DNA from: a bacterium
Lineage (GTDB): Bacteria; Patescibacteriota; Patescibacteriia; JACQRZ01
Assembly: GCA_030688365.1 (NCBI GenBank)
Contig: JAUYIE010000020.1
Location: 16,337-80,336 of the forward strand
Reading direction: 5' to 3'
Length of the DNA: 64,000 nucleotides
The notes under the pieces are model-generated. The model was not told the DNA's origin. It saw nothing but the letters and a program-made list of their open reading frames with translations, and did not search any database. Below, piece by piece: positions 1 through 64,000 of the stretch. A program made the position numbers and the translations under genes. The stretch's first letter is position 1. Every line of letters begins with the position of its first letter.

Positions 1-135
1 ACCATGACATATACAATAATAGGGATTAACATCAAAAATACGAACAATAATAAGTCAAGTAGTATGATCAATGGATGACGACGCAAACTCAAGATAACAT
101 GCTCGTTTGGAAGTAGGTTGAGGTGTGGCATATGC

Positions 136-354
136 TTATGGATTTATGAGAGGAGTGCCCCAGTCGATTGCAAGTATATAATACCAGGAGACACCCATGA
201 TAATTATACTTCCAATCGCATATACGATTAAGAGTAATCCAGCAGCGGGCATTTCTTTTACATACGCAAGGAGATTCCAAATGATCAGTAAACTAAAGAT
301 AATCCAGAGAACAAGGAGAAGACCAAATGGGATGAGTAGGATACTTAGTGTCAT
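136..354 (-). CDS. Small hydrophobic membrane protein (72 aa), hypothetical
   Basis: ORF directly after the argS stop (4-nt gap). Two predicted TM helices. No recognisable motif. Confidence 0.35.
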   Translation of the reverse strand: MTLSILLIPFGLLLVLWIIFSLLIIWNLLAYVKEMPAAGLLLIVYAIGSIIIMGVSWYYILAIDWGTPLINP

Positions 355-357
355 ATA

Positions 358-2178
358 CTACATGTGGTCAAGAGTAGGGATGTTCAATAAATCAAGAGCG
401 TTTTGGAGGGTTCGCAATGCACTATCAATGACTGTCAACCGTGCAGTACGCGCAATGGGCGGAGCTTTAAGTACGGGTACTTCATGATAGTACTCATTGA
501 GTTTTTTGGCTAGGGTATAGGAATAGCGAGCGATTTTTGCTGGATTGTATTCAAGAGCAGACGTCCGTACCTCTTGCGGAAAAGTGGCAAGGTGTAGAAG
601 AAGTGATTTTTCTCCTTCAAAATCATATCCTTTCGGAACAGATACACCGGAATGATATTTACCTTTTTGTAAAATATTTTTAAAACGTGCATACGTATAG
701 AGCAGATATGGTCCTGTATTACCCTGAAATGATATGGACTCTTTTGGATTAAACATTACAGGATTTTGGGGGTCAGAGTGCAGAAGATAATATTTGAGAG
801 CAGCAAGCGCAATAGTATGTCCGCGGTGTTGAATTTCTTTTTTTGAAAGAGATGCTTCTCGCTGGCAAATTTCTTGTCTTGCAAGAGTCTCCAGTTCTGC
901 TAACAAATCATCAATATCCACCACCGTCCCTTCGCGTGACTTCATCTTTCCTTCCGGCAAAGTGACCATCCCGTAACTTGCGTGATAAAGTTTTTTGGCC
1001 CATTTGTAGCCGAGTATATCCAGTATGGCAAACAACTGTTTGAAATATAGATCTTGTTCGGCGCCAACCACATATACTGCGCGATCCAGTTTTAGTTGTT
1101 TGGCACGGTGGACTGCTAGATAGATATCTTGAGTGATATAGAGCGTCGTACCATCCTGGCGAAGAAGGACTTTATTTGGAAGATTATATTTTGAAAGATC
1201 CGCCATTACCGCGCCGGTCTCGTCTGTTGTAAAAATTTTCTTTTTTAGACCATTTAAAATCATATCCTTTCCTTTGGTATACATATCACTTTCTAGATAT
1301 GTATCGTCAAATGTGATTTCTAATTCTTTGTATGTTTGATTATGTCCATCAAGCGCCCATATATTCATTTTTTTCCAAAGCGCTCGTGTTTTTTTATCAT
1401 TCGCTTCCCATTTGAGCAGACAGTTTTGTGCTTCTTCAATGATCGCTTCTGATTTTTTTGCTTGTGCGTCAAACGCAACATAATAATCCCCCACAAAATG
1501 ATCTCCCTTGATTCCCGTGTTTTGCGGAGTCGGGACAGATTGCTTTTTTTCTTTGGCTTCTTGTATCGCTTCTTGATATGCAACCATAGATTTGCAGATA
1601 TGGATTCCGCGATCATTGACTACCTTTGTTTTGGTGACCGTATGACCCTGCGATATTAAGAGTTTTGCAATACTAGCACCAAGTGCGGCATTGCGTGTGT
1701 GTCCGACATGAAGGGGTTTGTTTGTATTGGGGGAAACGTACTCAATCATGATCTGTTCTTTTTGTTTTGCAGATCCTGTACCAAAATGTTTGTGTTTTAG
1801 AATCGTTGGTAATAATTCTTTTGCAAATGTATCAGGATTAAAAAAAATATTGACGTATGGTCCGGTTGCTACAATTTTTGTAATAGGTAATTTTTGTAGA
1901 GTTTTTGATTTGTTTAGGGCGATTGCTAGATCAATGGCAATCATTGGTGGTGCTTTTTTTGCAAGTATAGTAAGAGGAAAGCATGCAAACGCAATATCTC
2001 CCATCTCGGTTTGTGGTGGTTTTACAAAAGATGACGGAAATACCGTAAATGGTGTGTGGTAACAACTCGCAATACCTGTTTTAAAAAAGGAAGAAAGTGA
2101 TATAAGAAGCACATCCCACGTATCTACCATGGCGACGGAGCGCGACGGAGATTTTTTGCGCGATGCCTTCGTATTCAT
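358..2178 (-). CDS. argS: Arginyl-tRNA synthetase
   Basis: 606 aa. Class I HIGH-type motif (PLHVGHTRN). KMSK-like motif (EGKMKSREGTVV). DALR-type C-terminal region (YVVGAEQDLYFKQLFAIL). The ATG at 2178..2176 was verified. Confidence 0.88.
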   Translation of the reverse strand: MNTKASRKKSPSRSVAMVDTWDVLLISLSSFFKTGIASCYHTPFTVFPSSFVKPPQTEMGDIAFACFPLTILAKKAPPMIAIDLAIALNKSKTLQKLPITKIVATGPYVNIFFNPDTFAKELLPTILKHKHFGTGSAKQKEQIMIEYVSPNTNKPLHVGHTRNAALGASIAKLLISQGHTVTKTKVVNDRGIHICKSMVAYQEAIQEAKEKKQSVPTPQNTGIKGDHFVGDYYVAFDAQAKKSEAIIEEAQNCLLKWEANDKKTRALWKKMNIWALDGHNQTYKELEITFDDTYLESDMYTKGKDMILNGLKKKIFTTDETGAVMADLSKYNLPNKVLLRQDGTTLYITQDIYLAVHRAKQLKLDRAVYVVGAEQDLYFKQLFAILDILGYKWAKKLYHASYGMVTLPEGKMKSREGTVVDIDDLLAELETLARQEICQREASLSKKEIQHRGHTIALAALKYYLLHSDPQNPVMFNPKESISFQGNTGPYLLYTYARFKNILQKGKYHSGVSVPKGYDFEGEKSLLLHLATFPQEVRTSALEYNPAKIARYSYTLAKKLNEYYHEVPVLKAPPIARTARLTVIDSALRTLQNALDLLNIPTLDHM

Positions 2179-2305
2179 AAAGTTTCAAGTATGTTTATTT
2201 TATACTGAAATACCAAAAGATACAATACTAAAATGTCATAATTGTGCATGACAGGTTTTTGGGGTAAAATAAAACCGATGTTGGTGCTTATTACACCTCG
2301 ATCGG

Positions 2306-2512
2306 TTATTTTTTCTTTGTTTTTACCCAAAGGAAAACGACTACCCCGCCCAAGAGAATGTAAGCGATGTAATGCATCAAAAAATAAATAAAATACGAGA
2401 CTACCCTTGCTATCAAGGCAATAAGAAAGTCTTTAGCAAAGATTACTAGCAGTATAAATGCGACAAATGCGACAAAAATTACTGTTCCTATGAGATTCCA
2501 CCTACTTAACAT
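2306..2512 (-). CDS. Small membrane protein, hypothetical
   Basis: 68 aa with two TM helices. ATGA overlap with the upstream ORF, consistent with an operon. Confidence 0.4.
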   Translation of the reverse strand: MLSRWNLIGTVIFVAFVAFILLVIFAKDFLIALIARVVSYFIYFLMHYIAYILLGGVVVFLWVKTKKK

Positions 2513-2826
2513 TATTTTTTCTCCTTTTTCTTTTTACCAAATCCAAGAATTTTTTTAGCTTTCTTGACTGGTTTTGAAATCCAGAGGTAAATCCAGATCC
2601 CCAATCCTGTCATGATAGCTGTCCCCTCCAGCAGAGCTTGGTTTTGGGGTGTTATGACTGGTGGGTTAATCCAAAAGCACACTCCGATAAAGAGAATTAT
2701 GCTCCAAAGTGCTCTTTTTGGGGTCTGAGAACACCAACTGAAAATCCATTTTGTTAGTGTCCATATCTTTTTTGAAACAAACTTTCCTGCTGTTGCCAAA
2801 AATTCTAATATTTCTGCTTTATTCAT
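2512..2826 (-). CDS. Small membrane protein, hypothetical
   Basis: 104 aa with two or three TM helices and a Lys-rich tail. Confidence 0.4.
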   Translation of the reverse strand: MNKAEILEFLATAGKFVSKKIWTLTKWIFSWCSQTPKRALWSIILFIGVCFWINPPVITPQNQALLEGTAIMTGLGIWIYLWISKPVKKAKKILGFGKKKKEKK

Positions 2827-2920
2827 GATGTTTTCCTCTCAAGACATCAATATCCGTCTAGCTCTCTTGTAAAGAACCAACACTAAACATATACTATATT
2901 TATACACTTTTGTCAATACT

Positions 2921-3607
2921 ATGCTTACTAAAAATCAGGAAAAACTTATCGCGTCACTTCAGACCCAAAAAGGTCGCGAGTTAGAGGGTTTATGCCTTGT
3001 AGAGGGGAAAAAGGTCATTGAAACAGCGGGGAAAGCTGTACTTTTTACGTTTACATCAAAAGATACAAAACAATTTAAAAAGCTGGTGACTACAGAAACA
3101 CCACAAGACCTTGCCGGGGTGGCGACGATACCGACATGGACTATCAAGGATATAACCAAATCCTCTACTATTGTCGTTTTGGATGGAATACAAGATCCAG
3201 GGAATGTGGGAAGTATACTGCGTCTCTGCTTGGGTTTTGATGCTTCACTGGTACTTATTGAATCTGCGGATATCACAAGTCCAAAAGTCGTCCGTGCATC
3301 TGCCGGTACTATGTTTTCCGTGCCGTGGATTGAGTGCGCGCGTAAAGGCGCGGATGAGCTGATACACAAAATCAATCGTCCTGTGTATCGTCTTGAAGCA
3401 CGCAAAGGTGCGACCGTAGTTTCAAACGAATCTATAAAAAAATTGGAAAACAAAGTTATCATCATTGCGGGGTCGGAAGGATCAGGGATCACACTGCCTG
3501 TCGCCGGTACGTCTTTACGAATCCCTCATGATGCTGATTTGGAATCCCTTAATGTCGGACACTCTCTCGCTATACTTTTAGCGATGAGATATATATCACG
3601 CTCGTGA
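2921..3607 (+). CDS. TrmH/SpoU-family (SPOUT) RNA 2'-O-methyltransferase
   Basis: SPOUT motifs present: LVLDGIQDPGNVGSILRL, SAGTMFSVPW and IIAGSEGSGI. Confidence 0.8.
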   Translation: MLTKNQEKLIASLQTQKGRELEGLCLVEGKKVIETAGKAVLFTFTSKDTKQFKKLVTTETPQDLAGVATIPTWTIKDITKSSTIVVLDGIQDPGNVGSILRLCLGFDASLVLIESADITSPKVVRASAGTMFSVPWIECARKGADELIHKINRPVYRLEARKGATVVSNESIKKLENKVIIIAGSEGSGITLPVAGTSLRIPHDADLESLNVGHSLAILLAMRYISRS

Positions 3608-4150
3608 AGGTAACGCTTCAGCGACATCGTCCCATATGTTAGTTAGCAAGGTTTGTACTTCTTGTTCTTCTTTGCTGAGTTCTGGTGTATTTTTATTTTC
3701 AGCTGATTTTGAAAAGGGATAGGTTCCATCGCCGAATGATCTAAGTGAAAAGGTTATCTCATCTTTTTTGCAAAAAGATTTTAACGGCGGTGACTACTTG
3801 GGGTTCAATCATTTCCCAATATATATTCTCTCCTAAAAGTGCTTTTTCTTCTTCTGTTTGTTCAAGACTATTTTTTTCGCGATTAGTCCATTGTTCTTGT
3901 CGTTGTTTGATAATCTTTTTTCGCAAGATTGCATATTGTGATTCCATTAGTATGTCTTTATAACATTCGGCATCATTCGCATATAGGGTTGTAAATTCCT
4001 CTGATTTGTTTTTTTTTAAGTTGTGTCATAAACGCATGAAGTTCATGCTCATCAGCATTTTCTAAAAGACGTACAATCTCAACGCCTTGGTTAAGGTTAT
4101 AGCCAGCTAGTATTTGTTCTGGCGTTGATTGTGTTGGTATCTCGTACATA
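3599..4150 (-). pseudogene. Fragmented reading frames downstream of tyrS (possible frameshifted hypothetical gene)
   Basis: Three contiguous minus-strand ORF fragments in different frames. An ATG at 4150 sits 14 nt after the tyrS stop. No fragment has a recognisable domain. Sequencing error cannot be excluded. Confidence 0.25.
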
Positions 4151-4163
4151 ATTTATTGTGTTA

Positions 4164-5360
4164 TTACCCCATCACTTTCACGAAATACCTCTTCCCTTTT
4201 TGGATGATTGTTCCTTTCGCAGGGATAGTGATTGAGTATTTAATATCATCTACAATTTCATCGTCTATTTTCACTGACTTTTGTTTGATCAGAGCGCGTG
4301 CGTCCGTTGTGCTCGTTGCGAGTTTTGTTTCTACTAGTGCATTTATAAGAGAAATGTTTTTCTTTGCGATTTTGAAGACAGGTATTTCATCCGGTCGTTT
4401 TTGTTGCTGAAATACTTGGATAAATTGTGCTTCTGCTTGTTCACTGTCTTTTTTGCTGTGATACATCGTGGTGATTTCTCGCGCAAGAAACATTTTTGCA
4501 TCACGTGGATTGAGTGTACCGGCTTTAATATCATGAGACATCTTGCTGATTTCTTTTTCCGGAATTTTTGTTGCAAGGTCAAAGTATTTCCACATGATCT
4601 TATCCGATATAGACATCACCTTGCCATACATATCGGCTGGTACATCAGTGATATTGATGGTGTTGCCCAAACTTTTTGACATTTTTTCATTACCATCAGT
4701 GCCGGGGATGTAAGGAAATAAAATCACATCTTGCTCTGGCATGCCGTGGCTGTGTTGTACTTCCCTGCCCATCAGTACATTAAATTTTTGATCCATGCCA
4801 CCGAGTTCAACATCCGCCTTGATCATCACCGAGTCATATCCTTGCATGAGCGGATACAATATTTCTTGTGCGTGGAGTGGTTGATTTTTTTTCAGGCGCT
4901 CACCAAAGGTTTCGTGTGCCAAAAGACGATTGAGTGTAGTGGTCGCCATGAGTTCAATCACGTCGCGTAAGGTAAATTTTGAAAACCATTCGGAATTACG
5001 GTGTACCTCTGTCTTCTTTTTATCAAGAATACTAAATACTTGCGTGAGATACATATCCGCATTGCGTTTTGTTTCTTCGTGGCTTATGAGCTTGCGTGCC
5101 TCCGATCGATCAGACGGATCACCAAGTTGTGCGGTGTAGTCGCCCAAGATAAGGACTGCGGTATGTCCCGCGTCTTGAAACTCACGAAGTTTATGAAGCG
5201 GTACAGTGTGGCCAATATGGATTTGTGGCTTGTTGGCATCAATACCGTACTTGATACGAAGTTTCTCGCCTTTTTTGAGACGCGCTTCAAGGTGTTTGCG
5301 ATCAATCACTTCTGCGACTCCGCGCGAAAGAAGAGAATGAATAGGATCGTTGTGTGTCAT
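4164..5360 (-). CDS. tyrS: Tyrosyl-tRNA synthetase
   Basis: HIGH motif (PQIHIGHT). KMSKS motif (KMSKSLGN). TyrRS-like signature (LILGDYTAQLGDPS). C-terminal S4-like domain. Confidence 0.88.
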   Translation of the reverse strand: MTHNDPIHSLLSRGVAEVIDRKHLEARLKKGEKLRIKYGIDANKPQIHIGHTVPLHKLREFQDAGHTAVLILGDYTAQLGDPSDRSEARKLISHEETKRNADMYLTQVFSILDKKKTEVHRNSEWFSKFTLRDVIELMATTTLNRLLAHETFGERLKKNQPLHAQEILYPLMQGYDSVMIKADVELGGMDQKFNVLMGREVQHSHGMPEQDVILFPYIPGTDGNEKMSKSLGNTINITDVPADMYGKVMSISDKIMWKYFDLATKIPEKEISKMSHDIKAGTLNPRDAKMFLAREITTMYHSKKDSEQAEAQFIQVFQQQKRPDEIPVFKIAKKNISLINALVETKLATSTTDARALIKQKSVKIDDEIVDDIKYSITIPAKGTIIQKGKRYFVKVMG

Positions 5361-5389
5361 ATATGATGAGTACTCATTAAGTACTTTTA

Positions 5390-8188
5390 TTATATCAGTC
5401 TTTTGCGTTGTTCTTGCATGCGTACGAGCTCATCTTGATAGTTGGCGACTTTTTGATGCAAATCTTGGACGATATGTTCCGGTGCTTTAGCCACAAACTC
5501 TTGGTTTGCGAGTTGTCCGTTTGTTTTTCCAATAAGAGATTCTATGTTGATGATTTCTTTATCAAGACGTGTCTTTTCTTCTTCAATCTTCATGGAAGTC
5601 AACGGGATATATATCTCAATGTCTTCTGTTGTAAGAAACAACGCGCTGTGCGGTTTTTTTCCGCTATCTTGTATAGTGAGTTGTCCGGCATGTGTAAGTC
5701 GTGTGATGGTATCTATGTGTGGTGTAAGAAATGCGCTTTTGTGCGGAGTGTAAAAAATCAGATTGATTTTTTCACCAGCGGATATGTGATTTTCTGATCG
5801 TGCATTACGTATGGTTTGGACGATTTTTTGTAATGATAAAAATTCTTGTTCTATTTTTTCGTCTATAGCTGACGAGTTTGATTGTGGCCATGCGCGTACC
5901 ATAAGCAGTGCAGGTCGGTCAGGGTGTGTGGGTGGAAATGAAGACAATGCAAGACGATATATCTCTTCTGTGACAAATGGCGCCATCGGATGCCATAAGA
6001 CTAGTAATACCTCAAGAATAGAAAGTAGCAATGCGCGCTTATCCCCCTCCACTTTACTTATCTCAACATACCAATCTGCAAAATCATCCCATGTGAATAC
6101 TCGTAGTAATTCTGCTGCATGAGAAAATTCATAGTGTTCAATAGATTTTGAAACCTCTGCGATAAGATTGTTGAGTCGGCTGATGATCCATCGGTCTGCA
6201 AGAGTATATTGCGGTTTTTTTGCTGTTTTTTCGGATTTTTCCTCGTTACCAGTGAAGGTCAAAATGTATCTACTAATATTCCATAGTTTGTTTACGAAAT
6301 TTCGATAGCTCTCGACCTTGTCTTGGGAAAGTCGCATACTATTTCCTGGTGTCACGCCGATTAACAAACTTAACCTCAATGCATCTGTACCATATTTTTC
6401 GATCATCTCAAGAGGATCAATAGCAGTTTCTTCATGAGACTTGCTCATCTTTCGTCCATTTTTATCCAAAACCATCCCATGAAGATAGATTGTTTTAAAT
6501 GGCGCTTCATCAAGCGCGTATTCCGTCATCAAGATCATTCTGTTTACCCAAAAGGTGAGGATATCCCACATGGTATCCAAAACAGTAGTAGGATGAAAAG
6601 TAGCCAAATCACCTTTTTTAATAATTTTTCCATCTTTTTCTTCTGCATTGTCTGGCCAGCCCATCGTACTAAACGTCCACATACCGGATGAAAACCAGGT
6701 ATCAAGTGTATCTTCTTCGGGTGTGGGTTTTGTGTTGCTACATTTTGGACACTGTAGCGGTTCTTCTACACTGACGATTGTCTCACCGCATCCTCCATTT
6801 TCCGGCAAACAATAGGATACAGGGATTTGATGGCCAAACCATATTTGTCGCGAAATACACCAATCACGAAGATTTTCCGTCCATTGAAAATATTGTTTTT
6901 CAAATCGTTGTGGGATTATTTGAATATCTTTTGAATGTATTGCACGAAGTCCCATCTCTTTAAGAGATTCATTATGGCGAGGGGTTTTTTTGTTAACATC
7001 AATAAACCATTGCAAGGAAGTAATTGGCTCAATGATAGTATCGCAACGATAACAGACGCCGACGCTATTTGAATATGTTTTCTTTTTTTCAAATAGACCT
7101 GCGGTCTGCAGTGCTGATATGACTGCTTCTCTCGCAGTGTAGCGATCCATACCTTCAAATTGCTGAATAGACGAAAGATCGTGGTTTGCCTTTCTTAAAG
7201 AATCAAAGTTGATTTTGGCTTCGTCATCAAGTATGCGATATGTCGGTAGGTTGTATTTTCTACCGATTTCAAAATCGTTCGGATCATGCGCGGGGGTGAT
7301 TTTGAGTGAACCGGTACCAAACTCCATATCCACATATTCATCTGCAATGACAGGAATATCACGATTGGCAAGCGGAAGTGTTACGACATTACCAATGTAC
7401 TGTTGATAGCGCGGGTCGTTTGGATTGACGGCGACCGCAACATCGCCAAGCATTGTTTCGGGGCGCGTTGTGGCTACGGTAAGAAATGCCTCACTATTTT
7501 TTATAGGATATTTGATGTAGTACAATATGCCTTCCTGGTCTTTATGATTTACCTCATCATCTGCCAAAGTGGACATACAACGAGGACACCAGTTGACAAT
7601 GCGTGTTCCACGATATATCAGATCGTCTTTGTACATACGAGCAAACATTGTGCGCACTGCCTTTGTCATGGCGGGTTCCAAGGTATACCGTTCTCTGCTC
7701 CAATCACAACTCGCGCCTAGAAGCCGTCCTTGATTACTGATATCACTACGCGATTGTTCTACATATTGAGATACGCGTTCAAGGAATTTTTCACGGCCGA
7801 GATCATGGCGAGAGATACCTTCCTTTGCAAGAAGTTTTTCTACTTTATTTGTGCTCGCGATGGATGCGTGGTCAGTACCGGGAAGCCATAGTGTCTTATC
7901 TCCTTTCATGCGGTGATAGCGAGTCATGAGATCTTCCAGTACATACCCTAGCGCATGACCGGTATGAAGTCTGCCTGTCGCGTTTGGCGGGGGCATGATG
8001 ATACAAAAAGGATTCTTGGCCTCCGGGTAGGCATCAGGATTAAAAAGACCGGAATCCAACCATGCCTTGTAGGTGCGATTTTCGACATTTTGAGGCTCGT
8101 AAGCTTTGGGAAGCTCGTTTGATGATTCCATAGCGAAAAAGATAAGAAATACTACACAAATAGTACCAAGCAATGGCTTTAGAGGCAA
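5390..8188 (-). CDS. valS: Valyl-tRNA synthetase
   Basis: 932 aa. PPPNATGRLHTGHAL HIGH region. KMSKS motif. Editing-domain-sized insert. Characteristic C-terminal coiled coil. Confidence 0.92.
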   Translation of the reverse strand: MPLKPLLGTICVVFLIFFAMESSNELPKAYEPQNVENRTYKAWLDSGLFNPDAYPEAKNPFCIIMPPPNATGRLHTGHALGYVLEDLMTRYHRMKGDKTLWLPGTDHASIASTNKVEKLLAKEGISRHDLGREKFLERVSQYVEQSRSDISNQGRLLGASCDWSRERYTLEPAMTKAVRTMFARMYKDDLIYRGTRIVNWCPRCMSTLADDEVNHKDQEGILYYIKYPIKNSEAFLTVATTRPETMLGDVAVAVNPNDPRYQQYIGNVVTLPLANRDIPVIADEYVDMEFGTGSLKITPAHDPNDFEIGRKYNLPTYRILDDEAKINFDSLRKANHDLSSIQQFEGMDRYTAREAVISALQTAGLFEKKKTYSNSVGVCYRCDTIIEPITSLQWFIDVNKKTPRHNESLKEMGLRAIHSKDIQIIPQRFEKQYFQWTENLRDWCISRQIWFGHQIPVSYCLPENGGCGETIVSVEEPLQCPKCSNTKPTPEEDTLDTWFSSGMWTFSTMGWPDNAEEKDGKIIKKGDLATFHPTTVLDTMWDILTFWVNRMILMTEYALDEAPFKTIYLHGMVLDKNGRKMSKSHEETAIDPLEMIEKYGTDALRLSLLIGVTPGNSMRLSQDKVESYRNFVNKLWNISRYILTFTGNEEKSEKTAKKPQYTLADRWIISRLNNLIAEVSKSIEHYEFSHAAELLRVFTWDDFADWYVEISKVEGDKRALLLSILEVLLVLWHPMAPFVTEEIYRLALSSFPPTHPDRPALLMVRAWPQSNSSAIDEKIEQEFLSLQKIVQTIRNARSENHISAGEKINLIFYTPHKSAFLTPHIDTITRLTHAGQLTIQDSGKKPHSALFLTTEDIEIYIPLTSMKIEEEKTRLDKEIINIESLIGKTNGQLANQEFVAKAPEHIVQDLHQKVANYQDELVRMQEQRKRLI

Positions 8189-8510
8189 ATAATGGCTAAA
8201 TTATAGAAAAAACTCTATTATTTATGAGTTTTGACATTAGACACTTGACAAAATGGGAAAAACCTGATAGTTTGTATGTAGGTTGAGAGTTATATCAGTG
8301 AACATGATGTCGACCATGTTCGGATGGAGTAAAAAAAATGAAGCATTTTTCAAATTATTTTGTTTACCGATCGGGACGTGTTTTATGTTCAATTGGTAAA
8401 AATTCTGGAGGCTAACGGTAATGGGTTAATCTCCTAAAAAAAGGTCTGACAGATCACAGAATACCATTAATATGGTAAATCTATGGCTCTCGTCGGACCT
8501 CTTTTCTTTT

Positions 8511-9245
8511 CTAAATTTTCTTCAAGGATTTTAAAGCAAGTTCAAAAACAATCAATAGAGTTTTTGCTATAGCGTCACTTTCAATGATGACAGAATTCAT
8601 TTTACCCTCAAAAGTGATGAAAGCGATTTTTTTATCTACGATCAATATCTCTGAATTGAAATGGGGATATTCAGCCGGAAGTTTAGTCGTATGAGCTATG
8701 CTTGCTGAGCCCGGCTCCCCAATAGCAAGATACTCAAGCTTTGTGTTATTTCTTTTAATTGCATCTTTGAATGGTTGCGTATCTTCTGGCGTAAGTATTT
8801 GTTTGACGGCATCAAAGTCAGTAATACCAAGAATTCTTTTTGGTTTTGAACCTTCAATATCTTCCAGTATCGCCTTAATCCCCTCTTTACCCTCAAACAT
8901 TTTTACTACCGGATGTTCACCTCGTGCCTTGAGTTTGAGTTCAGGCAAAACCCGTGATAAATCACCGATCTTTTCTTTCATCTCCTGTTGCTTACGTTCC
9001 GCATACGCGAGTAGTTTTTCAGGATCCTCTGATACGTAATATTTCTTTTTTCCTTTTAAAACACTGGACATCAATCCACGCTTGGTGAGGATCTCAATAG
9101 CAACATATGTCGCTTGTCGAGAAAGCTTCGTGAGCTTGGTCAGGTCAATCACTGTCCCTGGTCCATGCTCAAGGGATGCCGTGTAGGTATTGATTTCGCT
9201 ATCTACAAAGCCCAGTGAGTGCAAAATAGAAGTAATGTGTTGCAT
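8511..9245 (-). CDS. TrmB-like winged-HTH transcriptional regulator
   Basis: The N-terminal 80 aa resemble TrmB-family HTH domains (LTKLSRQATYVAIEILTKRGL). It is paralogous in architecture to the 9436..10299 protein. Confidence 0.5.
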   Translation of the reverse strand: MQHITSILHSLGFVDSEINTYTASLEHGPGTVIDLTKLTKLSRQATYVAIEILTKRGLMSSVLKGKKKYYVSEDPEKLLAYAERKQQEMKEKIGDLSRVLPELKLKARGEHPVVKMFEGKEGIKAILEDIEGSKPKRILGITDFDAVKQILTPEDTQPFKDAIKRNNTKLEYLAIGEPGSASIAHTTKLPAEYPHFNSEILIVDKKIAFITFEGKMNSVIIESDAIAKTLLIVFELALKSLKKI

Positions 9246-9347
9246 AAGAGGGATATATAATACTTATGACTGCGAATATTGTACCATAGTATACCCACAT
9301 TGTTTACTTTTGACAATGGACGCCCTTGGCCGTATCATAAGGGGCAT

Positions 9348-9424
9348 GCGCGCATAGCTCAGCCGGTTAGAGCAGAGATCTTATAAGTCTCAGGTCGGTG
9401 GTTCGAGTCCACCTGCGCGCACCA
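9348..9424 (+). tRNA. tRNA-Ile, anticodon UAU
   Basis: Manual cloverleaf. Acceptor GCGCGCA/TGCGCGC. D-stem GCTC/GAGC. Anticodon stem GAGAT/GTCTC with loop CTTATAA. T-stem GGTGG/CCACC. Discriminator A and an encoded CCA. Confidence 0.8.
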
Positions 9425-9435
9425 GAGAAAGTCTT

Positions 9436-10299
9436 CTATATTATTGAGGGCTTTTTTGATTCAATCTCGTCCCAGATTCCTTTGAAAAGATGTCGCATAC
9501 TATCTGCAATGGTCTTGTCGTATAGTTCAATAAGATAGAAAGGGTGTTGGCGGGTATTTACAAATACTACATAATCACCATTAACCCATGTTGATGACTG
9601 AAAATTTGCACCTTTTTTCCAAAACAGCAAGTTTCTTCGGTTATAATCACGCGGTTTCATTATTTTTGTTTCAAATTCGGATTCATTTGTGAGCATATTT
9701 AGAGATACATTCTGCGAGAAAGGTTGTTTCCATTGCCAGTCAATCCATTTTACGTATTCTGTTGCAAAGGTATGATCTTGAAAACCCCAGAATATCCCAT
9801 CTCTTTCAAGTAAACTCTCACTCCATATTGGCAATCTTGAATATAAATAATTTTCTAGCTGTTCTTCGGAGATAAAAATGAGCTTTGGGATGTGATATGG
9901 TGCGTCCTTCGTTGCCTCCTGAAGTTGGGTAATTGCTTGTGTGATAAGGTTTTTTTGAATATCAAGTTTTTCTTCCTCTTGTTTAGTGAGGTTAGCAAGA
10001 TCTTGGAGCGGTAGTGCAACCAAATATGTCTTAGTACTCCCCAAATCCTCGGCAATTATGCCTTTTTTGATCAAATCAGAGGCGACGCTATATACCGTGG
10101 TACGGTTTATACCTGTTTCCTTGGCTATCTGAGTAGGTGTCGTCTTGCCAGCATGTAGTATGGCCAAATAAATTTTGGCCTCTTTATCACTAAAACCCAG
10201 TTGTTTGAGTATTTCTTGTGGCATATTTGAGTATATAATAGTATGTTGTTGGAATACTGTCAACAATATATCCTTTATGTCATAATATTTTTTATACAA
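9436..10299 (-). CDS. TrmB-like winged-HTH transcriptional regulator (paralog)
   Basis: N-terminal motif ILKQLGFSDKEAKIYLAILHAGKTTPTQIAKETGINRTTVYSVASDLIKKGII is a typical TrmB-family HTH. Confidence 0.55.
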   Translation of the reverse strand: MYKKYYDIKDILLTVFQQHTIIYSNMPQEILKQLGFSDKEAKIYLAILHAGKTTPTQIAKETGINRTTVYSVASDLIKKGIIAEDLGSTKTYLVALPLQDLANLTKQEEEKLDIQKNLITQAITQLQEATKDAPYHIPKLIFISEEQLENYLYSRLPIWSESLLERDGIFWGFQDHTFATEYVKWIDWQWKQPFSQNVSLNMLTNESEFETKIMKPRDYNRRNLLFWKKGANFQSSTWVNGDYVVFVNTRQHPFYLIELYDKTIADSMRHLFKGIWDEIESKKPSII

Positions 10300-10405
10300 A
10301 AAGGAAATATTGGTCTAAAAACTGTTGGAAGACTATTGACAATCTGTTGGATTCGTGGTATACTTCTCTTTGTTGAGTTAGTTGAAAACAAAAATAATAT
10401 TATAT

Positions 10406-10423
10406 ATGTTCCACGTGGAACAT
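10406..10423. promoter_or_regulatory. parS-like perfect palindrome, site 1 (ATGTTCCACGTGGAACAT)
   Basis: Read directly from the sequence. It lies 16 nt upstream of the zinc-ribbon gene start, overlapping the promoter/RBS region. Confidence 0.6.
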
Positions 10424-10439
10424 TAAAGGAGAAATCGAG

Positions 10440-10673
10440 ATGAGTAATAGTAATCAAGTACAGTATTGTAAGGCGTGCTTGCGCACGCGGGATACTAATT
10501 TCTTTAGCATCGGTTTGTTCATCATATGTGATGAATGTGTTAATCGGTATTATAAAAGAAAAACTTGTCCTAAATGTCTTTGTACTAGCTTTAAGCTAAG
10601 AGCTTTTTGGCACGTGGAGTGTGCCAATTGTGGCGAGGTATTTTTACAGTATAAAAATAAAAACGAAAAATGA
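10440..10673 (+). CDS. Cys4 double zinc-ribbon small protein (77 aa)
   Basis: Four CxxC pairs (CKAC, CDEC, CPKC, CANC). RBS AAAGGAG upstream. Confidence 0.5.
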   Translation: MSNSNQVQYCKACLRTRDTNFFSIGLFIICDECVNRYYKRKTCPKCLCTSFKLRAFWHVECANCGEVFLQYKNKNEK

Positions 10674-10749
10674 TTCAGGGTAAACGAAGGTATCTTATTA
10701 CAAGATACCTTCTAATTTTCCTTATAATTCCGAGATCAGACCTCTCAAC

Positions 10750-10767
10750 ATGTTCCACGTGGAACAT
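10750..10767. promoter_or_regulatory. parS-like palindrome, site 2
   Basis: ATGTTCCACGTGGAACAT. First of three phased copies in the convergent intergenic region. Confidence 0.6.
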
Positions 10768-10792
10768 TTTGCATACACCCTAACCCCAAATA

Positions 10793-10810
10793 ATGTTCCA
10801 CGTGGAACAT
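10793..10810. promoter_or_regulatory. parS-like palindrome, site 3
   Basis: AATGTTCCACGTGGAACATT, a 20-bp perfect palindrome. It is 43 bp from site 2. Confidence 0.6.
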
Positions 10811-10837
10811 TTTGGTAACATATCGCGTGACTCGGAA

Positions 10838-10855
10838 ATGTTCCACGTGGAACAT
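10838..10855. promoter_or_regulatory. parS-like palindrome, site 4
   Basis: AATGTTCCACGTGGAACATT. It is 45 bp from site 3. Confidence 0.6.
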
Positions 10856-10912
10856 TTTGAGGATATAAAGTACAAAAAACCAAATAAAAATAAGGATTCG
10901 TGTTTAGAATCC

Positions 10913-11403
10913 TCACTCTCTTTGTGTTATGTGAGTAGATAAATCTATCTCTGTGGTTGTTTTAGTATTCATTGGCGCTAAGTTCAACCATTTGAGCACC
11001 GCAAGTGATCGCGGATTCATTTGGTAAGCCTTTTCTGCGCAGTCTGTGGCACGAACAACCATACCAAGCTCCCAATAAATGTTTGCACAAACAAGAAATG
11101 CATCAGCGTTATCCGGATAGTTTTTAATGTATTCCGTCATCCATGATAGGGCATCATTGAAAGATTCTATCTGTTCATAGGATATAGCTAACCTATAAAG
11201 AGCGATTTCGTGTGTCGGATTACAGTCTAGTATTTGTTTATAACACTTTATTGCTTCTTGAAATCCTTTTATAAACTCTGTGGATCCTTTTTTGTATTCA
11301 TAAGCCTTTAAAGTAGCTTGATATGCCACATTCACGAGTTCTTCCTCATCTACATAAATTGTAAAGAACCATTCCTTGATACTTTCGTACATTTTGTACC
11401 TCC
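10913..11403 (-). CDS. TPR-repeat protein
   Basis: TPR-like helical repeats. The start was re-set to the ATG at 11403 (MYESIKEW), preceded by AGGAGG. The longer tabulated N-terminus only translates the palindromes (NVPRGT). Confidence 0.55.
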
Positions 11404-11462
11404 TCGACTTGTAATATAGATATATAATCAGTATACGCCACAAAAGAGAGGACAGCCAAAAA

Positions 11463-11480
11463 ATGTTCCACGTGGAACAT
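11463..11480. promoter_or_regulatory. parS-like palindrome, site 5
   Basis: AATGTTCCACGTGGAACATT. It sits in the promoter region of the 10913..11403 TPR gene. Confidence 0.6.
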
Positions 11481-11505
11481 TTTGGACACAGTTCAGCCAC
11501 AAATA

Positions 11506-11523
11506 ATGTTCCACGTGGAACAT
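11506..11523. promoter_or_regulatory. parS-like palindrome, site 6
   Basis: AATGTTCCACGTGGAACATT. It is 43 bp from site 5. Confidence 0.6.
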
Positions 11524-11600
11524 TCTGTGAATAAATTTCCAAAAAAATAAGCATTTTTAATAAAATGCCTATATTTCTGATTGATTTTCCTAAAAACATT

Positions 11601-11628
11601 ATTAATTGTTCCACGTGGAACAATTAAT
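11601..11628. promoter_or_regulatory. parS-like palindrome, site 7 (28-bp perfect palindrome ATTAATTGTTCCACGTGGAACAATTAAT)
   Basis: It overlaps the stop codon of the 11624..12178 TPR gene. Confidence 0.6.
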
Positions 11629-12178
11629 TCGGGCAAAATGTTTCTAAAAGTCTTGCCGCTAAATTCCCATCAATTCTTTTTGCTATATTAAGTGTTTTTT
11701 GCACCAATAAAGAGTCTTCATACTGCTGAAAGCTTTCATTTTGCATTAGTTTTGAATAGCAGTCAGCAATTAAAATTAATGCTGGTACTGATTTCGCATT
11801 GATAGAAATAGCATGAATCAGATCCAAGATGGCTTTAGAATAATCAGCTCGTGAATGGAACACAACTGCTCGTAATATGTATCCCTTCTCGCTGTTGGGA
11901 TAGGCAAGGATATACTGGCTTAGATCAGAAATAGCTAAATTTACATCTCCAATTGTTAGAAATGCCGTTGCCCTAAGACAAAGTGCTCTTGGATTATTTG
12001 GTTCATCCTCTAAAACTGAACTTACAAAATAAATCGCTTTTTTCATCTGATAAGCATATTCTATATCAATATTTTGTTCTGACCTAGGCAGGTTACATGC
12101 TTTTTTTATCGCTCTATTTGCGAGTTTACACGAAATTTTATTTTTTATGTTAAAGAACCATCTTCTAAGTTTTTTCAT
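11624..12178 (-). CDS. TPR-repeat protein
   Basis: 184 aa with repeated TPR-like helix pairs (ALCLRATAFLTIGDVNLAISDLSQYILAYPNSEKGYILRAVVFH...). Confidence 0.6.
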   Translation of the reverse strand: MKKLRRWFFNIKNKISCKLANRAIKKACNLPRSEQNIDIEYAYQMKKAIYFVSSVLEDEPNNPRALCLRATAFLTIGDVNLAISDLSQYILAYPNSEKGYILRAVVFHSRADYSKAILDLIHAISINAKSVPALILIADCYSKLMQNESFQQYEDSLLVQKTLNIAKRIDGNLAARLLETFCPN

Positions 12179-12240
12179 TATTGCATCTCCTTTTTGAAAT
12201 AATATATTTCCATCCTAGCATAAAAATCATTTCTTGTAAA

Positions 12241-12258
12241 TTGTTCCACGTGGAACAA
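12241..12258. promoter_or_regulatory. parS-like palindrome, site 8 (TTGTTCCACGTGGAACAA)
   Basis: It sits in the divergent promoter region between the TPR gene (minus strand) and the methyltransferase gene (plus strand). Confidence 0.6.
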
Positions 12259-12318
12259 TATGCGTCGCACAATATTTTGGTAAAGACCACATTGACACGC
12301 ATTAGATAAAGGGCGGAG

Positions 12319-12957
12319 TTGAAATCTATGAAAAGAGTGCAAGAGTCATGTCTCTTGTGCTATACTATCTATAAGGATTTCAAATCTATTTTATTATATA
12401 TGTTGGGAAAAGCACCGGCGGGGGGTACCTCCTTGATTGATCCGCGAACCGTTGTGGCTCGTCTGGATATTCATGATGGCGATATTGTGGCTGATCTTGG
12501 GTGTGGGGGAGGAGGGCATTTCATCAATTCTTTATCAACAGCCGTGGGAGCAAAAGGCAAGGTTTTTGCTTTAGATATACAGAAAAATGTTTTAAAAGTA
12601 GTAGAAGCAAAGATGAAATTGTTTAATCTTTCAAATGTTACAACAGTATGGTCTGACCTTGAAAGAGATGGATCAGCAGGAATTATTTCGGGATCATGCA
12701 CTATTGCACTTTTATTAAATGTTTTGTTTCAAAACTCCCGATATGAAAAGATTGTACAAGAGTCATTGCGTATGATAATGTCGGGTGGTCGATTGGTGGT
12801 TATTGATTGGAAACCGAGCGGATCGCCGTTTGGCCCTCCGTCTGATCGTCGTATTTCTCCACAAAAAGTCAAGGAAATTGCGCAATCCCTTGGTATTACT
12901 CTTTTGGAAGAGTTTGAAGCGGGACCGTATCACTATGCGCTTGTATTCAAGAAATAA
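12319..12957 (+). CDS. Class I SAM-dependent methyltransferase
   Basis: Motif I VADLGCGGGGHF and motif II-like VFALD. The true start may be the internal MLGKAPAGG. Confidence 0.7.
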   Translation: MKSMKRVQESCLLCYTIYKDFKSILLYMLGKAPAGGTSLIDPRTVVARLDIHDGDIVADLGCGGGGHFINSLSTAVGAKGKVFALDIQKNVLKVVEAKMKLFNLSNVTTVWSDLERDGSAGIISGSCTIALLLNVLFQNSRYEKIVQESLRMIMSGGRLVVIDWKPSGSPFGPPSDRRISPQKVKEIAQSLGITLLEEFEAGPYHYALVFKK

Positions 12958-13382
12958 TGAATAACCTTATGATTGCACCTCATTTGTACGATTTTCACTA
13001 TTGGTTTAGTTCTCATCCAGGTCCGTTGAGTGTGAGGGGGATATTAATATTGTCGTTTATTTTGTTTACCGTGATTGTGATTGATATTGTTAGTCGTATT
13101 ATTGGTAAAAAGAAGCGCAAAGTATGGGATTCGTTGACAAAAAACGTTGTTGGTCGCTTACACAACTGTTTTGTAACGATGATTGTATTTGGTATAATTG
13201 TGGTCTTTTTTGAATATGAAGGAGTTCCGGTTTTGGGTGCCCGCTATTTTGCACTTATTTGGACAATAGTATTATTAGTCTGGTTGATTGCTATTGGGCA
13301 TGAAACATACGTTAAAAATAAGGCATTGAGGAAGGAAGCTCAAAAAAAAGGTGAATTTACAAAGTATTTAAAAAATAAGTAG
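12957..13382 (+). CDS. Membrane protein, hypothetical
   Basis: 141 aa with four TM segments. ATGA-coupled to the methyltransferase gene. Confidence 0.45.
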   Translation: MNNLMIAPHLYDFHYWFSSHPGPLSVRGILILSFILFTVIVIDIVSRIIGKKKRKVWDSLTKNVVGRLHNCFVTMIVFGIIVVFFEYEGVPVLGARYFALIWTIVLLVWLIAIGHETYVKNKALRKEAQKKGEFTKYLKNK

Positions 13383-13389
13383 TAGAAAT

Positions 13390-13746
13390 CTGCAAAAAAG
13401 AGCGTTTGGTAATTTTGGAGAACAACTTGCCTGTGATTTTATCCAAAAAAAGGGTTACGAGATTTTGTCTCGTAATTTTTTTGTAAAAGGTGGTGAAATT
13501 GATATTATTGCACGACAAGGTAATGATCTGGTTGTAATTGAGGTAAAAACGCGTGCAAGTTTGGTATATGGTTTTGGTGAGGAAGCTGTGGATGCCCGGA
13601 AACTGCATCGGATGCGCTATGCGCTAACTCAATATCATGTTCTTTTTAAAATTCGTTATGTTCGGTTTGATATTATTTCGATAGAGATTGACAGGATGCG
13701 AATGACTTCAAAGATCAGACATATAAAAGATATCCAGACTTCGTAA
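13390..13746 (+). CDS. YraN/UPF0102-family endonuclease-like protein
   Basis: GEQLACDFIQKKGYEILSRNF...GGEIDIIARQGNDLVVIEVKTR matches the UPF0102 signature. There is no in-frame ATG; the start is probably a CTG or TTG (13390 or 13465). Confidence 0.6.
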   Translation: MQKRAFGNFGEQLACDFIQKKGYEILSRNFFVKGGEIDIIARQGNDLVVIEVKTRASLVYGFGEEAVDARKLHRMRYALTQYHVLFKIRYVRFDIISIEIDRMRMTSKIRHIKDIQTS

Positions 13747-13846
13747 CACACCATAAAGATAATGGCGTGTGTGAAAAATTGTTGTGTGGTATAATACTTA
13801 TGAACACGATTATGTGAGTGTTCTGTGGAATATTTTTATTTTGATT

Positions 13847-14782
13847 ATGAAAAAATTTGTTTTTTTGTTTGCCGTGCTGTTGTTGATGCCATTTATTTTG
13901 GTTATTCCATCACGTGTAGAGGCGCTGGAAATGTCACCAATTTTTTTTGATCTTACTGCACATCCTGGAGATTCTTTTTCTCAATCCATTAATTTGACAA
14001 ATGACACGAGCGAGGTCATGACTCTTAATTCTCATATTGGGATAATCAAAACTGCTTCAGCTGACGGTACGACATCACAATTACTTCCAAAACCCACAGA
14101 TGAAAATACTATTGCTGACTGGATTACGGTTACTACACCAAAGGTTACACTTCAACCGGGAGAAAAAAAGAAGGTATTATATTCGCTCACAGTTCCTTTG
14201 GATGCAACCGCGGGGGGGCACTATGCATGGATCTCGTATACAGAGACACCAACATTATCTTCAGGATCGCGGGTTGCCGTTTCTAGTGGTATCGCAACGC
14301 AGATATTATTAAAAGTACAAGGTGAGGTCAAAGAATCACTCTCACTACAAAGTTTTCAGACAAAAACAGGTATTGCTAGTTTTGAAAAATTACCCATTAC
14401 GTTTATAACACACATATTCAACGAAGGCACGACACATCAACGTCCGAGTGGAATTGTTGAAATCAAAAATTTTGGAGGTAAAACTATCGCTACGTTACCT
14501 TTTAACAATGATTCGGAAGGTGGAAATATTTTACCAAAGTCTGGGAGGTCATATGAGACGATATGGGACAGGGGATTTGCATTTGGAAAATATTCTGCAG
14601 TACTTGATGCCACATATGATGGCGAACAACATCTAAAAGGTTCGGTAACGATATGGGTGTTGCCAAAAGCGTTGATCATAATATGGACACTTCTTTTAAT
14701 TATTATTACAATGCTTATTGTAAAGGTGGTTGCGCGTATGTTTGATAAAACTCGTACAAAACCACTAAAGAAAAAGATATGA
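13847..14782 (+). CDS. Secreted/cell-surface protein with signal peptide and C-terminal TM anchor, hypothetical
   Basis: The start was taken at MKKFVFLFAVLLL (signal peptide). C-terminal hydrophobic anchor followed by KTRTKPLKKKI. ATGA overlap with the downstream giant surface-protein gene. Confidence 0.5.
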   Translation: MKKFVFLFAVLLLMPFILVIPSRVEALEMSPIFFDLTAHPGDSFSQSINLTNDTSEVMTLNSHIGIIKTASADGTTSQLLPKPTDENTIADWITVTTPKVTLQPGEKKKVLYSLTVPLDATAGGHYAWISYTETPTLSSGSRVAVSSGIATQILLKVQGEVKESLSLQSFQTKTGIASFEKLPITFITHIFNEGTTHQRPSGIVEIKNFGGKTIATLPFNNDSEGGNILPKSGRSYETIWDRGFAFGKYSAVLDATYDGEQHLKGSVTIWVLPKALIIIWTLLLIIITMLIVKVVARMFDKTRTKPLKKKI

Positions 14783-17598
14783 CATTAAGACACTCAATCG
14801 TATCGCGTTATTTTGTTGGTGCTGTATTGGTATTGTTGGTGCTGTTTGTCTCACCTCATTTATTATTTGCATCATCACTGACATCAATGAGTGATACTTT
14901 GAGTACACAGAAGGCAAGTACTGTTGCTAATCATAGAGTAGCTTTTACAAGCCCAAGCGGTGTATCGTCGGGAACCATTACCGTTGACTTTAGTAATGCG
15001 GTGAGCTCAACAGGTAGTGTGGATTTTACTGATATTGACTTATCATACGGCACGCTTGGCACAGAAACAGAAGCAACGTTGGCGACATCAGCAGCAGCTG
15101 CCACATGGGGTGCTTCATTGAGTTCAAGTATTTTAACTTTGACATATCCGACATCCGGCGGGACAGCAATCGCATCTGGCGATAAGGTGGTTATTGAAGT
15201 TGGTACAAACGCTAGCGGTGGTGTTAATCAAATGACAAACACCACAGCAGGAAGTAGTAAGGTACTCACTATCACAACAGCTTCAGATAGCGGGAAGTTG
15301 GCGATCGCAATAGTAGATGCAAGTTCAGTCACAGTGACAAACAATATTGATGTTCCTAGCGCACCATCTTCTTTAAGTGAAGCAACAGGCGCTTCAAGTG
15401 TGACATTGACATGGACAGACAATTCCTCAAATGAAACATTATTTCTTATTGAACGAAGTATCACTGGCGGTTCTTTCAGTCAAATAGGATCAGTAGCAAC
15501 AGGATCAACCACTTATACTGATAGTACAGTGAGAGGGAATACACGATATTCGTATCGTGTACGTGCTACAAACGGCGTGGATAATTCAACATATAGTGAT
15601 ACTGTCAATGTTACACTCTTAGGTGGAACAACAGCTTCATTGAGTGCACCGACAACGACAACCTCTACGACTACTCCAACAACAACACCAGATGGTAGTA
15701 CAAGTACATCAGACAGCACAAGTACAAACAACACACAAAGTACCACTGATACAAACACTGCAAGCGGTGCCACATCACAAACTACTGATACAATTATTCG
15801 ACCTCGTCCGAGCGATGAAGTTCCGTTTGATGCAACACCGAGCGCACCTGGTGTCGGTGGGTCAGGTAGTACAACAAGTAGTGGTTCAACTACTACCGGC
15901 GGAGAATCCACAGGTGGCAGTACTACTTCTGGTGGCGGTACAACTGGTTCGAGTGTTGTTGGCGGAGAATCCACAGGTGGCAGTACTACTTCTGGTGGCG
16001 GATCACTCAGTGGTGGTGCCATTGGCGGGGGTGGCGGGGGAATTGTTACCGGCGGTATTTCAACTGGTGGAGTTGTAGGTGGTAGTGGTTCTGGAAGTGG
16101 TGAAGTAGGTATGGCAGCAGGATATTCTGCAGATCTTTTTACAACTGCCGGTATTTCTCAAACAAACACATTTATTACTAATCCATTGGTGTGGAATGTG
16201 ATGATGACATCAGGTGGATCTACACCATATAGTAGCGGAACGTTTTGTACAAAAACGACAACCAATTTTGTACCTTGTATTCCTACAGATGCATTTCCTG
16301 GTCCTGTATATCAAACGAGTATAAATATGGCAGGCGCACTATATCCACTGTCATTTGATGAAGATAAGCAATGTTATACCGGTACAGTAGCAGTTCCCAG
16401 CGGGCTTGGTTCATATGTTATGTCTCTTCGCACTACATACGAAGATGGTACAACGTCAGTTGTGGATTCAAAACTAGCGGTTCAGAATTCATGTGCTGAT
16501 TTTGTACTTGCCGCGATGGAACCAAATCCTTTTGTGATCCCAGGACTTCCTGAAGAAGTGCAACAAAAAGTATCGGTCCAAATTCAATCATTTAATAATC
16601 AAACTGAAAACATTGTTGAAAAAGGAGAAACGACACTGCAAGTTGCATCTGTGGTGGTTGCAACAAGTATCCTCGTTCTGGCTCCTTCAATGGTGGGAAA
16701 TCTTCCAAATGCATATCATTTTGTATATCAAAATATAACATCGATTTTTTCTTTGTTTGGTTATAAAAAGAAACGACGAAAAAAGTGGGGTGTTGTCTAT
16801 GGTGCGTTTAGTAAGGAACCGGAAAGTTTAGCGATTGTACGATTATATAATGCGGTTACAAAGAAACTTCTTGAAACGCAAGTTACAGATAAAACCGGAA
16901 GGTTTAGCTTTATCACTCAAGCAGGAAAATATATTGTTAAAGTAAGTAAAGCTCCCTTTGTTTTTCCATCCAATATAATTAAAGGGAATGCAGATGGTTC
17001 ATATGGAAATATCTATCGTGGTGGCGAGATCTATTTAGCAAGCGATAGTGATGAGATTTCTATAAGCATTCCAATTGATCCTAAACAAAGAACTTCAATC
17101 AAAGAAGGATCATTTTTTGGGGCAGTACTTGATTTATTGGAAAAATATGGTCCGTATTTTGCGCTTGTTAGTTTCTTGGTTAGTGTTTCTTTAATAATAT
17201 ACGCACCAAGTCCGCTCAATATTACGATTTTTATTCTGAACGTGTTAGTAGTCTTATTACAGTTCTTGGTTGTACCGCGTATTCGTAAATCGTGGGGGAT
17301 AGTATTTGATGATAGTACCAACAAACCATTATCGTTGGCGACTATATCGTTATTTGATGCAAAATCCAATAAGTTGGTTCGATCACGTTTGAGTGATGTA
17401 CATGGAAGATTTAATTTTCTTGTACCGGCAGGGGATTATAAGATTATTGCTTCGCGGTCAAATTATGATTTTCCTTCAAAACCTAATAAGAAAGCATCTA
17501 CATATCGCCATCTGTATTTTGGTGAAAAACTTCATATTAAAAAGAATAATGGTGTGATTAGGGTCAACATTCCTATGCACAGACGACCTCTTGCGTAG
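14779..17598 (+). CDS. Giant cell-surface protein: signal peptide, FN3 domain, Thr/Ser/Gly-rich low-complexity tandem repeats, TM segments and two CarD/Cna-B-like beta-sandwich domains
   Basis: FN3 signature LTWTDNSSNETLFLIERS...YSYRVRATNG. GGESTGGSTTSGGG tandem repeats. Two repeats like ...TDKTGRFSF...AGKYIVKVS. Confidence 0.7.
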   Translation: MTLRHSIVSRYFVGAVLVLLVLFVSPHLLFASSLTSMSDTLSTQKASTVANHRVAFTSPSGVSSGTITVDFSNAVSSTGSVDFTDIDLSYGTLGTETEATLATSAAAATWGASLSSSILTLTYPTSGGTAIASGDKVVIEVGTNASGGVNQMTNTTAGSSKVLTITTASDSGKLAIAIVDASSVTVTNNIDVPSAPSSLSEATGASSVTLTWTDNSSNETLFLIERSITGGSFSQIGSVATGSTTYTDSTVRGNTRYSYRVRATNGVDNSTYSDTVNVTLLGGTTASLSAPTTTTSTTTPTTTPDGSTSTSDSTSTNNTQSTTDTNTASGATSQTTDTIIRPRPSDEVPFDATPSAPGVGGSGSTTSSGSTTTGGESTGGSTTSGGGTTGSSVVGGESTGGSTTSGGGSLSGGAIGGGGGGIVTGGISTGGVVGGSGSGSGEVGMAAGYSADLFTTAGISQTNTFITNPLVWNVMMTSGGSTPYSSGTFCTKTTTNFVPCIPTDAFPGPVYQTSINMAGALYPLSFDEDKQCYTGTVAVPSGLGSYVMSLRTTYEDGTTSVVDSKLAVQNSCADFVLAAMEPNPFVIPGLPEEVQQKVSVQIQSFNNQTENIVEKGETTLQVASVVVATSILVLAPSMVGNLPNAYHFVYQNITSIFSLFGYKKKRRKKWGVVYGAFSKEPESLAIVRLYNAVTKKLLETQVTDKTGRFSFITQAGKYIVKVSKAPFVFPSNIIKGNADGSYGNIYRGGEIYLASDSDEISISIPIDPKQRTSIKEGSFFGAVLDLLEKYGPYFALVSFLVSVSLIIYAPSPLNITIFILNVLVVLLQFLVVPRIRKSWGIVFDDSTNKPLSLATISLFDAKSNKLVRSRLSDVHGRFNFLVPAGDYKIIASRSNYDFPSKPNKKASTYRHLYFGEKLHIKKNNGVIRVNIPMHRRPLA
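15830..16130 (+). repeat. In-frame tandem repeat (GGESTGGSTTSGGG units) within the surface-protein gene
   Basis: Near-identical DNA units (ggcggagaatccacaggtggcagtactacttctggtggcgg) repeated at least twice with flanking degenerate copies. Confidence 0.6.
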
Positions 17599-17733
17599 AG
17601 AGTTGAATCCACTGTTTTAGACTTGACGAATAAAAGGAGTAGCGGTATACTCCTTTTATTGATAGTTTATACTCTTAAACTATCTTTTTTTTTGAAGTCA
17701 ATCGTCTTTTTTAAAGACATTATTATAATCAAT

Positions 17734-18984
17734 ATGAACAATCCAATTGCATCAGCAATCAAGCAAGTATGTGATGAGAAAAATATCCCTCAAGAGTATG
17801 TGATTGAGGCACTTGAATTTGCACTTGCTGCAGCATATCGTAAAGATTTCGGTGAAAAGAATCAAAATATTAAAGCAGAGTTTGATATTCAGACAGGGGA
17901 TTCACGTATTTTTGATGTGAAGACAGTTGTTCGGGATTTTTCTCCTGAAGAACTTGAAGATCAATTAGCGAAAGTAACGGAACATCGTGTTGAAGACAAA
18001 GCTGATAAACAAGACGAAGCAGAAGAGGAAAAACGCTTCAATCCCAAAACAGATATTATGATTTCTGATGCAAAGATATTGAGAGAGGATTCAGATGTCG
18101 GTGAAGTGATTAAAACAGAGTTGCCAGTAAATGAAGAGTATGGCCGTATGGCTGCACAGACAGCAAAACAAGTGATCATTCAAAAATTACGCGAAGCAGA
18201 GAGAGACTTGATTTTTGATGAATTTCAAGACAGACAAGATACCTTAATAATGGCGACAGTTCAAAGGAAGGAGACCTCTCGTGTATTGCTTGATATTGGA
18301 CGTGGTACTGCAATCATGCCAAATGAAGAATTGTCTCCTCGCGAGCGTTATATGCCCGGCGACCGTATCAAGGTATATGTAGTATCGGTTACGAGAGGCA
18401 CTCGTGGACCGGAGATTATCGTATCTCGCAGTCATGAAAATTTACTTCGAAAAATATTTGAAACTGAAATTCCTGAAGTAGAAAGCGGGGCGATTGAAAT
18501 CAAAGCAGTGGCGCGTGATGTAGGAGAACGTGCAAAAGTTGCGGTGGTGGCTTATCAAGAAAATATTGATCCGATAGGTTCATGTATTGGTCAGCGTGGA
18601 AGTCGTATTCAAACTATCATTGCAGAACTTGGAGGTGAAAAAGTAGATATCATACAATATGACGATGATGTGTCTATCTTTATTATGAACGCTCTTTCTC
18701 CCGCCAAAATCTCGCGAATAGAGCTGGATCAGGAAAACCATCGCGCTCGTGTGTTTGTGAAAGAGGATCAACTCTCACTGGCTATCGGTAAAGGAGGTCA
18801 AAATGTCAGATTGGCTTCACAGTTGACACATTGGAATATTGAAGTAGTATCAGAACAAGAGGGTGTGGGGCAGGAATCCAAAGATGAAGAAATGGCTGAT
18901 AATAAGGAAGAAAATAGCGATGAAGATTTGGATACACCCGAGAACCTCGCGGAAATTTTAACTGGATCAGAAGATGATAAATAA
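17734..18984 (+). CDS. nusA: Transcription termination/antitermination factor NusA
   Basis: N-terminal domain, S1 domain and two KH domains (AIGKGGQNVRLASQLTHWNIEV). Acidic C-terminal tail. The start was moved to the internal MNNPIAS. Confidence 0.85.
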   Translation: MNNPIASAIKQVCDEKNIPQEYVIEALEFALAAAYRKDFGEKNQNIKAEFDIQTGDSRIFDVKTVVRDFSPEELEDQLAKVTEHRVEDKADKQDEAEEEKRFNPKTDIMISDAKILREDSDVGEVIKTELPVNEEYGRMAAQTAKQVIIQKLREAERDLIFDEFQDRQDTLIMATVQRKETSRVLLDIGRGTAIMPNEELSPRERYMPGDRIKVYVVSVTRGTRGPEIIVSRSHENLLRKIFETEIPEVESGAIEIKAVARDVGERAKVAVVAYQENIDPIGSCIGQRGSRIQTIIAELGGEKVDIIQYDDDVSIFIMNALSPAKISRIELDQENHRARVFVKEDQLSLAIGKGGQNVRLASQLTHWNIEVVSEQEGVGQESKDEEMADNKEENSDEDLDTPENLAEILTGSEDDK

Positions 18985-19014
18985 GATTAATTCATAATTT
19001 AATTCATAAGTTGT

Positions 19015-20259
19015 ATGTCTACAGTGGCTGTTGAAGAAAATGAAGTAGATCAAGATAGAGAAGAGTTTAAGCAATTACTCCAGGAGTATGGTGCTCAATT
19101 ACCGAAAGTAGGAGATATGGTAGAAGGTGAAGTCATCGGTATTGGAAAAAATGAAGTTCAAATTGATATAAATGGTATTGCGAGTGGTATTGTTCGCGGG
19201 TATGAACTTATTGATGAATCCGAAGAATATTCTCATTTGGCCCTCGGGGATAAGGTGGTAGCAACGGTATTGGACTTGGAAAATGAATCCGGCGCTATGG
19301 AATTGTCCTTTCGCTCCGCGGGACACAAAAAAGCATGGGATCGTTTGTTTGATTTGATTAATGCAGGAGACATCGTACAGGCACAAATTACCGAAGCAAA
19401 TAAGGGTGGACTTATGGTTGTACTTGGAAAGACAAAGGGATTTTTGCCAGTGTCGCAGTTGTGCCCAGAACACTATCCTCGTATTCAAGGTGGTGATAAG
19501 AATAAAATTCTTGATCGTTTAAAAACATACGTTGGTCAAATGTTTGATGTCAAAGTGATAGACGTCAATGAAAAAGAAGAGAAACTGATTGTATCAGAAA
19601 AGTCAGTGTGGGAAGAACGACAAAAAGATGTGATCGGCAGTTATAAAGTAGGAGATGAGATTGAAGGAACCATTACAGTGATTACCGACTTTGGTGCGTT
19701 TGTGGAGTTTGGTGAAGGTTTAGAAGGTCTTGTTCACATTTCAGAACTTGCATGGCAACGTATCGATGACCCACGCGATGTTGTTGCACGTGGACAAAAG
19801 ATTAAAGCGCAGATTATTAAAATAGACGGATCAAAGATTTTTCTTTCAATGAAAAATTTGATAGATGATCCATGGAAGCATGTTGTTGAGAAATATACAT
19901 TGGGACAAAAGGTACAAGGGAAAGTACTTAAGATCAATCCCTTTGGACTGTTTGTGGAACTTGACACCGATATTCATGGGCTTGCTCATGTCTCGGAATT
20001 ATCAGAAAAACCTGATGTGAATCCGTATGATGTGGCAAAACCCGGTGATGAATTGGAATTTCGTATTGTTTCTATCAAGCCAGATGAACACCGATTGGGT
20101 TTGAGTATTAATGCTATGAATAAACCAGATTCATATTTCACAGAGAAAACTGAAGCAACACAGGAAGATGAATCATCCGATCCTCACTCTACTGGCTCAA
20201 CACTTGAACAAACGCCGAAGGGTTCAACAGAAGAGACAACGACTCCTATCGTTGAATAG
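19015..20259 (+). CDS. rpsA: 30S ribosomal protein S1 (multi-S1-domain)
   Basis: Four S1-like repeats (G..V.G.V..I..FGAFVE...GL.HISE). Confidence 0.8.
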   Translation: MSTVAVEENEVDQDREEFKQLLQEYGAQLPKVGDMVEGEVIGIGKNEVQIDINGIASGIVRGYELIDESEEYSHLALGDKVVATVLDLENESGAMELSFRSAGHKKAWDRLFDLINAGDIVQAQITEANKGGLMVVLGKTKGFLPVSQLCPEHYPRIQGGDKNKILDRLKTYVGQMFDVKVIDVNEKEEKLIVSEKSVWEERQKDVIGSYKVGDEIEGTITVITDFGAFVEFGEGLEGLVHISELAWQRIDDPRDVVARGQKIKAQIIKIDGSKIFLSMKNLIDDPWKHVVEKYTLGQKVQGKVLKINPFGLFVELDTDIHGLAHVSELSEKPDVNPYDVAKPGDELEFRIVSIKPDEHRLGLSINAMNKPDSYFTEKTEATQEDESSDPHSTGSTLEQTPKGSTEETTTPIVE

Positions 20260-20289
20260 TAGATGTTATCAATTTTCTGATTTTTACTT

Positions 20290-22104
20290 ATGAAACCGAT
20301 CATAAAAAACATCCTTATTTTTTTCATTGTTGTTGTCATTATAGGCGCAGCATTGAGTTTATATAATGCCACACCGGGTAACAAACCTACGGTGGTGGGG
20401 ATGGAAACTCTTATCGCACATATAAATGATGAACAAGTTAAATCGATAGAGATAAAGGGAGACTCCTTAAATATTGTATTAAATGATGATACAAAAGAGA
20501 TTGTTGTAAAAGAAGCAGGAGAATCTTTCTCTGACTTAGTAAAAAATTACAACCTTGATCCAGTAAAGGTTGCAAAAGCACACCCGGAAGTGAAAAATGA
20601 TAATACAACTGCGTGGATCGGTGCATTGTTGCCATTTCTGATTCCTGTTTTGTTATTGATTGTCCTTGTATACGTAATGGGACGTCAAATACAGGGCGCA
20701 AACTCTCGTGCAATGATGTTTGGATCCTCACGTGCACGTAAGTTGGAGGCGGATAACAAAAAAAACAGAGTCACATTTAAAGATGTCGCAGGTATTAAAG
20801 AATCAAAAGAAGAATTAAAAGAAATTATTGAATTTTTGAAAGATCATAAAAAATTTACTGACCTTGGGGCGAAAATCCCAAAAGGAGTACTTTTGGTTGG
20901 ACCTCCAGGGACTGGCAAGACATTATTGGCAAAAGCAGTTGCAGGGGAGGCAGACGTGCCGTTTTTTCATGTGTCTGGTTCAGAATTTATTGAAATGTTT
21001 GTGGGTGTTGGAGCCAGCCGAGTACGTGATCTCTTTACGCGCGCGAAAAAAAGTGCACCATGTATCGTTTTTATTGATGAGATTGATGCGGTAGGCCGTC
21101 AGAGGGGCGCGGGTCTTGGCGGTTCAAATGATGAACGTGAACAAACTCTTAATCAAATACTTGTTGAGTTGGATGGGTTTGAGCCAAACGACAATGTCAT
21201 TGTGATGGCCGCGACCAATCGTCCTGATGTATTGGATCCGGCTTTGCTCCGACCAGGTCGTTTTGATCGCCGTGTGTTTCTTGATCCTCCTAGTATTAAT
21301 GATCGAGAAGAGATTTTACAGGTACATGCACAAAAAAAGCCATTAGCTGCGGACGTATCTTTGAGGAAAATTGCTGAACGTACTCCGGGATTCAGTGGTG
21401 CTGATTTGGCTAACCTTTTGAACGAATCGGCTATTTTGACTGCGCGTAAGGATAGGAAAGAGGTCTTACAAGATGATATTATTGAAAGTATTGAAAAGGT
21501 CATGTTAGGGCCACAACGGAAGAGCCATATACTTTCTGATGAGGAGAAAAAAGTAACGGCATATCATGAAGCAGGTCATGCGATCGTTTCTCATGCCTTT
21601 AAAAAAGAAGGATCAGTGCAAAAGGTTTCTATTATTTCCCGTGGTCGTGCTGCTGGTTACACATTGAATATGCCCACGGAAGATAAATACTTTACCCGAA
21701 AAAAGGAATTTCTTGCGGATCTGGCAGTTATGATGGGTGGATATGTGACAGAAGAACTTATCTTTGGTGACGTGAGCACTGGAGCACACAATGATTTATC
21801 CAAAGCAACGGATGTAGCTCGAAAAATGGTTACGGATTATGGTATGAGTCCGTTGGGGCCACAAACATTTGGTCATGATGATGAGGCAGTCTTTTTGGGA
21901 CGCGACTTGGTTACAAAACGAAATTATAGCGAAAGTACTGCGGAAAGTATTGATGAACAAGTCAAGGTGTTTATTCACGGTGCATATGAAGAAGCGAAGA
22001 AAGTAGTTACCCACCATCGCACAAAACTGGAAGAAATTGTACAATTACTATTGGAGAAGGAGACTATTGAGCAAGAAGAGTTTGCAAGTCTCTTTGCCGT
22101 ATAA
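20290..22104 (+). CDS. ftsH: ATP-dependent zinc metalloprotease FtsH
   Basis: N-terminal TM helix, a periplasmic region and a second TM helix. Walker [12 protein letters not shown] motif. HEAGHA zinc motif. Confidence 0.92.
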
Positions 22105-22121
22105 GTTTTTATTACAATCCC

Positions 22122-23801
22122 ATGTCATCATCACCTCATGTAGGGAAGTCGTTTAAAGGCGCAGAAGAGAAGTTTTCTGAAAAAATGAAAACGATGGGTT
22201 TAGAAAAGCAAGAAAATGATGCTAAAAACCTTGCACATATTGCGGATTTTGGATATGTGTATCTTGTTGGCGTTGCCATAACGCCGGGGTTACTAGAAAT
22301 GATCCCCGTTGATATTGCCAAAAAATTACAACTTATTTGTTTTCAATCCCAGGAAGGAAAATTTTTCTTTGCATCAATTGATCCCCTGGGTGATGATGTA
22401 GAAGACTATATAAAGAAGTTTGAAAAAACCAATCACTGTACCGTGCAACTACATACTATGTCACAAGCAAGTTTTGATGCTGTGATGAAGTTATATGCCA
22501 AACTTCCAACATTGGCAACAGAACAACATGGTGTGTCTATTAATCAGGATGATTTAGACAAATATAAGGAAGGTTTTTCAGATATACGCAAGATTCAAGA
22601 ACAGATACAAGATGTTAATGTTACAGACATACTGACACTTTTGATTTCTGTGGCCTTGTCTACGAATGCATCAGATATTCACGTGGAAGCAGAAGAAAAG
22701 GATATAAAATTGCGACTGCGTATTGATGGCGTGTTGCATAATATTGCTTCATTACCACCAGAGGATTGGAAAAAAATTATTTCACGCATCAAGTTGTTGG
22801 CAAAAGTGAAAATTAATATTTCTGATCGACCACAAGATGGACGGTTTACTATCTTTCTAAAAGATGATGAAGTGGATGTTCGTGTTTCAACCTTACCCAC
22901 AAGTTATGGAGAGAGTGTGGTTATGCGATTATTGCGATCATCCAGCGCTGGATTGCAATTTGCCGATCTTGGATTGGCTGATTATACTTTTCGCACACTC
23001 AAGCGAGAAGTAGAGCGACCAAACGGGATGATTATCACAACAGGGCCGACGGGGTCAGGAAAGACGACGACATTGTATGCGATGCTCAATCATCTGAATT
23101 CATCAGAAGTAAAAATCATTACATTAGAAGATCCGATTGAATACAAACTTGGTGGTATCAACCAAAGTCAGGTAGATCCGACAAAGGACTATACATTTGC
23201 CAACGGTTTGCGTTCTATCCTGCGACAAGATCCTGATGTGGTGATGGTAGGGGAAATCCGTGATTTTGAAACCGCAGATATTGCGATCAATGCCGCGTTG
23301 ACGGGGCATTTGGTTATCTCTACAATTCATACCAACAGTGCGGCAGGTGCTATTCCACGTCTTTTGGCGATTGGTGTAAAACCCTTTTTACTTGCCCCTG
23401 CACTTACCGCATTGATAGGTCAACGCCTCGTACGACGTTTATGTGAGAAATGTAAAAAGGAAATCACCCCAGATACCGAAACACTGGAGCGAGTGAAGGG
23501 ATATTTGTCCTCTCTTTCACCGGCAAGTGGTGTGAAAGTGGATATAAATACAATGAAGTTTTTTGGACCCGTTGGATGTGATGATTGTTATGGTATAGGA
23601 TATAAAGGACGCATTGGTATTTTTGAAATAATGACTATAAATAAAGAGATTGAAGCGATTATGTTATCTCCACAGGTGTCTGAATATGGTATTCAAGAAA
23701 ATGCAGTAAAAAATGGTATGATTACTATGGTACAGGAAGGGTTGCTTCGCGCAGTGTCGGGTATTACTTCAATAGAAGAAGTATTTAGTGTGGCACAATA
23801 A
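22122..23801 (+). CDS. pilB: Type IV pilus / type II secretion assembly ATPase (PilB/GspE family)
   Basis: Walker A GPTGSGKTTT. Asp box. His box. Tetracysteine motif (CEKC...CDDC). Confidence 0.85.
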   Translation: MSSSPHVGKSFKGAEEKFSEKMKTMGLEKQENDAKNLAHIADFGYVYLVGVAITPGLLEMIPVDIAKKLQLICFQSQEGKFFFASIDPLGDDVEDYIKKFEKTNHCTVQLHTMSQASFDAVMKLYAKLPTLATEQHGVSINQDDLDKYKEGFSDIRKIQEQIQDVNVTDILTLLISVALSTNASDIHVEAEEKDIKLRLRIDGVLHNIASLPPEDWKKIISRIKLLAKVKINISDRPQDGRFTIFLKDDEVDVRVSTLPTSYGESVVMRLLRSSSAGLQFADLGLADYTFRTLKREVERPNGMIITTGPTGSGKTTTLYAMLNHLNSSEVKIITLEDPIEYKLGGINQSQVDPTKDYTFANGLRSILRQDPDVVMVGEIRDFETADIAINAALTGHLVISTIHTNSAAGAIPRLLAIGVKPFLLAPALTALIGQRLVRRLCEKCKKEITPDTETLERVKGYLSSLSPASGVKVDINTMKFFGPVGCDDCYGIGYKGRIGIFEIMTINKEIEAIMLSPQVSEYGIQENAVKNGMITMVQEGLLRAVSGITSIEEVFSVAQ

Positions 23802-23824
23802 ACTAATGTATAATTCAATTTTAT

Positions 23825-24082
23825 ATGAATAAATTTGAGTTTGATGAAGAATCGTTTAATGAAGCTATCAAACAGGATCCATCAAAAATTAAAACCATTA
23901 TGGAGGATATCGGTCGGATGCCTTCAGGAGAGAATGCGGGGAGTGAAAAAAATAAAGAAACAAGTGATACGGAAAAAAAATTACAAAATTTAGAAAAAGA
24001 GATAGCAGAGCTAAAAAAAGCGGTTGAGGACATAGTTCCACGAGTAGAAACGTTAGAACAATCAAAGAAAAAGGAAGAGTAA
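23825..24082 (+). CDS. Small coiled-coil protein, hypothetical
   Basis: 85 aa, Lys/Glu-rich with heptad periodicity. It follows pilB. Confidence 0.35.
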   Translation: MNKFEFDEESFNEAIKQDPSKIKTIMEDIGRMPSGENAGSEKNKETSDTEKKLQNLEKEIAELKKAVEDIVPRVETLEQSKKKEE

Positions 24083-24110
24083 CGATAATACCCACCACGT
24101 TGGTTGATAT

Positions 24111-24554
24111 TTAAATGGAGTGCTCAAAATGAATCCATATCGCATCTGGTGGAATGATATCTTTGATGTGTTCCGCCCATTCAATGATGGTGATGGTGTG
24201 TTTGTCGTTCATATAGTCTTTAATGCCAATGTCTTCCAGATCGTGTCCTGAAGTGAGACGATATGCGTCTACATGACAGAGTTGTGAGATAGTGTCATGT
24301 CCAGCAGGTACGTCATATATCTTCATAATGACAAAGGTTGGACTAGTGACAGTGTTTTTAACACCCAGCGCTTTTGCTATGCCTTTTGTAAATGCTGTTT
24401 TTCCTGCGCCAAGATCACCAGTGAGTGCTAACACATCTCCACCTGAAAATTTACTCACAAGTTTTTGTGCGTAACCATAGGTTTCTGGTTCGCTGTGAGT
24501 TATCACCGTATGTATTTCACTATTTTTTGAAATTGTAATAGTCCGTGTATTCAT
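24111..24554 (-). CDS. tsaE: tRNA threonylcarbamoyladenosine biosynthesis protein TsaE
   Basis: GDLGAGKTAFTKGIAKALGV P-loop and SPTF motif. Confidence 0.8.
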   Translation of the reverse strand: MNTRTITISKNSEIHTVITHSEPETYGYAQKLVSKFSGGDVLALTGDLGAGKTAFTKGIAKALGVKNTVTSPTFVIMKIYDVPAGHDTISQLCHVDAYRLTSGHDLEDIGIKDYMNDKHTITIIEWAEHIKDIIPPDAIWIHFEHSI

Positions 24555-24557
24555 ATT

Positions 24558-25601
24558 TTAATAGTTTACTTGCTCTATTTCCCAGTTTGGATCACCATCT
24601 AGTTGTTGCCATGAGATCGTATCTTTTTTTTGGATATGAAAATATCCTGCCACAGCGACCATCGTCGCATTGTCGGTGCACGCGTTTGGTCCAGGGAATT
24701 GATACGCGCATTGCGGGAGTTGTGTTTCAATCATTTTTTGCATTTCCGTGCGTAATGCCGTGTTTGCCATCACTCCACCGCCAAAGACAATAGAACGTAC
24801 ATCATACATCCGCGTAGCTTTGAGTGTTTTTGAAATAAGGACATCAATGACTGCTTTTTGAAAAGCGGCGCATACATCGGCTGTGCGTTTTTTTTGTTCT
24901 GGTGATAAGTACAGTACTGCTGTTTTTAATCCACTAAAGCTAAACTCAAAATTATCTGCATGGATCATCGGACGGGGAAGGATGATAGCTAACGCATCGC
25001 CCTGTAATGCATGTTGAGATATCTCTGGTCCGCCTGGGTATCCTAGACCAAGAAGTTGTGCGACTTTATCAAAACACTCTCCGACAGCGTCATCGCGTGT
25101 ACGGCCAAGTAAATCATACTCGCCTATATTTTTTATTAGTACCAGTTCGGTATGTCCACCTGATACGATCAATCCAAGGGTGGGAAATGCAAGATGGGGA
25201 TTTTCTAGCCAATTTGTAAGCAGATGTGCTTCTATGTGATTGACGCGCACAAGTGGAATACCCCATGCGCTGGCGAGTGTTTTTGCCGTCTGCACGCCGA
25301 TGAGTAGTGAAGTGATGAGTCCAGGGCCGGCAGTTACCGCGATGGCGTCTGGACGGGTATCACCAAGTATTTTTTTTAAAAGAAAGGGGAGTGTTTTAAT
25401 ATGTTCCCGTGCTGCTACTTCTGGAACTACACCGCCGTATGGTGCATGAATATCTATTTGAGATGATACCAGATTTTTTTCAAGCACAAACGTGCCGTCT
25501 TGCGCGCGAAGAAGTGCTACTGCTGTTTCATCACATGATGTTTCAATGCCAAGGATTATCATAGTTCTTTGGATACTATCATGAAGATTGTGGAAAATCA
25601 A
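24558..25601 (-). CDS. tsaD: tRNA N6-adenosine threonylcarbamoyltransferase TsaD
   Basis: ILGIETSCDETAVAL N-terminus. HxxH-like metal site (HIEAH). Kae1/TsaD family. Adjacent to tsaE. Confidence 0.9.
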   Translation of the reverse strand: MIFHNLHDSIQRTMIILGIETSCDETAVALLRAQDGTFVLEKNLVSSQIDIHAPYGGVVPEVAAREHIKTLPFLLKKILGDTRPDAIAVTAGPGLITSLLIGVQTAKTLASAWGIPLVRVNHIEAHLLTNWLENPHLAFPTLGLIVSGGHTELVLIKNIGEYDLLGRTRDDAVGECFDKVAQLLGLGYPGGPEISQHALQGDALAIILPRPMIHADNFEFSFSGLKTAVLYLSPEQKKRTADVCAAFQKAVIDVLISKTLKATRMYDVRSIVFGGGVMANTALRTEMQKMIETQLPQCAYQFPGPNACTDNATMVAVAGYFHIQKKDTISWQQLDGDPNWEIEQVNY

Positions 25602-25641
25602 GAGTCGTTTACTTTCTGACTATGCACGGTAGAATAGGTAT

Positions 25642-26391
25642 ATGAAACTATCTGTTGTGATACCCGCATATAATGAAGAGGCAAGTATACGTCGTACGAT
25701 TACTACGGTGGCTGATTATGTTCGCACGACATTTCCCGACGGTGAAATCATAGTGATCGACGATGGGAGCACGGATCATACACGTGATATCGTACGGTCT
25801 TTGATGTCTACCTATCCACTGCGCTTCATAACGCATAAAAAAAATAAAGGAAAGGGCGCGGCAGTAAGGACAGGTGCATTATCGGCGCATGGAGACTATA
25901 TTCTTTTTATGGATGCGGATATGTCTACCCATATTCAAGAGTTTGATGGCTTATATCGTGCACTTGTTGGTGGGGCGGATATTGCTATCGGATCTCGCTA
26001 TATGAACACAAGCCATGTGGTCGTATACCAGCCGTGGTTTCGTGTGATCCTGGGACGTATTGCCAATACCATTGTCCGTATGATGCTTTTACCTCGTATC
26101 TATGATACCCAATGCGGTTTTAAAGCATTTACCCATGAAACGGCTTTGATATTGTTTCATCTACAAACAATGGAGCGATGGTCATTTGATGTGGAACTGT
26201 TGGTTTTGGCGCGTCGACTCGGGTATACAATCGTTGAAGTACCGATAACGTGGGAGGATTCACGTGATCGCAAAAGCCGTTTTCGTGCTGTACGGGACGC
26301 GAACGGCATGGTGCTTGATGTGCTTCGTGTCATGTATGCTATTGCTTGCAAGCGATACGGTGATCTTGACCAACACAAAAAAATACGATAG
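25642..26391 (+). CDS. GT2 glycosyltransferase (polyprenol-phosphate sugar transferase-like)
   Basis: VVIPAYNEEASI, IVIDDGSTD and DADMS (DxD) motifs. Confidence 0.75.
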   Translation: MKLSVVIPAYNEEASIRRTITTVADYVRTTFPDGEIIVIDDGSTDHTRDIVRSLMSTYPLRFITHKKNKGKGAAVRTGALSAHGDYILFMDADMSTHIQEFDGLYRALVGGADIAIGSRYMNTSHVVVYQPWFRVILGRIANTIVRMMLLPRIYDTQCGFKAFTHETALILFHLQTMERWSFDVELLVLARRLGYTIVEVPITWEDSRDRKSRFRAVRDANGMVLDVLRVMYAIACKRYGDLDQHKKIR

Positions 26392-26407
26392 CATTAGCTG
26401 GTATTGT

Positions 26408-26482
26408 GGCCTCATCGTCTAGTGGTTAGGACGTCAGGTTTTCATCCTGGAAATCGGGGTTCGACTCCCCGTGGGGCTACCA
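26408..26482 (+). tRNA. tRNA-Glu, anticodon UUC
   Basis: Manual fold. Acceptor GGCCTCA/TGGGGCT. D-stem GTCT/GGAC. Anticodon stem TCAGG/CCTGG with loop TTTTCAT. T-stem CGGGG/CCCCG. Encoded CCA. Confidence 0.82.
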
Positions 26483-26559
26483 AGAGTTACAAGATTAATT
26501 TTTTCAAAATCCATCGCGCCATCTGGCGCGTACGCCCCGATGCCTGATTCAAAAACACC

Positions 26560-26598
26560 CCAGTATTTTTCGCTGTGGTGTTTTTTGCATGGTAAACG
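26560..26598. terminator. Bidirectional rho-independent terminator
   Basis: Hairpin ACACCCCAG...CTGTGGTGT with an A-run on one side and a T-run on the other. It lies between tRNA-Glu (plus strand) and the STAS-like gene (minus strand). Confidence 0.45.
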
Positions 26599-26607
26599 AA
26601 GGTTTGT

Positions 26608-26904
26608 TTATTTTTCTTTTATCACAAAAATGTCGCCATGCATTTTTTGTAGTAACTCAAGGGTGTCTCTGACGGAAAGATTCGCAGTAGTATACAAATG
26701 AAGTCTTTTTCCAAACTCCTCCGCAAGGGGAGTCAGAAATTCATCTCCCCACGAAGGAGAAAAGGTAGTTACACCCTCAAAATCAATCTCAATAATCTCG
26801 TTAGATTTTAACTGTGTAAGCAATGAACGCAATGCCAACAGGGCTTCCTTTCCTGCTTGTCGTGACATCAATGAGTGACCAATTTTTTTAAGTTCTAGAC
26901 GCAT
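26608..26904 (-). CDS. STAS-like (DUF4325-like) small protein
   Basis: 98 aa. IEIDFEGVTTFSPSWGDEFLTPLAEEFGKRLHLYTTANLSV resembles the STAS/anti-anti-sigma-like DUF4325 fold. Domain assignment is from memory only. Confidence 0.5.
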   Translation of the reverse strand: MRLELKKIGHSLMSRQAGKEALLALRSLLTQLKSNEIIEIDFEGVTTFSPSWGDEFLTPLAEEFGKRLHLYTTANLSVRDTLELLQKMHGDIFVIKEK

Positions 26905-26908
26905 AGTA

Positions 26909-27661
26909 TTAAAATGTAATTACCGCTAAACATCCTCGTATAGTTTGCTCGGCCTGAATTATCGTGAGATCGTTTTCATTTTGTGCAAGTTGCAGTTCCG
27001 CATCTCCTGACCGGAAAAGGAGAGTAAGAGGATATTTTATGATATTATTGCGTACATACTTTAATCCATTTCCTCTTCGTTCGGGTGCACGACCACTGAT
27101 CGTTTCAGTGAAGGCAAGGCGCAATGCTTCCCCGTCTGTTGCCAGAGTCGGACGTACTCGTTTGAGTGTGGTTAAAATACCTTGTCCACGGTCAGCGAGA
27201 ATAATATAACGCTGTTCAAGGTCAAACGAAAAATAAATACCGGAAATATCAGGCCAGTTCACCAAATTATGATCAAATGAATTATTGCCAATTTCTCCCG
27301 CTGTTGACGTAATAATGGAATACAATTCTTCGAAACCGGACATTTTCATAAGCAGGAGCTCCATTCTTCCAATACGCGCCTGGAAGACTCCGCTATTGGG
27401 ACAGTATACTTCTCCGTGGGGTTCGTATCCTATTGGGCTAGATACCCAAAGCTCAGCATCAAATAATAGCTTCATAGATGTTTTTCTTATAAACGATTCT
27501 ATCGCATAGCGTCTATAATATCTATTCCCTCCTGTTTGCGCTCGTACGGCAAGAAGGGATCCTGATTTGTCCCATCGCCGTAATGTTTGGTGAGAGACCC
27601 CAAGTTTTTTGGCCGTCTCACCGATAGATACTAATTCATTTTTATTATTAAATCTATTCAT
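26909..27661 (-). CDS. MerR-type HTH fused to GHKL-superfamily (RsbW/histidine-kinase-like) ATPase domain
   Basis: N-terminal MerR HTH (IGETAKKLGVSHQTLRRWDKSGSL). ATPase N-box (GEIGNNSFDH), G1 (DRGQGI) and G2 (GNGLKYV) motifs. No HisKA/DHp domain. Confidence 0.6.
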   Translation of the reverse strand: MNRFNNKNELVSIGETAKKLGVSHQTLRRWDKSGSLLAVRAQTGGNRYYRRYAIESFIRKTSMKLLFDAELWVSSPIGYEPHGEVYCPNSGVFQARIGRMELLLMKMSGFEELYSIITSTAGEIGNNSFDHNLVNWPDISGIYFSFDLEQRYIILADRGQGILTTLKRVRPTLATDGEALRLAFTETISGRAPERRGNGLKYVRNNIIKYPLTLLFRSGDAELQLAQNENDLTIIQAEQTIRGCLAVITF

Positions 27662-27859
27662 ATCTATACACTATTATTACATATATATATAGATATGTCA
27701 AGACAAATAAGAAAAAAGTTGATTTTATGTTCTGTACCACATTAATTTCACCAATATTTAGTTCCAATTCGCTCCCTCGAGGGCTATGTCAGAAAGCAAG
27801 GTTTATCGCCTTGTTTTTGGTTATCTCTTGCAGATTTTATATTCGTTATTTAGAATGCT

Positions 27860-28456
27860 ATGTACACTATATGTATTATGAAACTAGTTTATAACATCAA
27901 AGATATTCCGAAAAAATACCGATATATTTTTACAATTGGTAATTTTGATGGTTTCCATACAGGACATCAAAAAATATTAAAAGCGTTGTTGAAAGAAAAA
28001 AAAATACCAAACGACAAAATATTATTAATAACATTTGTTGTGCATACACGCGATATTGATGGATCGTATGACTATCTGACATCCAAAAAAGACACAGAAA
28101 AGTTTTTTGCGTTGTATGGTGTAGACTTCGTATTGAAATTGGATTTTAAAAAAATAAAAGACGTAGAGTATGACGAGTTTTTGAAATGGCTTAATGATAA
28201 TCTTGATCTGAAGGCAATGATTCTGACTGAAAAATTACGTATCGGACATAACCGAAAGGGTACGACAAAAAAAATAATATCAACATTGCAGGCATTAAAA
28301 AATGATATTGCAATTAAGTGTATCCCGTTAGTTGTGATGGATCATAAACCTGTATCTACCACCGCGATCAAAAAATTGATTCAGGGGGGAAATTTTCGTC
28401 AAGCAAATAAACTTTTGGGCTATAAATATCGTGCATCTGACAGACAAGCCGAGTGA
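27860..28456 (+). CDS. FAD synthetase (FMN adenylyltransferase) domain protein, RibF N-terminal-like
   Basis: GNFDGFHTGHQ nucleotidyltransferase motif. Only about 198 aa, with no riboflavin-kinase domain. Confidence 0.6.
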   Translation: MYTICIMKLVYNIKDIPKKYRYIFTIGNFDGFHTGHQKILKALLKEKKIPNDKILLITFVVHTRDIDGSYDYLTSKKDTEKFFALYGVDFVLKLDFKKIKDVEYDEFLKWLNDNLDLKAMILTEKLRIGHNRKGTTKKIISTLQALKNDIAIKCIPLVVMDHKPVSTTAIKKLIQGGNFRQANKLLGYKYRASDRQAE

Positions 28457-28544
28457 CACACAAAACCCTCAATATCTAGACAAAAATCGTTATAAATTGT
28501 ATACTTTTTCAAGTTAAGGCGTGTAGTTTATTATAAACGTATAA

Positions 28545-30239
28545 TTGACGATTATAGCATCCTTTTTTAAACGAAAATTAGTATGGGTGGGTATTGTGAT
28601 CATAATAATCATCGGCGTTGTGGTAGGACTTTCTTTAAGAGCAAAACCACCATTGACCCCCGCATATACTGTCAGTTCACAAGACGTACGACGTACCATT
28701 ATTTCAACTGGTACCGTAACATCACATATGGATTTGAGTTTGAGTTTTAAAACTTCGGGTATCTTAAAAACACTCAATGTAAAAGTGGGCGACAAGGTAA
28801 AAGAAGGACAGTTATTGGCGTCTTTGGATGATGCGGATGCCGGTGTATCAGTGGCACAAGCACAGAGCCAACTTCTTTCTGCTCAAGCAACATATGATAA
28901 ATTGATTAACGGTGCCTCGGGTCCCGATATTGATGTCAGCAGGGCAAATGTTGAATCAGCGAAGACTACACTTTCCAATGCTGAAAAAAATCTTACTGAC
29001 GTGACGGCTACGCAGGATCTTTTGATAAAAAATAGTAAGGAATCTATCGCGCAGGCGAAAAACAATCTTAGTTTGGTAAAAAATCAACAAGATCAATTGG
29101 TAAAAAATGCATACAATCTTTTATTGAACAGTGGACTGGAGCCCGTACCAGTATATGATAACGCAACAGGTACACCGACAGTAACAGGTGTATATGACGG
29201 ATCATCTCCATCGGGAACATATATTATTAAAACGTATTTGGGTAGTGACGGAGTTAACTTTACTTCGTCAGGGTTGGGAAGCGGTGGTGGCGCGTTGATA
29301 TTGAATATCCCCTTAGCTATTGGTCATGAGTTATATATCACGTTTTCTTCAACACCCACAAATGGCGACTGGACGATTGATGTGCCTAACACACAATCTA
29401 GTGGTTATGTAGCGAATCAAAGTGCATATCAAACGGCGTTACAAACACAAACCCAGGCAATCCATACCGCACAGACCACACTAGATAACGCGAATATTGC
29501 TCTGCAGACAGCTATACAAACACGTGCACAGGCCATCAATACCGCAATAGCAACTATTGAATCAGCACGCGTTGCGTTGCAACAAGCAAATGCAGCGTAT
29601 ATACTCAAGATTTCTGCCGCACGATCGGAGGATGTTGCGGTCGCAAAAGCTACTGTAGCACAAGCACAAAGTTCACTTGCTCTGGCGCAAAACACATTGA
29701 GTAATCTATCCATCACATCACCGATTTCTGGGTTGGTAACTATAGTAGCACCCAAATTGGGAGAACAAATCGTTGCGTCAAAAGAAGTGGTTAAAATATT
29801 GGATGATACGTCTTTGCATGTAGAGTCATATATTCCAGAATCTTCTATTGCGACCGTGTCAGAGGGGCAAGTCGTCGAAATGACCCTCGACGCGCTTGGA
29901 CCGGAAATTAACTTGTCAGGTAAGGTTATTTCTATTGATCCAGCGGCAACAGTCATGTCGGGTGTTATTGAGTTTCGCGTGATTACTTCATTGCCAGTAG
30001 ATGAGCGCATCAAAGCGGGAATGACGGCGAATCTTACTGTGATTACCGGTGAAAAAAAGGATGTCATGGTAGTACCAAATAGATTGATTGCATCACAAGG
30101 TACACAAGAATCAGTGATGATTCTTCGCGAAGGTATAGGAGTGAGTATACCTATTACTACCGGATTGATGGGTGATAATTATACAGAAGTCCTTTCTGGT
30201 ATTTCAAATGGTGATTTGTTGTTAAATCCAGTGCCTTAA
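28545..30239 (+). CDS. HlyD/MacA-family periplasmic adaptor (membrane fusion protein) with long coiled coil
   Basis: N-terminal TM anchor. Lipoyl/beta-barrel motifs (VKVGDKVKEGQLLASLD). Long Q/A-rich coiled-coil hairpin. TTG start, so the exact start is uncertain. Confidence 0.7.
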   Translation: MTIIASFFKRKLVWVGIVIIIIIGVVVGLSLRAKPPLTPAYTVSSQDVRRTIISTGTVTSHMDLSLSFKTSGILKTLNVKVGDKVKEGQLLASLDDADAGVSVAQAQSQLLSAQATYDKLINGASGPDIDVSRANVESAKTTLSNAEKNLTDVTATQDLLIKNSKESIAQAKNNLSLVKNQQDQLVKNAYNLLLNSGLEPVPVYDNATGTPTVTGVYDGSSPSGTYIIKTYLGSDGVNFTSSGLGSGGGALILNIPLAIGHELYITFSSTPTNGDWTIDVPNTQSSGYVANQSAYQTALQTQTQAIHTAQTTLDNANIALQTAIQTRAQAINTAIATIESARVALQQANAAYILKISAARSEDVAVAKATVAQAQSSLALAQNTLSNLSITSPISGLVTIVAPKLGEQIVASKEVVKILDDTSLHVESYIPESSIATVSEGQVVEMTLDALGPEINLSGKVISIDPAATVMSGVIEFRVITSLPVDERIKAGMTANLTVITGEKKDVMVVPNRLIASQGTQESVMILREGIGVSIPITTGLMGDNYTEVLSGISNGDLLLNPVP

Positions 30240-30250
30240 TTTTTGTCATT

Positions 30251-30937
30251 ATGGCATTGATTGATCTCGTCGACGTTAAGAAAAAGTATCGTTTGGGAAA
30301 GACAAATGAGTTGGAAATACTCAAAGGCATTACGCTTTCAATAGACGAGGGCGAATTTGTAGCAATCATGGGTCCATCCGGGTCAGGTAAATCTACTCTT
30401 ATGCACATTACCGGTTTTTTGGATCATATGACATCGGGGTCGTATCAATTTGACAATAAAGACGTGACATATCTGAACGATTCAGAACTTGCGCGTATTC
30501 GTAATAAGCATATAGGGTTTGTATTTCAGGCATTCAATCTTTTGCCTCGTACGAGCGCGCTTGAAAACGTTCGCATTCCAATGATGTATGCACGAAATAA
30601 ATCTCATGCGCAGATGAATGCCACCGCGAGAGAGATGTTGGAACGAGTGGGACTTGGTGATCGTATTCATCACCCGCCTTCTGAATTATCTGGTGGACAA
30701 CAACAAAGAGTAGCGATTGCTCGCGCTTTGATCAATGATCCAAAAGTTATTTTTGCTGATGAACCAACTGGTAATCTTGATTCAATATCGTCGCTTGAAA
30801 TTATGGATATTTTTAAAGAGCTAAACAAAGCAGGTCATACTATTTTGTATGTTACTCATGAACAAAAAATCGCGGAATATGCAGGGCGAGTCATTCGTAT
30901 GCATGATGGTAAAGTTTTGACTGATAAAAATAAATAA
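30251..30937 (+). CDS. ABC transporter ATP-binding protein (MacB/LolD-type)
   Basis: Walker [13 protein letters not shown] signature [15 protein letters not shown]. Walker [12 protein letters not shown]. Confidence 0.85.
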
Positions 30938-30938
30938 T

Positions 30939-32171
30939 ATGTTTTGGCAAACCATAAAAATGGCATTTCGGGCATTATCTCTCAACAAAGTGCGTACTGC
31001 TCTCACCATGTTAGGTATCATTATTGGCATTACGTCGGTGATCATTTTGGTTTCAGCGGGGCAGGGAGCGCAATCGTTGATTATCGGACAGATTCAAGGC
31101 GTGGGTTCAAATCTTATCTTTATTCTCCCCGGGGGAAGTCAAAAAGGAGAATTTTCTCCTCCTGCTGCCAGTCAAGGTATCCTTGTAACGACATTAAGTA
31201 ATCAAGATATCAAAGCAATTCGTAATCCGATTCTTGCGCCTAGTGTGCAATACGTCAACCCGGAAGTACGGGGGCAGTTTACTGTTGTGTATGGTAACCA
31301 TGATCAGCAAGTTTCTGTAGCAGGAGATGATGATACATATGCGCGAGTGCACAATCTGGAGTTTAGTGCTGGTGATTGGTTTTCCAAGAGCGAGGTGGAC
31401 GGTTTTACGCAGGTTGCAGTCCTCGGATCTAAAGTAAAGGAAGATTTATTTGGTGCTCGTGATCCATTGGGGCAAATTATCAAAATCAAAGAACTAAGTT
31501 TTCGTGTTGTGGGTGTCATGAAGCCAAAAGGCGTTGGCGTTGGTGGTGTTGATCAAGATAGTCAAATTACTGTGCCGGTAACTACAGCACAAAAAATTCT
31601 TTTGGGTATCAATTATTACAACATGGTACAGGTACAAGTCAAAGATGAAACATATATGGAAAGCGCGCAAGATGAAATAACAAAAATTTTACGAAATAAT
31701 CATCATATCACGGATCCGAACAAGGATGATTTTACTATCAGAAATCAAAAGGATATTTTGGAACTTCTTGGCACCATCACTTCCGCTTTGACATTATTTT
31801 TGGGAGCCATCGCCGGTATATCATTGGTGGTGGGTGGTATAGGTATTATGAATATCATGTTGGTGTCAGTAACAGAACGGACACGAGAAATCGGTCTTAG
31901 AAAGGCAATCGGCGCTCAACGTTCTGATATTTTATTACAATTTTTACTTGAAGCAGTAACCCTTACGGTGATAGGCGGTCTTATTGGTATTGGGTTTGGC
32001 TATTTGGGATCAATCATCATCGCTCATATAGGGAATTGGAGCCCTGTAGTGCCGTTATCAGGCGTTGCGCTGGCATTTGGGGGTTCTGCACTGTTTGGGC
32101 TTGTTTTTGGCATGTATCCGGCATATAAAGCCGCAAAATTGGATCCTATTCAAGCATTGAGGTTTGAATAG
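30939..32171 (+). CDS. ABC transporter permease, FtsX/MacB-type
   Basis: N-terminal TM helix, a large periplasmic domain, then three C-terminal TM helices. The FtsX-like C-terminus is LDPIQALRFE. Confidence 0.8.
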   Translation: MFWQTIKMAFRALSLNKVRTALTMLGIIIGITSVIILVSAGQGAQSLIIGQIQGVGSNLIFILPGGSQKGEFSPPAASQGILVTTLSNQDIKAIRNPILAPSVQYVNPEVRGQFTVVYGNHDQQVSVAGDDDTYARVHNLEFSAGDWFSKSEVDGFTQVAVLGSKVKEDLFGARDPLGQIIKIKELSFRVVGVMKPKGVGVGGVDQDSQITVPVTTAQKILLGINYYNMVQVQVKDETYMESAQDEITKILRNNHHITDPNKDDFTIRNQKDILELLGTITSALTLFLGAIAGISLVVGGIGIMNIMLVSVTERTREIGLRKAIGAQRSDILLQFLLEAVTLTVIGGLIGIGFGYLGSIIIAHIGNWSPVVPLSGVALAFGGSALFGLVFGMYPAYKAAKLDPIQALRFE

Positions 32172-32300
32172 GAAGTTATACACATCACACTTATCAAGTC
32201 AGTGCTATACTACTGTCAGTTTGTTCGCACCAGAGAGCTAACTATTAGCAATATTATTGTAACTTGAAAATTAAATTTCAAGGAAATAGAGGAGAAAGAG

Positions 32301-33407
32301 ATGAGCAAATTTGCAGCACCCCTATTGATTAGGGGAAAAAAGCATATTGTTGTTAAACGAAAAAAAAAGGATCAAAGAAGAGTAGAGAATCCTCCACCTG
32401 CACTGACGACGATACCTCGCAGTGATACCATCATCAAGATAAAAAATGTTATAGCACAATCTCAGCGTGGCTGGTTTGTAAAGCACGGATATCTTGAAGA
32501 ATGGTATCCAGTGATTACATCCGCAACAGGAAGTTGTGAGGCGGTAGGAAACGTCTACTTTGTTGAAATTGCAGACGGTCTTGTTCGTACATTGATGCAG
32601 ACATCACAGTTGGAAATAGAAGAACAGATAATTCTTGGAGAATTATTTCGTATCTTTACCTTTGCCAGATCTTGTCGTAAAGAACATGGAGGGATGGACA
32701 TCAAAGATGGGCGTCATCTTACTGATTTCTTGTTAGTAGAATGGGAGGCACTCAATGTCAATCTGAAGAAGCTTATAGATGATAATGTAAGCATGATTCG
32801 GTATATTATAGAGACAGTATTGGCTAGTACTTTACTTCCTTTTGCACAACATGATAATCTCTATGCCTGGTATACTCATTTTAAAAAACATGATATCCGG
32901 ATTACATATAAGACAGCCATCAAGGAGTTACAGGATCAGGGTTTTCCGATTAAATATGGTGATGACCTGTCCAGTGATGCTGAAAGGGTGCTGACGCAAA
33001 CGTTTGGTATACACCATGTGACTCACTATCCGGAAAAGATAAAGTTTTTTAATATGTTACGGAGCAGGAAAGGGTGTCCTGGTACTAAAGGGTCTGTTGA
33101 GTGTGCAGATCTTTTGATGCCGTATGCTGGAGAAACGACAGGGATGTCTCAAAGAGAATATGATTACGATATTCTGGTTGAAAAGTTGTACAATGCTCCC
33201 ATGTATTCTCAACTGATGAGTGAATACAAACAGAGAGGAGCAAATACGCGACAGGTTGAAGCGGATTTTGAAAGATATCTTAATCTCTTCAAAGGCGCAG
33301 CTCTTCAGTGGCCAAATCAGAAACGGATTTTTAGATCTGGTGCAGGACAAGGAGGTGGACGACTTCTGCAATTTATTTTATCCTCTGATAAGATCATTCA
33401 GTGGTAA
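32301..33407 (+). CDS. Class II aminoacyl-tRNA-synthetase-like catalytic core (AsnA / AsnRS-paralog type), no anticodon-binding domain
   Basis: Motif 1-like WFVKHGYLEEWYPVIT. Motif 2-like FRIFTFARSCRKEHGGMDIKDGRHLTDFLLVEWE. Motif 3-like GAGQGGGRLLQFIL (compare E. coli AsnA GGGIGQSRL). Basic N-terminal extension. Confidence 0.5.
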   Translation: MSKFAAPLLIRGKKHIVVKRKKKDQRRVENPPPALTTIPRSDTIIKIKNVIAQSQRGWFVKHGYLEEWYPVITSATGSCEAVGNVYFVEIADGLVRTLMQTSQLEIEEQIILGELFRIFTFARSCRKEHGGMDIKDGRHLTDFLLVEWEALNVNLKKLIDDNVSMIRYIIETVLASTLLPFAQHDNLYAWYTHFKKHDIRITYKTAIKELQDQGFPIKYGDDLSSDAERVLTQTFGIHHVTHYPEKIKFFNMLRSRKGCPGTKGSVECADLLMPYAGETTGMSQREYDYDILVEKLYNAPMYSQLMSEYKQRGANTRQVEADFERYLNLFKGAALQWPNQKRIFRSGAGQGGGRLLQFILSSDKIIQW

Positions 33408-33426
33408 AATAATAATGATTCTTTTT

Positions 33427-33455
33427 GACAACCGTAATGGTTGTCTATTTTTTTT
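33427..33455 (+). terminator. Rho-independent terminator
   Basis: Hairpin GACAACC-GTAAT-GGTTGTC followed by a T-run (TATTTTTTTT). Confidence 0.55.
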
Positions 33456-33539
33456 AAGAAGGGGTTGCCATCAAACCATAGGTGCGTTATAGTGCGCGTG
33501 GTGTATATATGTTCTCTATAATTTAAGGGGTAAATAAAA

Positions 33540-34904
33540 ATGAAGAAGATGGTAGAGTTAGGCAAGTTGTTGGATTGGGGGTTCGTGTTCCCCGTATTTA
33601 GTGGCATACAGATAGATATCAATGTCGTACTTCGGCTGGTCAAGGAAATGATGGAAGAGGCAATGTTGTGCAACCATAGTTGTACAGATATTGTAGGAGA
33701 ATATGATTGTCCTGCAGCATTTTTGTATAATAAAGGGCTGAAAAAAAAATATCTTGCGTCAATGCTCAAGATATTGGAATGGATAGAGATTGCGGCAGAA
33801 GGATTACGACGTGTGCGCGATGATTTTTTAAGAGATGATAAAGGATTTTATTTGAGGTACAATATACCTCCGATCATTCAGGAGTATATTAAAGAAAATC
33901 TGCGCACAGGAAAAATTGAGGTGAATCTGTTTGGGGGAAATCCTGAGATGCATCCGGCCATTCTTGAACTTGTCGTGCAATTGCGCCTTCGTGGTTTTAT
34001 TGTAAACCTTACGACGACAGGCCGTAGTTTTTTGGAAGAAAAAACTTTTTTTGATGGGATAAAAAAAGCGTCTCCCCACCTTATAGCGGTAAGTGCTGAT
34101 GATTTTGAAATCAGACGCTTGAAGGATTTGTTGAAACTTGATACTGAAGAGTTAAGACAAGAATGGAGAAAGATTCCAAAAGATCACGGTCAAGCGCAGA
34201 AGTTCTTAGAAGGAGTCTATACAGCGAAATTGTTTTCAGGGATGAAGGAGCCGAAATTACTGTTTAATATGGTAATCCATCGGAAAAATATTGCACATGT
34301 GGGGAGCCTTATCAATGCACTTGCAAAACAATTTCCTAATGTCTTGATTAATCCGTATCCCATGCAAGCGAGCTTTGCCTATAAGTCAGAATTTTTTGAT
34401 GACAGTGATCTAAAGATGTTCCATAGATTTGTTGACCGTATGATAGATCTTACCATCTCAGGGGCTCCATTTATTACAAAGAGGCTCCATTATTGGATCG
34501 TCATGAAAGCAGTGTTTTTGACATATAAAGCAGACACGTACACGATTAGGAGGATGGTCGCAGGATATGGGACATGGCAATGCTATCGCGAGCCCAATAT
34601 TCCCTATCTTCAGATTGGGAGAGGTCCGAAAGGACTCATCATTACCGACGCGACGGCGGGGGGCAAGCTGGGCTGTTTTTGGAATAATCAGACCGTGACC
34701 CAAAGCCAAACTCTCGCATCAATTGATCAAGTGTCTGAGTATCTTTCAGGAGGGATGAAAGAATTGGCGCGTCGATCTGCTCAACCATGTCCAGGGTGTA
34801 ATATGCCACGTCTGTGGTTTAATGTCCTTTCCACATGGGCAGGCATTTCTCCAAAGCTTGTGCCTGCAGTGTTGCACCTTCAAGAAAAACATCTTGGATT
34901 TTAA
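33540..34904 (+). CDS. Radical-SAM-like protein lacking the canonical CX3CX2C motif (uncertain), with a Cys-rich C-terminus
   Basis: GGNPEM motif, resembling the GGEPLL of radical SAM enzymes. The N-terminal Cys triad is CNHSC-x8-C. C-terminal CPGC and other Cys residues. Confidence 0.35.
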   Translation: MKKMVELGKLLDWGFVFPVFSGIQIDINVVLRLVKEMMEEAMLCNHSCTDIVGEYDCPAAFLYNKGLKKKYLASMLKILEWIEIAAEGLRRVRDDFLRDDKGFYLRYNIPPIIQEYIKENLRTGKIEVNLFGGNPEMHPAILELVVQLRLRGFIVNLTTTGRSFLEEKTFFDGIKKASPHLIAVSADDFEIRRLKDLLKLDTEELRQEWRKIPKDHGQAQKFLEGVYTAKLFSGMKEPKLLFNMVIHRKNIAHVGSLINALAKQFPNVLINPYPMQASFAYKSEFFDDSDLKMFHRFVDRMIDLTISGAPFITKRLHYWIVMKAVFLTYKADTYTIRRMVAGYGTWQCYREPNIPYLQIGRGPKGLIITDATAGGKLGCFWNNQTVTQSQTLASIDQVSEYLSGGMKELARRSAQPCPGCNMPRLWFNVLSTWAGISPKLVPAVLHLQEKHLGF

Positions 34905-34911
34905 TAAATAA

Positions 34912-34952
34912 AAAAACTCTTGTTGTGCTAATGCATCACAAGAGTTTTTTTC
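34912..34952. terminator. Bidirectional rho-independent terminator
   Basis: An 8-bp stem ACTCTTGT/ACAAGAGT flanked by an A-run and a T-run, between convergent genes. Confidence 0.6.
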
Positions 34953-34954
34953 TT

Positions 34955-36346
34955 TTACCCGCGTTTTACGCATTTTTGAAATAAGTTTTTAAAAGTACCA
35001 TCGGGGTCATATTTTGTTTTAAGGGTAGTATACGCGGGTTTATTATAAATAGTCCAAAATTCATCTTCAGGATAATATGATGATGAATAGAGTGATTTTT
35101 TTCCACCCAGCTCTTGTACTTTTTTCTCAATGAGCCGATTGTAATAGCCCTCTTCTTTATCAGAACGGACTGAATCCCAAAAACCAAAGTTGATATAGAG
35201 TTGTCCCGGCGTTACAGCAAATAAGTCAAAGTTTTTTTCGCTAGGCATTGTAGGACAGATCCATATTGGCTTGATACCTATCTCATTATGGAAAAAGTGC
35301 ATAAATTCTGATGCTCGTTCTATCGGTATCTCAACGTCTTGTATTACTGGTTCTCTATTTCCTTTGATGCGTGAGATTAGGTTTGTAAATTTGTATCGCG
35401 TTGCAAGATTTTTAATTTTCCAATACACGGTGGACCGCAGAAATCGTGGGCCGACAAGAGCGCGTAACACTAGATTTTGTACACCAAAGACTTTGGAGCA
35501 CCAAAACCAATCAGTGTCCCAGCGCCAGATATAATCATGTGCTGTAAGAAAATCTTCCTCCCTGTGCGCAAGAGAGCGATAATATATACCCATATAGGTA
35601 TAATCACTGTTTGTAGGCGCCGTGTCAGTAAACGTGCCGATATTCAGATAATATATTCCGCGCTCAAATGCGACGCCGTCAATAAAATCAGCAAGACCGT
35701 CTGTGTTGCGCGTTTTTTCACAGATTGCCTTGATAGCGGTGAAAAAAGACGTGGCATCTTGGTAAGGAATATGTTTGACACGCACAAACCTTTTTATCGG
35801 AATCAGTGATACTGTTAATTTCAGCGCATACCCAAGTGTTCCATACGAGTTTGGAAAGCCATAAAACAAATCAGCATATGTATTGTCAGGCGAACATGTT
35901 CGCACTACGCCATCTCCGCATAAAATTTCCATTTCTTTAATTGTTTCATGAACAAAGCCATAGCGAAATGATGTGGCTTCGATCCCTACACCACTCACGG
36001 CACCGCCGATGGTGATAGATTTGAGTTCAGGCACCACCGTAGGCATGAGACCAAAAGGGAGTGTTTGTTCTACCAGTTCTTCATATGTGGTCATGCCTTC
36101 TACTTGTGCGGTACGACTGACTGTATCCACACTGATAACACGATTCAATCGTGCGAGATTTATTTTTTTGACTATGCCTTGTTTGCGATCTCTAAAAAGA
36201 TTGGAAGTTTTTTTTCCGCCAATAGCAATAGTAGCCGTGCTTACTCTGTGTGCACTCGTTGTGGCAAATTCATGCACCGCTTGTTCTTTTTTTCGTACAT
36301 AGTCCTGTAGAGAATCCATCCTCATTGTGTGCGTTGTGTGCATCAT
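34955..36346 (-). CDS. FAD-linked oxidase (FAD_binding_4/PCMH-type), BfaA/DHCR24-like
   Basis: PCMH-type FAD-binding region (ATIAIGGKKTSNLF...ELKSITIGGAVSGVGIEATSFRYG). Start ATG at 36346, 3 nt after the cfa-like stop. Confidence 0.7.
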   Translation of the reverse strand: MMHTTHTMRMDSLQDYVRKKEQAVHEFATTSAHRVSTATIAIGGKKTSNLFRDRKQGIVKKINLARLNRVISVDTVSRTAQVEGMTTYEELVEQTLPFGLMPTVVPELKSITIGGAVSGVGIEATSFRYGFVHETIKEMEILCGDGVVRTCSPDNTYADLFYGFPNSYGTLGYALKLTVSLIPIKRFVRVKHIPYQDATSFFTAIKAICEKTRNTDGLADFIDGVAFERGIYYLNIGTFTDTAPTNSDYTYMGIYYRSLAHREEDFLTAHDYIWRWDTDWFWCSKVFGVQNLVLRALVGPRFLRSTVYWKIKNLATRYKFTNLISRIKGNREPVIQDVEIPIERASEFMHFFHNEIGIKPIWICPTMPSEKNFDLFAVTPGQLYINFGFWDSVRSDKEEGYYNRLIEKKVQELGGKKSLYSSSYYPEDEFWTIYNKPAYTTLKTKYDPDGTFKNLFQKCVKRG

Positions 36347-36349
36347 ATC

Positions 36350-37468
36350 TTATCGTATTGACTTGTAACCTCCGCGTATACCGCCTTTGGAATATACCAC
36401 TTGCCATAACTGATTACGACGTGCACGGAATCCGCCGGCGCAACAGAGCAGATAATATTTCCACATTCGATAAAAACGATCGTTGAAATGATTGGATTTT
36501 ATAGTTGGCCAATTGTGGTTGAAGTTTTCCCACCACGCCATCAAGGTTTTGTCATAGTTTGTACTCAAATTGTGCCAATCTTCCATTACAAATAATTTTT
36601 CTGCAGCTTTGGAAAGCTGTGCCATAGAGGGAAGCATAGAGTTAGGAAAAACGTATTTCTCAATCCATGGATCAGTGCGCTTTACTGATCTGTTTCCTCC
36701 TATTGTATGGAGAAAAAATATACCACCTTCTTTGAGTCGTGCATCGGCAAGTTCCATAAAAGATCGGTAGTTGCGATATCCTACGTGTTCTGCCATCCCG
36801 ATAGCAACTACTGTATCAAACGTTCCGGTAGCGTCGCGATAGTCCGCCTCTTTATATTCAATCGGTAATCCTTTTGCTTTTTCTCGTGCATATGCAATCT
36901 GTTCTTTTGAAATGTTATAACCAGTCACATGGACGTTATAGTGCTGAGCAGCAAACCGTGAAAATCCTCCCCACCCACAGCCGAGTTCCAATACTGTTTC
37001 ACCTTTTTTTAACATCGCTTTTTTACAAATCATATCCAGCTTGTCTTCCTGCGCTTTGTTTAAATTCCTCGCATCTTTCCAATACCCACACGTATATTGC
37101 ATGTAGGGATCCAGCATTTTTTCATAAAAATCATTGCCAATATCATAGTGATCCCTAGCAACCTTTTTTGAGCGTGTTTTTGTTTGCATGTTTAGAAGGT
37201 ATGCCTGTGGCATGAGCAAAATTGTTTCTAGATCTATACTTACTTTCCTCTCAATGTTAGGCACTGACAAAATTTTATCAAAAAATTGATCCAATGCTGG
37301 GGCATCCCACCATCCATCCATATATGATTCACCAAGTCCAAGAGAACCATGCGACAAGACACGATCATAGAAATCATCATTATGCACTTGAATATCCCAA
37401 GAGTTACTCCCATTGATAGTAACATCTGCAAGAGCAAGTATTTCTTGCGTTTTTTTCTTTAGGGGGCT
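36350..37468 (-). CDS. cfa: Cyclopropane-fatty-acyl-phospholipid synthase family SAM methyltransferase (Cfa/CMAS)
   Basis: VLELGCGWGGF SAM motif. The N-terminus aligns closely with E. coli Cfa (INGS...RVL..GSLGLGESYMDGWW...LD.FF.K.L). The start was set to MATSPLKK at 37468, verified codon by codon. The ORF tabulated in the provided track begins further upstream. Confidence 0.8.
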   Translation of the reverse strand, partial: SPLKKKTQEILALADVTINGSNSWDIQVHNDDFYDRVLSHGSLGLGESYMDGWWDAPALDQFFDKILSVPNIERKVSIDLETILLMPQAYLLNMQTKTRSKKVARDHYDIGNDFYEKMLDPYMQYTCGYWKDARNLNKAQEDKLDMICKKAMLKKGETVLELGCGWGGFSRFAAQHYNVHVTGYNISKEQIAYAREKAKGLPIEYKEADYRDATGTFDTVVAIGMAEHVGYRNYRSFMELADARLKEGGIFFLHTIGGNRSVKRTDPWIEKYVFPNSMLPSMAQLSKAAEKLFVMEDWHNLSTNYDKTLMAWWENFNHNWPTIKSNHFNDRFYRMWKYYLLCCAGGFRARRNQLWQVVYSKGGIRGGYKSIR

Positions 37469-37542
37469 TGTTGCCATATAGTATAAAAAGAAGAAATTAT
37501 GTACTATGATTAAGTAAGGATGCTTTCTATAATAAGCAGTAT

Positions 37543-38115
37543 ATGCCAAAATATCGTCCTGTCCATATCCGACCTTCATATATACCACTTTTGCTTGCTC
37601 TCTTATTCATGGGCGTTTTAGTTGCGGGTTTTGTATATTTTTCCAAAGATCCGGTAAAAGAACAACAACAGAGTGTTATCATGGATCGAATTCCAAATGC
37701 GAGTACCACGCCCGTATCGGTACAAAAAACCGACGATACAGTGACGATTGAAAAAAAATCGCGTGAGGAAAAAAATAAGGAATATACGATTTCATTGCAA
37801 TACCCTTTTTTTATGCGGGGGAAAAATGGTATAGATTCAATAAACATGACCTCTGCGTCATATATGGATGGTATGATAAAAAAGTTTAAGGATGATTTTT
37901 TTCAAGCAAAAAAAGCAGAAACCAATAATACTGTCATTGGACAGTGGTCGCTTGATATGAAGTATCGCGTTTCATACCAATCATCTTCTGTATTTGGTAT
38001 TGTTTTTTCAATTGAAACACATGAAGGTGAGAAGGCGGTAGAAAAAACTATAAAAAATTTCGTGATTGATATTAATGAAAAAAAGATGGTAGCTTTTGAT
38101 GAAGCCGTTGAGTAA
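37543..38115 (+). CDS. Membrane-anchored hypothetical protein
   Basis: N-terminal TM anchor (LLLALLFMGVLVAGFVYF). No recognisable domain. Confidence 0.4.
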   Translation: MPKYRPVHIRPSYIPLLLALLFMGVLVAGFVYFSKDPVKEQQQSVIMDRIPNASTTPVSVQKTDDTVTIEKKSREEKNKEYTISLQYPFFMRGKNGIDSINMTSASYMDGMIKKFKDDFFQAKKAETNNTVIGQWSLDMKYRVSYQSSSVFGIVFSIETHEGEKAVEKTIKNFVIDINEKKMVAFDEAVE

Positions 38116-38150
38116 AGTAAAAAATAAGCATATACTATAGGTATATCAAT

Positions 38151-38624
38151 ATGTTTTCACAACGATTTCAAAAACCGAATCCTGATGAAATAACCGACCA
38201 GAAATGGTGGGGTGATGTGACAAGCGACAATGATGAAAAAAAATCATGGGAGGCACTTGTTGAAGGTCAACTTATGGTGGATGTATATGATCGGCCTGAT
38301 GCGATCGTCGTACGATCTCTGATTGCGGGGGTGAACGCTGAAGATTTGGATATTTCGTTAAATGATGACATGTTAACACTGCGCGGCATACGTAACGAAC
38401 ATGAAGAAGTCGCTGACGATCAGTTTTATCATCGCGAATGTTATTGGGGCACTTTTTCACGTACTATTATTATGCCGACACCCGTACGTCAGGAGAAAAT
38501 CAAAGCATTTTCTAAAAATGGTGTAGTAGTTATCATTTTACCAAAAGCAACGAGCGCGCAGGGGGGTATTTCTATTCGTACAGAAGATGAGTTTTTGGAA
38601 TATGAGCAAGATGACCAAGAATAA
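38151..38624 (+). CDS. Small heat-shock protein, Hsp20/alpha-crystallin family
   Basis: Alpha-crystallin domain motifs (LTLRGIRNEHEE..., GVVVIILPK). Confidence 0.8.
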   Translation: MFSQRFQKPNPDEITDQKWWGDVTSDNDEKKSWEALVEGQLMVDVYDRPDAIVVRSLIAGVNAEDLDISLNDDMLTLRGIRNEHEEVADDQFYHRECYWGTFSRTIIMPTPVRQEKIKAFSKNGVVVIILPKATSAQGGISIRTEDEFLEYEQDDQE

Positions 38625-38635
38625 AAAGTACTATT

Positions 38636-38666
38636 AAAAAATACCGCCTGTAGCGGTATTTTTTTG
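38636..38666 (+). terminator. Rho-independent terminator of the hsp20 gene
   Basis: ATACCGC-CTGTA-GCGGTAT hairpin followed by TTTTTTT. Confidence 0.65.
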
Positions 38667-38878
38667 AAGACGTAATAACGGTCATTGATCTCCAGACAAG
38701 AAAATGCAATCCTCCCGTATTTCAAGCCGGAGCCGGAAATGAGGAACATTACATCCCCATGCTTGTCGTGTCTGGAGGTCAATAAACACTCTTATGTATC
38801 CAGCCACCACTCTATCATAAGATGAGGTATTTGTCAAGAGTTGTTCTCGCTAACAGTGAATCATTTTCGTGTTCGCAG

Positions 38879-39874
38879 TCAAACAACCTTATGAATAGGA
38901 GTTTTTCCTTGAAAAACAGCAATGATACTTTCCGCGGCAATCGTAGACATCGCGTCCCGGGCTGTGGCACTCGCTGAAGCAATATGAGGCGTCATGACGA
39001 CATTTTTTAGTTCCTTAAACTCGTATCGATCATTTGGGTTGCAGTCAATATGTGGTTCACACTCCAGTACATCCAATGCATATCCTCCTAATTTTTTTGC
39101 ATATAAAGCGTGGAGTATAGCAGTCTCGTCAACGACTGGCCCACGAGCAGTATTAATAAGTAGCGCATCGTGTTTCATCAAACGCAGTGTTTTTTTGTTG
39201 ATGAGGTGTCGTGTACTGGGACAGAGGGGAACGTGAAGTGATATGACATTAGCTGTTTTTAATAATTTTTCTTGCGTACAAAAACGCGCTCCGTATTCTT
39301 TTTCAAATGTCATATCTCGTTTTCTGTCTGTGTATAGCACGTTCATCCCCATACCTTTGACCGCCATGTGTACTACCATCTTTCCAATATTGCCAAGTCC
39401 GATAACACCCAATGTCAGTGTATTGAGTGATCGTCCGATCATAAGGTTGGCATCCCACCCATGATATTTGTTTGCACGCATAAAGGCATCTGCTTCCACG
39501 ATCCTGCGAGACAATGCAAGAATAAGAGCAAATGTATGTTCGGCAACTGCTTCACTTACTTCTTTGCACGGCGTGTTGGCAATGATGATAGACTTTTTTT
39601 TGGCGGTTTCAATATCAATATTGTCATATCCAACGGCATAGTTTGAAATAACTTTAAGTTGAGGAGTGGCTGAATTCATGACGTCCTTGTCTATACGATT
39701 TGTAAGCAAAGTAATGATGGCATCGTATTGTTTGACCGCTTTAATGAGTGCTGTTTTTGAAATATTTATTTCCTTGGGTTGTATTTCCACACGATACCCC
39801 TTTTTTTTGAGCATAGTAATTCCAGGACCTGGGATAGGGCGAGTGACAAAAACACGAGGTTTTGCTAATTTCAT
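38879..39874 (-). CDS. D-isomer-specific 2-hydroxyacid dehydrogenase (glycerate/phosphoglycerate dehydrogenase-like)
   Basis: NAD-binding GxGxxG (LGVIGLGNIGK). The catalytic His region is ...VMTPHIASAS. Confidence 0.75.
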   Translation of the reverse strand: MKLAKPRVFVTRPIPGPGITMLKKKGYRVEIQPKEINISKTALIKAVKQYDAIITLLTNRIDKDVMNSATPQLKVISNYAVGYDNIDIETAKKKSIIIANTPCKEVSEAVAEHTFALILALSRRIVEADAFMRANKYHGWDANLMIGRSLNTLTLGVIGLGNIGKMVVHMAVKGMGMNVLYTDRKRDMTFEKEYGARFCTQEKLLKTANVISLHVPLCPSTRHLINKKTLRLMKHDALLINTARGPVVDETAILHALYAKKLGGYALDVLECEPHIDCNPNDRYEFKELKNVVMTPHIASASATARDAMSTIAAESIIAVFQGKTPIHKVV

Positions 39875-39886
39875 AACAGGGAGAAA

Positions 39887-40825
39887 TTATGATTTACGTG
39901 CACTACCAAAGAGTGCGATTTTTTTGGCAACTATGTATGCGACGAGGTCGCGGGATTCGCTTAATATGTCGCGCGGGTCATATGCATGCGGTTTGGCTAA
40001 CAACGCATTACGCATTCCAGCAGTAAACGCGAGTCGTAAATCAGAGTCAATGTTGATTTTGTTGATGCCAAGTTTGATCGCTTTTTTTATTGCTGTATCG
40101 GATACACCATGTGCCCCTGCTACACGTCCACAATCATGTAGATCAGAACATTTGTGATCAAGCATGTCGGTGATACGGTGTGGTATACCACTCGCGCCAT
40201 GAAGTACGAGAGGAAGGTGAGTATTTTTTTTGATTTCAGAAAGTCGTTTGAAATCAAGGATCGTTTTATTTTCAAATTTAAACGGCCCATGTGCGGTACC
40301 GATAGAGATTGCCAAGATATCAATATCACTATCGTTGACAAATTGTGTTGCTTGGACTGGATCCGTAAAAAAAGCTTCACGCGCCGCGATATCTATCGTA
40401 TCTTCCTTACCTTTGATAGCGCCTAGTTCCGCTTCTACCGATATACCTTTCGCATGTGCCCATTTGACCACTTGTTGTGTTTTTGAAAGATTTTCTTTGT
40501 ATGGTAATGCCGATCCGTCAAACATGACAGATGTCCACCCCATTGCAATGCATTGTTTTATTGTTTTGAGATTTTTCCCATGGTCCAAATGCAGAGAGAT
40601 TGCAATAGGATATTTTTTGGCTGCTGTAGTTACCATTGCGTACAAAAAATCCATACCTGCATATTCTATCGCACCTTCCGACGTCTGTATGATAATAGGA
40701 GAACGCAATTTTGTGGCAGATTCCATGATACCTTGGAGTACTTCAAGATTGTTGATGTTAAATGCAGGTACGGCGTAGTGCCCTTTGTATGCTTTTTTTA
40801 ATAATTGGCCGGATGTGACAAGCAT
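39887..40825 (-). CDS. fba: Class II fructose/tagatose-bisphosphate aldolase
   Basis: LHLDHG and VMFDGS motifs, zinc-binding histidines, and the GAxxG region of class II aldolases. Confidence 0.8.
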   Translation of the reverse strand: MLVTSGQLLKKAYKGHYAVPAFNINNLEVLQGIMESATKLRSPIIIQTSEGAIEYAGMDFLYAMVTTAAKKYPIAISLHLDHGKNLKTIKQCIAMGWTSVMFDGSALPYKENLSKTQQVVKWAHAKGISVEAELGAIKGKEDTIDIAAREAFFTDPVQATQFVNDSDIDILAISIGTAHGPFKFENKTILDFKRLSEIKKNTHLPLVLHGASGIPHRITDMLDHKCSDLHDCGRVAGAHGVSDTAIKKAIKLGINKINIDSDLRLAFTAGMRNALLAKPHAYDPRDILSESRDLVAYIVAKKIALFGSARKS

Positions 40826-40835
40826 GTGAGTAAGA

Positions 40836-41828
40836 TTATAACTTTATAGCTTTGCATTTACTTTTTTTGATGCGAGCGAGAAGTGTCTTTTTTGTCATCA
40901 GACCTTCTTGTGGTCCGATATGTTCAATAACTGACGCAGCATTTACCGCACCCCAGACTAATGCATCGGCGATTGATTTTTCATGACACAGCGCCGCCAA
41001 AAATCCAGTAGAAAAACTATCACCCGCACCTGTTTTTTCAAGTACTTTTGCTGGGACATTTTTCATATGATATTGTTTCTTGCCATCAGAAGCATACGCA
41101 CCTTTATCTCCATCGGTGATAACAACAATGTCGGAACCTAACATGCGTAGTTGTACCATACGTTCTTCCATAGAACCCATCGTACGATCGCCGAGTAATT
41201 TTTCTGCTTCTTCTTTATTGACGATAAGTAGGTTTGAACGTTTTAGGATAGGAAGTAAAGATTTTGTACCTGCTAAGAGTTGATGTGTTCCAGGGTTGAA
41301 AGCGAGAAGTGCCCCTGTGTTATCAATGTGGTTTAATAATTGCTTGTGAACAACAGGAAATCCTTTTCCCATGGAGGTCAAATAAATCCATTTCGCGGTT
41401 GATAGTTTTGGAAGGTTGTATTTTCGGGGTTGATGGTATACCAACTCTGTGCGTTCAGTTTTAAAATTGATCGCGATAGAAAGATTACTTTGGCTCTTTT
41501 TTTGTACCAAGAGATATTTAAGTGAAACTTTTTCTCTTTTTACTAACTTTAGAATGTTTTTACCTATCTCGTCGTCTCCTATAGCACTGTAAAATGCAGC
41601 TTTCAGACCTAGCCGTGCCGACCCGACTGCATTGTTGCATGCGTTTCCTCCTATGACGGATTTCAGGCTCCTAATTGGAATTTTTTCCGCATAATTTAAG
41701 CAAAGCCAACAGTTCTCTCCATCAAGATTACAGAGAAGCGATGCGGTGTCTAATTGTACAAAATGGTCAAGAGAGGTATCGCCTATGGAAATAATATCAT
41801 AGACGTATCGGGTCGTTTTTTTAGACAT
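40836..41828 (-). CDS. PfkB-family carbohydrate kinase (ribokinase-like; 1-PFK/tagatose-6-P kinase-like)
   Basis: C-terminal GAGDSFSTGFLAAL motif. N-terminal GG-type motif (IGGNACNNAV). The start was set to MSKKTTRY. Confidence 0.7.
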   Translation of the reverse strand: MSKKTTRYVYDIISIGDTSLDHFVQLDTASLLCNLDGENCWLCLNYAEKIPIRSLKSVIGGNACNNAVGSARLGLKAAFYSAIGDDEIGKNILKLVKREKVSLKYLLVQKKSQSNLSIAINFKTERTELVYHQPRKYNLPKLSTAKWIYLTSMGKGFPVVHKQLLNHIDNTGALLAFNPGTHQLLAGTKSLLPILKRSNLLIVNKEEAEKLLGDRTMGSMEERMVQLRMLGSDIVVITDGDKGAYASDGKKQYHMKNVPAKVLEKTGAGDSFSTGFLAALCHEKSIADALVWGAVNAASVIEHIGPQEGLMTKKTLLARIKKSKCKAIKL

Positions 41829-41871
41829 GGGGTTTTCAACAAATGAATGAGTATACCTGTAGTATACCACA

Positions 41872-42204
41872 TTATTGTTTGTCTTTCTTTGATGCAATGG
41901 CGACGGCGCGTGTGAGACGCGTCAAGTTTTGATGTATCCGCTCCATACGAGCATAAATACGGAAAAGAAGATAGAAGATGAGAATAATAGAAAGATAAAA
42001 TACCGCATCTGCGCCACGTCCAACATGTAAAACTTGAGCTACAATGTTACTGATATTTGGATACCATACTGCAAAACCCATTGCTCCCCATAAACTAATC
42101 CATACAACAAAAATAGGGAGGGTAAAGTTTTTTTGTCTCAGTTTGCTTATCGCGTTAATGATAACGAGTCCCGCAATGATAGAGATGAGAAGTTGTATAG
42201 CCAT
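41872..42204 (-). CDS. DUF2304-like small membrane protein (GT2 partner)
   Basis: 110 aa with three TM helices. Directly downstream of the GT2 gene, a recurrent pairing. Confidence 0.5.
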   Translation of the reverse strand: MAIQLLISIIAGLVIINAISKLRQKNFTLPIFVVWISLWGAMGFAVWYPNISNIVAQVLHVGRGADAVFYLSIILIFYLLFRIYARMERIHQNLTRLTRAVAIASKKDKQ

Positions 42205-42206
42205 AT

Positions 42207-42935
42207 TTATGAAGAAAGTTTACTCCATATTACACGAGCGGCGATTTTTAGAGCATTGAGTGAATTTTGTCCTCGTGCTTGCGCTGCTACCATGATTTCA
42301 TCATTATATAACGTTGTTACAGGGACTTCCACATATCGCAATTTATGTTTGGCAATTTCATCCAGGATTTCCGATGCATGGGAGTAGCGATCTTGAACGA
42401 TTTGGATTTTATCCGCAGCATAGCGATTCATAGCGCGAAAACCATTGTGAGTGTCTGTCAAATTAAGTCCGGAAATGATATGAGTAAAAAGGATACCGCC
42501 TTTCAAAACAAAACGTCTCATAGCAGGTATCTTACTTGAATTGTCTATAAATCGAGACCCCAAAGCTATATCAGCTCGTCCTTCTAAAATCGGCTTAATC
42601 ATACTGGGTATCTGACTTGCAAGCATTTGTCCATCAGCATCAAAATGTACGATGATATGCGCGCCTTGTGCAAGCGCATAATCCATGCCGGTACGTAACG
42701 CAGCTCCTTGTCCTCGGTTGATGGGGTGTCTTAGGACATGTGCACCACCCAACGCTGCTTCCTTATCGGTACGATCCTTTGAACAGTCGTCCACAACAAC
42801 AATATTGGGAATATATTGCTTGACTTGTCGCACTGCTTCTCGTACACGCCGTTGTTCATTGTATGCCGGAATAACCGCCCATATTGAGGTATAGATCGCC
42901 GGTACCTTTGCTTTTCCTGTGGTTTCCTCGCTCAT
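42207..42935 (-). CDS. GT2 glycosyltransferase (polyprenol-phosphate sugar transferase-like)
   Basis: VIPAYNEQRRV, VVVDDCSKD and FDADGQ motifs. Confidence 0.8.
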   Translation of the reverse strand: MSEETTGKAKVPAIYTSIWAVIPAYNEQRRVREAVRQVKQYIPNIVVVDDCSKDRTDKEAALGGAHVLRHPINRGQGAALRTGMDYALAQGAHIIVHFDADGQMLASQIPSMIKPILEGRADIALGSRFIDNSSKIPAMRRFVLKGGILFTHIISGLNLTDTHNGFRAMNRYAADKIQIVQDRYSHASEILDEIAKHKLRYVEVPVTTLYNDEIMVAAQARGQNSLNALKIAARVIWSKLSS

Positions 42936-43058
42936 ATAGATATTTTGAGGGTTTTCTAAGTACCCCTATCCTATCAGTATATCGCTAATTTTGGCAAGAG
43001 AGATGAAATTATAGGGATTTTATGGTAAGGTACATCCACTATTATTTTTTATCTTTAT

Positions 43059-43877
43059 ATGTCTTCTACTATCGGGATTATTGGACACGGTTTTGTTGGT
43101 AAGGCGCAAGAGTTTCTGTTTAAAACAAAGGATCTTCCTATTTTGTATCATGACAAATTTTTGGAGAGTATGACACTAGAAGAGGTAGTACAAGAGACAG
43201 ATTATATATTTGTGTGTGTACCGACACCATACAAGGATGACGCGATTGATTTGACTATCATAGATGAGGTGATCGGGCAGATTGCCCCCTTGGCAGCAAA
43301 TACAAAAAAGATAGTTATTATAAAATCTACTGTGATTCCTGGTACGACAAGTACATATAAAAAAAAATATCCTGATTGTCATTTCGCGATGAGCCCAGAA
43401 TTTTTACGAGAAAAACATTATGAGGAAGATGTCATGAACCCCGATCGTATTGTTGTGGGAAGTGATGAAAAGGACATTGCCACACGCGTTGTTGATCTGT
43501 ATAAGATGGCGCTACCAGATGCGCACTACTTTGAATCAGATGCGACGTCGGCAGAAATGGTGAAATATATGTCAAATTGTTTTCTTGCGACAAAAGTGAT
43601 ATTTGCCAATGAGATGTTTGACTTGTGTGAGGTGTTGAACGTGGATTATGATACGGTGAAAGTAATGGTATCGGCGGATACACGCATCGGCGGATATATG
43701 GATGTGACCGAATGGCGCGGTTTTGGTGATAAATGTTTCCCCAAAGACATGATCGCACTTCGTGCATTGTTTAAAAAAATGGGAGTAAATGATGATCTTT
43801 TAAAAACCGTGTGGGAAAAAAATCTGCGTATCCGCAAAGTAAGAAATTGGGAGGATATTCCCTTTGTGAAGGGATAA
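43059..43877 (+). CDS. UDP-glucose/GDP-mannose dehydrogenase family protein, truncated (N-terminal and central domains only)
   Basis: GIIGHGFVG Rossmann motif. KSTVIPGTT. Catalytic GFGDKCFPKD. The roughly 100-aa C-terminal UDP-binding domain is absent, because the next gene abuts. Confidence 0.6.
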   Translation: MSSTIGIIGHGFVGKAQEFLFKTKDLPILYHDKFLESMTLEEVVQETDYIFVCVPTPYKDDAIDLTIIDEVIGQIAPLAANTKKIVIIKSTVIPGTTSTYKKKYPDCHFAMSPEFLREKHYEEDVMNPDRIVVGSDEKDIATRVVDLYKMALPDAHYFESDATSAEMVKYMSNCFLATKVIFANEMFDLCEVLNVDYDTVKVMVSADTRIGGYMDVTEWRGFGDKCFPKDMIALRALFKKMGVNDDLLKTVWEKNLRIRKVRNWEDIPFVKG

Positions 43878-43898
43878 CCTTTACTCTTCAAAAATTTT

Positions 43899-44372
43899 CT
43901 ATTCAAAAAAACTGTGCAAGAAATCGTGTTTGCGTAGAAAGGGGAGTTTTGTAAACCAACTATCCAGACCCCATGTTTGACCCGCGTTCATTGTCAATAG
44001 CGCGAGAAGCCCTGTGGCGTATATGATGTGATCGTCCACGATCAATGAATGAGCATCAGGATGTAACATACCCAGTGGAAGCCAATATAAAATCATCAAA
44101 AGAACACCCAATGCACTGGATAATCGAACACATACACCAAGAATAAGTGAAACACCCAAGAGTGTGAGCCCCCAAATATTGATGAAGTTTACAGTCGGAA
44201 GTATATCTGGACTTGCAAGCCAATGAAAAAAAATGGGTAGTGTTTTGGCGGAGGCGAGATACCCAGCAGCTGAAAATTTTGGGTTAAGCAAATGAGTAAC
44301 GCCTGCGTATAAAAACATCCAACCCATGGCGAGGCGAAAAAGGACGAGTGAAATTTTTTGAAACAGTGTCAT
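43899..44372 (-). CDS. DoxX-family membrane protein
   Basis: Four TM helices. The N-terminus LVLFRLAMGWMFLYAGVTHL is typical of DoxX. Confidence 0.6.
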   Translation of the reverse strand: MTLFQKISLVLFRLAMGWMFLYAGVTHLLNPKFSAAGYLASAKTLPIFFHWLASPDILPTVNFINIWGLTLLGVSLILGVCVRLSSALGVLLMILYWLPLGMLHPDAHSLIVDDHIIYATGLLALLTMNAGQTWGLDSWFTKLPFLRKHDFLHSFFE

Positions 44373-44415
44373 ACGAAAATGATAAATGGTTAGATGTGTG
44401 AATGATCATTTTTTG

Positions 44416-45645
44416 CTACTCTGGTGGAGAACATATTTCACAGTATTCACAGAGTTTGACATCTTTTCTGAAGGCACGCATCGCTTTTAAGGGTGGGAGG
44501 ATAGAGAAAAAATATCGCATGTCCGCCAGCCGGCGTAATGTCCATCCGATTGTACCGTAAAATGCAAGAGGCCCCATCAGTGTGACAGCCCATCCCTGGC
44601 CGACCGGCAATGAGTAATAAGGACGCTTGGCTTTATAGGATTCTTTTTTTGTGCGGGTGAGTGTATGTTCAATATTGTGGGCGGTCAATATCCCGTCATA
44701 GATTGCTGTTTGTGCCATGCCGACATACTGTGTCGCGGCACCATCACCAAGAATAAAAACACCGGGAAATTTTTTGGCTTGTAAGTATGTATCAACCATC
44801 ACTCTCCCTTGTTTATTAAACGTGAGATCTTTGATGGCTTGATAGAGGGTGTTTGGTTTTGTCCCCGCCGTCCAGATCACCGTACGTGTTTTTATCGCAG
44901 ATTCTTGCATGAAGAGTTGTTCAATGTTTTCTTTTACCATACGATGTTCGGTTATTATATTGATTCCCAACACACGTAGACGTTGTGCCACGCGCGCAGA
45001 CACAGACGCAGGAAAGGCGGGAAGGATGCGCGGTGCACCTTCTATCAAATCTATACTGATCAAAGATGTTGGAATATGATGTTGTAGCGCAAGTTTTTTT
45101 GTATACAATGCTAGTTCTCCCGCCAACTCAACACCACTTGCTCCACCACCGGCAATCACAAAATGCAACCGACATGTTTTCTCTTTTTTTGTCGCATGAT
45201 GTGTCTGACAATATTTAAACATCTCATGTAAATGTTTTTTTAGACGCAGAGCCTGTTCAAATGTAGTAAATCCAAAAGAAAACTTTTCAATGCCGGGAAT
45301 ATGAAAATATGCAGGCTCGGATCCTAACGCAATGACGAGAAAATCGCTGTCATAATGTTTCCCATTGAGTCCTGTCGCTCTTTTTTTACGAATATCAATA
45401 GCAGTGATCGTATCTATGACAATATTTAATTTTTTGTTGGGAAATATTTCACTTAGTGGCACGCATGCTTCAAGTGGAGATTGTCCGGTAACGATGCGAT
45501 AGAGGGCAGGTTGATATTCAAGATGTAGATTTTTTGAAATCAAAGTAATGTCTAATTTACAATCACGGAGTTTTTGTAATTCTTGTGCAACGGCGATACC
45601 GCCAAATCCACCGCCAATAATTAAAACTTTTTTCATATGAAACAA
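44416..45645 (-). CDS. ndh: Type II NADH dehydrogenase (NDH-2) / FAD-dependent pyridine nucleotide-disulfide oxidoreductase
   Basis: Two dinucleotide-binding motifs (KKVLIIGGGFGGIAVA and HFVIAGGGASGVELAGEL). Confidence 0.75.
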   Translation of the reverse strand: MFHMKKVLIIGGGFGGIAVAQELQKLRDCKLDITLISKNLHLEYQPALYRIVTGQSPLEACVPLSEIFPNKKLNIVIDTITAIDIRKKRATGLNGKHYDSDFLVIALGSEPAYFHIPGIEKFSFGFTTFEQALRLKKHLHEMFKYCQTHHATKKEKTCRLHFVIAGGGASGVELAGELALYTKKLALQHHIPTSLISIDLIEGAPRILPAFPASVSARVAQRLRVLGINIITEHRMVKENIEQLFMQESAIKTRTVIWTAGTKPNTLYQAIKDLTFNKQGRVMVDTYLQAKKFPGVFILGDGAATQYVGMAQTAIYDGILTAHNIEHTLTRTKKESYKAKRPYYSLPVGQGWAVTLMGPLAFYGTIGWTLRRLADMRYFFSILPPLKAMRAFRKDVKLCEYCEICSPPE

Positions 45646-45743
45646 TTATATCAAATATATGATATAGTTTATACTGGATTGTAAAAAATATATCTGGAAT
45701 TAACAGAGGATTATATATACTTTAATATACAAAATAAAATATT

Positions 45744-45929
45744 ATGAAGGAATTTGCTTTTACCTTTGATGTGATTGGTCACGGAAGAGCACCAACGCTT
45801 GTTGCGGCATATCTTATAAAAAAAGGTAAACGTGCGGTGAACGCTGAACGTTTTATAAAATTGAAATGCCAGTCTATACATTTAAATAATGCGCAACAAA
45901 AAACACTAGAGGATTTTAGTAAAAAATGA
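45744..45929 (+). pseudogene. Possible remnant of a dual-specificity phosphatase-like gene (61 aa)
   Basis: GHGRAPTLVAAYLI resembles the HCxAGxSRSxTxxxAYLM motif but lacks the catalytic Cys and the N-terminal half. Weak call. Confidence 0.2.
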
Positions 45930-46215
45930 TCGCTATCTGCGTATGAAAATTCATGTTAAAGAAACATTTAAGATAGTTTCAGTTCCTGTTGTAATTGCGT
46001 CGCTCTATTGTTTGTCTCTCGTGATCCTTGTTCTTTTTGGATTAAGTACTGTCGCAAGGGATTTGTACATTATTAGATGAAGCAAAAAAACGTCGTCATG
46101 AAATTTTGAATCTTGTTGTGGTATTCCTTAGTGTAGCTATCATCGGCTATATAATCTGGCTGTATGTGATTGTTGAATATACAGGGAAGTGGTTGTATAT
46201 TTGGGAGTAAAATTT

Positions 46216-46290
46216 TGGAGCGGGTAAGGGGAATCGGACCCCTATCTCGACCTTGGCAAGGTCATATAATAACCATTATACGATACCCGC
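46216..46290 (-). tRNA. tRNA-Gly, anticodon GCC
   Basis: Reverse-complement fold. Acceptor GCGGGTA/TACCCGC. Anticodon stem TGACC/GGTCG with loop TTGCCAA. T-stem AGGGG/CCCCT. Encoded CCA. The D-arm is AT-rich. Confidence 0.78.
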
Positions 46291-46366
46291 GTATGGTATT
46301 GCCGTACAGAAACTCTATCAATATGACAGCCAATCGTCAAGAGAAACAATGCGCGCGTGATGTGTA

Positions 46367-49300
46367 TTATTTTTTAGTGTTTGTTTTTCTTTGGATATAT
46401 ACACCACTTGCAAGAAAAATAATGCCAAAGAGCGATACGACACCGATTTGGGTGAGGGGTATTGGGGCGTTCGTGCCAGTGAGGGAGAGCGTTGTATTAC
46501 TGAGTGTTGATGTGTTTGTATTTGACGTTGTTATATTTGTGTTTTCTGAAACTACGAGATCATCAGTGGTGCGTGGAAGTATCCTGTATCCACTGCTTGT
46601 TTGACTAACCACCCCAGTTACCTGCACAATATCACCACTCGCGATTTTTATATGTGGTATACCAGTGGATGCTTTGACATATATTCGGGCTTCATCATCG
46701 CCATCATCAATATATATACTTGGCCATTGCACTTTGACTACGTCGCCTTGTAGACGAACCAGACTGCCTTCGTACTCTTCATTGACTTGGCTGGCAGTTA
46801 TATCATGCGGTGTGGGTGGTTGGCCGTGAGAAATAAGTGTGATATCACTTTTTTGTGAAACTTTGAGACGCTCTTCATTACTGATTTGAGACAGGACACC
46901 GGCTATTTTTATCGTATCACCGCGCGCGAGCGTGGGTATTTGATTTTTTGAAACATACACCTGTACGCCTGATCCTGCCAAGTAAAAAATATTCGCACCC
47001 AGTACGCCTGGTACTGATGCAACAACACCTTCGGTAACGATTGATGTGTTTAACGGAAAATCGCGTATCTGATCCAACGCTACTGTCAATCGTGATGAGG
47101 TATTTGCAGAGGATGTTGAATTTTTTGTACTTGTTGCGTGTGTCGTACTTGTGGACGTAGTGCCTTGCTGGTTTGAAAGAGTCACGGACAAATCAATGAC
47201 ATTTTCTTGTCCGGGAGTGACCATCTTTGACCAAACAAAATCGTTGTTGTCAGTGCGATTGAGACTTTGTGCTTCAGGTGCAGTTTCATAAAAAACAGTA
47301 TCAATCACATTTCCGTGTGTGTCGTATAGCACGACAGTGTCCGCGATATTGCGGAGTTGTATTTTTTCTTGTGCGGTGGTCAAGAGTAGATATCCATTCG
47401 CTGGTATCATTGTTGACGTGGAATATGTGTATGATTTTTTGCCCAACTGAAATGCCACACGCCATCTCGATATATCAACGGGCTCGTCAGAGGTGTTGAC
47501 AAGTTCAATAAATTCATCTGTATCTTTTCCTTTTGGGTTGGGAAATATTTCATTGATGACGATGGACGATATGATATTTATACTTTCTTGTGGAATCGGT
47601 GCATCCTTGATTTCGATTTCGTCAGTGGTGTCAGAAGGTGCAATGTTTTGTATCGATTCCTTGATGGTGATTGTCTTAGTGGTGATTTTTTTATTGGTAC
47701 CGTCAGTGACGGTCAGGCTGATTTTGTATCGGCCTGCTTTATCATAATGATGACTCAACGCGATTCCTTCACCTTTTTGTCCATCGCCAAAATCCCATGT
47801 ATATGTCAAAGGATCTTGTTCGGGGTCAATGGTATCTGATGCATCACATGGTATTTCTTCTAACACGGTACCGGTGGTGGGGACTTGCAAATCAAGGTCA
47901 GGTGGTTGATTTGCTATTGTCTTTATATTTTCTCCTCCTGGTGTTGGTGTTGTGGTCCATCCTGTCTGACCGTCGTTAAATAATACATACGATTGTCCTT
48001 GTATTGCTTTTTCTGTGTACGTAAAAACGGCATTTGGTTTTTCTCCATTAGGTTGATACAGTTTGATGCCGTCACCACCGGTGTTTTTGAGTGCAAGCCC
48101 GGTAACAGTACGCGATAATACAAAATAATGATGTGCAGGAATGATGGTTGATGTGAGTTTTTTTGCGTTGACGATGTATTTGCGCCCTGCATTGTTTATC
48201 ACCTCCCAATTCAAAAGATCAATGTCACTATCACCGCCGTTGTATAGTTCAATGAATTCGCCTTTGGTATCGGGACCGATAGGGTTTGGTAATAGTTCGG
48301 TGATACTGATGTTTTTGATAAAAGGTAATGTGTCGCCACCAGTCGGACTATCAGGGTCAATGATAACGTTTGAACTTCCTTTGGTGGGGTGTGCTGTGAT
48401 TTGAAAGTCAAAAGTGTTGTTGTATGTATTGGCACCATCTTTTACGCGAGCTACTGAAAACGGATCTTTGGCGACTGGTGCGTTATTTTGATCATTGTCA
48501 TCTGCCCAGTTTCCATATGCGACCTCATCAATAATATCGCCGGTCGGGCTTTTGAGGATGATAACATCGCCGGGGTTGTTTAGTTTTCCTTTTGGATTTT
48601 CTACGACAAAAAATCGTGTATTTGCGTTTGAGCCGATCGCACCTGCAAGTATTGTTTTACCTTTTGAGCCGTCTTCTATTGTCCAACCAGCAAGATCTAT
48701 GTTTTTGATGAGCGGATTGTATAACTCTATCCATTCTGTGTCGTCGTCTGTCGGGTCGGATACAAACTCGTTGATTAAAAGATCGCCTCTTGAAAATGTT
48801 GGTGGTGAGGTAGACGGTGTTTCGTTATGTGGTGGTGGAGTTTCATTCGATGGTGGCGGTGTTTCGTCGTTTGGAGGATCTTGTTCATCAGGTGGCGGTG
48901 TGTCATCGTCTAGTGGGGGAACATCATCATCGGGAGGGGTAGATTCTGATTCGTCGGGGATAGTACTAGCGTCATTGACCGCACCGATTGTGTTGCTCGT
49001 TGAGTGTTCTATCCAGTTTGTGTTTGTATAATCATTTATTATTGCGTCTATTCTTTCTAGTGAGTGAGTTGGCGCCGCCGGGATATATGTGAATTGTTCA
49101 ACAATCGTACCAGTATTGTCTTTTAGCGCGATAGATTCACCAGATTCATTGAGTGTTGACCACGCACTGTCTATTAGCGTGCCGGTAAATGCGGGATAGT
49201 CGGATGCTGTGTTTATGGCAACATCAGCAATCACTGCGTATTCACCCGGTTCAATGATCATGTCGCCTTGATATGCGTTAAGGCCATGATTGGTGTCATT

Positions 49301-49528
49301 TTCAAAAAATTTCCATCCAGTCATATCCACAGGTTCCGGTCCTTTATTGTAGATTTCAACCCATTCATGATCAGAGTTTTCTGATGCGCCGATTTCGTTG
49401 ATGACCATATCCGCACTTATCGCATGGGCGGGAGGTGGAAGGATCGGCGCGAATGAAATTAAAAAAAGAACGGTGATAACTAAAGAACGCGACATAGAAA
49501 AAATAACAAGAATAAAAATTAGTTTCAT
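46367..49528 (-). CDS. Giant surface protein with signal peptide, four or more lamin-tail (LTD) domains, a PKD domain, a Pro/Asp/Thr-rich linker and a C-terminal TM anchor
   Basis: LTD signatures (LLINEFVSDPTDDDTEWIELYNP, VINEIGASENSDHEWVEIYN, INEIFPNPKGKDTDEFIELVN, ITELLPNPIGPDTKGEFIELYN). PKD signature (YTWDFGDGQKGEG...YKISLTVTDG). The start was set to MKLIFIL. Confidence 0.75.
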   Translation of the reverse strand: MKLIFILVIFSMSRSLVITVLFLISFAPILPPPAHAISADMVINEIGASENSDHEWVEIYNKGPEPVDMTGWKFFENDTNHGLNAYQGDMIIEPGEYAVIADVAINTASDYPAFTGTLIDSAWSTLNESGESIALKDNTGTIVEQFTYIPAAPTHSLERIDAIINDYTNTNWIEHSTSNTIGAVNDASTIPDESESTPPDDDVPPLDDDTPPPDEQDPPNDETPPPSNETPPPHNETPSTSPPTFSRGDLLINEFVSDPTDDDTEWIELYNPLIKNIDLAGWTIEDGSKGKTILAGAIGSNANTRFFVVENPKGKLNNPGDVIILKSPTGDIIDEVAYGNWADDNDQNNAPVAKDPFSVARVKDGANTYNNTFDFQITAHPTKGSSNVIIDPDSPTGGDTLPFIKNISITELLPNPIGPDTKGEFIELYNGGDSDIDLLNWEVINNAGRKYIVNAKKLTSTIIPAHHYFVLSRTVTGLALKNTGGDGIKLYQPNGEKPNAVFTYTEKAIQGQSYVLFNDGQTGWTTTPTPGGENIKTIANQPPDLDLQVPTTGTVLEEIPCDASDTIDPEQDPLTYTWDFGDGQKGEGIALSHHYDKAGRYKISLTVTDGTNKKITTKTITIKESIQNIAPSDTTDEIEIKDAPIPQESINIISSIVINEIFPNPKGKDTDEFIELVNTSDEPVDISRWRVAFQLGKKSYTYSTSTMIPANGYLLLTTAQEKIQLRNIADTVVLYDTHGNVIDTVFYETAPEAQSLNRTDNNDFVWSKMVTPGQENVIDLSVTLSNQQGTTSTSTTHATSTKNSTSSANTSSRLTVALDQIRDFPLNTSIVTEGVVASVPGVLGANIFYLAGSGVQVYVSKNQIPTLARGDTIKIAGVLSQISNEERLKVSQKSDITLISHGQPPTPHDITASQVNEEYEGSLVRLQGDVVKVQWPSIYIDDGDDEARIYVKASTGIPHIKIASGDIVQVTGVVSQTSSGYRILPRTTDDLVVSENTNITTSNTNTSTLSNTTLSLTGTNAPIPLTQIGVVSLFGIIFLASGVYIQRKTNTKK

Positions 49529-49647
49529 TATATCAAAGACAGTGATTTTTTGCAGGCCTAACCGATGTTGTCTATTCACACCTTGACAGTATTAAAGGGG
49601 TGTGATAGTCTATTTTTTGTATATTATAGATTCAGGAGGAATCGCAA

Positions 49648-49926
49648 ATGCCGTGGTTAGAAAGTTTTGAAAAAGCACATACAGACAAAGAAATTGATGA
49701 AACACAAAAAACGATCATCGCCGCTTCTACGCTAGCAAGTGTTGGCAATATTTCACGAGCAATACGACACATAGAGGGGCACATTAAAAAATTTCCTGAT
49801 AGTAATACTATGGAAGTTCACTCTCTATTAGGAGATTTGTTGGCTAGAAATGGCCATTTTGAATTATCGGCGGGGGTTTTTGGTAACGCATTACGATGTT
49901 TTATCAACAAAGAAGTAGTAGAATAA
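49648..49926 (+). CDS. Hypothetical small protein (92 aa)
   Basis: ORF with a helical-repeat-like sequence and no motif. Confidence 0.3.
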   Translation: MPWLESFEKAHTDKEIDETQKTIIAASTLASVGNISRAIRHIEGHIKKFPDSNTMEVHSLLGDLLARNGHFELSAGVFGNALRCFINKEVVE

Positions 49927-50034
49927 ATTTTCATCAAAAAAATATTTTGGGAATCCCTACTTAATTGCGGGATCCCTATTTTTTTCCGCAAAATTCCAAT
50001 GATATGCTACAATATACACATCATATATATTTCC

Positions 50035-50700
50035 ATGCCAATACAAAAACTCATGCAGATGCTGGGTGCCAAACCACGCCTTCGCGATACGCATCTCAAA
50101 TATAAAATCTGCGTTTCAGGATCGGCCGCCGGCAAAAGCGTCGAGTCGAGCATGATTGAAAAAGCAAAAGAAGTGGGACAACAAATAGCCATGCACAATG
50201 GTGTTTTGGTGACCGGTGCTACGACCGGCATCCCGTACGCCGCCGCGATTGGTGCCAAAGAAATCGGTGGTATCAGTATTGGATTTTCTCCTGCTGCTAC
50301 TGAACTTTCACACGTTAAGAAATATCAACTGCCAGTAGACATGTTTGACCTTATCATCTACACGGGTTTTGAATATTCCGGGCGCAATTTAATTCTTACT
50401 CGTAGTTCTGATGCTGTCATCATTATTGGAGGACGTATTGGCACAATGAATGAATTTACCATCGCGTTTGAAGATAAAAAACCGATCGGTGTTTTGGAAG
50501 GGCTTGGTGGAACAGCAGACATGCTTCATCAGTTTGTGGAATACTCCGGTCGTGGTCATGGTAAGATGGTTTATGACACTGACCCCAAAGCATTGGTAGA
50601 GCGATTGATTGAACTCATTGATAAAGAAAAAGTGGTAACCATTTCTAAAAAAGAATACGCCAAAGTAAAAATGACGAAACAGTCTCGTCGTCGCGGGTAA
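50035..50700 (+). CDS. LOG/TIGR00725-family Rossmann-fold nucleotide-binding protein (SLOG)
   Basis: ICVSGSAAG and IIIGGRIGTMNEF motifs (compare PGGxGTxxE of the LOG family). The start was set to MPIQKLM. Confidence 0.55.
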   Translation: MPIQKLMQMLGAKPRLRDTHLKYKICVSGSAAGKSVESSMIEKAKEVGQQIAMHNGVLVTGATTGIPYAAAIGAKEIGGISIGFSPAATELSHVKKYQLPVDMFDLIIYTGFEYSGRNLILTRSSDAVIIIGGRIGTMNEFTIAFEDKKPIGVLEGLGGTADMLHQFVEYSGRGHGKMVYDTDPKALVERLIELIDKEKVVTISKKEYAKVKMTKQSRRRG

Positions 50701-50711
50701 TAGAGACTTTT

Positions 50712-51167
50712 ATGAAAAAAGAAACGATTTACATTGCGTCCGACCATGGAGGATTTCTTCTCAAAGAAACATTGAAACGATATCTTGAGTCGTTGGGATT
50801 TGTTGTACTTGATGTGGGGGCGACGAGCTTAAACGATACAGATGACTATCCGCAGTATGCGTTTGCGCTTGCACATGAAGTAGTGAGCAAACAAAAATCG
50901 CGCGGAATAGTACTTTGTGGAAGCGGGCAAGGGGTGTGCATTACTGCCAATAGGATGAAAGGTATCCGTGCGGTGCAGGCGTGGAATGTAGCATCAGCAA
51001 AAATGAGTCGCAACGATGATGATGCAAACGTGCTATGTCTGGGCGCTCGTCTCATTTCCACAAGACAGGCAAAAGAAATAGTGAACGTGTGGCTTGAAAC
51101 ACCATTTGCAAAAGAGACACGATTCAAGCGTAGGATTAAAAAGATTGATAAGGGAAAAGCGGTGTGA
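50712..51167 (+). CDS. rpiB: Ribose-5-phosphate isomerase B
   Basis: IYIASDHGGF...VLCGSGQGVCITANRMKGIRAV is typical of RpiB/LacAB. Confidence 0.85.
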   Translation: MKKETIYIASDHGGFLLKETLKRYLESLGFVVLDVGATSLNDTDDYPQYAFALAHEVVSKQKSRGIVLCGSGQGVCITANRMKGIRAVQAWNVASAKMSRNDDDANVLCLGARLISTRQAKEIVNVWLETPFAKETRFKRRIKKIDKGKAV

Positions 51168-51799
51168 GAATATCACCTATGCCATCAAATTCTAAAAAAA
51201 CTACTTTCTCTATTATTCCAGCTATTTTAGCTCATTCTAGGGCTGAATTTCTGGAAAAGCTTGAAATTATAAGGAAAAGCAGTCCAAAGCCGAAATTATT
51301 GCAGATAGATGTTGTGGATGGCAAATTTGTTGATAATACGACATGGGGCACGCCTGCTCAAATAAAGGCGCTACAGCTCGATATCCCGTTTGAGGCGCAT
51401 TTGATGGTAAATAATCCTGAAAAGGCGTATAAACGCTGGATTACGGCTGGTGCGAACCGTGTGGTGTTTCATTATGAAGCTACCAAAGATCCAATCGGAC
51501 TTGCGAAAGGGATAAGAATAGCCGGTGCGAAGCCGATAATGGCGATAAATCCGGAGACAAACATTAACATTGACCCATTGATTTTTAAGGTTATAAATGG
51601 TATCCTTGTTATGGATATTCACCCTGGTTTTGGGGGTCAGAAGATGTTGCCGGGGACGTTTAAAAAGATTCGCGCACTTCGCAAAGCTCATCCACATCTC
51701 AAGATAGAAGTAGACGGTGGAGTGAACGCAAAAAACATGCAAAAACTTATTGACGCCGGCGCAAACGAGCTGGTTATCGGAAGCGCATATTATTCATAA
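51164..51799 (+). CDS. rpe: Ribulose-phosphate 3-epimerase
   Basis: DVVDGKFV, HLMV, MDIHPGFGGQKM and VDGGVN motifs. Confidence 0.85.
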   Translation: MRISPMPSNSKKTTFSIIPAILAHSRAEFLEKLEIIRKSSPKPKLLQIDVVDGKFVDNTTWGTPAQIKALQLDIPFEAHLMVNNPEKAYKRWITAGANRVVFHYEATKDPIGLAKGIRIAGAKPIMAINPETNINIDPLIFKVINGILVMDIHPGFGGQKMLPGTFKKIRALRKAHPHLKIEVDGGVNAKNMQKLIDAGANELVIGSAYYS

Positions 51800-51807
51800 A
51801 GAACAAT

Positions 51808-52896
51808 ATGAAAGAAGTCATGAATGTGTTGTTCAGCAATGAACAACCGAAAGAAAATAGAAGGTCAGTAGACACAGAAGAATTACGTATTTTACCAGAA
51901 AGTGTGAGATCTTCTTTTACCAAATTGCCCGATTCTTTACAAAATAAAATATTTCAAAAATTAGGGATAGACAAATCAGAAAAAACGTCGGCGACTCTTG
52001 AAAGGAATCTTGAAGAGATTATTACTGGTCTTGATGAGAAAGCAAGGGAAGAATTTATGAGACATTGCTTAGATGAAGTTTTTGATAAAGGGAAATTGGA
52101 TATTATTTTTGAGGAGGCTGATGAGAACACAACACAAATAGAGACCAAAAGATTATTGGATACATTTTGGCAAAATAGAGGAAAAGGGGACGATATATGT
52201 ATTTTAAACAAAGAATACTATGAACATTTTTTTGAAACTCGACAGGAGATCACAGAAAAGATTTCTCGACAGAGAGAAGAAATTAAAATGTTAAAACAAA
52301 GTATTTCTGTTACTGGGAAACAGAAGAGGATAACTGAAAAGAAAACTGAAGAAATGTGGAATTTGGAAAAAGATCTCAGATTAATGATTTCTGAACTGGA
52401 GACATTTGACAAGGAAAATAAAAATTCTGATTCTGATCATCGTGGTGCGGGTGATGTGGCGTATCGAAGAAAATGGGAAAAAGAATGGACCAAAGCCACA
52501 GCCATTACATGTGAATATCTATCTCCAGATGAATTTGCTACGATGGTGGTTGAAAAGCTAGAGAGTAAATTTTCATTTGATATTTCAATTGAAAAAATTA
52601 AACTTAATCGTTTTAGTAGTATGGGATCTGAAATACATGTTATGGAAATACAAAAAAAGATTGAGACCATGAAAAAAACAGTTGATAGCTGGTATGAAGC
52701 ACATGAAACCGATGAACTGTTTAAGAAACCACTTGAAGAAAAGGTAGAAAAGAAGCAAGAGAAATTGATTGAATATCTTGGCGCTCTTATTAGCTCATAT
52801 CGCAAATCAAAACAAATGAATATTGAGGACGGAGATTTGATTACGACTATTCGTCAAATGGAAATTTCTTTATTTATGCTTGGAAAGGGTAAATAG
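51808..52896 (+). CDS. Hypothetical coiled-coil protein (362 aa, Glu/Lys-rich)
   Basis: Long uninterrupted ORF with heptad-rich sequence. No recognisable domain. Confidence 0.4.
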   Translation: MKEVMNVLFSNEQPKENRRSVDTEELRILPESVRSSFTKLPDSLQNKIFQKLGIDKSEKTSATLERNLEEIITGLDEKAREEFMRHCLDEVFDKGKLDIIFEEADENTTQIETKRLLDTFWQNRGKGDDICILNKEYYEHFFETRQEITEKISRQREEIKMLKQSISVTGKQKRITEKKTEEMWNLEKDLRLMISELETFDKENKNSDSDHRGAGDVAYRRKWEKEWTKATAITCEYLSPDEFATMVVEKLESKFSFDISIEKIKLNRFSSMGSEIHVMEIQKKIETMKKTVDSWYEAHETDELFKKPLEEKVEKKQEKLIEYLGALISSYRKSKQMNIEDGDLITTIRQMEISLFMLGKGK

Positions 52897-52901
52897 CTCT
52901 T

Positions 52902-53609
52902 ATGAAAAAAATCTCGGTTATCATCCCCGCGTACAACGAAGAACAATATATAGCAGACACGCTTGACGCGCTTTCACGTCAGGATTTTAATCGTGAAGAT
53001 TTTGAAATCATTGTAGTTGATAATGCGAGTACCGATCTTACCAGTAGTATTGCACGCGTCCATGGTGCTGATGAGGTAATTTTTGAATCAAGAAAAGGTA
53101 CAAATCGCGCGCGACAAACAGGAGTGGAACAAAGCAACGGAGAGATCGTTGCTTTTTTGGATGCTGATTGTGAGCCGGGGGATCAGTGGCTCTCGCGCAT
53201 TTGGGAATATTTTCAACAAGACAGACGACGATTGGTTGCCGTTGCCGGGCCGTATGACTATACGGATGATCCGCGATTACATTTTATGATATTTCAACGC
53301 ATGGCATGGCATGTCGTTTTTCCGTTTATGAGTCTTTTGATGGGGCGCGTGTTTAGACGCGGGGGAGTGATGCTGGGAGGAAACTTTGCGACACAACGAA
53401 AAACATTGAACGCGCTCAATGGACTTGATACCTCGTATGAATTTTTTGGTGATGACGCCAGTATTGCGCGACGTTTCGGTACGCTCGGATATGTGAAGCT
53501 TGATTCTTCATTGTCGGTAGAGAGTTCCGCACGCCGTTACCAACGCGAAGGATTTATCCGTACCAACTGGAACTATACCCGCAACTATTTCAAGGTGATG
53601 ATGAGGTAA
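52902..53609 (+). CDS. GT2 glycosyltransferase
   Basis: VIIPAYNEEQYI, VVDNASTD and LDADC motifs. Confidence 0.75.
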   Translation: MKKISVIIPAYNEEQYIADTLDALSRQDFNREDFEIIVVDNASTDLTSSIARVHGADEVIFESRKGTNRARQTGVEQSNGEIVAFLDADCEPGDQWLSRIWEYFQQDRRRLVAVAGPYDYTDDPRLHFMIFQRMAWHVVFPFMSLLMGRVFRRGGVMLGGNFATQRKTLNALNGLDTSYEFFGDDASIARRFGTLGYVKLDSSLSVESSARRYQREGFIRTNWNYTRNYFKVMMR

Positions 53610-53730
53610 GTCTTTTGATTCTGTACTTGTATGTACAGGATAATATACTCCTATAGTGCACGCCCTATTGCGCTATCTTCTTAAATCATATATTATATAT
53701 AGGTAGGGATTACTACTTTATTACCTTTAT

Positions 53731-55029
53731 ATGATGAAAGATGAATTATTGGGCATATTGAATGAGTGGAACTTTTGGAATCAAAAGCGTGATGTTGGGA
53801 TTAAACGCCCTTTTTATCTTGAAAAAATGAAGGATTTTAGCCAGACAGGGCAAGTGGTGGTGCTTTCAGGGGCGCGTCGTTCCGGAAAATCTACTTTAAT
53901 GCTCCAATATACGGCGGATCTCATTGCTGGTGGGTTGGATGCAAAAAATACCTTGTATATTAATTTTGAAGATTCTCGTTTTTCCGGTGAGCTTACCTTG
54001 GCGTTATTGCAACAGATATATGATGTATATAGAGCAGAACTGGCACCGGATACTCCGAATATTTTTATTGACGAAATACAACTTATTCCCGGGTGGGAGC
54101 GTTTTGTACGAGCGATACATGAACGTAAGGAAGCGACGCTGTTTGTGTCAGGATCCAATGCTCAAATGTTGAGCGATGAATTTGGTGCTTCGCTGACAGG
54201 ACGGCATCTTATGATAGAAGTTTTCCCTCTTGATTTTTCTGAATTTTTAGCATTTCATGATATATATCTTAAGAATAATCTTGAGATTGTTTCCAAAAAA
54301 GGCATTATACAGAAATTTTTTGAAGAATATCTGTTATTTGGCGGATTTCCTAAGGTAGTTCTTTCGCAAGAAAAACAAGAAATACTTCGTCAGTATTTTG
54401 ATGATGTGCTCGCACGCGATATCGTAGGTCGCTATCATGTACGTAATACTGTCACGCTCAAGGCACTCGCTCAATACTACGAAACAAACATATCCTCCTT
54501 GATGACATACAGTAGTGTTCGTAAGTTTTTGAAGACTCCGCTTGCGACTGTGCAACGATTTTCCGGATACTATACCTATGCGTATTTGATTTTCTTTGTA
54601 AAAAAGTTTGCCTATTCTCTTAAGGAACAAGAAGTGAATCCGCGCAAAGTGTATAGTATTGATACTGGCTTACGTAATGCGGTGAGTGGGGGGATGATAC
54701 CTGATAAAGGAAAGTTGTATGAGAATTGTGTGTACCTTGAGCTGTTGCGGAAACATGGCAATAATGTTTTTTATTGGAGTGATAAAGTGGAATGCGATTT
54801 TGTGGTTAAAGAATCCGATGGTATGCACGCCTATCAAGTCGTATATGCTATGTCGCATGCGAGCACCCGAGAGCGGGAATTTGCCGGCCTTGCCTCAGCG
54901 CTCAAAAGTTTTGACCTTAAAGAAGGGGTCATTGTTACCGGAGAGGAAGAAGGGTTGGAAGAATATGATGGGAAGATAATACATCTTGTGCCGTTGTGGA
55001 AATGGCTGTTGGGGTTTCCTGTCTCTTGA
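53731..55029 (+). CDS. AAA+ ATPase of the COG1373 / DUF4143 type
   Basis: Walker A VVLSGARRSGKSTL. Walker B IFIDEIQ. C-terminal DUF4143-like region. Confidence 0.7.
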   Translation: MMKDELLGILNEWNFWNQKRDVGIKRPFYLEKMKDFSQTGQVVVLSGARRSGKSTLMLQYTADLIAGGLDAKNTLYINFEDSRFSGELTLALLQQIYDVYRAELAPDTPNIFIDEIQLIPGWERFVRAIHERKEATLFVSGSNAQMLSDEFGASLTGRHLMIEVFPLDFSEFLAFHDIYLKNNLEIVSKKGIIQKFFEEYLLFGGFPKVVLSQEKQEILRQYFDDVLARDIVGRYHVRNTVTLKALAQYYETNISSLMTYSSVRKFLKTPLATVQRFSGYYTYAYLIFFVKKFAYSLKEQEVNPRKVYSIDTGLRNAVSGGMIPDKGKLYENCVYLELLRKHGNNVFYWSDKVECDFVVKESDGMHAYQVVYAMSHASTREREFAGLASALKSFDLKEGVIVTGEEEGLEEYDGKIIHLVPLWKWLLGFPVS

Positions 55030-55066
55030 CACATCTTTTCATATATGATACAATAATGTCATATAT

Positions 55067-55702
55067 ATGAAAAGTAAGAAAAATCTCTTGGAACAATTAA
55101 AAACACTTCCGCACTTCAATAAAGATGTGATTTTTCAGCTGGGTACACATCTTGGACTTGAAGATTCCACTATTGATACCTATATCAGCCGATTTTTAAA
55201 AAATAGAGAGATCTATCGGCTCAAAAACGGACTGTATATATCCGCTGATTTTTTTGAAAAGAACAGGAACGATATTTCGTATTCGTTTTATGTGGCCAAT
55301 ATCTTGCGTACGCCATCATATGTCAGTTCGTGGACGGCGTTGCAGTATTTCAATCTCACGACAGAGGCGATACATGGGATTACTTGCGTGACGCCAAAAG
55401 TAACACGAGACTATCAGACACAGGTGGAAAATTTCAGTTATCAGTCTATAGACAAAAAACTGTTTTCCGGATTTTCGTTGGGAACGGGGACATTTGATTT
55501 TTTTATTGCCTCTCCCGCAAAAGCTTTGTTTGACTTGCTGTATTTCAAGACGTATCAGTTTCGCGGTGTGACATTAAAACAGATACCGACATTGATTGAA
55601 GAATTACGCATTGACTTTGATGAGATGGACAAGAAAGAACAGAAAATTTTTTATAAAATGATTAAAAAGAGGATTTTGAAGTGGACGAAAAAGAGAAGGT
55701 AA
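55067..55702 (+). CDS. AbiEi-antitoxin-like wHTH protein (orphan)
   Basis: The N-terminus (LLEQLKTLPHFNKDVIFQLG...IYRLKNGLYI) resembles the AbiEi N-terminal domain (I.R..RG.Y). No co-directional AbiEii partner. Confidence 0.4.
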   Translation: MKSKKNLLEQLKTLPHFNKDVIFQLGTHLGLEDSTIDTYISRFLKNREIYRLKNGLYISADFFEKNRNDISYSFYVANILRTPSYVSSWTALQYFNLTTEAIHGITCVTPKVTRDYQTQVENFSYQSIDKKLFSGFSLGTGTFDFFIASPAKALFDLLYFKTYQFRGVTLKQIPTLIEELRIDFDEMDKKEQKIFYKMIKKRILKWTKKRR

Positions 55703-55770
55703 AAGCAATATGTCTGCGTTGTTATCTTGCGAGTTGGATGATTTGCTGAAGTAGCTCTATATATCCCTCC

Positions 55771-56772
55771 TCAAATCTCCCTCTCAAACTCTTTGAATCT
55801 TGATCCTGTGTATGTTTTCGCGAGTTTACGATATTTTTCGTACAGTGTGTTGTCTGAAATCGTACTTGGATCAAGCGTTGGAGCATTTTTGAAATAAAAA
55901 GGATCATCCCTATCTTCCATCCAGTATATGATTTGTGCTACCAAATCATCTTTGTGGTGCGCCAGAATACCTTCTTTTGTCTCATCTGTGGTCACAATGC
56001 CCAGCTCTAGTAGTTTGTTATAAAATCTTTCAGCCAGTTCATCTCCCATTTCATATGATTTGTCTACGGCAATAGCAAGATCAAATAGCCGGACATGATC
56101 AAATTCCCATTGCCAATCTTTGATGCCATCAATTGTTCCATTGCCATACATCGCTTCAAACTCCACTTGCAATCGCAACGCCTTCATGACTAATTTTGAT
56201 CGTAGACCTTGCTCTCCCTTTGAATAACTATACCACCAGTTGCCTTTGTACTCTGTGGGGCGGATAATTTTATTTTTTAGATCGTTTATGGCCTCTGGGG
56301 TTGCGATGATTTCTTCGTCTAGAATCAATACTTCATTTAACACAAAGTCGCGAGATAAAAAATATTCTGATAATGATTCTTTGCGAATACCGTGGCCTTG
56401 CGCGCTGTCATTGGACATATATCGTTGCTCAAGCATGTCTATCACAGCGGGATTTGGGTGAGCGTTTATGTCTGTAATGACAACAATATCAACATCACGC
56501 GGTTTTAAAACTTTGTTACCCAACAGCCGAAGTGCAACATTTCGCGCGACACCTCCCGCGATACCATAGCCCTTGGGTAGCTCTATTGGTAATTTTTCTT
56601 CAAGGGGTATATGTACGAGGGTACGCATGTTTTCTGTGCCATGTTCTTTGTCGTCAATGGGGATGCGCTGTATGGTATATACCAAGTCATGTTTATCCAA
56701 TATTTCTTTAACCCCATCGCTTAATTCAGGGGAAACAAATGTTTCGGTTGGGATTGTTTCAAATTTTTCCAT
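55771..56772 (-). CDS. Nucleotidyltransferase-fold protein related to class II tRNA nucleotidyltransferase / poly(A) polymerase head domain (divergent)
   Basis: YGIAGGVARNVALRLLGNKVLKPRDVDIVV parallels the GGxVRDxLLG...PKDxDxxT motif of class II CCA enzymes, with Asn in place of Asp. It is co-directional and adjacent to cca. Confidence 0.5.
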   Translation of the reverse strand: MEKFETIPTETFVSPELSDGVKEILDKHDLVYTIQRIPIDDKEHGTENMRTLVHIPLEEKLPIELPKGYGIAGGVARNVALRLLGNKVLKPRDVDIVVITDINAHPNPAVIDMLEQRYMSNDSAQGHGIRKESLSEYFLSRDFVLNEVLILDEEIIATPEAINDLKNKIIRPTEYKGNWWYSYSKGEQGLRSKLVMKALRLQVEFEAMYGNGTIDGIKDWQWEFDHVRLFDLAIAVDKSYEMGDELAERFYNKLLELGIVTTDETKEGILAHHKDDLVAQIIYWMEDRDDPFYFKNAPTLDPSTISDNTLYEKYRKLAKTYTGSRFKEFEREI

Positions 56773-56800
56773 AGCGATACATCAGTAAATAGTGTTTTTT

Positions 56801-58033
56801 CTACTGCAACGATTGCACATACTTCATCGCTTCCTCTTTGGTAGAAAGTGAGCGCGAAAGTGCGAGGGTTTCTACCTGTTCCAAGATTTCCTTGAACTTC
56901 GGTCCCGGTTTTATGCCAAGACTATGGAGATCGGTGCCGGTGATTAAGGGGAGTTTTGGCAAGGGATTTGTCTGGAGATCTTCTATGATTTTTTGAAAAC
57001 CTATTGTCTCCGGCGAGCCAGTACCAAATCTCACTTTCGCAAGTGCGAGGATTGCTTGTTGATTATTTTTTACTGCAAGTCGGCGCAAGGCAATCTCGTC
57101 CAGTGAAGACAACGCCTCAATATTTTTTACAATATCGTTAATATCAGTAATCTCTTTGTTGGAAAGTTTTATTGTTTTGCCGAGTGTCGTCACCTCTTGG
57201 TCAGCCATGATAATCGCCCACGTAGTCATGGCTGGCGCATCGGACGTGGATTCCAGTCGGGTGAGTTGTTCCTTCATTTCCGGGTTGATATCTAACCATG
57301 GCAATAAAAGTGGTAACAGGCCACATTCTTTCATAAGTTGAAGACCATGAAGGGGCATGGAAGTCGCAAGCATTTTTCTGATTTCATTGGTTGAACGTTC
57401 TTGTTTCAGGGTTAGTGCGTTATCGTGGTGCGTTTTTATTGCGTCATAGAGCGACGGATCAATATCAAAATCAAACTGGCAGGCAAATCGTATCGCACGA
57501 ATCAGCCATAATGCATCTCCCGCTTTTGTCGGGTCATTCGTAGCACGAATAATGCCCGCTTTGATATCATCCATTCCGCCCACGAGATCAATGACCTCTT
57601 TGGTAAGCGGATCAATCAAGAGCGCGTTCATGGTGAAATCGCGCCGTGCTACATCTTCCTCTTTGGTGGATGAAAATGCTCCGCCATCCCCCCGATATGT
57701 AGAGACCTCGTAGCAGTCCCCATTCAATAAAACTCTGACCATGCCGTATTCAGCGGCTTGCATCACTGTTCTGGGAAACAGTTTGGCGACTTGTTCTGGT
57801 AGCGCGTTTGTCGTCATATCAAAATCTTTTGGTTCCACGCCAAGAACCATGTCGCGGACGCAACCGCCAGCGAGATATGCCTCATACCCTGAATCGCGGA
57901 GATTCTGCGCCACATTCCGCGCGCCTTCAAAAAATTTATTTTCCGGCAGTGTGAGTGCCTCTTTATTAGCTATTTGTTCGTTGCTTGCGTCCCCAAGACG
58001 AAATTGAGAGCGTTCCATGTGTTGTTCAGGCAT
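56801..58033 (-). CDS. cca: tRNA nucleotidyltransferase (CCA-adding enzyme / class II PolyA_pol family)
   Basis: LAGGCVRDMVLGVEPKDFDMTT head-domain motif, RFACQFDF, and a 410-aa body. Confidence 0.8.
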   Translation of the reverse strand: MPEQHMERSQFRLGDASNEQIANKEALTLPENKFFEGARNVAQNLRDSGYEAYLAGGCVRDMVLGVEPKDFDMTTNALPEQVAKLFPRTVMQAAEYGMVRVLLNGDCYEVSTYRGDGGAFSSTKEEDVARRDFTMNALLIDPLTKEVIDLVGGMDDIKAGIIRATNDPTKAGDALWLIRAIRFACQFDFDIDPSLYDAIKTHHDNALTLKQERSTNEIRKMLATSMPLHGLQLMKECGLLPLLLPWLDINPEMKEQLTRLESTSDAPAMTTWAIIMADQEVTTLGKTIKLSNKEITDINDIVKNIEALSSLDEIALRRLAVKNNQQAILALAKVRFGTGSPETIGFQKIIEDLQTNPLPKLPLITGTDLHSLGIKPGPKFKEILEQVETLALSRSLSTKEEAMKYVQSLQ

Positions 58034-58226
58034 AATAAAGACGGTGAAGTTATAATACTGTTTAGTATGTCATGTATTGTGAAAAAGGAAAATGAAGAAA
58101 AGAAAAAAGCCCGCTGACATTATTTGTCGCGGGGCATTTCTATAATTACGATGATAGAGTGTACACTACTTGCCTGGTATACACTCAAGCGTCGCAACGA
58201 TAGGGGAGAATATGTTTTATACTTCC

Positions 58227-58310
58227 TGTTTCATCCTTTCGGAATCATCAGCACGGATACACATCCGTGAACAGGTGGGGGAGTTTCGATTATGAAACTC
58301 CCCAAACTTG
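58227..58310 (+). ncRNA. Repeated structured element, copy 1 (conserved leader plus two hairpins)
   Basis: TGTTTCATCCTTTCGGAATCATCAG, then hairpin CACGGA-TACACA-TCCGTG, then hairpin GGGGAGTTTC-GATTAT-GAAACTCCCC. Strand is uncertain. Confidence 0.3.
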
Positions 58311-58542
58311 TTTATTCTTTGGACGTATTCCTTTCGATCCAAAGCTTTTTTTGTTCCTCCTTTCTTGCTTGTTCGAGGTTTAGAATGTCCTCTTTTAAAT
58401 TCGGAAGTGGTTTTGTTTACAGTGCACTATGAATAAACTGGTGGTTGTATATATTGTAGTGGAATAGACTTTTCATTGTGGTATAGACACCCCAAATGGA
58501 ATGGTGATATACTTTGAGTGATTTACTATTATCTATATATAT

Positions 58543-58899
58543 ATGGAAAAAGGAGGAGGATCGTTTGAAAATACGCCGGAACAGCCAAAAACAGAATTTG
58601 AAAAGGCTAAAGAAGAGGTTTCCGCAGTAGCGACAGACTGGGAATATATAAGCGAAATAGAAAAGATGTCCAGACAAGAATTATCACGAGGTGAATCACC
58701 AAAAAAAGTAGCCGACGATATTTATAGAATTTGCAGACAAGAATCTATAGAAATAGAGAAAGAGATTCATCTGCTAGAAACGAAACTTGAGGATAAGCAA
58801 TTTGACGGAGTCCGCGAACCTCTTGTTGAAGTCCTTGCTAAGATACAAAATGAGATAAATAAACTTGAAAGAGATGAACGAAATGGATCTAATCCGTAA
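58543..58899 (+). CDS. Hypothetical coiled-coil protein (118 aa)
   Basis: ORF followed by a strong bidirectional terminator. Confidence 0.4.
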   Translation: MEKGGGSFENTPEQPKTEFEKAKEEVSAVATDWEYISEIEKMSRQELSRGESPKKVADDIYRICRQESIEIEKEIHLLETKLEDKQFDGVREPLVEVLAKIQNEINKLERDERNGSNP

Positions 58900-58931
58900 T
58901 TGATTTTAAAGATTCAATAATTTTTATATAA

Positions 58932-58960
58932 AAATGGTCCCTTTGGGGGCCATTTATGTT
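58932..58960. terminator. Bidirectional rho-independent terminator
   Basis: AATGGTCCC-TTTG-GGGGCCATTT hairpin flanked by an A-run and T-runs, between convergent genes. Confidence 0.55.
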
Positions 58961-58971
58961 GGGTTGTTTTT

Positions 58972-59436
58972 CTAATAACTTTTTCCGGATTGTAGTACTA
59001 TTTGTCTGATAAACAACATGCCGGTGGCAGTATCTCCGGCGTATAGACGTGCTTCAATACTGTTTAGCAGACTTCTGATGTCAAGTCCGTACCAGTATTG
59101 GGCTTTGTCGAACACATCTTTGCCAGAACAATTGCATTGTTCTTGAAATTGGAACAACTTTGCGGAAATTTTGAACTTTGAATGGTATTCGTGCATCAAA
59201 CTCGCTATGTCTTTTCCCGCTATCCGATGGTTAGTGAGTACTGACAAAATCTGATCGGCTTCATTACTGGTGTATGTTGAGGGTTGTGTGTCAATAGGAA
59301 TCCCCTCAATTACCAGGCCATCTTGTGAAGACATAATAGTTATCTTCCCAAAAGACGTGAATACCGTTGCTTTTTTCTTCTCATAATCTATGCACGGCGC
59401 TCTTTCCTTTGCGCCATCTTGTTGTAATGAACACAT
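58972..59436 (-). CDS. Hypothetical protein (154 aa)
   Basis: ORF with no recognisable motif. Confidence 0.4.
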   Translation of the reverse strand: MCSLQQDGAKERAPCIDYEKKKATVFTSFGKITIMSSQDGLVIEGIPIDTQPSTYTSNEADQILSVLTNHRIAGKDIASLMHEYHSKFKISAKLFQFQEQCNCSGKDVFDKAQYWYGLDIRSLLNSIEARLYAGDTATGMLFIRQIVLQSGKSY

Positions 59437-59574
59437 TTTTTTTCTCCTTTTTTAATAACAAAGGTTTACATTAACCTTTATGGCAATCACTTTGGCATAT
59501 TTGACCGGTTTTGTCAAGAATATCTGGGTAAAAGAAAAAAGCTCAAACAGTGCAATTGACTGTTCGAGCTTAAA

Positions 59575-59955
59575 TTAATCGGTGTTCTGCCTCTGTGCAT
59601 CCGTGCCAAGGTCTTCAAGTTCCAGAACCATACGCTTCACTCTCTTGAAACCAAGAAAGCGGTACATACGGTCTTTTACTCTCCAGTCGCAGAGCTTTGG
59701 GTCGGTGACCGTCTCTGCTTCTGAATACAGTGGCCTTAGACCAAGATCGCATAAGCGGGCGAGTACGCTATACGGTGCGACGACAATGCAGTCGTTGTAA
59801 CCGCCTTCGCGTATCCGCCGTACGATTGTCTCCGCGCTATTCCAGACACGATGGTCTTCGAAGACTTTGACATCTTCTCCGAACATTCTTTTCAACGCGC
59901 CCATTTGGACGCCATTCATGCTGTGCTGTGATACCCAGCATATTCTTTTTGGCAT
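59575..59955 (-). CDS. Hypothetical protein (126 aa)
   Basis: The start was set to MPKRICWV, preceded by a strong RBS (AAAGGAGGTATT-ATG). GC content is markedly higher than in the core genome. Confidence 0.5.
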   Translation of the reverse strand: MPKRICWVSQHSMNGVQMGALKRMFGEDVKVFEDHRVWNSAETIVRRIREGGYNDCIVVAPYSVLARLCDLGLRPLYSEAETVTDPKLCDWRVKDRMYRFLGFKRVKRMVLELEDLGTDAQRQNTD

Positions 59956-60055
59956 AATACCTCCTTTACTCTGTGCCACAGAGTATTTATTGCTACAGTC
60001 GAGCATGCATCACTTGCCTGACACATACTCAAATCTAGCAACAAATGTGGAATCT

Positions 60056-60134
60056 TATTTCGTCCTTTCGGACTCATCAGTGGAAGTACACACTTCCAGA
60101 TAAGAGAGATCATTTTAATTGATCTCAATTTTTT
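60056..60134 (+). ncRNA. Repeated structured element, copy 2
   Basis: TATTTCGTCCTTTCGGACTCATCAG, then hairpin TGGAAG-TACACA-CTTCCA, then hairpin GAGATCA-TTTTAAT-TGATCTC, then a T-run. Confidence 0.3.
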
Positions 60135-60217
60135 TGCCCTGTAAAAAAGAACTATGATTTGGCAAGCGTGATACCTACCGATGGGAGCCGTTTTGATTTT
60201 GGCTCCGCGTGTAAAAA

Positions 60218-60721
60218 CTAATGGGATCCGTTCCATTTTTTAAAACCTGCAGATTCGGGTATTCTTCGTTCGAAGACGTTTTCTGCAAAATTTTCTATCA
60301 GTTTTTGGACACTGGCAATCTCTACTTCTGTAAAAGTTGGCTTAGTGCCTTCTTTCTCGAAGTCGAGAGTAAATCCACGAGAGGCATTCCAGCCACCCCA
60401 AGAAGGACTTCGGGGAAAATCGTTTTCTGGAGTGCCCCAAAATTCCCGGTCATTAGTGTCGACTAAAGGGCCGACGTCCTCATGCGAAAAACTCCATCCA
60501 TCAGCCTGCATGAGAGCTGATAAACTGGCAATCAATGTGACAATATCATCATATTTTTTGGGTCGTGTGAATCCAAGAGAAATGGTGACAGTCTGTTGAT
60601 TGGCCATGCACTCATCTTCGCCCCAATTTGGTTCAGATGAATCACCCCAAAAGGTAATTCGTGTTGAGTTTTGGGGATAAGACTCTGTTTCCGAAAAATC
60701 AATTCTCAATGGTAGGTACAT
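60218..60721 (-). CDS. Hypothetical protein (167 aa), higher-GC island
   Basis: ORF with Trp-rich segments (SPSWGGWNASRGF). No motif. Confidence 0.45.
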   Translation of the reverse strand: MYLPLRIDFSETESYPQNSTRITFWGDSSEPNWGEDECMANQQTVTISLGFTRPKKYDDIVTLIASLSALMQADGWSFSHEDVGPLVDTNDREFWGTPENDFPRSPSWGGWNASRGFTLDFEKEGTKPTFTEVEIASVQKLIENFAENVFERRIPESAGFKKWNGSH

Positions 60722-61029
60722 TATTGTACCTCCTTTGAGGAAGAAAATAATTCAGAAATTTTCTCAACCAGCTGGGCCTGAGTAATTTTTTCTGCGTTCT
60801 TTTTCGTAGACCCGCAAAGTAAATACTCATTCCCATTCTGAAATGCGTCCTGCATTTCAGCCTCCCCAACACTCCTCCTTGTGGGGTGGTCTCCTGCATG
60901 AAAAAATCTTTCCCAGAACCCGCTCATGCCGCGGATGCTGGAAATCTGGAACGTACGACCATCGGGCGTCGTCCATTCCAAATTCTTCTGCGTGGCCACT
61001 AGGTAGGCCAGCACCATGTTTGCATTCAT
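60721..61029 (-). CDS. Hypothetical protein (102 aa), higher-GC island
   Basis: ORF ATGA-coupled to the downstream gene. RBS GGAGGACAAAAAATG. Confidence 0.45.
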   Translation of the reverse strand: MNANMVLAYLVATQKNLEWTTPDGRTFQISSIRGMSGFWERFFHAGDHPTRRSVGEAEMQDAFQNGNEYLLCGSTKKNAEKITQAQLVEKISELFSSSKEVQ

Positions 61030-62365
61030 TTTTTGTCCTCCTACGACAAAAGATAAAATATTACTTTTAAATTTACTCTTGATTTAAGATAATTCTGTTT
61101 GGGTTGTAACACCCCGACACAATGACCTTAAGAAAGAGGGGAAACATTTGTTTCCCATTCTAACCCTTTTAATGTACGATGATGAATCGCGAATCACCTA
61201 TTACCTCCTTTCGCGTGCTATAATATTTTTTAATGAGAGAGTCGTCAGTCATCATTATTGGCTCATCGTTGATTGAATCAACTAGGCTTATAGTGATCGA
61301 CTTCTCTCCCAGCGATTGTTTGGTTCGCCAGCACCTTCGATATTCTTATATCTATCCATGTGTTGTTGTGTAAACAACTCATTTCAAAATACTCTCCAAA
61401 AATCTCGAACACCTTCATGTTTACGGGAAGCTTGAGAGACTTTCTGTAAACAATCCTCATCTCGCAGTAGGGTGGTTAAGGACACCGTCCTTTCTTTATA
61501 TCTTTTGTGATTTCAAAATCTCTAACCCTCGATTTTGTTCTATTTGGGTCCTCTGGTAATGAGATCCAGATGGAGTACTACTACTGAGCACTTTTTAACA
61601 AGGTTACCTTCCCTTGAACATACTACATACCAACTTCGACGGTTATATTCATGTTAAATATATGACCAATCGCCACACTTATATCGTCTTACGCAGGTAA
61701 GCGGGAAAACGCTGTGTAAAACAGAACTTTTAATTCATTTGAGATACTGTTCTCAAACATTCTTGCATATGTGTCCGTAATTGATCTTGTTGTAACAGTG
61801 CTGTGCTTGTGGCCGCTCTGTCGCTGTCAATTGTGGCATTTCAAGAATTTAGAATCATCGTTTCTACCCTAGTGTGATCCCTGTCAGATCACGCTGTGTT
61901 GGTTTACCCCCGAATCGCTAAGATCCTGCAGGTTTCTTTTCAACCCGGCCCGCGAAGGGTAAGGTCAGCCAACGTTCCGGTGTCAGAACCATCTTCACGG
62001 GATGAGCGGTCAACTCTCGGGTGACGGGCGTTCATGCTTTGCCACTGCTTTTGGGTGAGACAATTTCATCGTTTACACATGACGATTATTTTTGTGTTCA
62101 CTAAAACTTTCTGTACAGTATCATGAAGTAAGTTGTTTTTTGTTAAGTATACGCGATATCAGAAATACTATCTCGCAGACTCTAACCTCTCAGGGTGGCT
62201 TAGTGTAATAACACCCACTAACTGGTTGCCCTGTTTGAGATCGTTCGCTCCGATCTCGTTTTTTTGGCGTCTTTCCATGTAGCAGCTTTCGGTTGTGCCG
62301 GAACCGGGCTGTCGCGCGCATGCGTCATATGTACCTCCTTTCGCATGAGCAATCTTTTCCCGCTA

Positions 62366-62680
62366 CTAATTGTTGCTGAATGTGATATCGGGAGAAGTAC
62401 GCGGGATGTACTTCCAGATAATTTCTTCTGGTTCATGCTTGAGCAATCCCCAGACCATATCGGCGATTTCGGCGTCAGTCCACTGGAGGACTTCTGCCAA
62501 AATTTCCCCTTTTGTTTCCGGTCTTCCAATACCGACAAATTCTCCTACGCCATCTTTGAGAATGGCAGTAAGAATATTTGCCAGCGTTTGGTGTTCTCCT
62601 GCCAACAATAGGTCGTCAAGACAAATCATTGGTTCGGGGATCAGGCCAGAGGAGATGAACTTTCTATTGATATACCACAT
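62366..62680 (-). CDS. Hypothetical protein (104 aa), translationally coupled to the vWA gene
   Basis: Its start lies 2 nt after the stop of the upstream vWA gene. It overlaps the alternative ORF 62218..62538, which is judged spurious. Confidence 0.4.
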   Translation of the reverse strand: MWYINRKFISSGLIPEPMICLDDLLLAGEHQTLANILTAILKDGVGEFVGIGRPETKGEILAEVLQWTDAEIADMVWGLLKHEPEEIIWKYIPRTSPDITFSNN

Positions 62681-62681
62681 A

Positions 62682-63980
62682 TCAATTCACCCCCTTTCCA
62701 AATTTCATGTTATCGTTTACGAGATGGTGGCTCGTAGCGATATTTTTTAGTGCTTCGTTCTCTGAAGCGACACTGAAAACATGAAGCTTGATATCGCCTA
62801 GCGGTTCATGGGTTCCCAATGAGTCATCCCCATCAGTAACCATGATGATATCGCAGCGATGGAATCTAGCCTTATCAGCGTTAATATCCTTAACTGCTTG
62901 TGATATCGCTGCACTAAAATTTGTACTACCACCACTATATGTTCCTTTGTTTTTTATCATGTCGAGCAGCTCACGCCCTTGCTGCTCATTTCTTGCTTCC
63001 TTCAGGTCGTGGGGCGATCCGTCAAAAAGTCGTAAAAAGAGTTCTGCTTCTCCTCTGATTACTGCCTTCACACGGTTCAGCAAGATTCCTCCTGCTTTCA
63101 CGACCCTTTTACCGTCTCCCATAGAACCTGAACAGTCAACGAGCAGGTAAATTAATTGTTTTTGCTCGTCAACCTTTACATACTCACGTACAGGTAGACG
63201 TTTTTCGACAGCTCTTTGCCAAAAAATTTCATCAGGCAAACCATGTGCAACACGGGCGACTTTTGGTAATTCAGAGAAATCTCTGATACCTCTAGTGCGC
63301 ACGAATGCCGTGGGTTCCAGCGAAGATTTTGTACTTCTTTTTTTGCTGGTTTTAAGTTCAACCAGATCATCAAGAAGATGCGAAAGTCTCACTAATTCCC
63401 ATTCGGTTGACTGGCCGATTTTTTCAGCAACCTCAACGACTGACAACGGGCTATTCCCGTTCGGTGCTTTTGTGTCCAAAAGCTCCTGGTCGATGTCATC
63501 AAGGTTCTGGGCTGCCTCTAGGCAATCAGCGGTTTGATTGCTGAGTTCCTCTCCGTCTCTTTCGAGAAAGATAGGTAGCGCATCAGCTTCTTCACCGCTA
63601 CCACCACTTTCAGATTTTGACTTTTCAGCCATCATTTTCAGTAAGGCGGCTGCCTTTTCAAGCGCCGTCCCTGGCAAGTTATCCAAGGTTTTCTTTTCAG
63701 CAAGTGCCTTGAGAAACCCCCGGACGTTTTGGTGATATTTAAGTAATTTATCTCTGTCCAGAAGTGGCTGCTCCTGTATGAGATCTTCTACTTGTTTTTC
63801 CACCTGTGCCTCATCCATGACCGTTTGTTCTCCGCCGCGAGCGACGTTGAGCAGATCCTGGAAGAAGGCGGGTGCTACAGCCGGCACCTTGGCTTTCCTG
63901 CAAAACATTTCAATCTCTGGTGGGTGTGCAGGTGTAAACCCATCAGGGAGGTGAGTACGCATTAACGGTTTCATTGGCAC
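62682..63980 (-). CDS. von Willebrand factor type A (vWA) domain protein
   Basis: MIDAS motif DCSGSMGDG, then ...TNFSAAI...IIMVTDGDD. The N-terminal region is Glu-rich. Confidence 0.7.
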   Translation of the reverse strand: MPMKPLMRTHLPDGFTPAHPPEIEMFCRKAKVPAVAPAFFQDLLNVARGGEQTVMDEAQVEKQVEDLIQEQPLLDRDKLLKYHQNVRGFLKALAEKKTLDNLPGTALEKAAALLKMMAEKSKSESGGSGEEADALPIFLERDGEELSNQTADCLEAAQNLDDIDQELLDTKAPNGNSPLSVVEVAEKIGQSTEWELVRLSHLLDDLVELKTSKKRSTKSSLEPTAFVRTRGIRDFSELPKVARVAHGLPDEIFWQRAVEKRLPVREYVKVDEQKQLIYLLVDCSGSMGDGKRVVKAGGILLNRVKAVIRGEAELFLRLFDGSPHDLKEARNEQQGRELLDMIKNKGTYSGGSTNFSAAISQAVKDINADKARFHRCDIIMVTDGDDSLGTHEPLGDIKLHVFSVASENEALKNIATSHHLVNDNMKFGKGVN

Positions 63981-64000
63981 ACCTCCTAATTTGCCAATGA

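Follow-up and report, generated by a model that had tools for sequence, protein, structure and literature searches.

Organization of the gene cluster

The 59.5-64 kb segment of the window (the whole 64,000-nucleotide stretch analysed) is the downstream two-thirds of a minus-strand cluster that starts past the window end with a gene for a MoxR-type AAA+ ATPase. The cluster reads, in order, MoxR, vWA, p104, a non-coding element of about 0.9 kb, p102, p167, a first hammerhead (HH1), p126, a terminator, p154, a second hammerhead (HH2) and a terminator. As the initial annotation had stated, the small hypothetical genes and the vWA gene, five ORFs in all, lie on the minus strand. The hammerheads and the conservation of the long non-coding stretch had been missed. 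The features are as follows.

63986-64000, minus strand: final 15 nt of the gene for the MoxR-type AAA+ ATPase (388 aa), the remainder lying past the window end
62682-63974, minus strand: vWA protein (430 aa); Pfam VWA_2 29.2 bits and VWA 27.8 bits, both above cut-off
62366-62680, minus strand: p104 (104 aa), coupled to vWA; ORF list and TGAtATG junction
62218-62328, minus strand: putative mini-ORF of 36 codons with a strong RBS; sequence reading
61210-62090, minus strand: candidate large structured non-coding RNA, about 880 nt, core of the ORF-free stretch; nhmmer envelope
61139-61156, minus strand: GGGAAACAAATGTTTCCC, a terminator-like hairpin followed by a T-rich tail, between element and p102; consensus match only
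60721-61029, minus strand: p102, small hypothetical protein (102 aa); ORF list
60218-60721, minus strand: p167, small hypothetical protein (167 aa), start overlapping the p102 stop; ORF list
60053-60105, minus strand: HH1, type III hammerhead, 53 nt; RF00008 32.1 bits, E 5e-4
60001-60030, minus strand: hairpin with conserved loop CAGGCAAGU, part of a module of about 120 nt common to HH1 and HH2
59575-59955, minus strand: p126, small alpha/beta protein (126 aa), strongly conserved, textbook RBS
59539-59571, minus strand: hairpin like an intrinsic terminator, with a 13-bp stem followed by a T run, immediately past the p126 stop
59434-59518, minus strand: leader with some resemblance to the freshwater-2 RNA motif, its end at the start codon of p154
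58972-59436, minus strand: p154, hypothetical protein, second gene of the hammerhead-bracketed block
58224-58276, minus strand: HH2, type III hammerhead, 53 nt; RF00008 31.0 bits, E 1e-3
58157-58186, minus strand: second CAGGCAAGU-loop hairpin; comparison with the HH1 module copy
58096-58141, minus strand: terminator-like hairpin then a T run; sequence reading and a ctRNA-like match

A MoxR/AAA+ partner had been predicted upstream of the vWA gene, past position 64000, and we found it there on contig L001, which is 99.99% identical to window positions 55211-64000 and extends past the window end. The MoxR gene occupies positions 7529-8695 of this contig, directly ahead of the vWA gene, with its stop 11 nt before the vWA start. 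Its product matches PF20030 bpMoxR (49.1 bits; cut-off 27) and AAA_5 (32.2 bits) in Pfam, and its nearest solved relative is RavA (E 5.6e-9). In the vWA protein an all-helical N-terminal half precedes the vWA domain, which is C-terminal and bears the MIDAS motif DCSGSMGDG; in the AF2 model of the protein (pLDDT 89), PDB matches are confined to the vWA domain, and the full-length, low-TM fold matches are phage VWFA and CobT-like proteins. The proposal of a MIDAS vWA protein translationally coupled to a 104-aa partner is borne out by this motif, by the Pfam scores and by the TGAtATG junction, in which the vWA stop meets the p104 start.

Homologues of p104, 101 aa long, occupy the same position in loci L160 and L161, with a remnant in L002, and family searches with p104 gave no match. 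A p102 homologue lies directly upstream of MoxR in L002 and L009; p167 had no homologue among the fetched related loci. The described RBS of p126 is AAAGGAGGT, 5 nt ahead of the ATG at 59955. Its homologues form 54 clusters at 61-86% identity, and its AF2 model (pLDDT 94) had no significant match in the PDB (best E 0.04); in L002 the p126 homologue again lies downstream of a hammerhead. We found neither a family match for p154 nor homologues in the related loci, and the leader ahead of it matches RF02980 weakly (32.3 bits, where the gathering score is 49.9; E 0.04).

Base composition

GC content is 0.444 in 59500-64000 against 0.400 in 1-59499, second among 137 overlapping 4.5-kb windows (mean 0.403, s.d. 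0.0147) in a scan of 72.7 kb that covered the window and sequence past its end. The high-GC block runs from about 59.4 to 65.2 kb, through the MoxR gene and past the window end. In both GC and tetranucleotide composition it stands out more than any other part of the 72.7 kb, 59.5-65 kb taking ranks 1-3 of 137 in tetranucleotide distance (z 2.6-3.4). The block is thus compositionally distinct, as first observed, and the observation was mostly real but overstated: GC does shift, but from 40.0% to 44.4% rather than from about 40% to about 50%, a level reached only by the p126 gene (0.493) and not by the vWA gene (0.463) or the ORF-free stretch (0.37-0.47). Relative to 60 other ORFs, GC3 z-scores are +3.6 for both p126 and p102, +1.3 for vWA and +1.2 for MoxR, the GC excess of the last two arising chiefly at the first codon position and not at the third. 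On the same scale the gene for a CCA-adding enzyme, a neighbour outside the proposed island, has a z-score of +2.2. The MoxR-vWA cluster is GC-richer than its own flanks in all four relatives tested, so the bias may be intrinsic to the cluster.

Two hammerheads on the operon strand

By sequence and predicted structure, HH1 and HH2 are type III hammerheads of a family abundant in phages. The core of HH1, CUGAUGAG...CGAAA, is intact, with predicted cleavage 3' of C60099. In HH2, predicted to cleave 3' of U58270, there is a U10.1/U11.1 mismatch beside the core, a feature that counts as suspect by published criteria (PMC3088659). Both copies lie under the RF00008 gathering score of 48.5 and reach 75.5 (HH1) and 74.7 bits (HH2) with our own covariance model. 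They have the same UGUGUA loop and stem II, and the differences in stems I and III are fully compensated. A hairpin precedes HH1, and the stretch made up of HH2, its CAGGCAAGU hairpin and the 58096-58141 terminator holds no ORF. The two copies bracket the p126-p154 block, which matches the published arrangement of prophage hammerheads around genes or short gene blocks (PMC3088659).

With the covariance model, homologous hammerheads were found in five to six related loci on the operon strand only, and none on the opposite strand; those in L002 and L011, outside the model's set, were recovered at E 3e-7 and 5e-8. The stems covary across six relatives at 13 of 17 pairs, a count biased by the selection of this set with a descriptor. 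RF00008 itself gives 50.6 bits in L007, above the gathering score, and 44.5 bits in L013. All 60 viral loci tested carry full-length matches of the 53-nt family (99 in total, 25-75 bits) in same-strand arrays. Other p126 loci examined were without hammerheads.

A conserved ORF-free element

The long ORF-free region reported between p102 and p104 proved to be so over 61030-62365 (1.3 kb): stops of all three kinds occur in all six frames, so the stretch really lacks ORFs and an alternative genetic code does not account for it. A second ORF-free stretch, of 1.6 kb, lies upstream of the operon. The core of the first is kept in blocks downstream of vWA-p104 in L002 and L161 at about 54% nucleotide identity, is 790-985 nt long in relatives and is ORF-free in all three lineages, in which the vWA protein is only 64-67% identical. 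It has neither 3-nt (codon) periodicity nor a match to an Rfam family, and at the protein level it resembles nothing in the related loci.

In an alignment of only three metagenomic sequences, from which the structure was also derived, we counted 75 compensatory pairs in the element against 45.7±4.7 in column shuffles (z 6.3), an excess absent from the coding controls (vWA z 0.9, MoxR z -0.7). Canonical consensus pairs make up 81-92% per sequence, the window's own copy being the weakest (80.6%; single-sequence z -2.1). In the 3' domain, 21 of 40 pairs changed on both sides and 92% of cells are paired, compared with 43-50% when slid. A structure-transfer test gave 42-49% for the element and 31-35% for coding sequence, with a modest excess over slid controls. 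Thermodynamic z-scores were uninformative, since coding controls reached values no higher than those of the element (alifold -11.8 and -8.2; single sequence -15.8). Support is strongest for helices that form local hairpins; long-range helices have fewer compensatory changes, with four of seven pairs compensated in helix 167-173/1022-1028. The mini-ORF is 8 codons long in L002 (MTHARDGP*) and in L160 (MAYARDGP*). These comparisons make 61210-62090 a candidate for a large structured RNA that is new and falls in no known family.

Alternative explanations

Decay of a former coding sequence, or a neutral spacer without function of its own, is already disfavoured as an account of the 1.3-kb ORF-free stretch and seems highly improbable. 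The stretch is AT-richer than its neighbours, contains short RBS-preceded ORFs, keeps fewer consensus pairs than the other two copies and has an ORF-free counterpart upstream of the operon; yet it aligns in blocks across diverged lineages, lacks codon periodicity and protein-level similarity, and shows the compensatory excess that coding controls do not. A string of smaller cis elements (a leader peptide or attenuator, terminators, translational operators, protein-binding DNA sites) is less easily dismissed, though we consider it unlikely: the conserved mini-ORF with its RBS at the 5' side of the element, another RBS directly after it, the terminator-like hairpins and the predominance of local helices would fit, whereas about 880 nt are conserved without interruption, unpaired blocks included, one long-range helix is compensated, and length and helix number far exceed those of known bacterial leaders. 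A reading of the hammerheads as relics without activity, or as matches due to chance, that play no part in the operon has little probability. The sub-threshold Rfam scores, the HH2 mismatch and the biased covariation count point that way, but the complete HH1 core, the compensated stems and identical loops of both copies, the strand-restricted homologues in five other related loci, the relative above the gathering score and the viral matches all argue against it.

The block had also been read as recently acquired foreign DNA, whether a prophage remnant, an integrated element or an NTP-dependent conflict island with hypothetical cargo. This retains some plausibility, but we think it rather unlikely, and recent acquisition of 59.5-64 kb is not shown. 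The GC and tetranucleotide extremes, the GC3 of p126 and p102, the phage-abundant hammerhead family, the phage-like viral contigs that carry the same MoxR-vWA pair, the AbiE and HEPN/MNT toxin-antitoxin genes flanking the cluster and a gene order unlike that of the closest relative, L002, all speak for it. However, in 18.7 kb we found no integrase, no att-like or other flanking direct repeats and no border tRNA; phage structural genes were likewise not found. PADLOC defence models gave no meaningful match at the cluster, and no beta-propeller gene, effector partner or VMAP fusion on the vWA protein occurs in the 18.7 kb. The GC excess of relatives' clusters over their flanks and its codon-position-1 bias in vWA and MoxR also count against acquisition. 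Comparison with relatives points both ways: the order in L002 differs, but the neighbourhood C4 > TrmB < ... C3 > MoxR > vWA, in which C4 is the large protein, recurs in about 12 loci, mostly labelled as CPR lineages, which argues in part against transfer.

Relation to known systems

The hammerheads most resemble the prophage and phage type III hammerheads (RF00008; Perreault et al. 2011, PMC3088659), with the same catalytic core, three stems and open stem III; as in those, the copies lie between genes on the coding strand, one on either side of a short gene block. IMG/VR contigs carry the same 53-nt variant in same-strand arrays. They differ in their sub-gathering scores, in the HH2 mismatch, in lying beside a MoxR-vWA operon on a probably CPR-type chromosome with no recognisable prophage, and in each being part of the module with the second, CAGGCAAGU-loop hairpin.

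The protein pair is built like RavA-ViaA of E. coli and phage CobS/CobT-like pairs, a MoxR/AAA_5 AAA+ ATPase followed directly by a protein whose N-terminal half is helical and whose vWA domain, with a MIDAS, is C-terminal; among solved ATPases RavA is the closest, and phage VWFA/CobT-like proteins give the best full-length fold matches. Unlike these systems, it lacks a LARA domain, scores 19 bits with the ViaA/CoxE model (cut-off 26.4) and far below cut-off with cobaltochelatase models, and has further conserved partners: TrmB, a protein of about 160 aa and a large protein, some members of which contain a GNAT domain. The ATPase's best Pfam match, bpMoxR, recalls the MoxR-vWA-beta-propeller ternary conflict systems (Kaur et al. 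2020, PMC7159879), but the 18.7 kb contains no beta-propeller gene and no effector or VMAP fusion on the vWA protein, and PADLOC gave no match. Like GOLLD, ROOL and OLE (PMC12286853), the element spans several hundred non-coding nucleotides, combines numerous conserved helices with unpaired blocks that are also conserved, and lies in a region that shows phage-like features; it differs in matching none of the Rfam models for those RNAs, in sequence or structure, even with E allowed up to 10, in lying inside a protein operon rather than by tRNAs, and in being represented by three metagenomic sequences only.

Proposed working of the cluster

We consider it probable that the cluster is the tail of a MoxR-vWA operon that carries a structured-RNA candidate and two cis-cutting hammerheads. 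The MoxR-vWA pairing is demonstrated, and so is its conservation in many CPR-type genomes, where a TrmB regulator and a large protein lie next to it; comparative sequence evidence likewise establishes two type III hammerheads on the operon strand and an ORF-free element kept in three lineages with excess compensatory changes. By analogy with RavA-ViaA or phage CobS/CobT-like pairs, MoxR and vWA would serve as a chaperone for remodelling or assembly, driven by ATP and mediated by the MIDAS. The 0.9-kb element would be transcribed with the operon, fold as a large multi-helix RNA and act as RNA, and would be neither spacer nor pseudogene; it may act jointly with the neighbouring proteins, to which its link is one of adjacency only. 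HH1 and HH2 would cut the transcript in cis: cleavage at HH1 would free a p126 mRNA with a 5'-OH and a structured leader and leave an upstream RNA that terminates with a hairpin and a 2',3'-cyclic phosphate, and cleavage at HH2 would release a short ORF-less RNA. Such cuts would uncouple the stability and expression of the transcript segments.

A compositionally distinct minus-strand block

The window lies on a bacterial chromosome, has a GC content of about 40%, encodes ArgRS, ValRS, NusA, FtsH, a type IV pilus ATPase, RpiB and Rpe among its housekeeping genes, and contains three tRNA genes scattered singly, including a tRNA-Ile with anticodon UAU at 9348-9424 on the plus strand. The initial annotation had described the region from 59.5 to 64 kb as an island of small genes in which GC rises to about 50%. 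We found that GC content does rise, to 0.444 compared with 0.400 in the remainder of the window, but that a value near 50% is reached only by the gene for the 126-aa protein p126 (0.493). The block ranked second in GC among 137 overlapping 4.5-kb windows (mean 0.403, s.d. 0.015) and was the top outlier in tetranucleotide distance (z 2.6-3.4), which upholds its compositional distinctness. GC at third codon positions was clearly high only in the genes for p126 and p102 (+3.6 s.d.), and the GC excess of the vWA and MoxR genes lies mainly at codon position 1.

Sequence inspection and domain searches agreed with the earlier description of the gene list, the AAAGGAGGT ribosome-binding site, the MIDAS motif and the coupling of the vWA gene to that for p104. 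The genes discussed below are:

62682-63974, minus strand, vWA protein (430 aa)
62366-62680, minus strand, p104 (104 aa)
59575-59955, minus strand, p126 (126 aa)
58972-59436, minus strand, p154

The reported ORF-free stretch was also recovered: 61030-62365 contains all three kinds of stop codon in all six frames. An alternative genetic code is excluded there, because TAA, TAG and TGA are present in every frame. The earlier observations on the block were thus confirmed in part.

A MoxR-vWA pair in a recurrent neighbourhood

A MoxR-type partner of the vWA protein had been predicted to lie beyond position 64000. A Logan contig (L001) shares 8,790 nt with the window at 99.99% identity and runs 8.7 kb past that position. 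Directly upstream of the vWA gene it carries a gene for a 388-aa AAA+ ATPase; only the last 15 nt of this ATPase gene fall inside the window. Its product matched PF20030 (49.1 bits, cut-off 27) and PF07728 (AAA_5; 32.2 bits, cut-off 22), scored 22.0 bits against AAA_lid_2, slightly under the cut-off, and has RavA as its closest solved relative (E 5.6e-9). With an AAA_5/MoxR-type domain and this marginal lid match it belongs to the MoxR ATPases, and the prediction was therefore correct. Farther upstream, L001 carries a 144-aa gene, another stretch without ORFs (1.6 kb), an AbiEi/AbiEii pair, genes for TrmB, a protein of 892 aa and transketolase, and an MNT/HEPN pair. The second ORF-free stretch (L001 5168-6782, between AbiEi and the 144-aa gene and outside the window) had no similarity to related loci except for a weak 44-aa minus-strand match to locus L022.

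The vWA protein matched VWA_2 (29.2 bits, cut-off 27) and VWA (27.8 bits, cut-off 23.8) and carries DCSGS, an instance of the DxSxS MIDAS motif, which places it among the vWA/MIDAS proteins. In its structural model (pLDDT 89), the vWA domain was matched by Foldseek to many vWA domains with probability 1.0; the N-terminal half is plainly helical and had no significant match in the PDB or other solved structures in the fold search. Over its full length the model was best matched, with low TM, by phage VWFA and CobT-like proteins. The pair differs from RavA-ViaA in that the vWA protein falls under the ViaA/CoxE cut-off (PF05762, 19 versus 26.4 bits) and the MoxR protein scores 29.1 bits against the NCBIfam RavA equivalog, the cut-off of which is 681.

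The small vWA family (23 clusters) is present in MAGs of Patescibacteria-type (CPR) lineages and on IMG/VR contigs, and the genes around one relative, which include DnaB and RNR, form a phage-like array. Most relatives of the genes under study were found in MAGs titled Saccharibacteria, Nomurabacteria, Uhrbacteria, Paceibacterota, Moraniibacteriota, Doudnabacteria and Wolfebacteria, which makes it likely that the window itself is of CPR/Patescibacteria origin. All-against-all clustering of ORFs from 32 loci revealed a recurrent order in about a dozen loci, mostly with CPR titles (L005, L006, L008-L012, L014, L015, L020, L021 and L033): a large protein of 588-996 aa with a C-terminal GNAT domain in some members, TrmB on the opposite strand, a protein of about 160 aa with no Pfam match, MoxR and vWA. 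The region downstream of the vWA gene is not the same in all lineages, and its arrangement differs from that in L002, the closest relative.

The initial annotation took the compositional shift as a sign of horizontally acquired DNA, possibly a conflict-system island. The shift itself stands, as described; several results argue against recent acquisition. The GC content of the MoxR-vWA cluster exceeded that of its flanks in all four relatives tested (0.63/0.54, 0.57/0.47, 0.49/0.45 and 0.57/0.54), so the shift could be inherent in the cluster and need not reflect recent transfer. The recurrence of the MoxR-vWA neighbourhood in about a dozen loci argues in the same direction, as does the lack of an integrase, att-like repeats, an adjacent tRNA, phage structural genes, a β-propeller or a PADLOC match. 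The gene calls of L033 (18.7 kb) included no integrase or recombinase and no phage structural gene; a search for flanking direct repeats gave no convincing repeat family; no tRNA target adjoins the block, the nearest tRNA being at 46216; and PADLOC 2.0 returned for the island proteins only a 15.7-bit IetA fragment, on MoxR, and nothing for the nine others. Membership in a defence or conflict system was not borne out, given the absence of a PADLOC model match and of a β-propeller or effector partner (18.7 kb). The locus differs from the MoxR-vWA-β-propeller ternary conflict system in that no β-propeller gene is found among the called genes of L033 and effector/VMAP domains are absent from the vWA protein. 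Recent horizontal acquisition of the block is possible but unproven, and the earlier interpretation is partly supported.

Small proteins of the block

The five small proteins had no match in Pfam, PHROGs, PADLOC or NCBIfam. A homologue search with p104 returned only p104 itself, and apart from p126 the small proteins had no detectable relatives or family matches. Conservation of p126 is far above that of its neighbours: its homologues form 54 clusters (P0024-P0077, including one from a Woesebacteria MAG) at 61-86% identity, compared with at most 67% for the vWA protein. It is modelled as a small α/β domain (pLDDT 94) with no significant structural match in the fold search, and it also occurs without MoxR-vWA, beside TrmB and a large methyltransferase, and so travels independently. 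The leader of p154 (59434-59518, minus strand) matched the freshwater-2 RNA motif (RF02980) over its full length, including the ribosome-binding site and AUG, at 32.3 bits (E 0.04, gathering score 49.9); on this match the leader is possibly a distant member of that motif.

Candidate hammerhead ribozymes in the operon and its relatives

Scanned permissively against Rfam, the operon (minus) strand had two matches to type III hammerheads, both below the gathering score of RF00008 (48.5 bits). These correspond to 53-nt candidates that we call HH1 and HH2:

60053-60105, minus strand, HH1 (RF00008 match 60058-60100, 32.1 bits)
58224-58276, minus strand, HH2 (RF00008 match 58223-58277, 31.0 bits)

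We assessed both for the core C3-U-G-A-N-G-A9 ... G12-A-A14 with a NUH cleavage triplet, and for loop-closed stems I and II, an open stem III and pairs adjoining the core. Core and triplet are present in each (HH1, AUC|...CUGAUGA...GAAA; HH2, GUU|...CUGAUGA...GAAA). HH1 has a complete core and fully paired stems of 7, 4 and 6 bp; in HH2, U10.1-U11.1 is unpaired beside the core. The two have loop 1 (UGUGUA) and stem II (UCC-GAAA-GGA) in common and differ in stems I and III through fully compensated changes. Each sits in a module of about 120 nt that includes a second hairpin, with the loop CAGGCAAGU, and a hairpin also precedes each of them; a third CAGGCAAGT match, at 13425, has no hammerhead nearby and was judged to be due to chance. 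HH1 and HH2 are 1.83 kb apart and bracket p126 and p154, with a terminator-like hairpin after p126 and only a hairpin and terminator after HH2. Immediately downstream of HH2 lies a gene for a CCA-adding enzyme (GC 0.467, GC3 +2.2 s.d.), followed by one for a 333-aa protein with only a faint nucleotidyltransferase match (56801-58033 and 55771-56772, minus strand). A CCA-adding enzyme likewise occurs close to the cluster in L005 and L012.

A search by descriptor and one with a covariance model trained on six copies revealed hammerheads of the same architecture in five further MoxR-vWA loci, each of them intergenic and on the operon strand. Two of these had been left out of the covariance model and were nonetheless found (E 3e-7 and 5e-8), and the copy in L007 scored 50.6 bits, above the Rfam gathering threshold. 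In L002 the hammerhead again precedes the p126 homologue, and in L013 its position is between the MoxR and vWA genes. Both-side changes occurred in 13 of 17 hammerhead pairs, in a set that the descriptor had pre-selected for pairing. Neither hammerheads nor other Rfam families were found upstream of six other p126 homologues (L034-L039). Two of these hammerhead-less homologues have a common, conserved upstream motif that precedes a terminator-like hairpin (...ATGGYGAGGCRAGGAGTGGCTGTACTCCCTGG...CCTAAGCAAA...; L034, about 7640-7800; L038, about 7700-7870), which had no Rfam match.

An exact-pattern scan of IMG/VR for the hammerhead gave at least 120 matches, and all 60 viral loci tested contained full-length 53-nt matches. 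Many of these form same-strand arrays, 1-3 kb apart, with up to five per locus; L064, L074, L094, L048 and L089 each have three to five 53-nt type III copies on the same strand within a few kilobases. None of the 60 loci encodes an island protein. The arrays have the same arrangement as prophage hammerheads, which lie on either side of one gene or a short block of genes and are thought to process long transcripts (PMC3088659).

A conserved 0.9-kb non-coding element

Part of the ORF-free stretch is conserved. Three copies were found, the third downstream of vWA and p101 (a 101-aa p104 homologue) on an ENA scaffold, L161, with the following nhmmer limits:

62090-61210, minus strand, window copy
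10193-10984, L002 copy
2428-3410, L161 copy

All three lack ORFs. They are about 54% identical in nucleotide sequence, and their mismatches (0.48, 0.46 and 0.45) have no 3-nt periodicity. In the alignment with L002, short, highly conserved blocks (one is GAGGGAAGGTAACCTYGTWAAAAAGTGC) alternate with variable stretches that resemble compensated stems. We found no further copies with nhmmer (161 loci) or a 3′-domain covariance model (41 loci), and exact-pattern scans of metagenome and viral contigs gave nothing. A conserved mini-ORF with a strong ribosome-binding site comes shortly after the p104 stop codon (window 62218-62328, minus strand; L002, about 10000-10040; L160, about 4140-4180); it is extended to 36 codons in the window and reads MTHARDGP* in L002 and MAYARDGP* in L160. 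Its Pro-stop ending could mark a stalling leader peptide, or RNA structure could account for the conservation.

Descent from a decayed gene is not supported, since six-frame fragments of all related loci and the ORFs of L002, when compared with the stretch, gave only noise. With Rfam 15, no match was obtained over 61030-62365 at E up to 10, on the L002 copy at E up to 0.5, or on the L161 copy at E up to 10 apart from chance 15-bit matches. Because none of the three copies has an Rfam 15 match, the element is not GOLLD, ROOL, OLE, a group I or II intron, RNase P or tmRNA; HEARO was rejected on the same grounds.

Folding energy did not help to decide whether the element is structured. A sliding 150-nt stability scan found nothing in the ORF-free stretch. 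The alifold column-shuffle z (-15 on the operon strand, -10 on the other) and the single-sequence z of the L161 copy (-9.5) were discarded because coding controls reach -11.8 (vWA alignment), -8.2 (MoxR alignment) and -15.8 (L161 vWA gene), and a count of strong helices was rejected because the vWA coding alignment alone gives z 4.1. The GC-rich vWA coding segment of L161 (600-1595) folds at -532 kcal/mol compared with -407 for dinucleotide shuffles, a difference of 15.8 s.d.; the MoxR and vWA coding alignments, with alifold z between -8 and -12, likewise point to unusually strong folding potential in the mRNAs of these lineages.

Covariation does discriminate between the element and the coding controls. 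Of 202 RNAalifold pairs, 81%, 92% and 92% are canonical in the copies of the window, L002 and L161, the last being the most GC-rich, and both-side compensatory pairs number 75 compared with 45.7 ± 4.7 when columns were shuffled (32 shuffles, maximum 55; z 6.3); the corresponding z in the vWA and MoxR coding controls is 0.9 and -0.7. In an unbiased test in which minimum-free-energy structures were transferred between sequences, counting informative pairs only, 42-49% were canonical in the element compared with 31-35% in coding sequence; relative to slid controls the excess was modest. The 3′ domain has four helices with 40 pairs, of which 92% are paired compared with 43-50% when slid and 21 carry both-side changes, and two hairpins of 13-14 bp stay paired despite nearly complete sequence turnover. 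The comparison suggests that the element is probably a conserved structured RNA, three sequences being too few for certainty; we place less confidence in one single large fold. We take it to be functional and non-coding, most likely a large structured RNA cotranscribed with the genes of the operon.

Possible mechanism and implications

By homology to RavA-ViaA-type pairs, MoxR and vWA would form an ATP-driven MIDAS chaperone. The chemistry of the hammerhead family suggests that HH1 and HH2 would cut the operon RNA in cis, with predicted 5′-OH ends at 60098 and 58269. Cleavage at HH1 would free the p126 message with a 5′-OH and a structured leader, leaving a hairpin and a cyclic phosphate at the end of the upstream RNA, and the HH2 product would be a short RNA without an ORF. 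More speculatively, the 0.9-kb element may function as a folded RNA, perhaps together with the proteins encoded beside it.

We regard it as unlikely, if worth stating, that the element is a new large structured RNA class serving as working partner or client of MoxR-vWA and p104. An RNA-protein particle would then be assembled or remodelled by the AAA+/MIDAS machine, and the hammerheads, the CCA-adding enzyme and the nucleotidyltransferase would be parts of one RNA-centred module. Rea1/midasin, which acts on pre-ribosomes, and the vWA-containing Ro60 protein, which works with Y RNA, offer likenesses to such an arrangement. Few bacterial non-coding RNAs reach several hundred nucleotides and have many conserved helices; besides rRNA, RNase P, tmRNA and self-splicing introns, the known classes are only a handful (OLE, GOLLD, ROOL and HEARO). 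Each of these has brought biological surprises, the latest being RNA-only cages (PMC12286853).

What the block really contains is an operon in which RNA elements are embedded, and one of these may be a new large RNA class. If the claim for the RNA fails, this would be an ordinary MoxR-vWA operon punctuated by ribozymes. The locus takes clustered phage-type hammerheads to CPR-like chromosomes, and it defines a conserved, uncharacterized five-gene neighbourhood across CPR, composed of the large GNAT-containing protein, TrmB, the protein of about 160 aa, MoxR and vWA. If true, the RNA claim would add a further large RNA class, inside a MoxR-vWA operon of small-genome bacteria, with defined protein neighbours and in a testable form.
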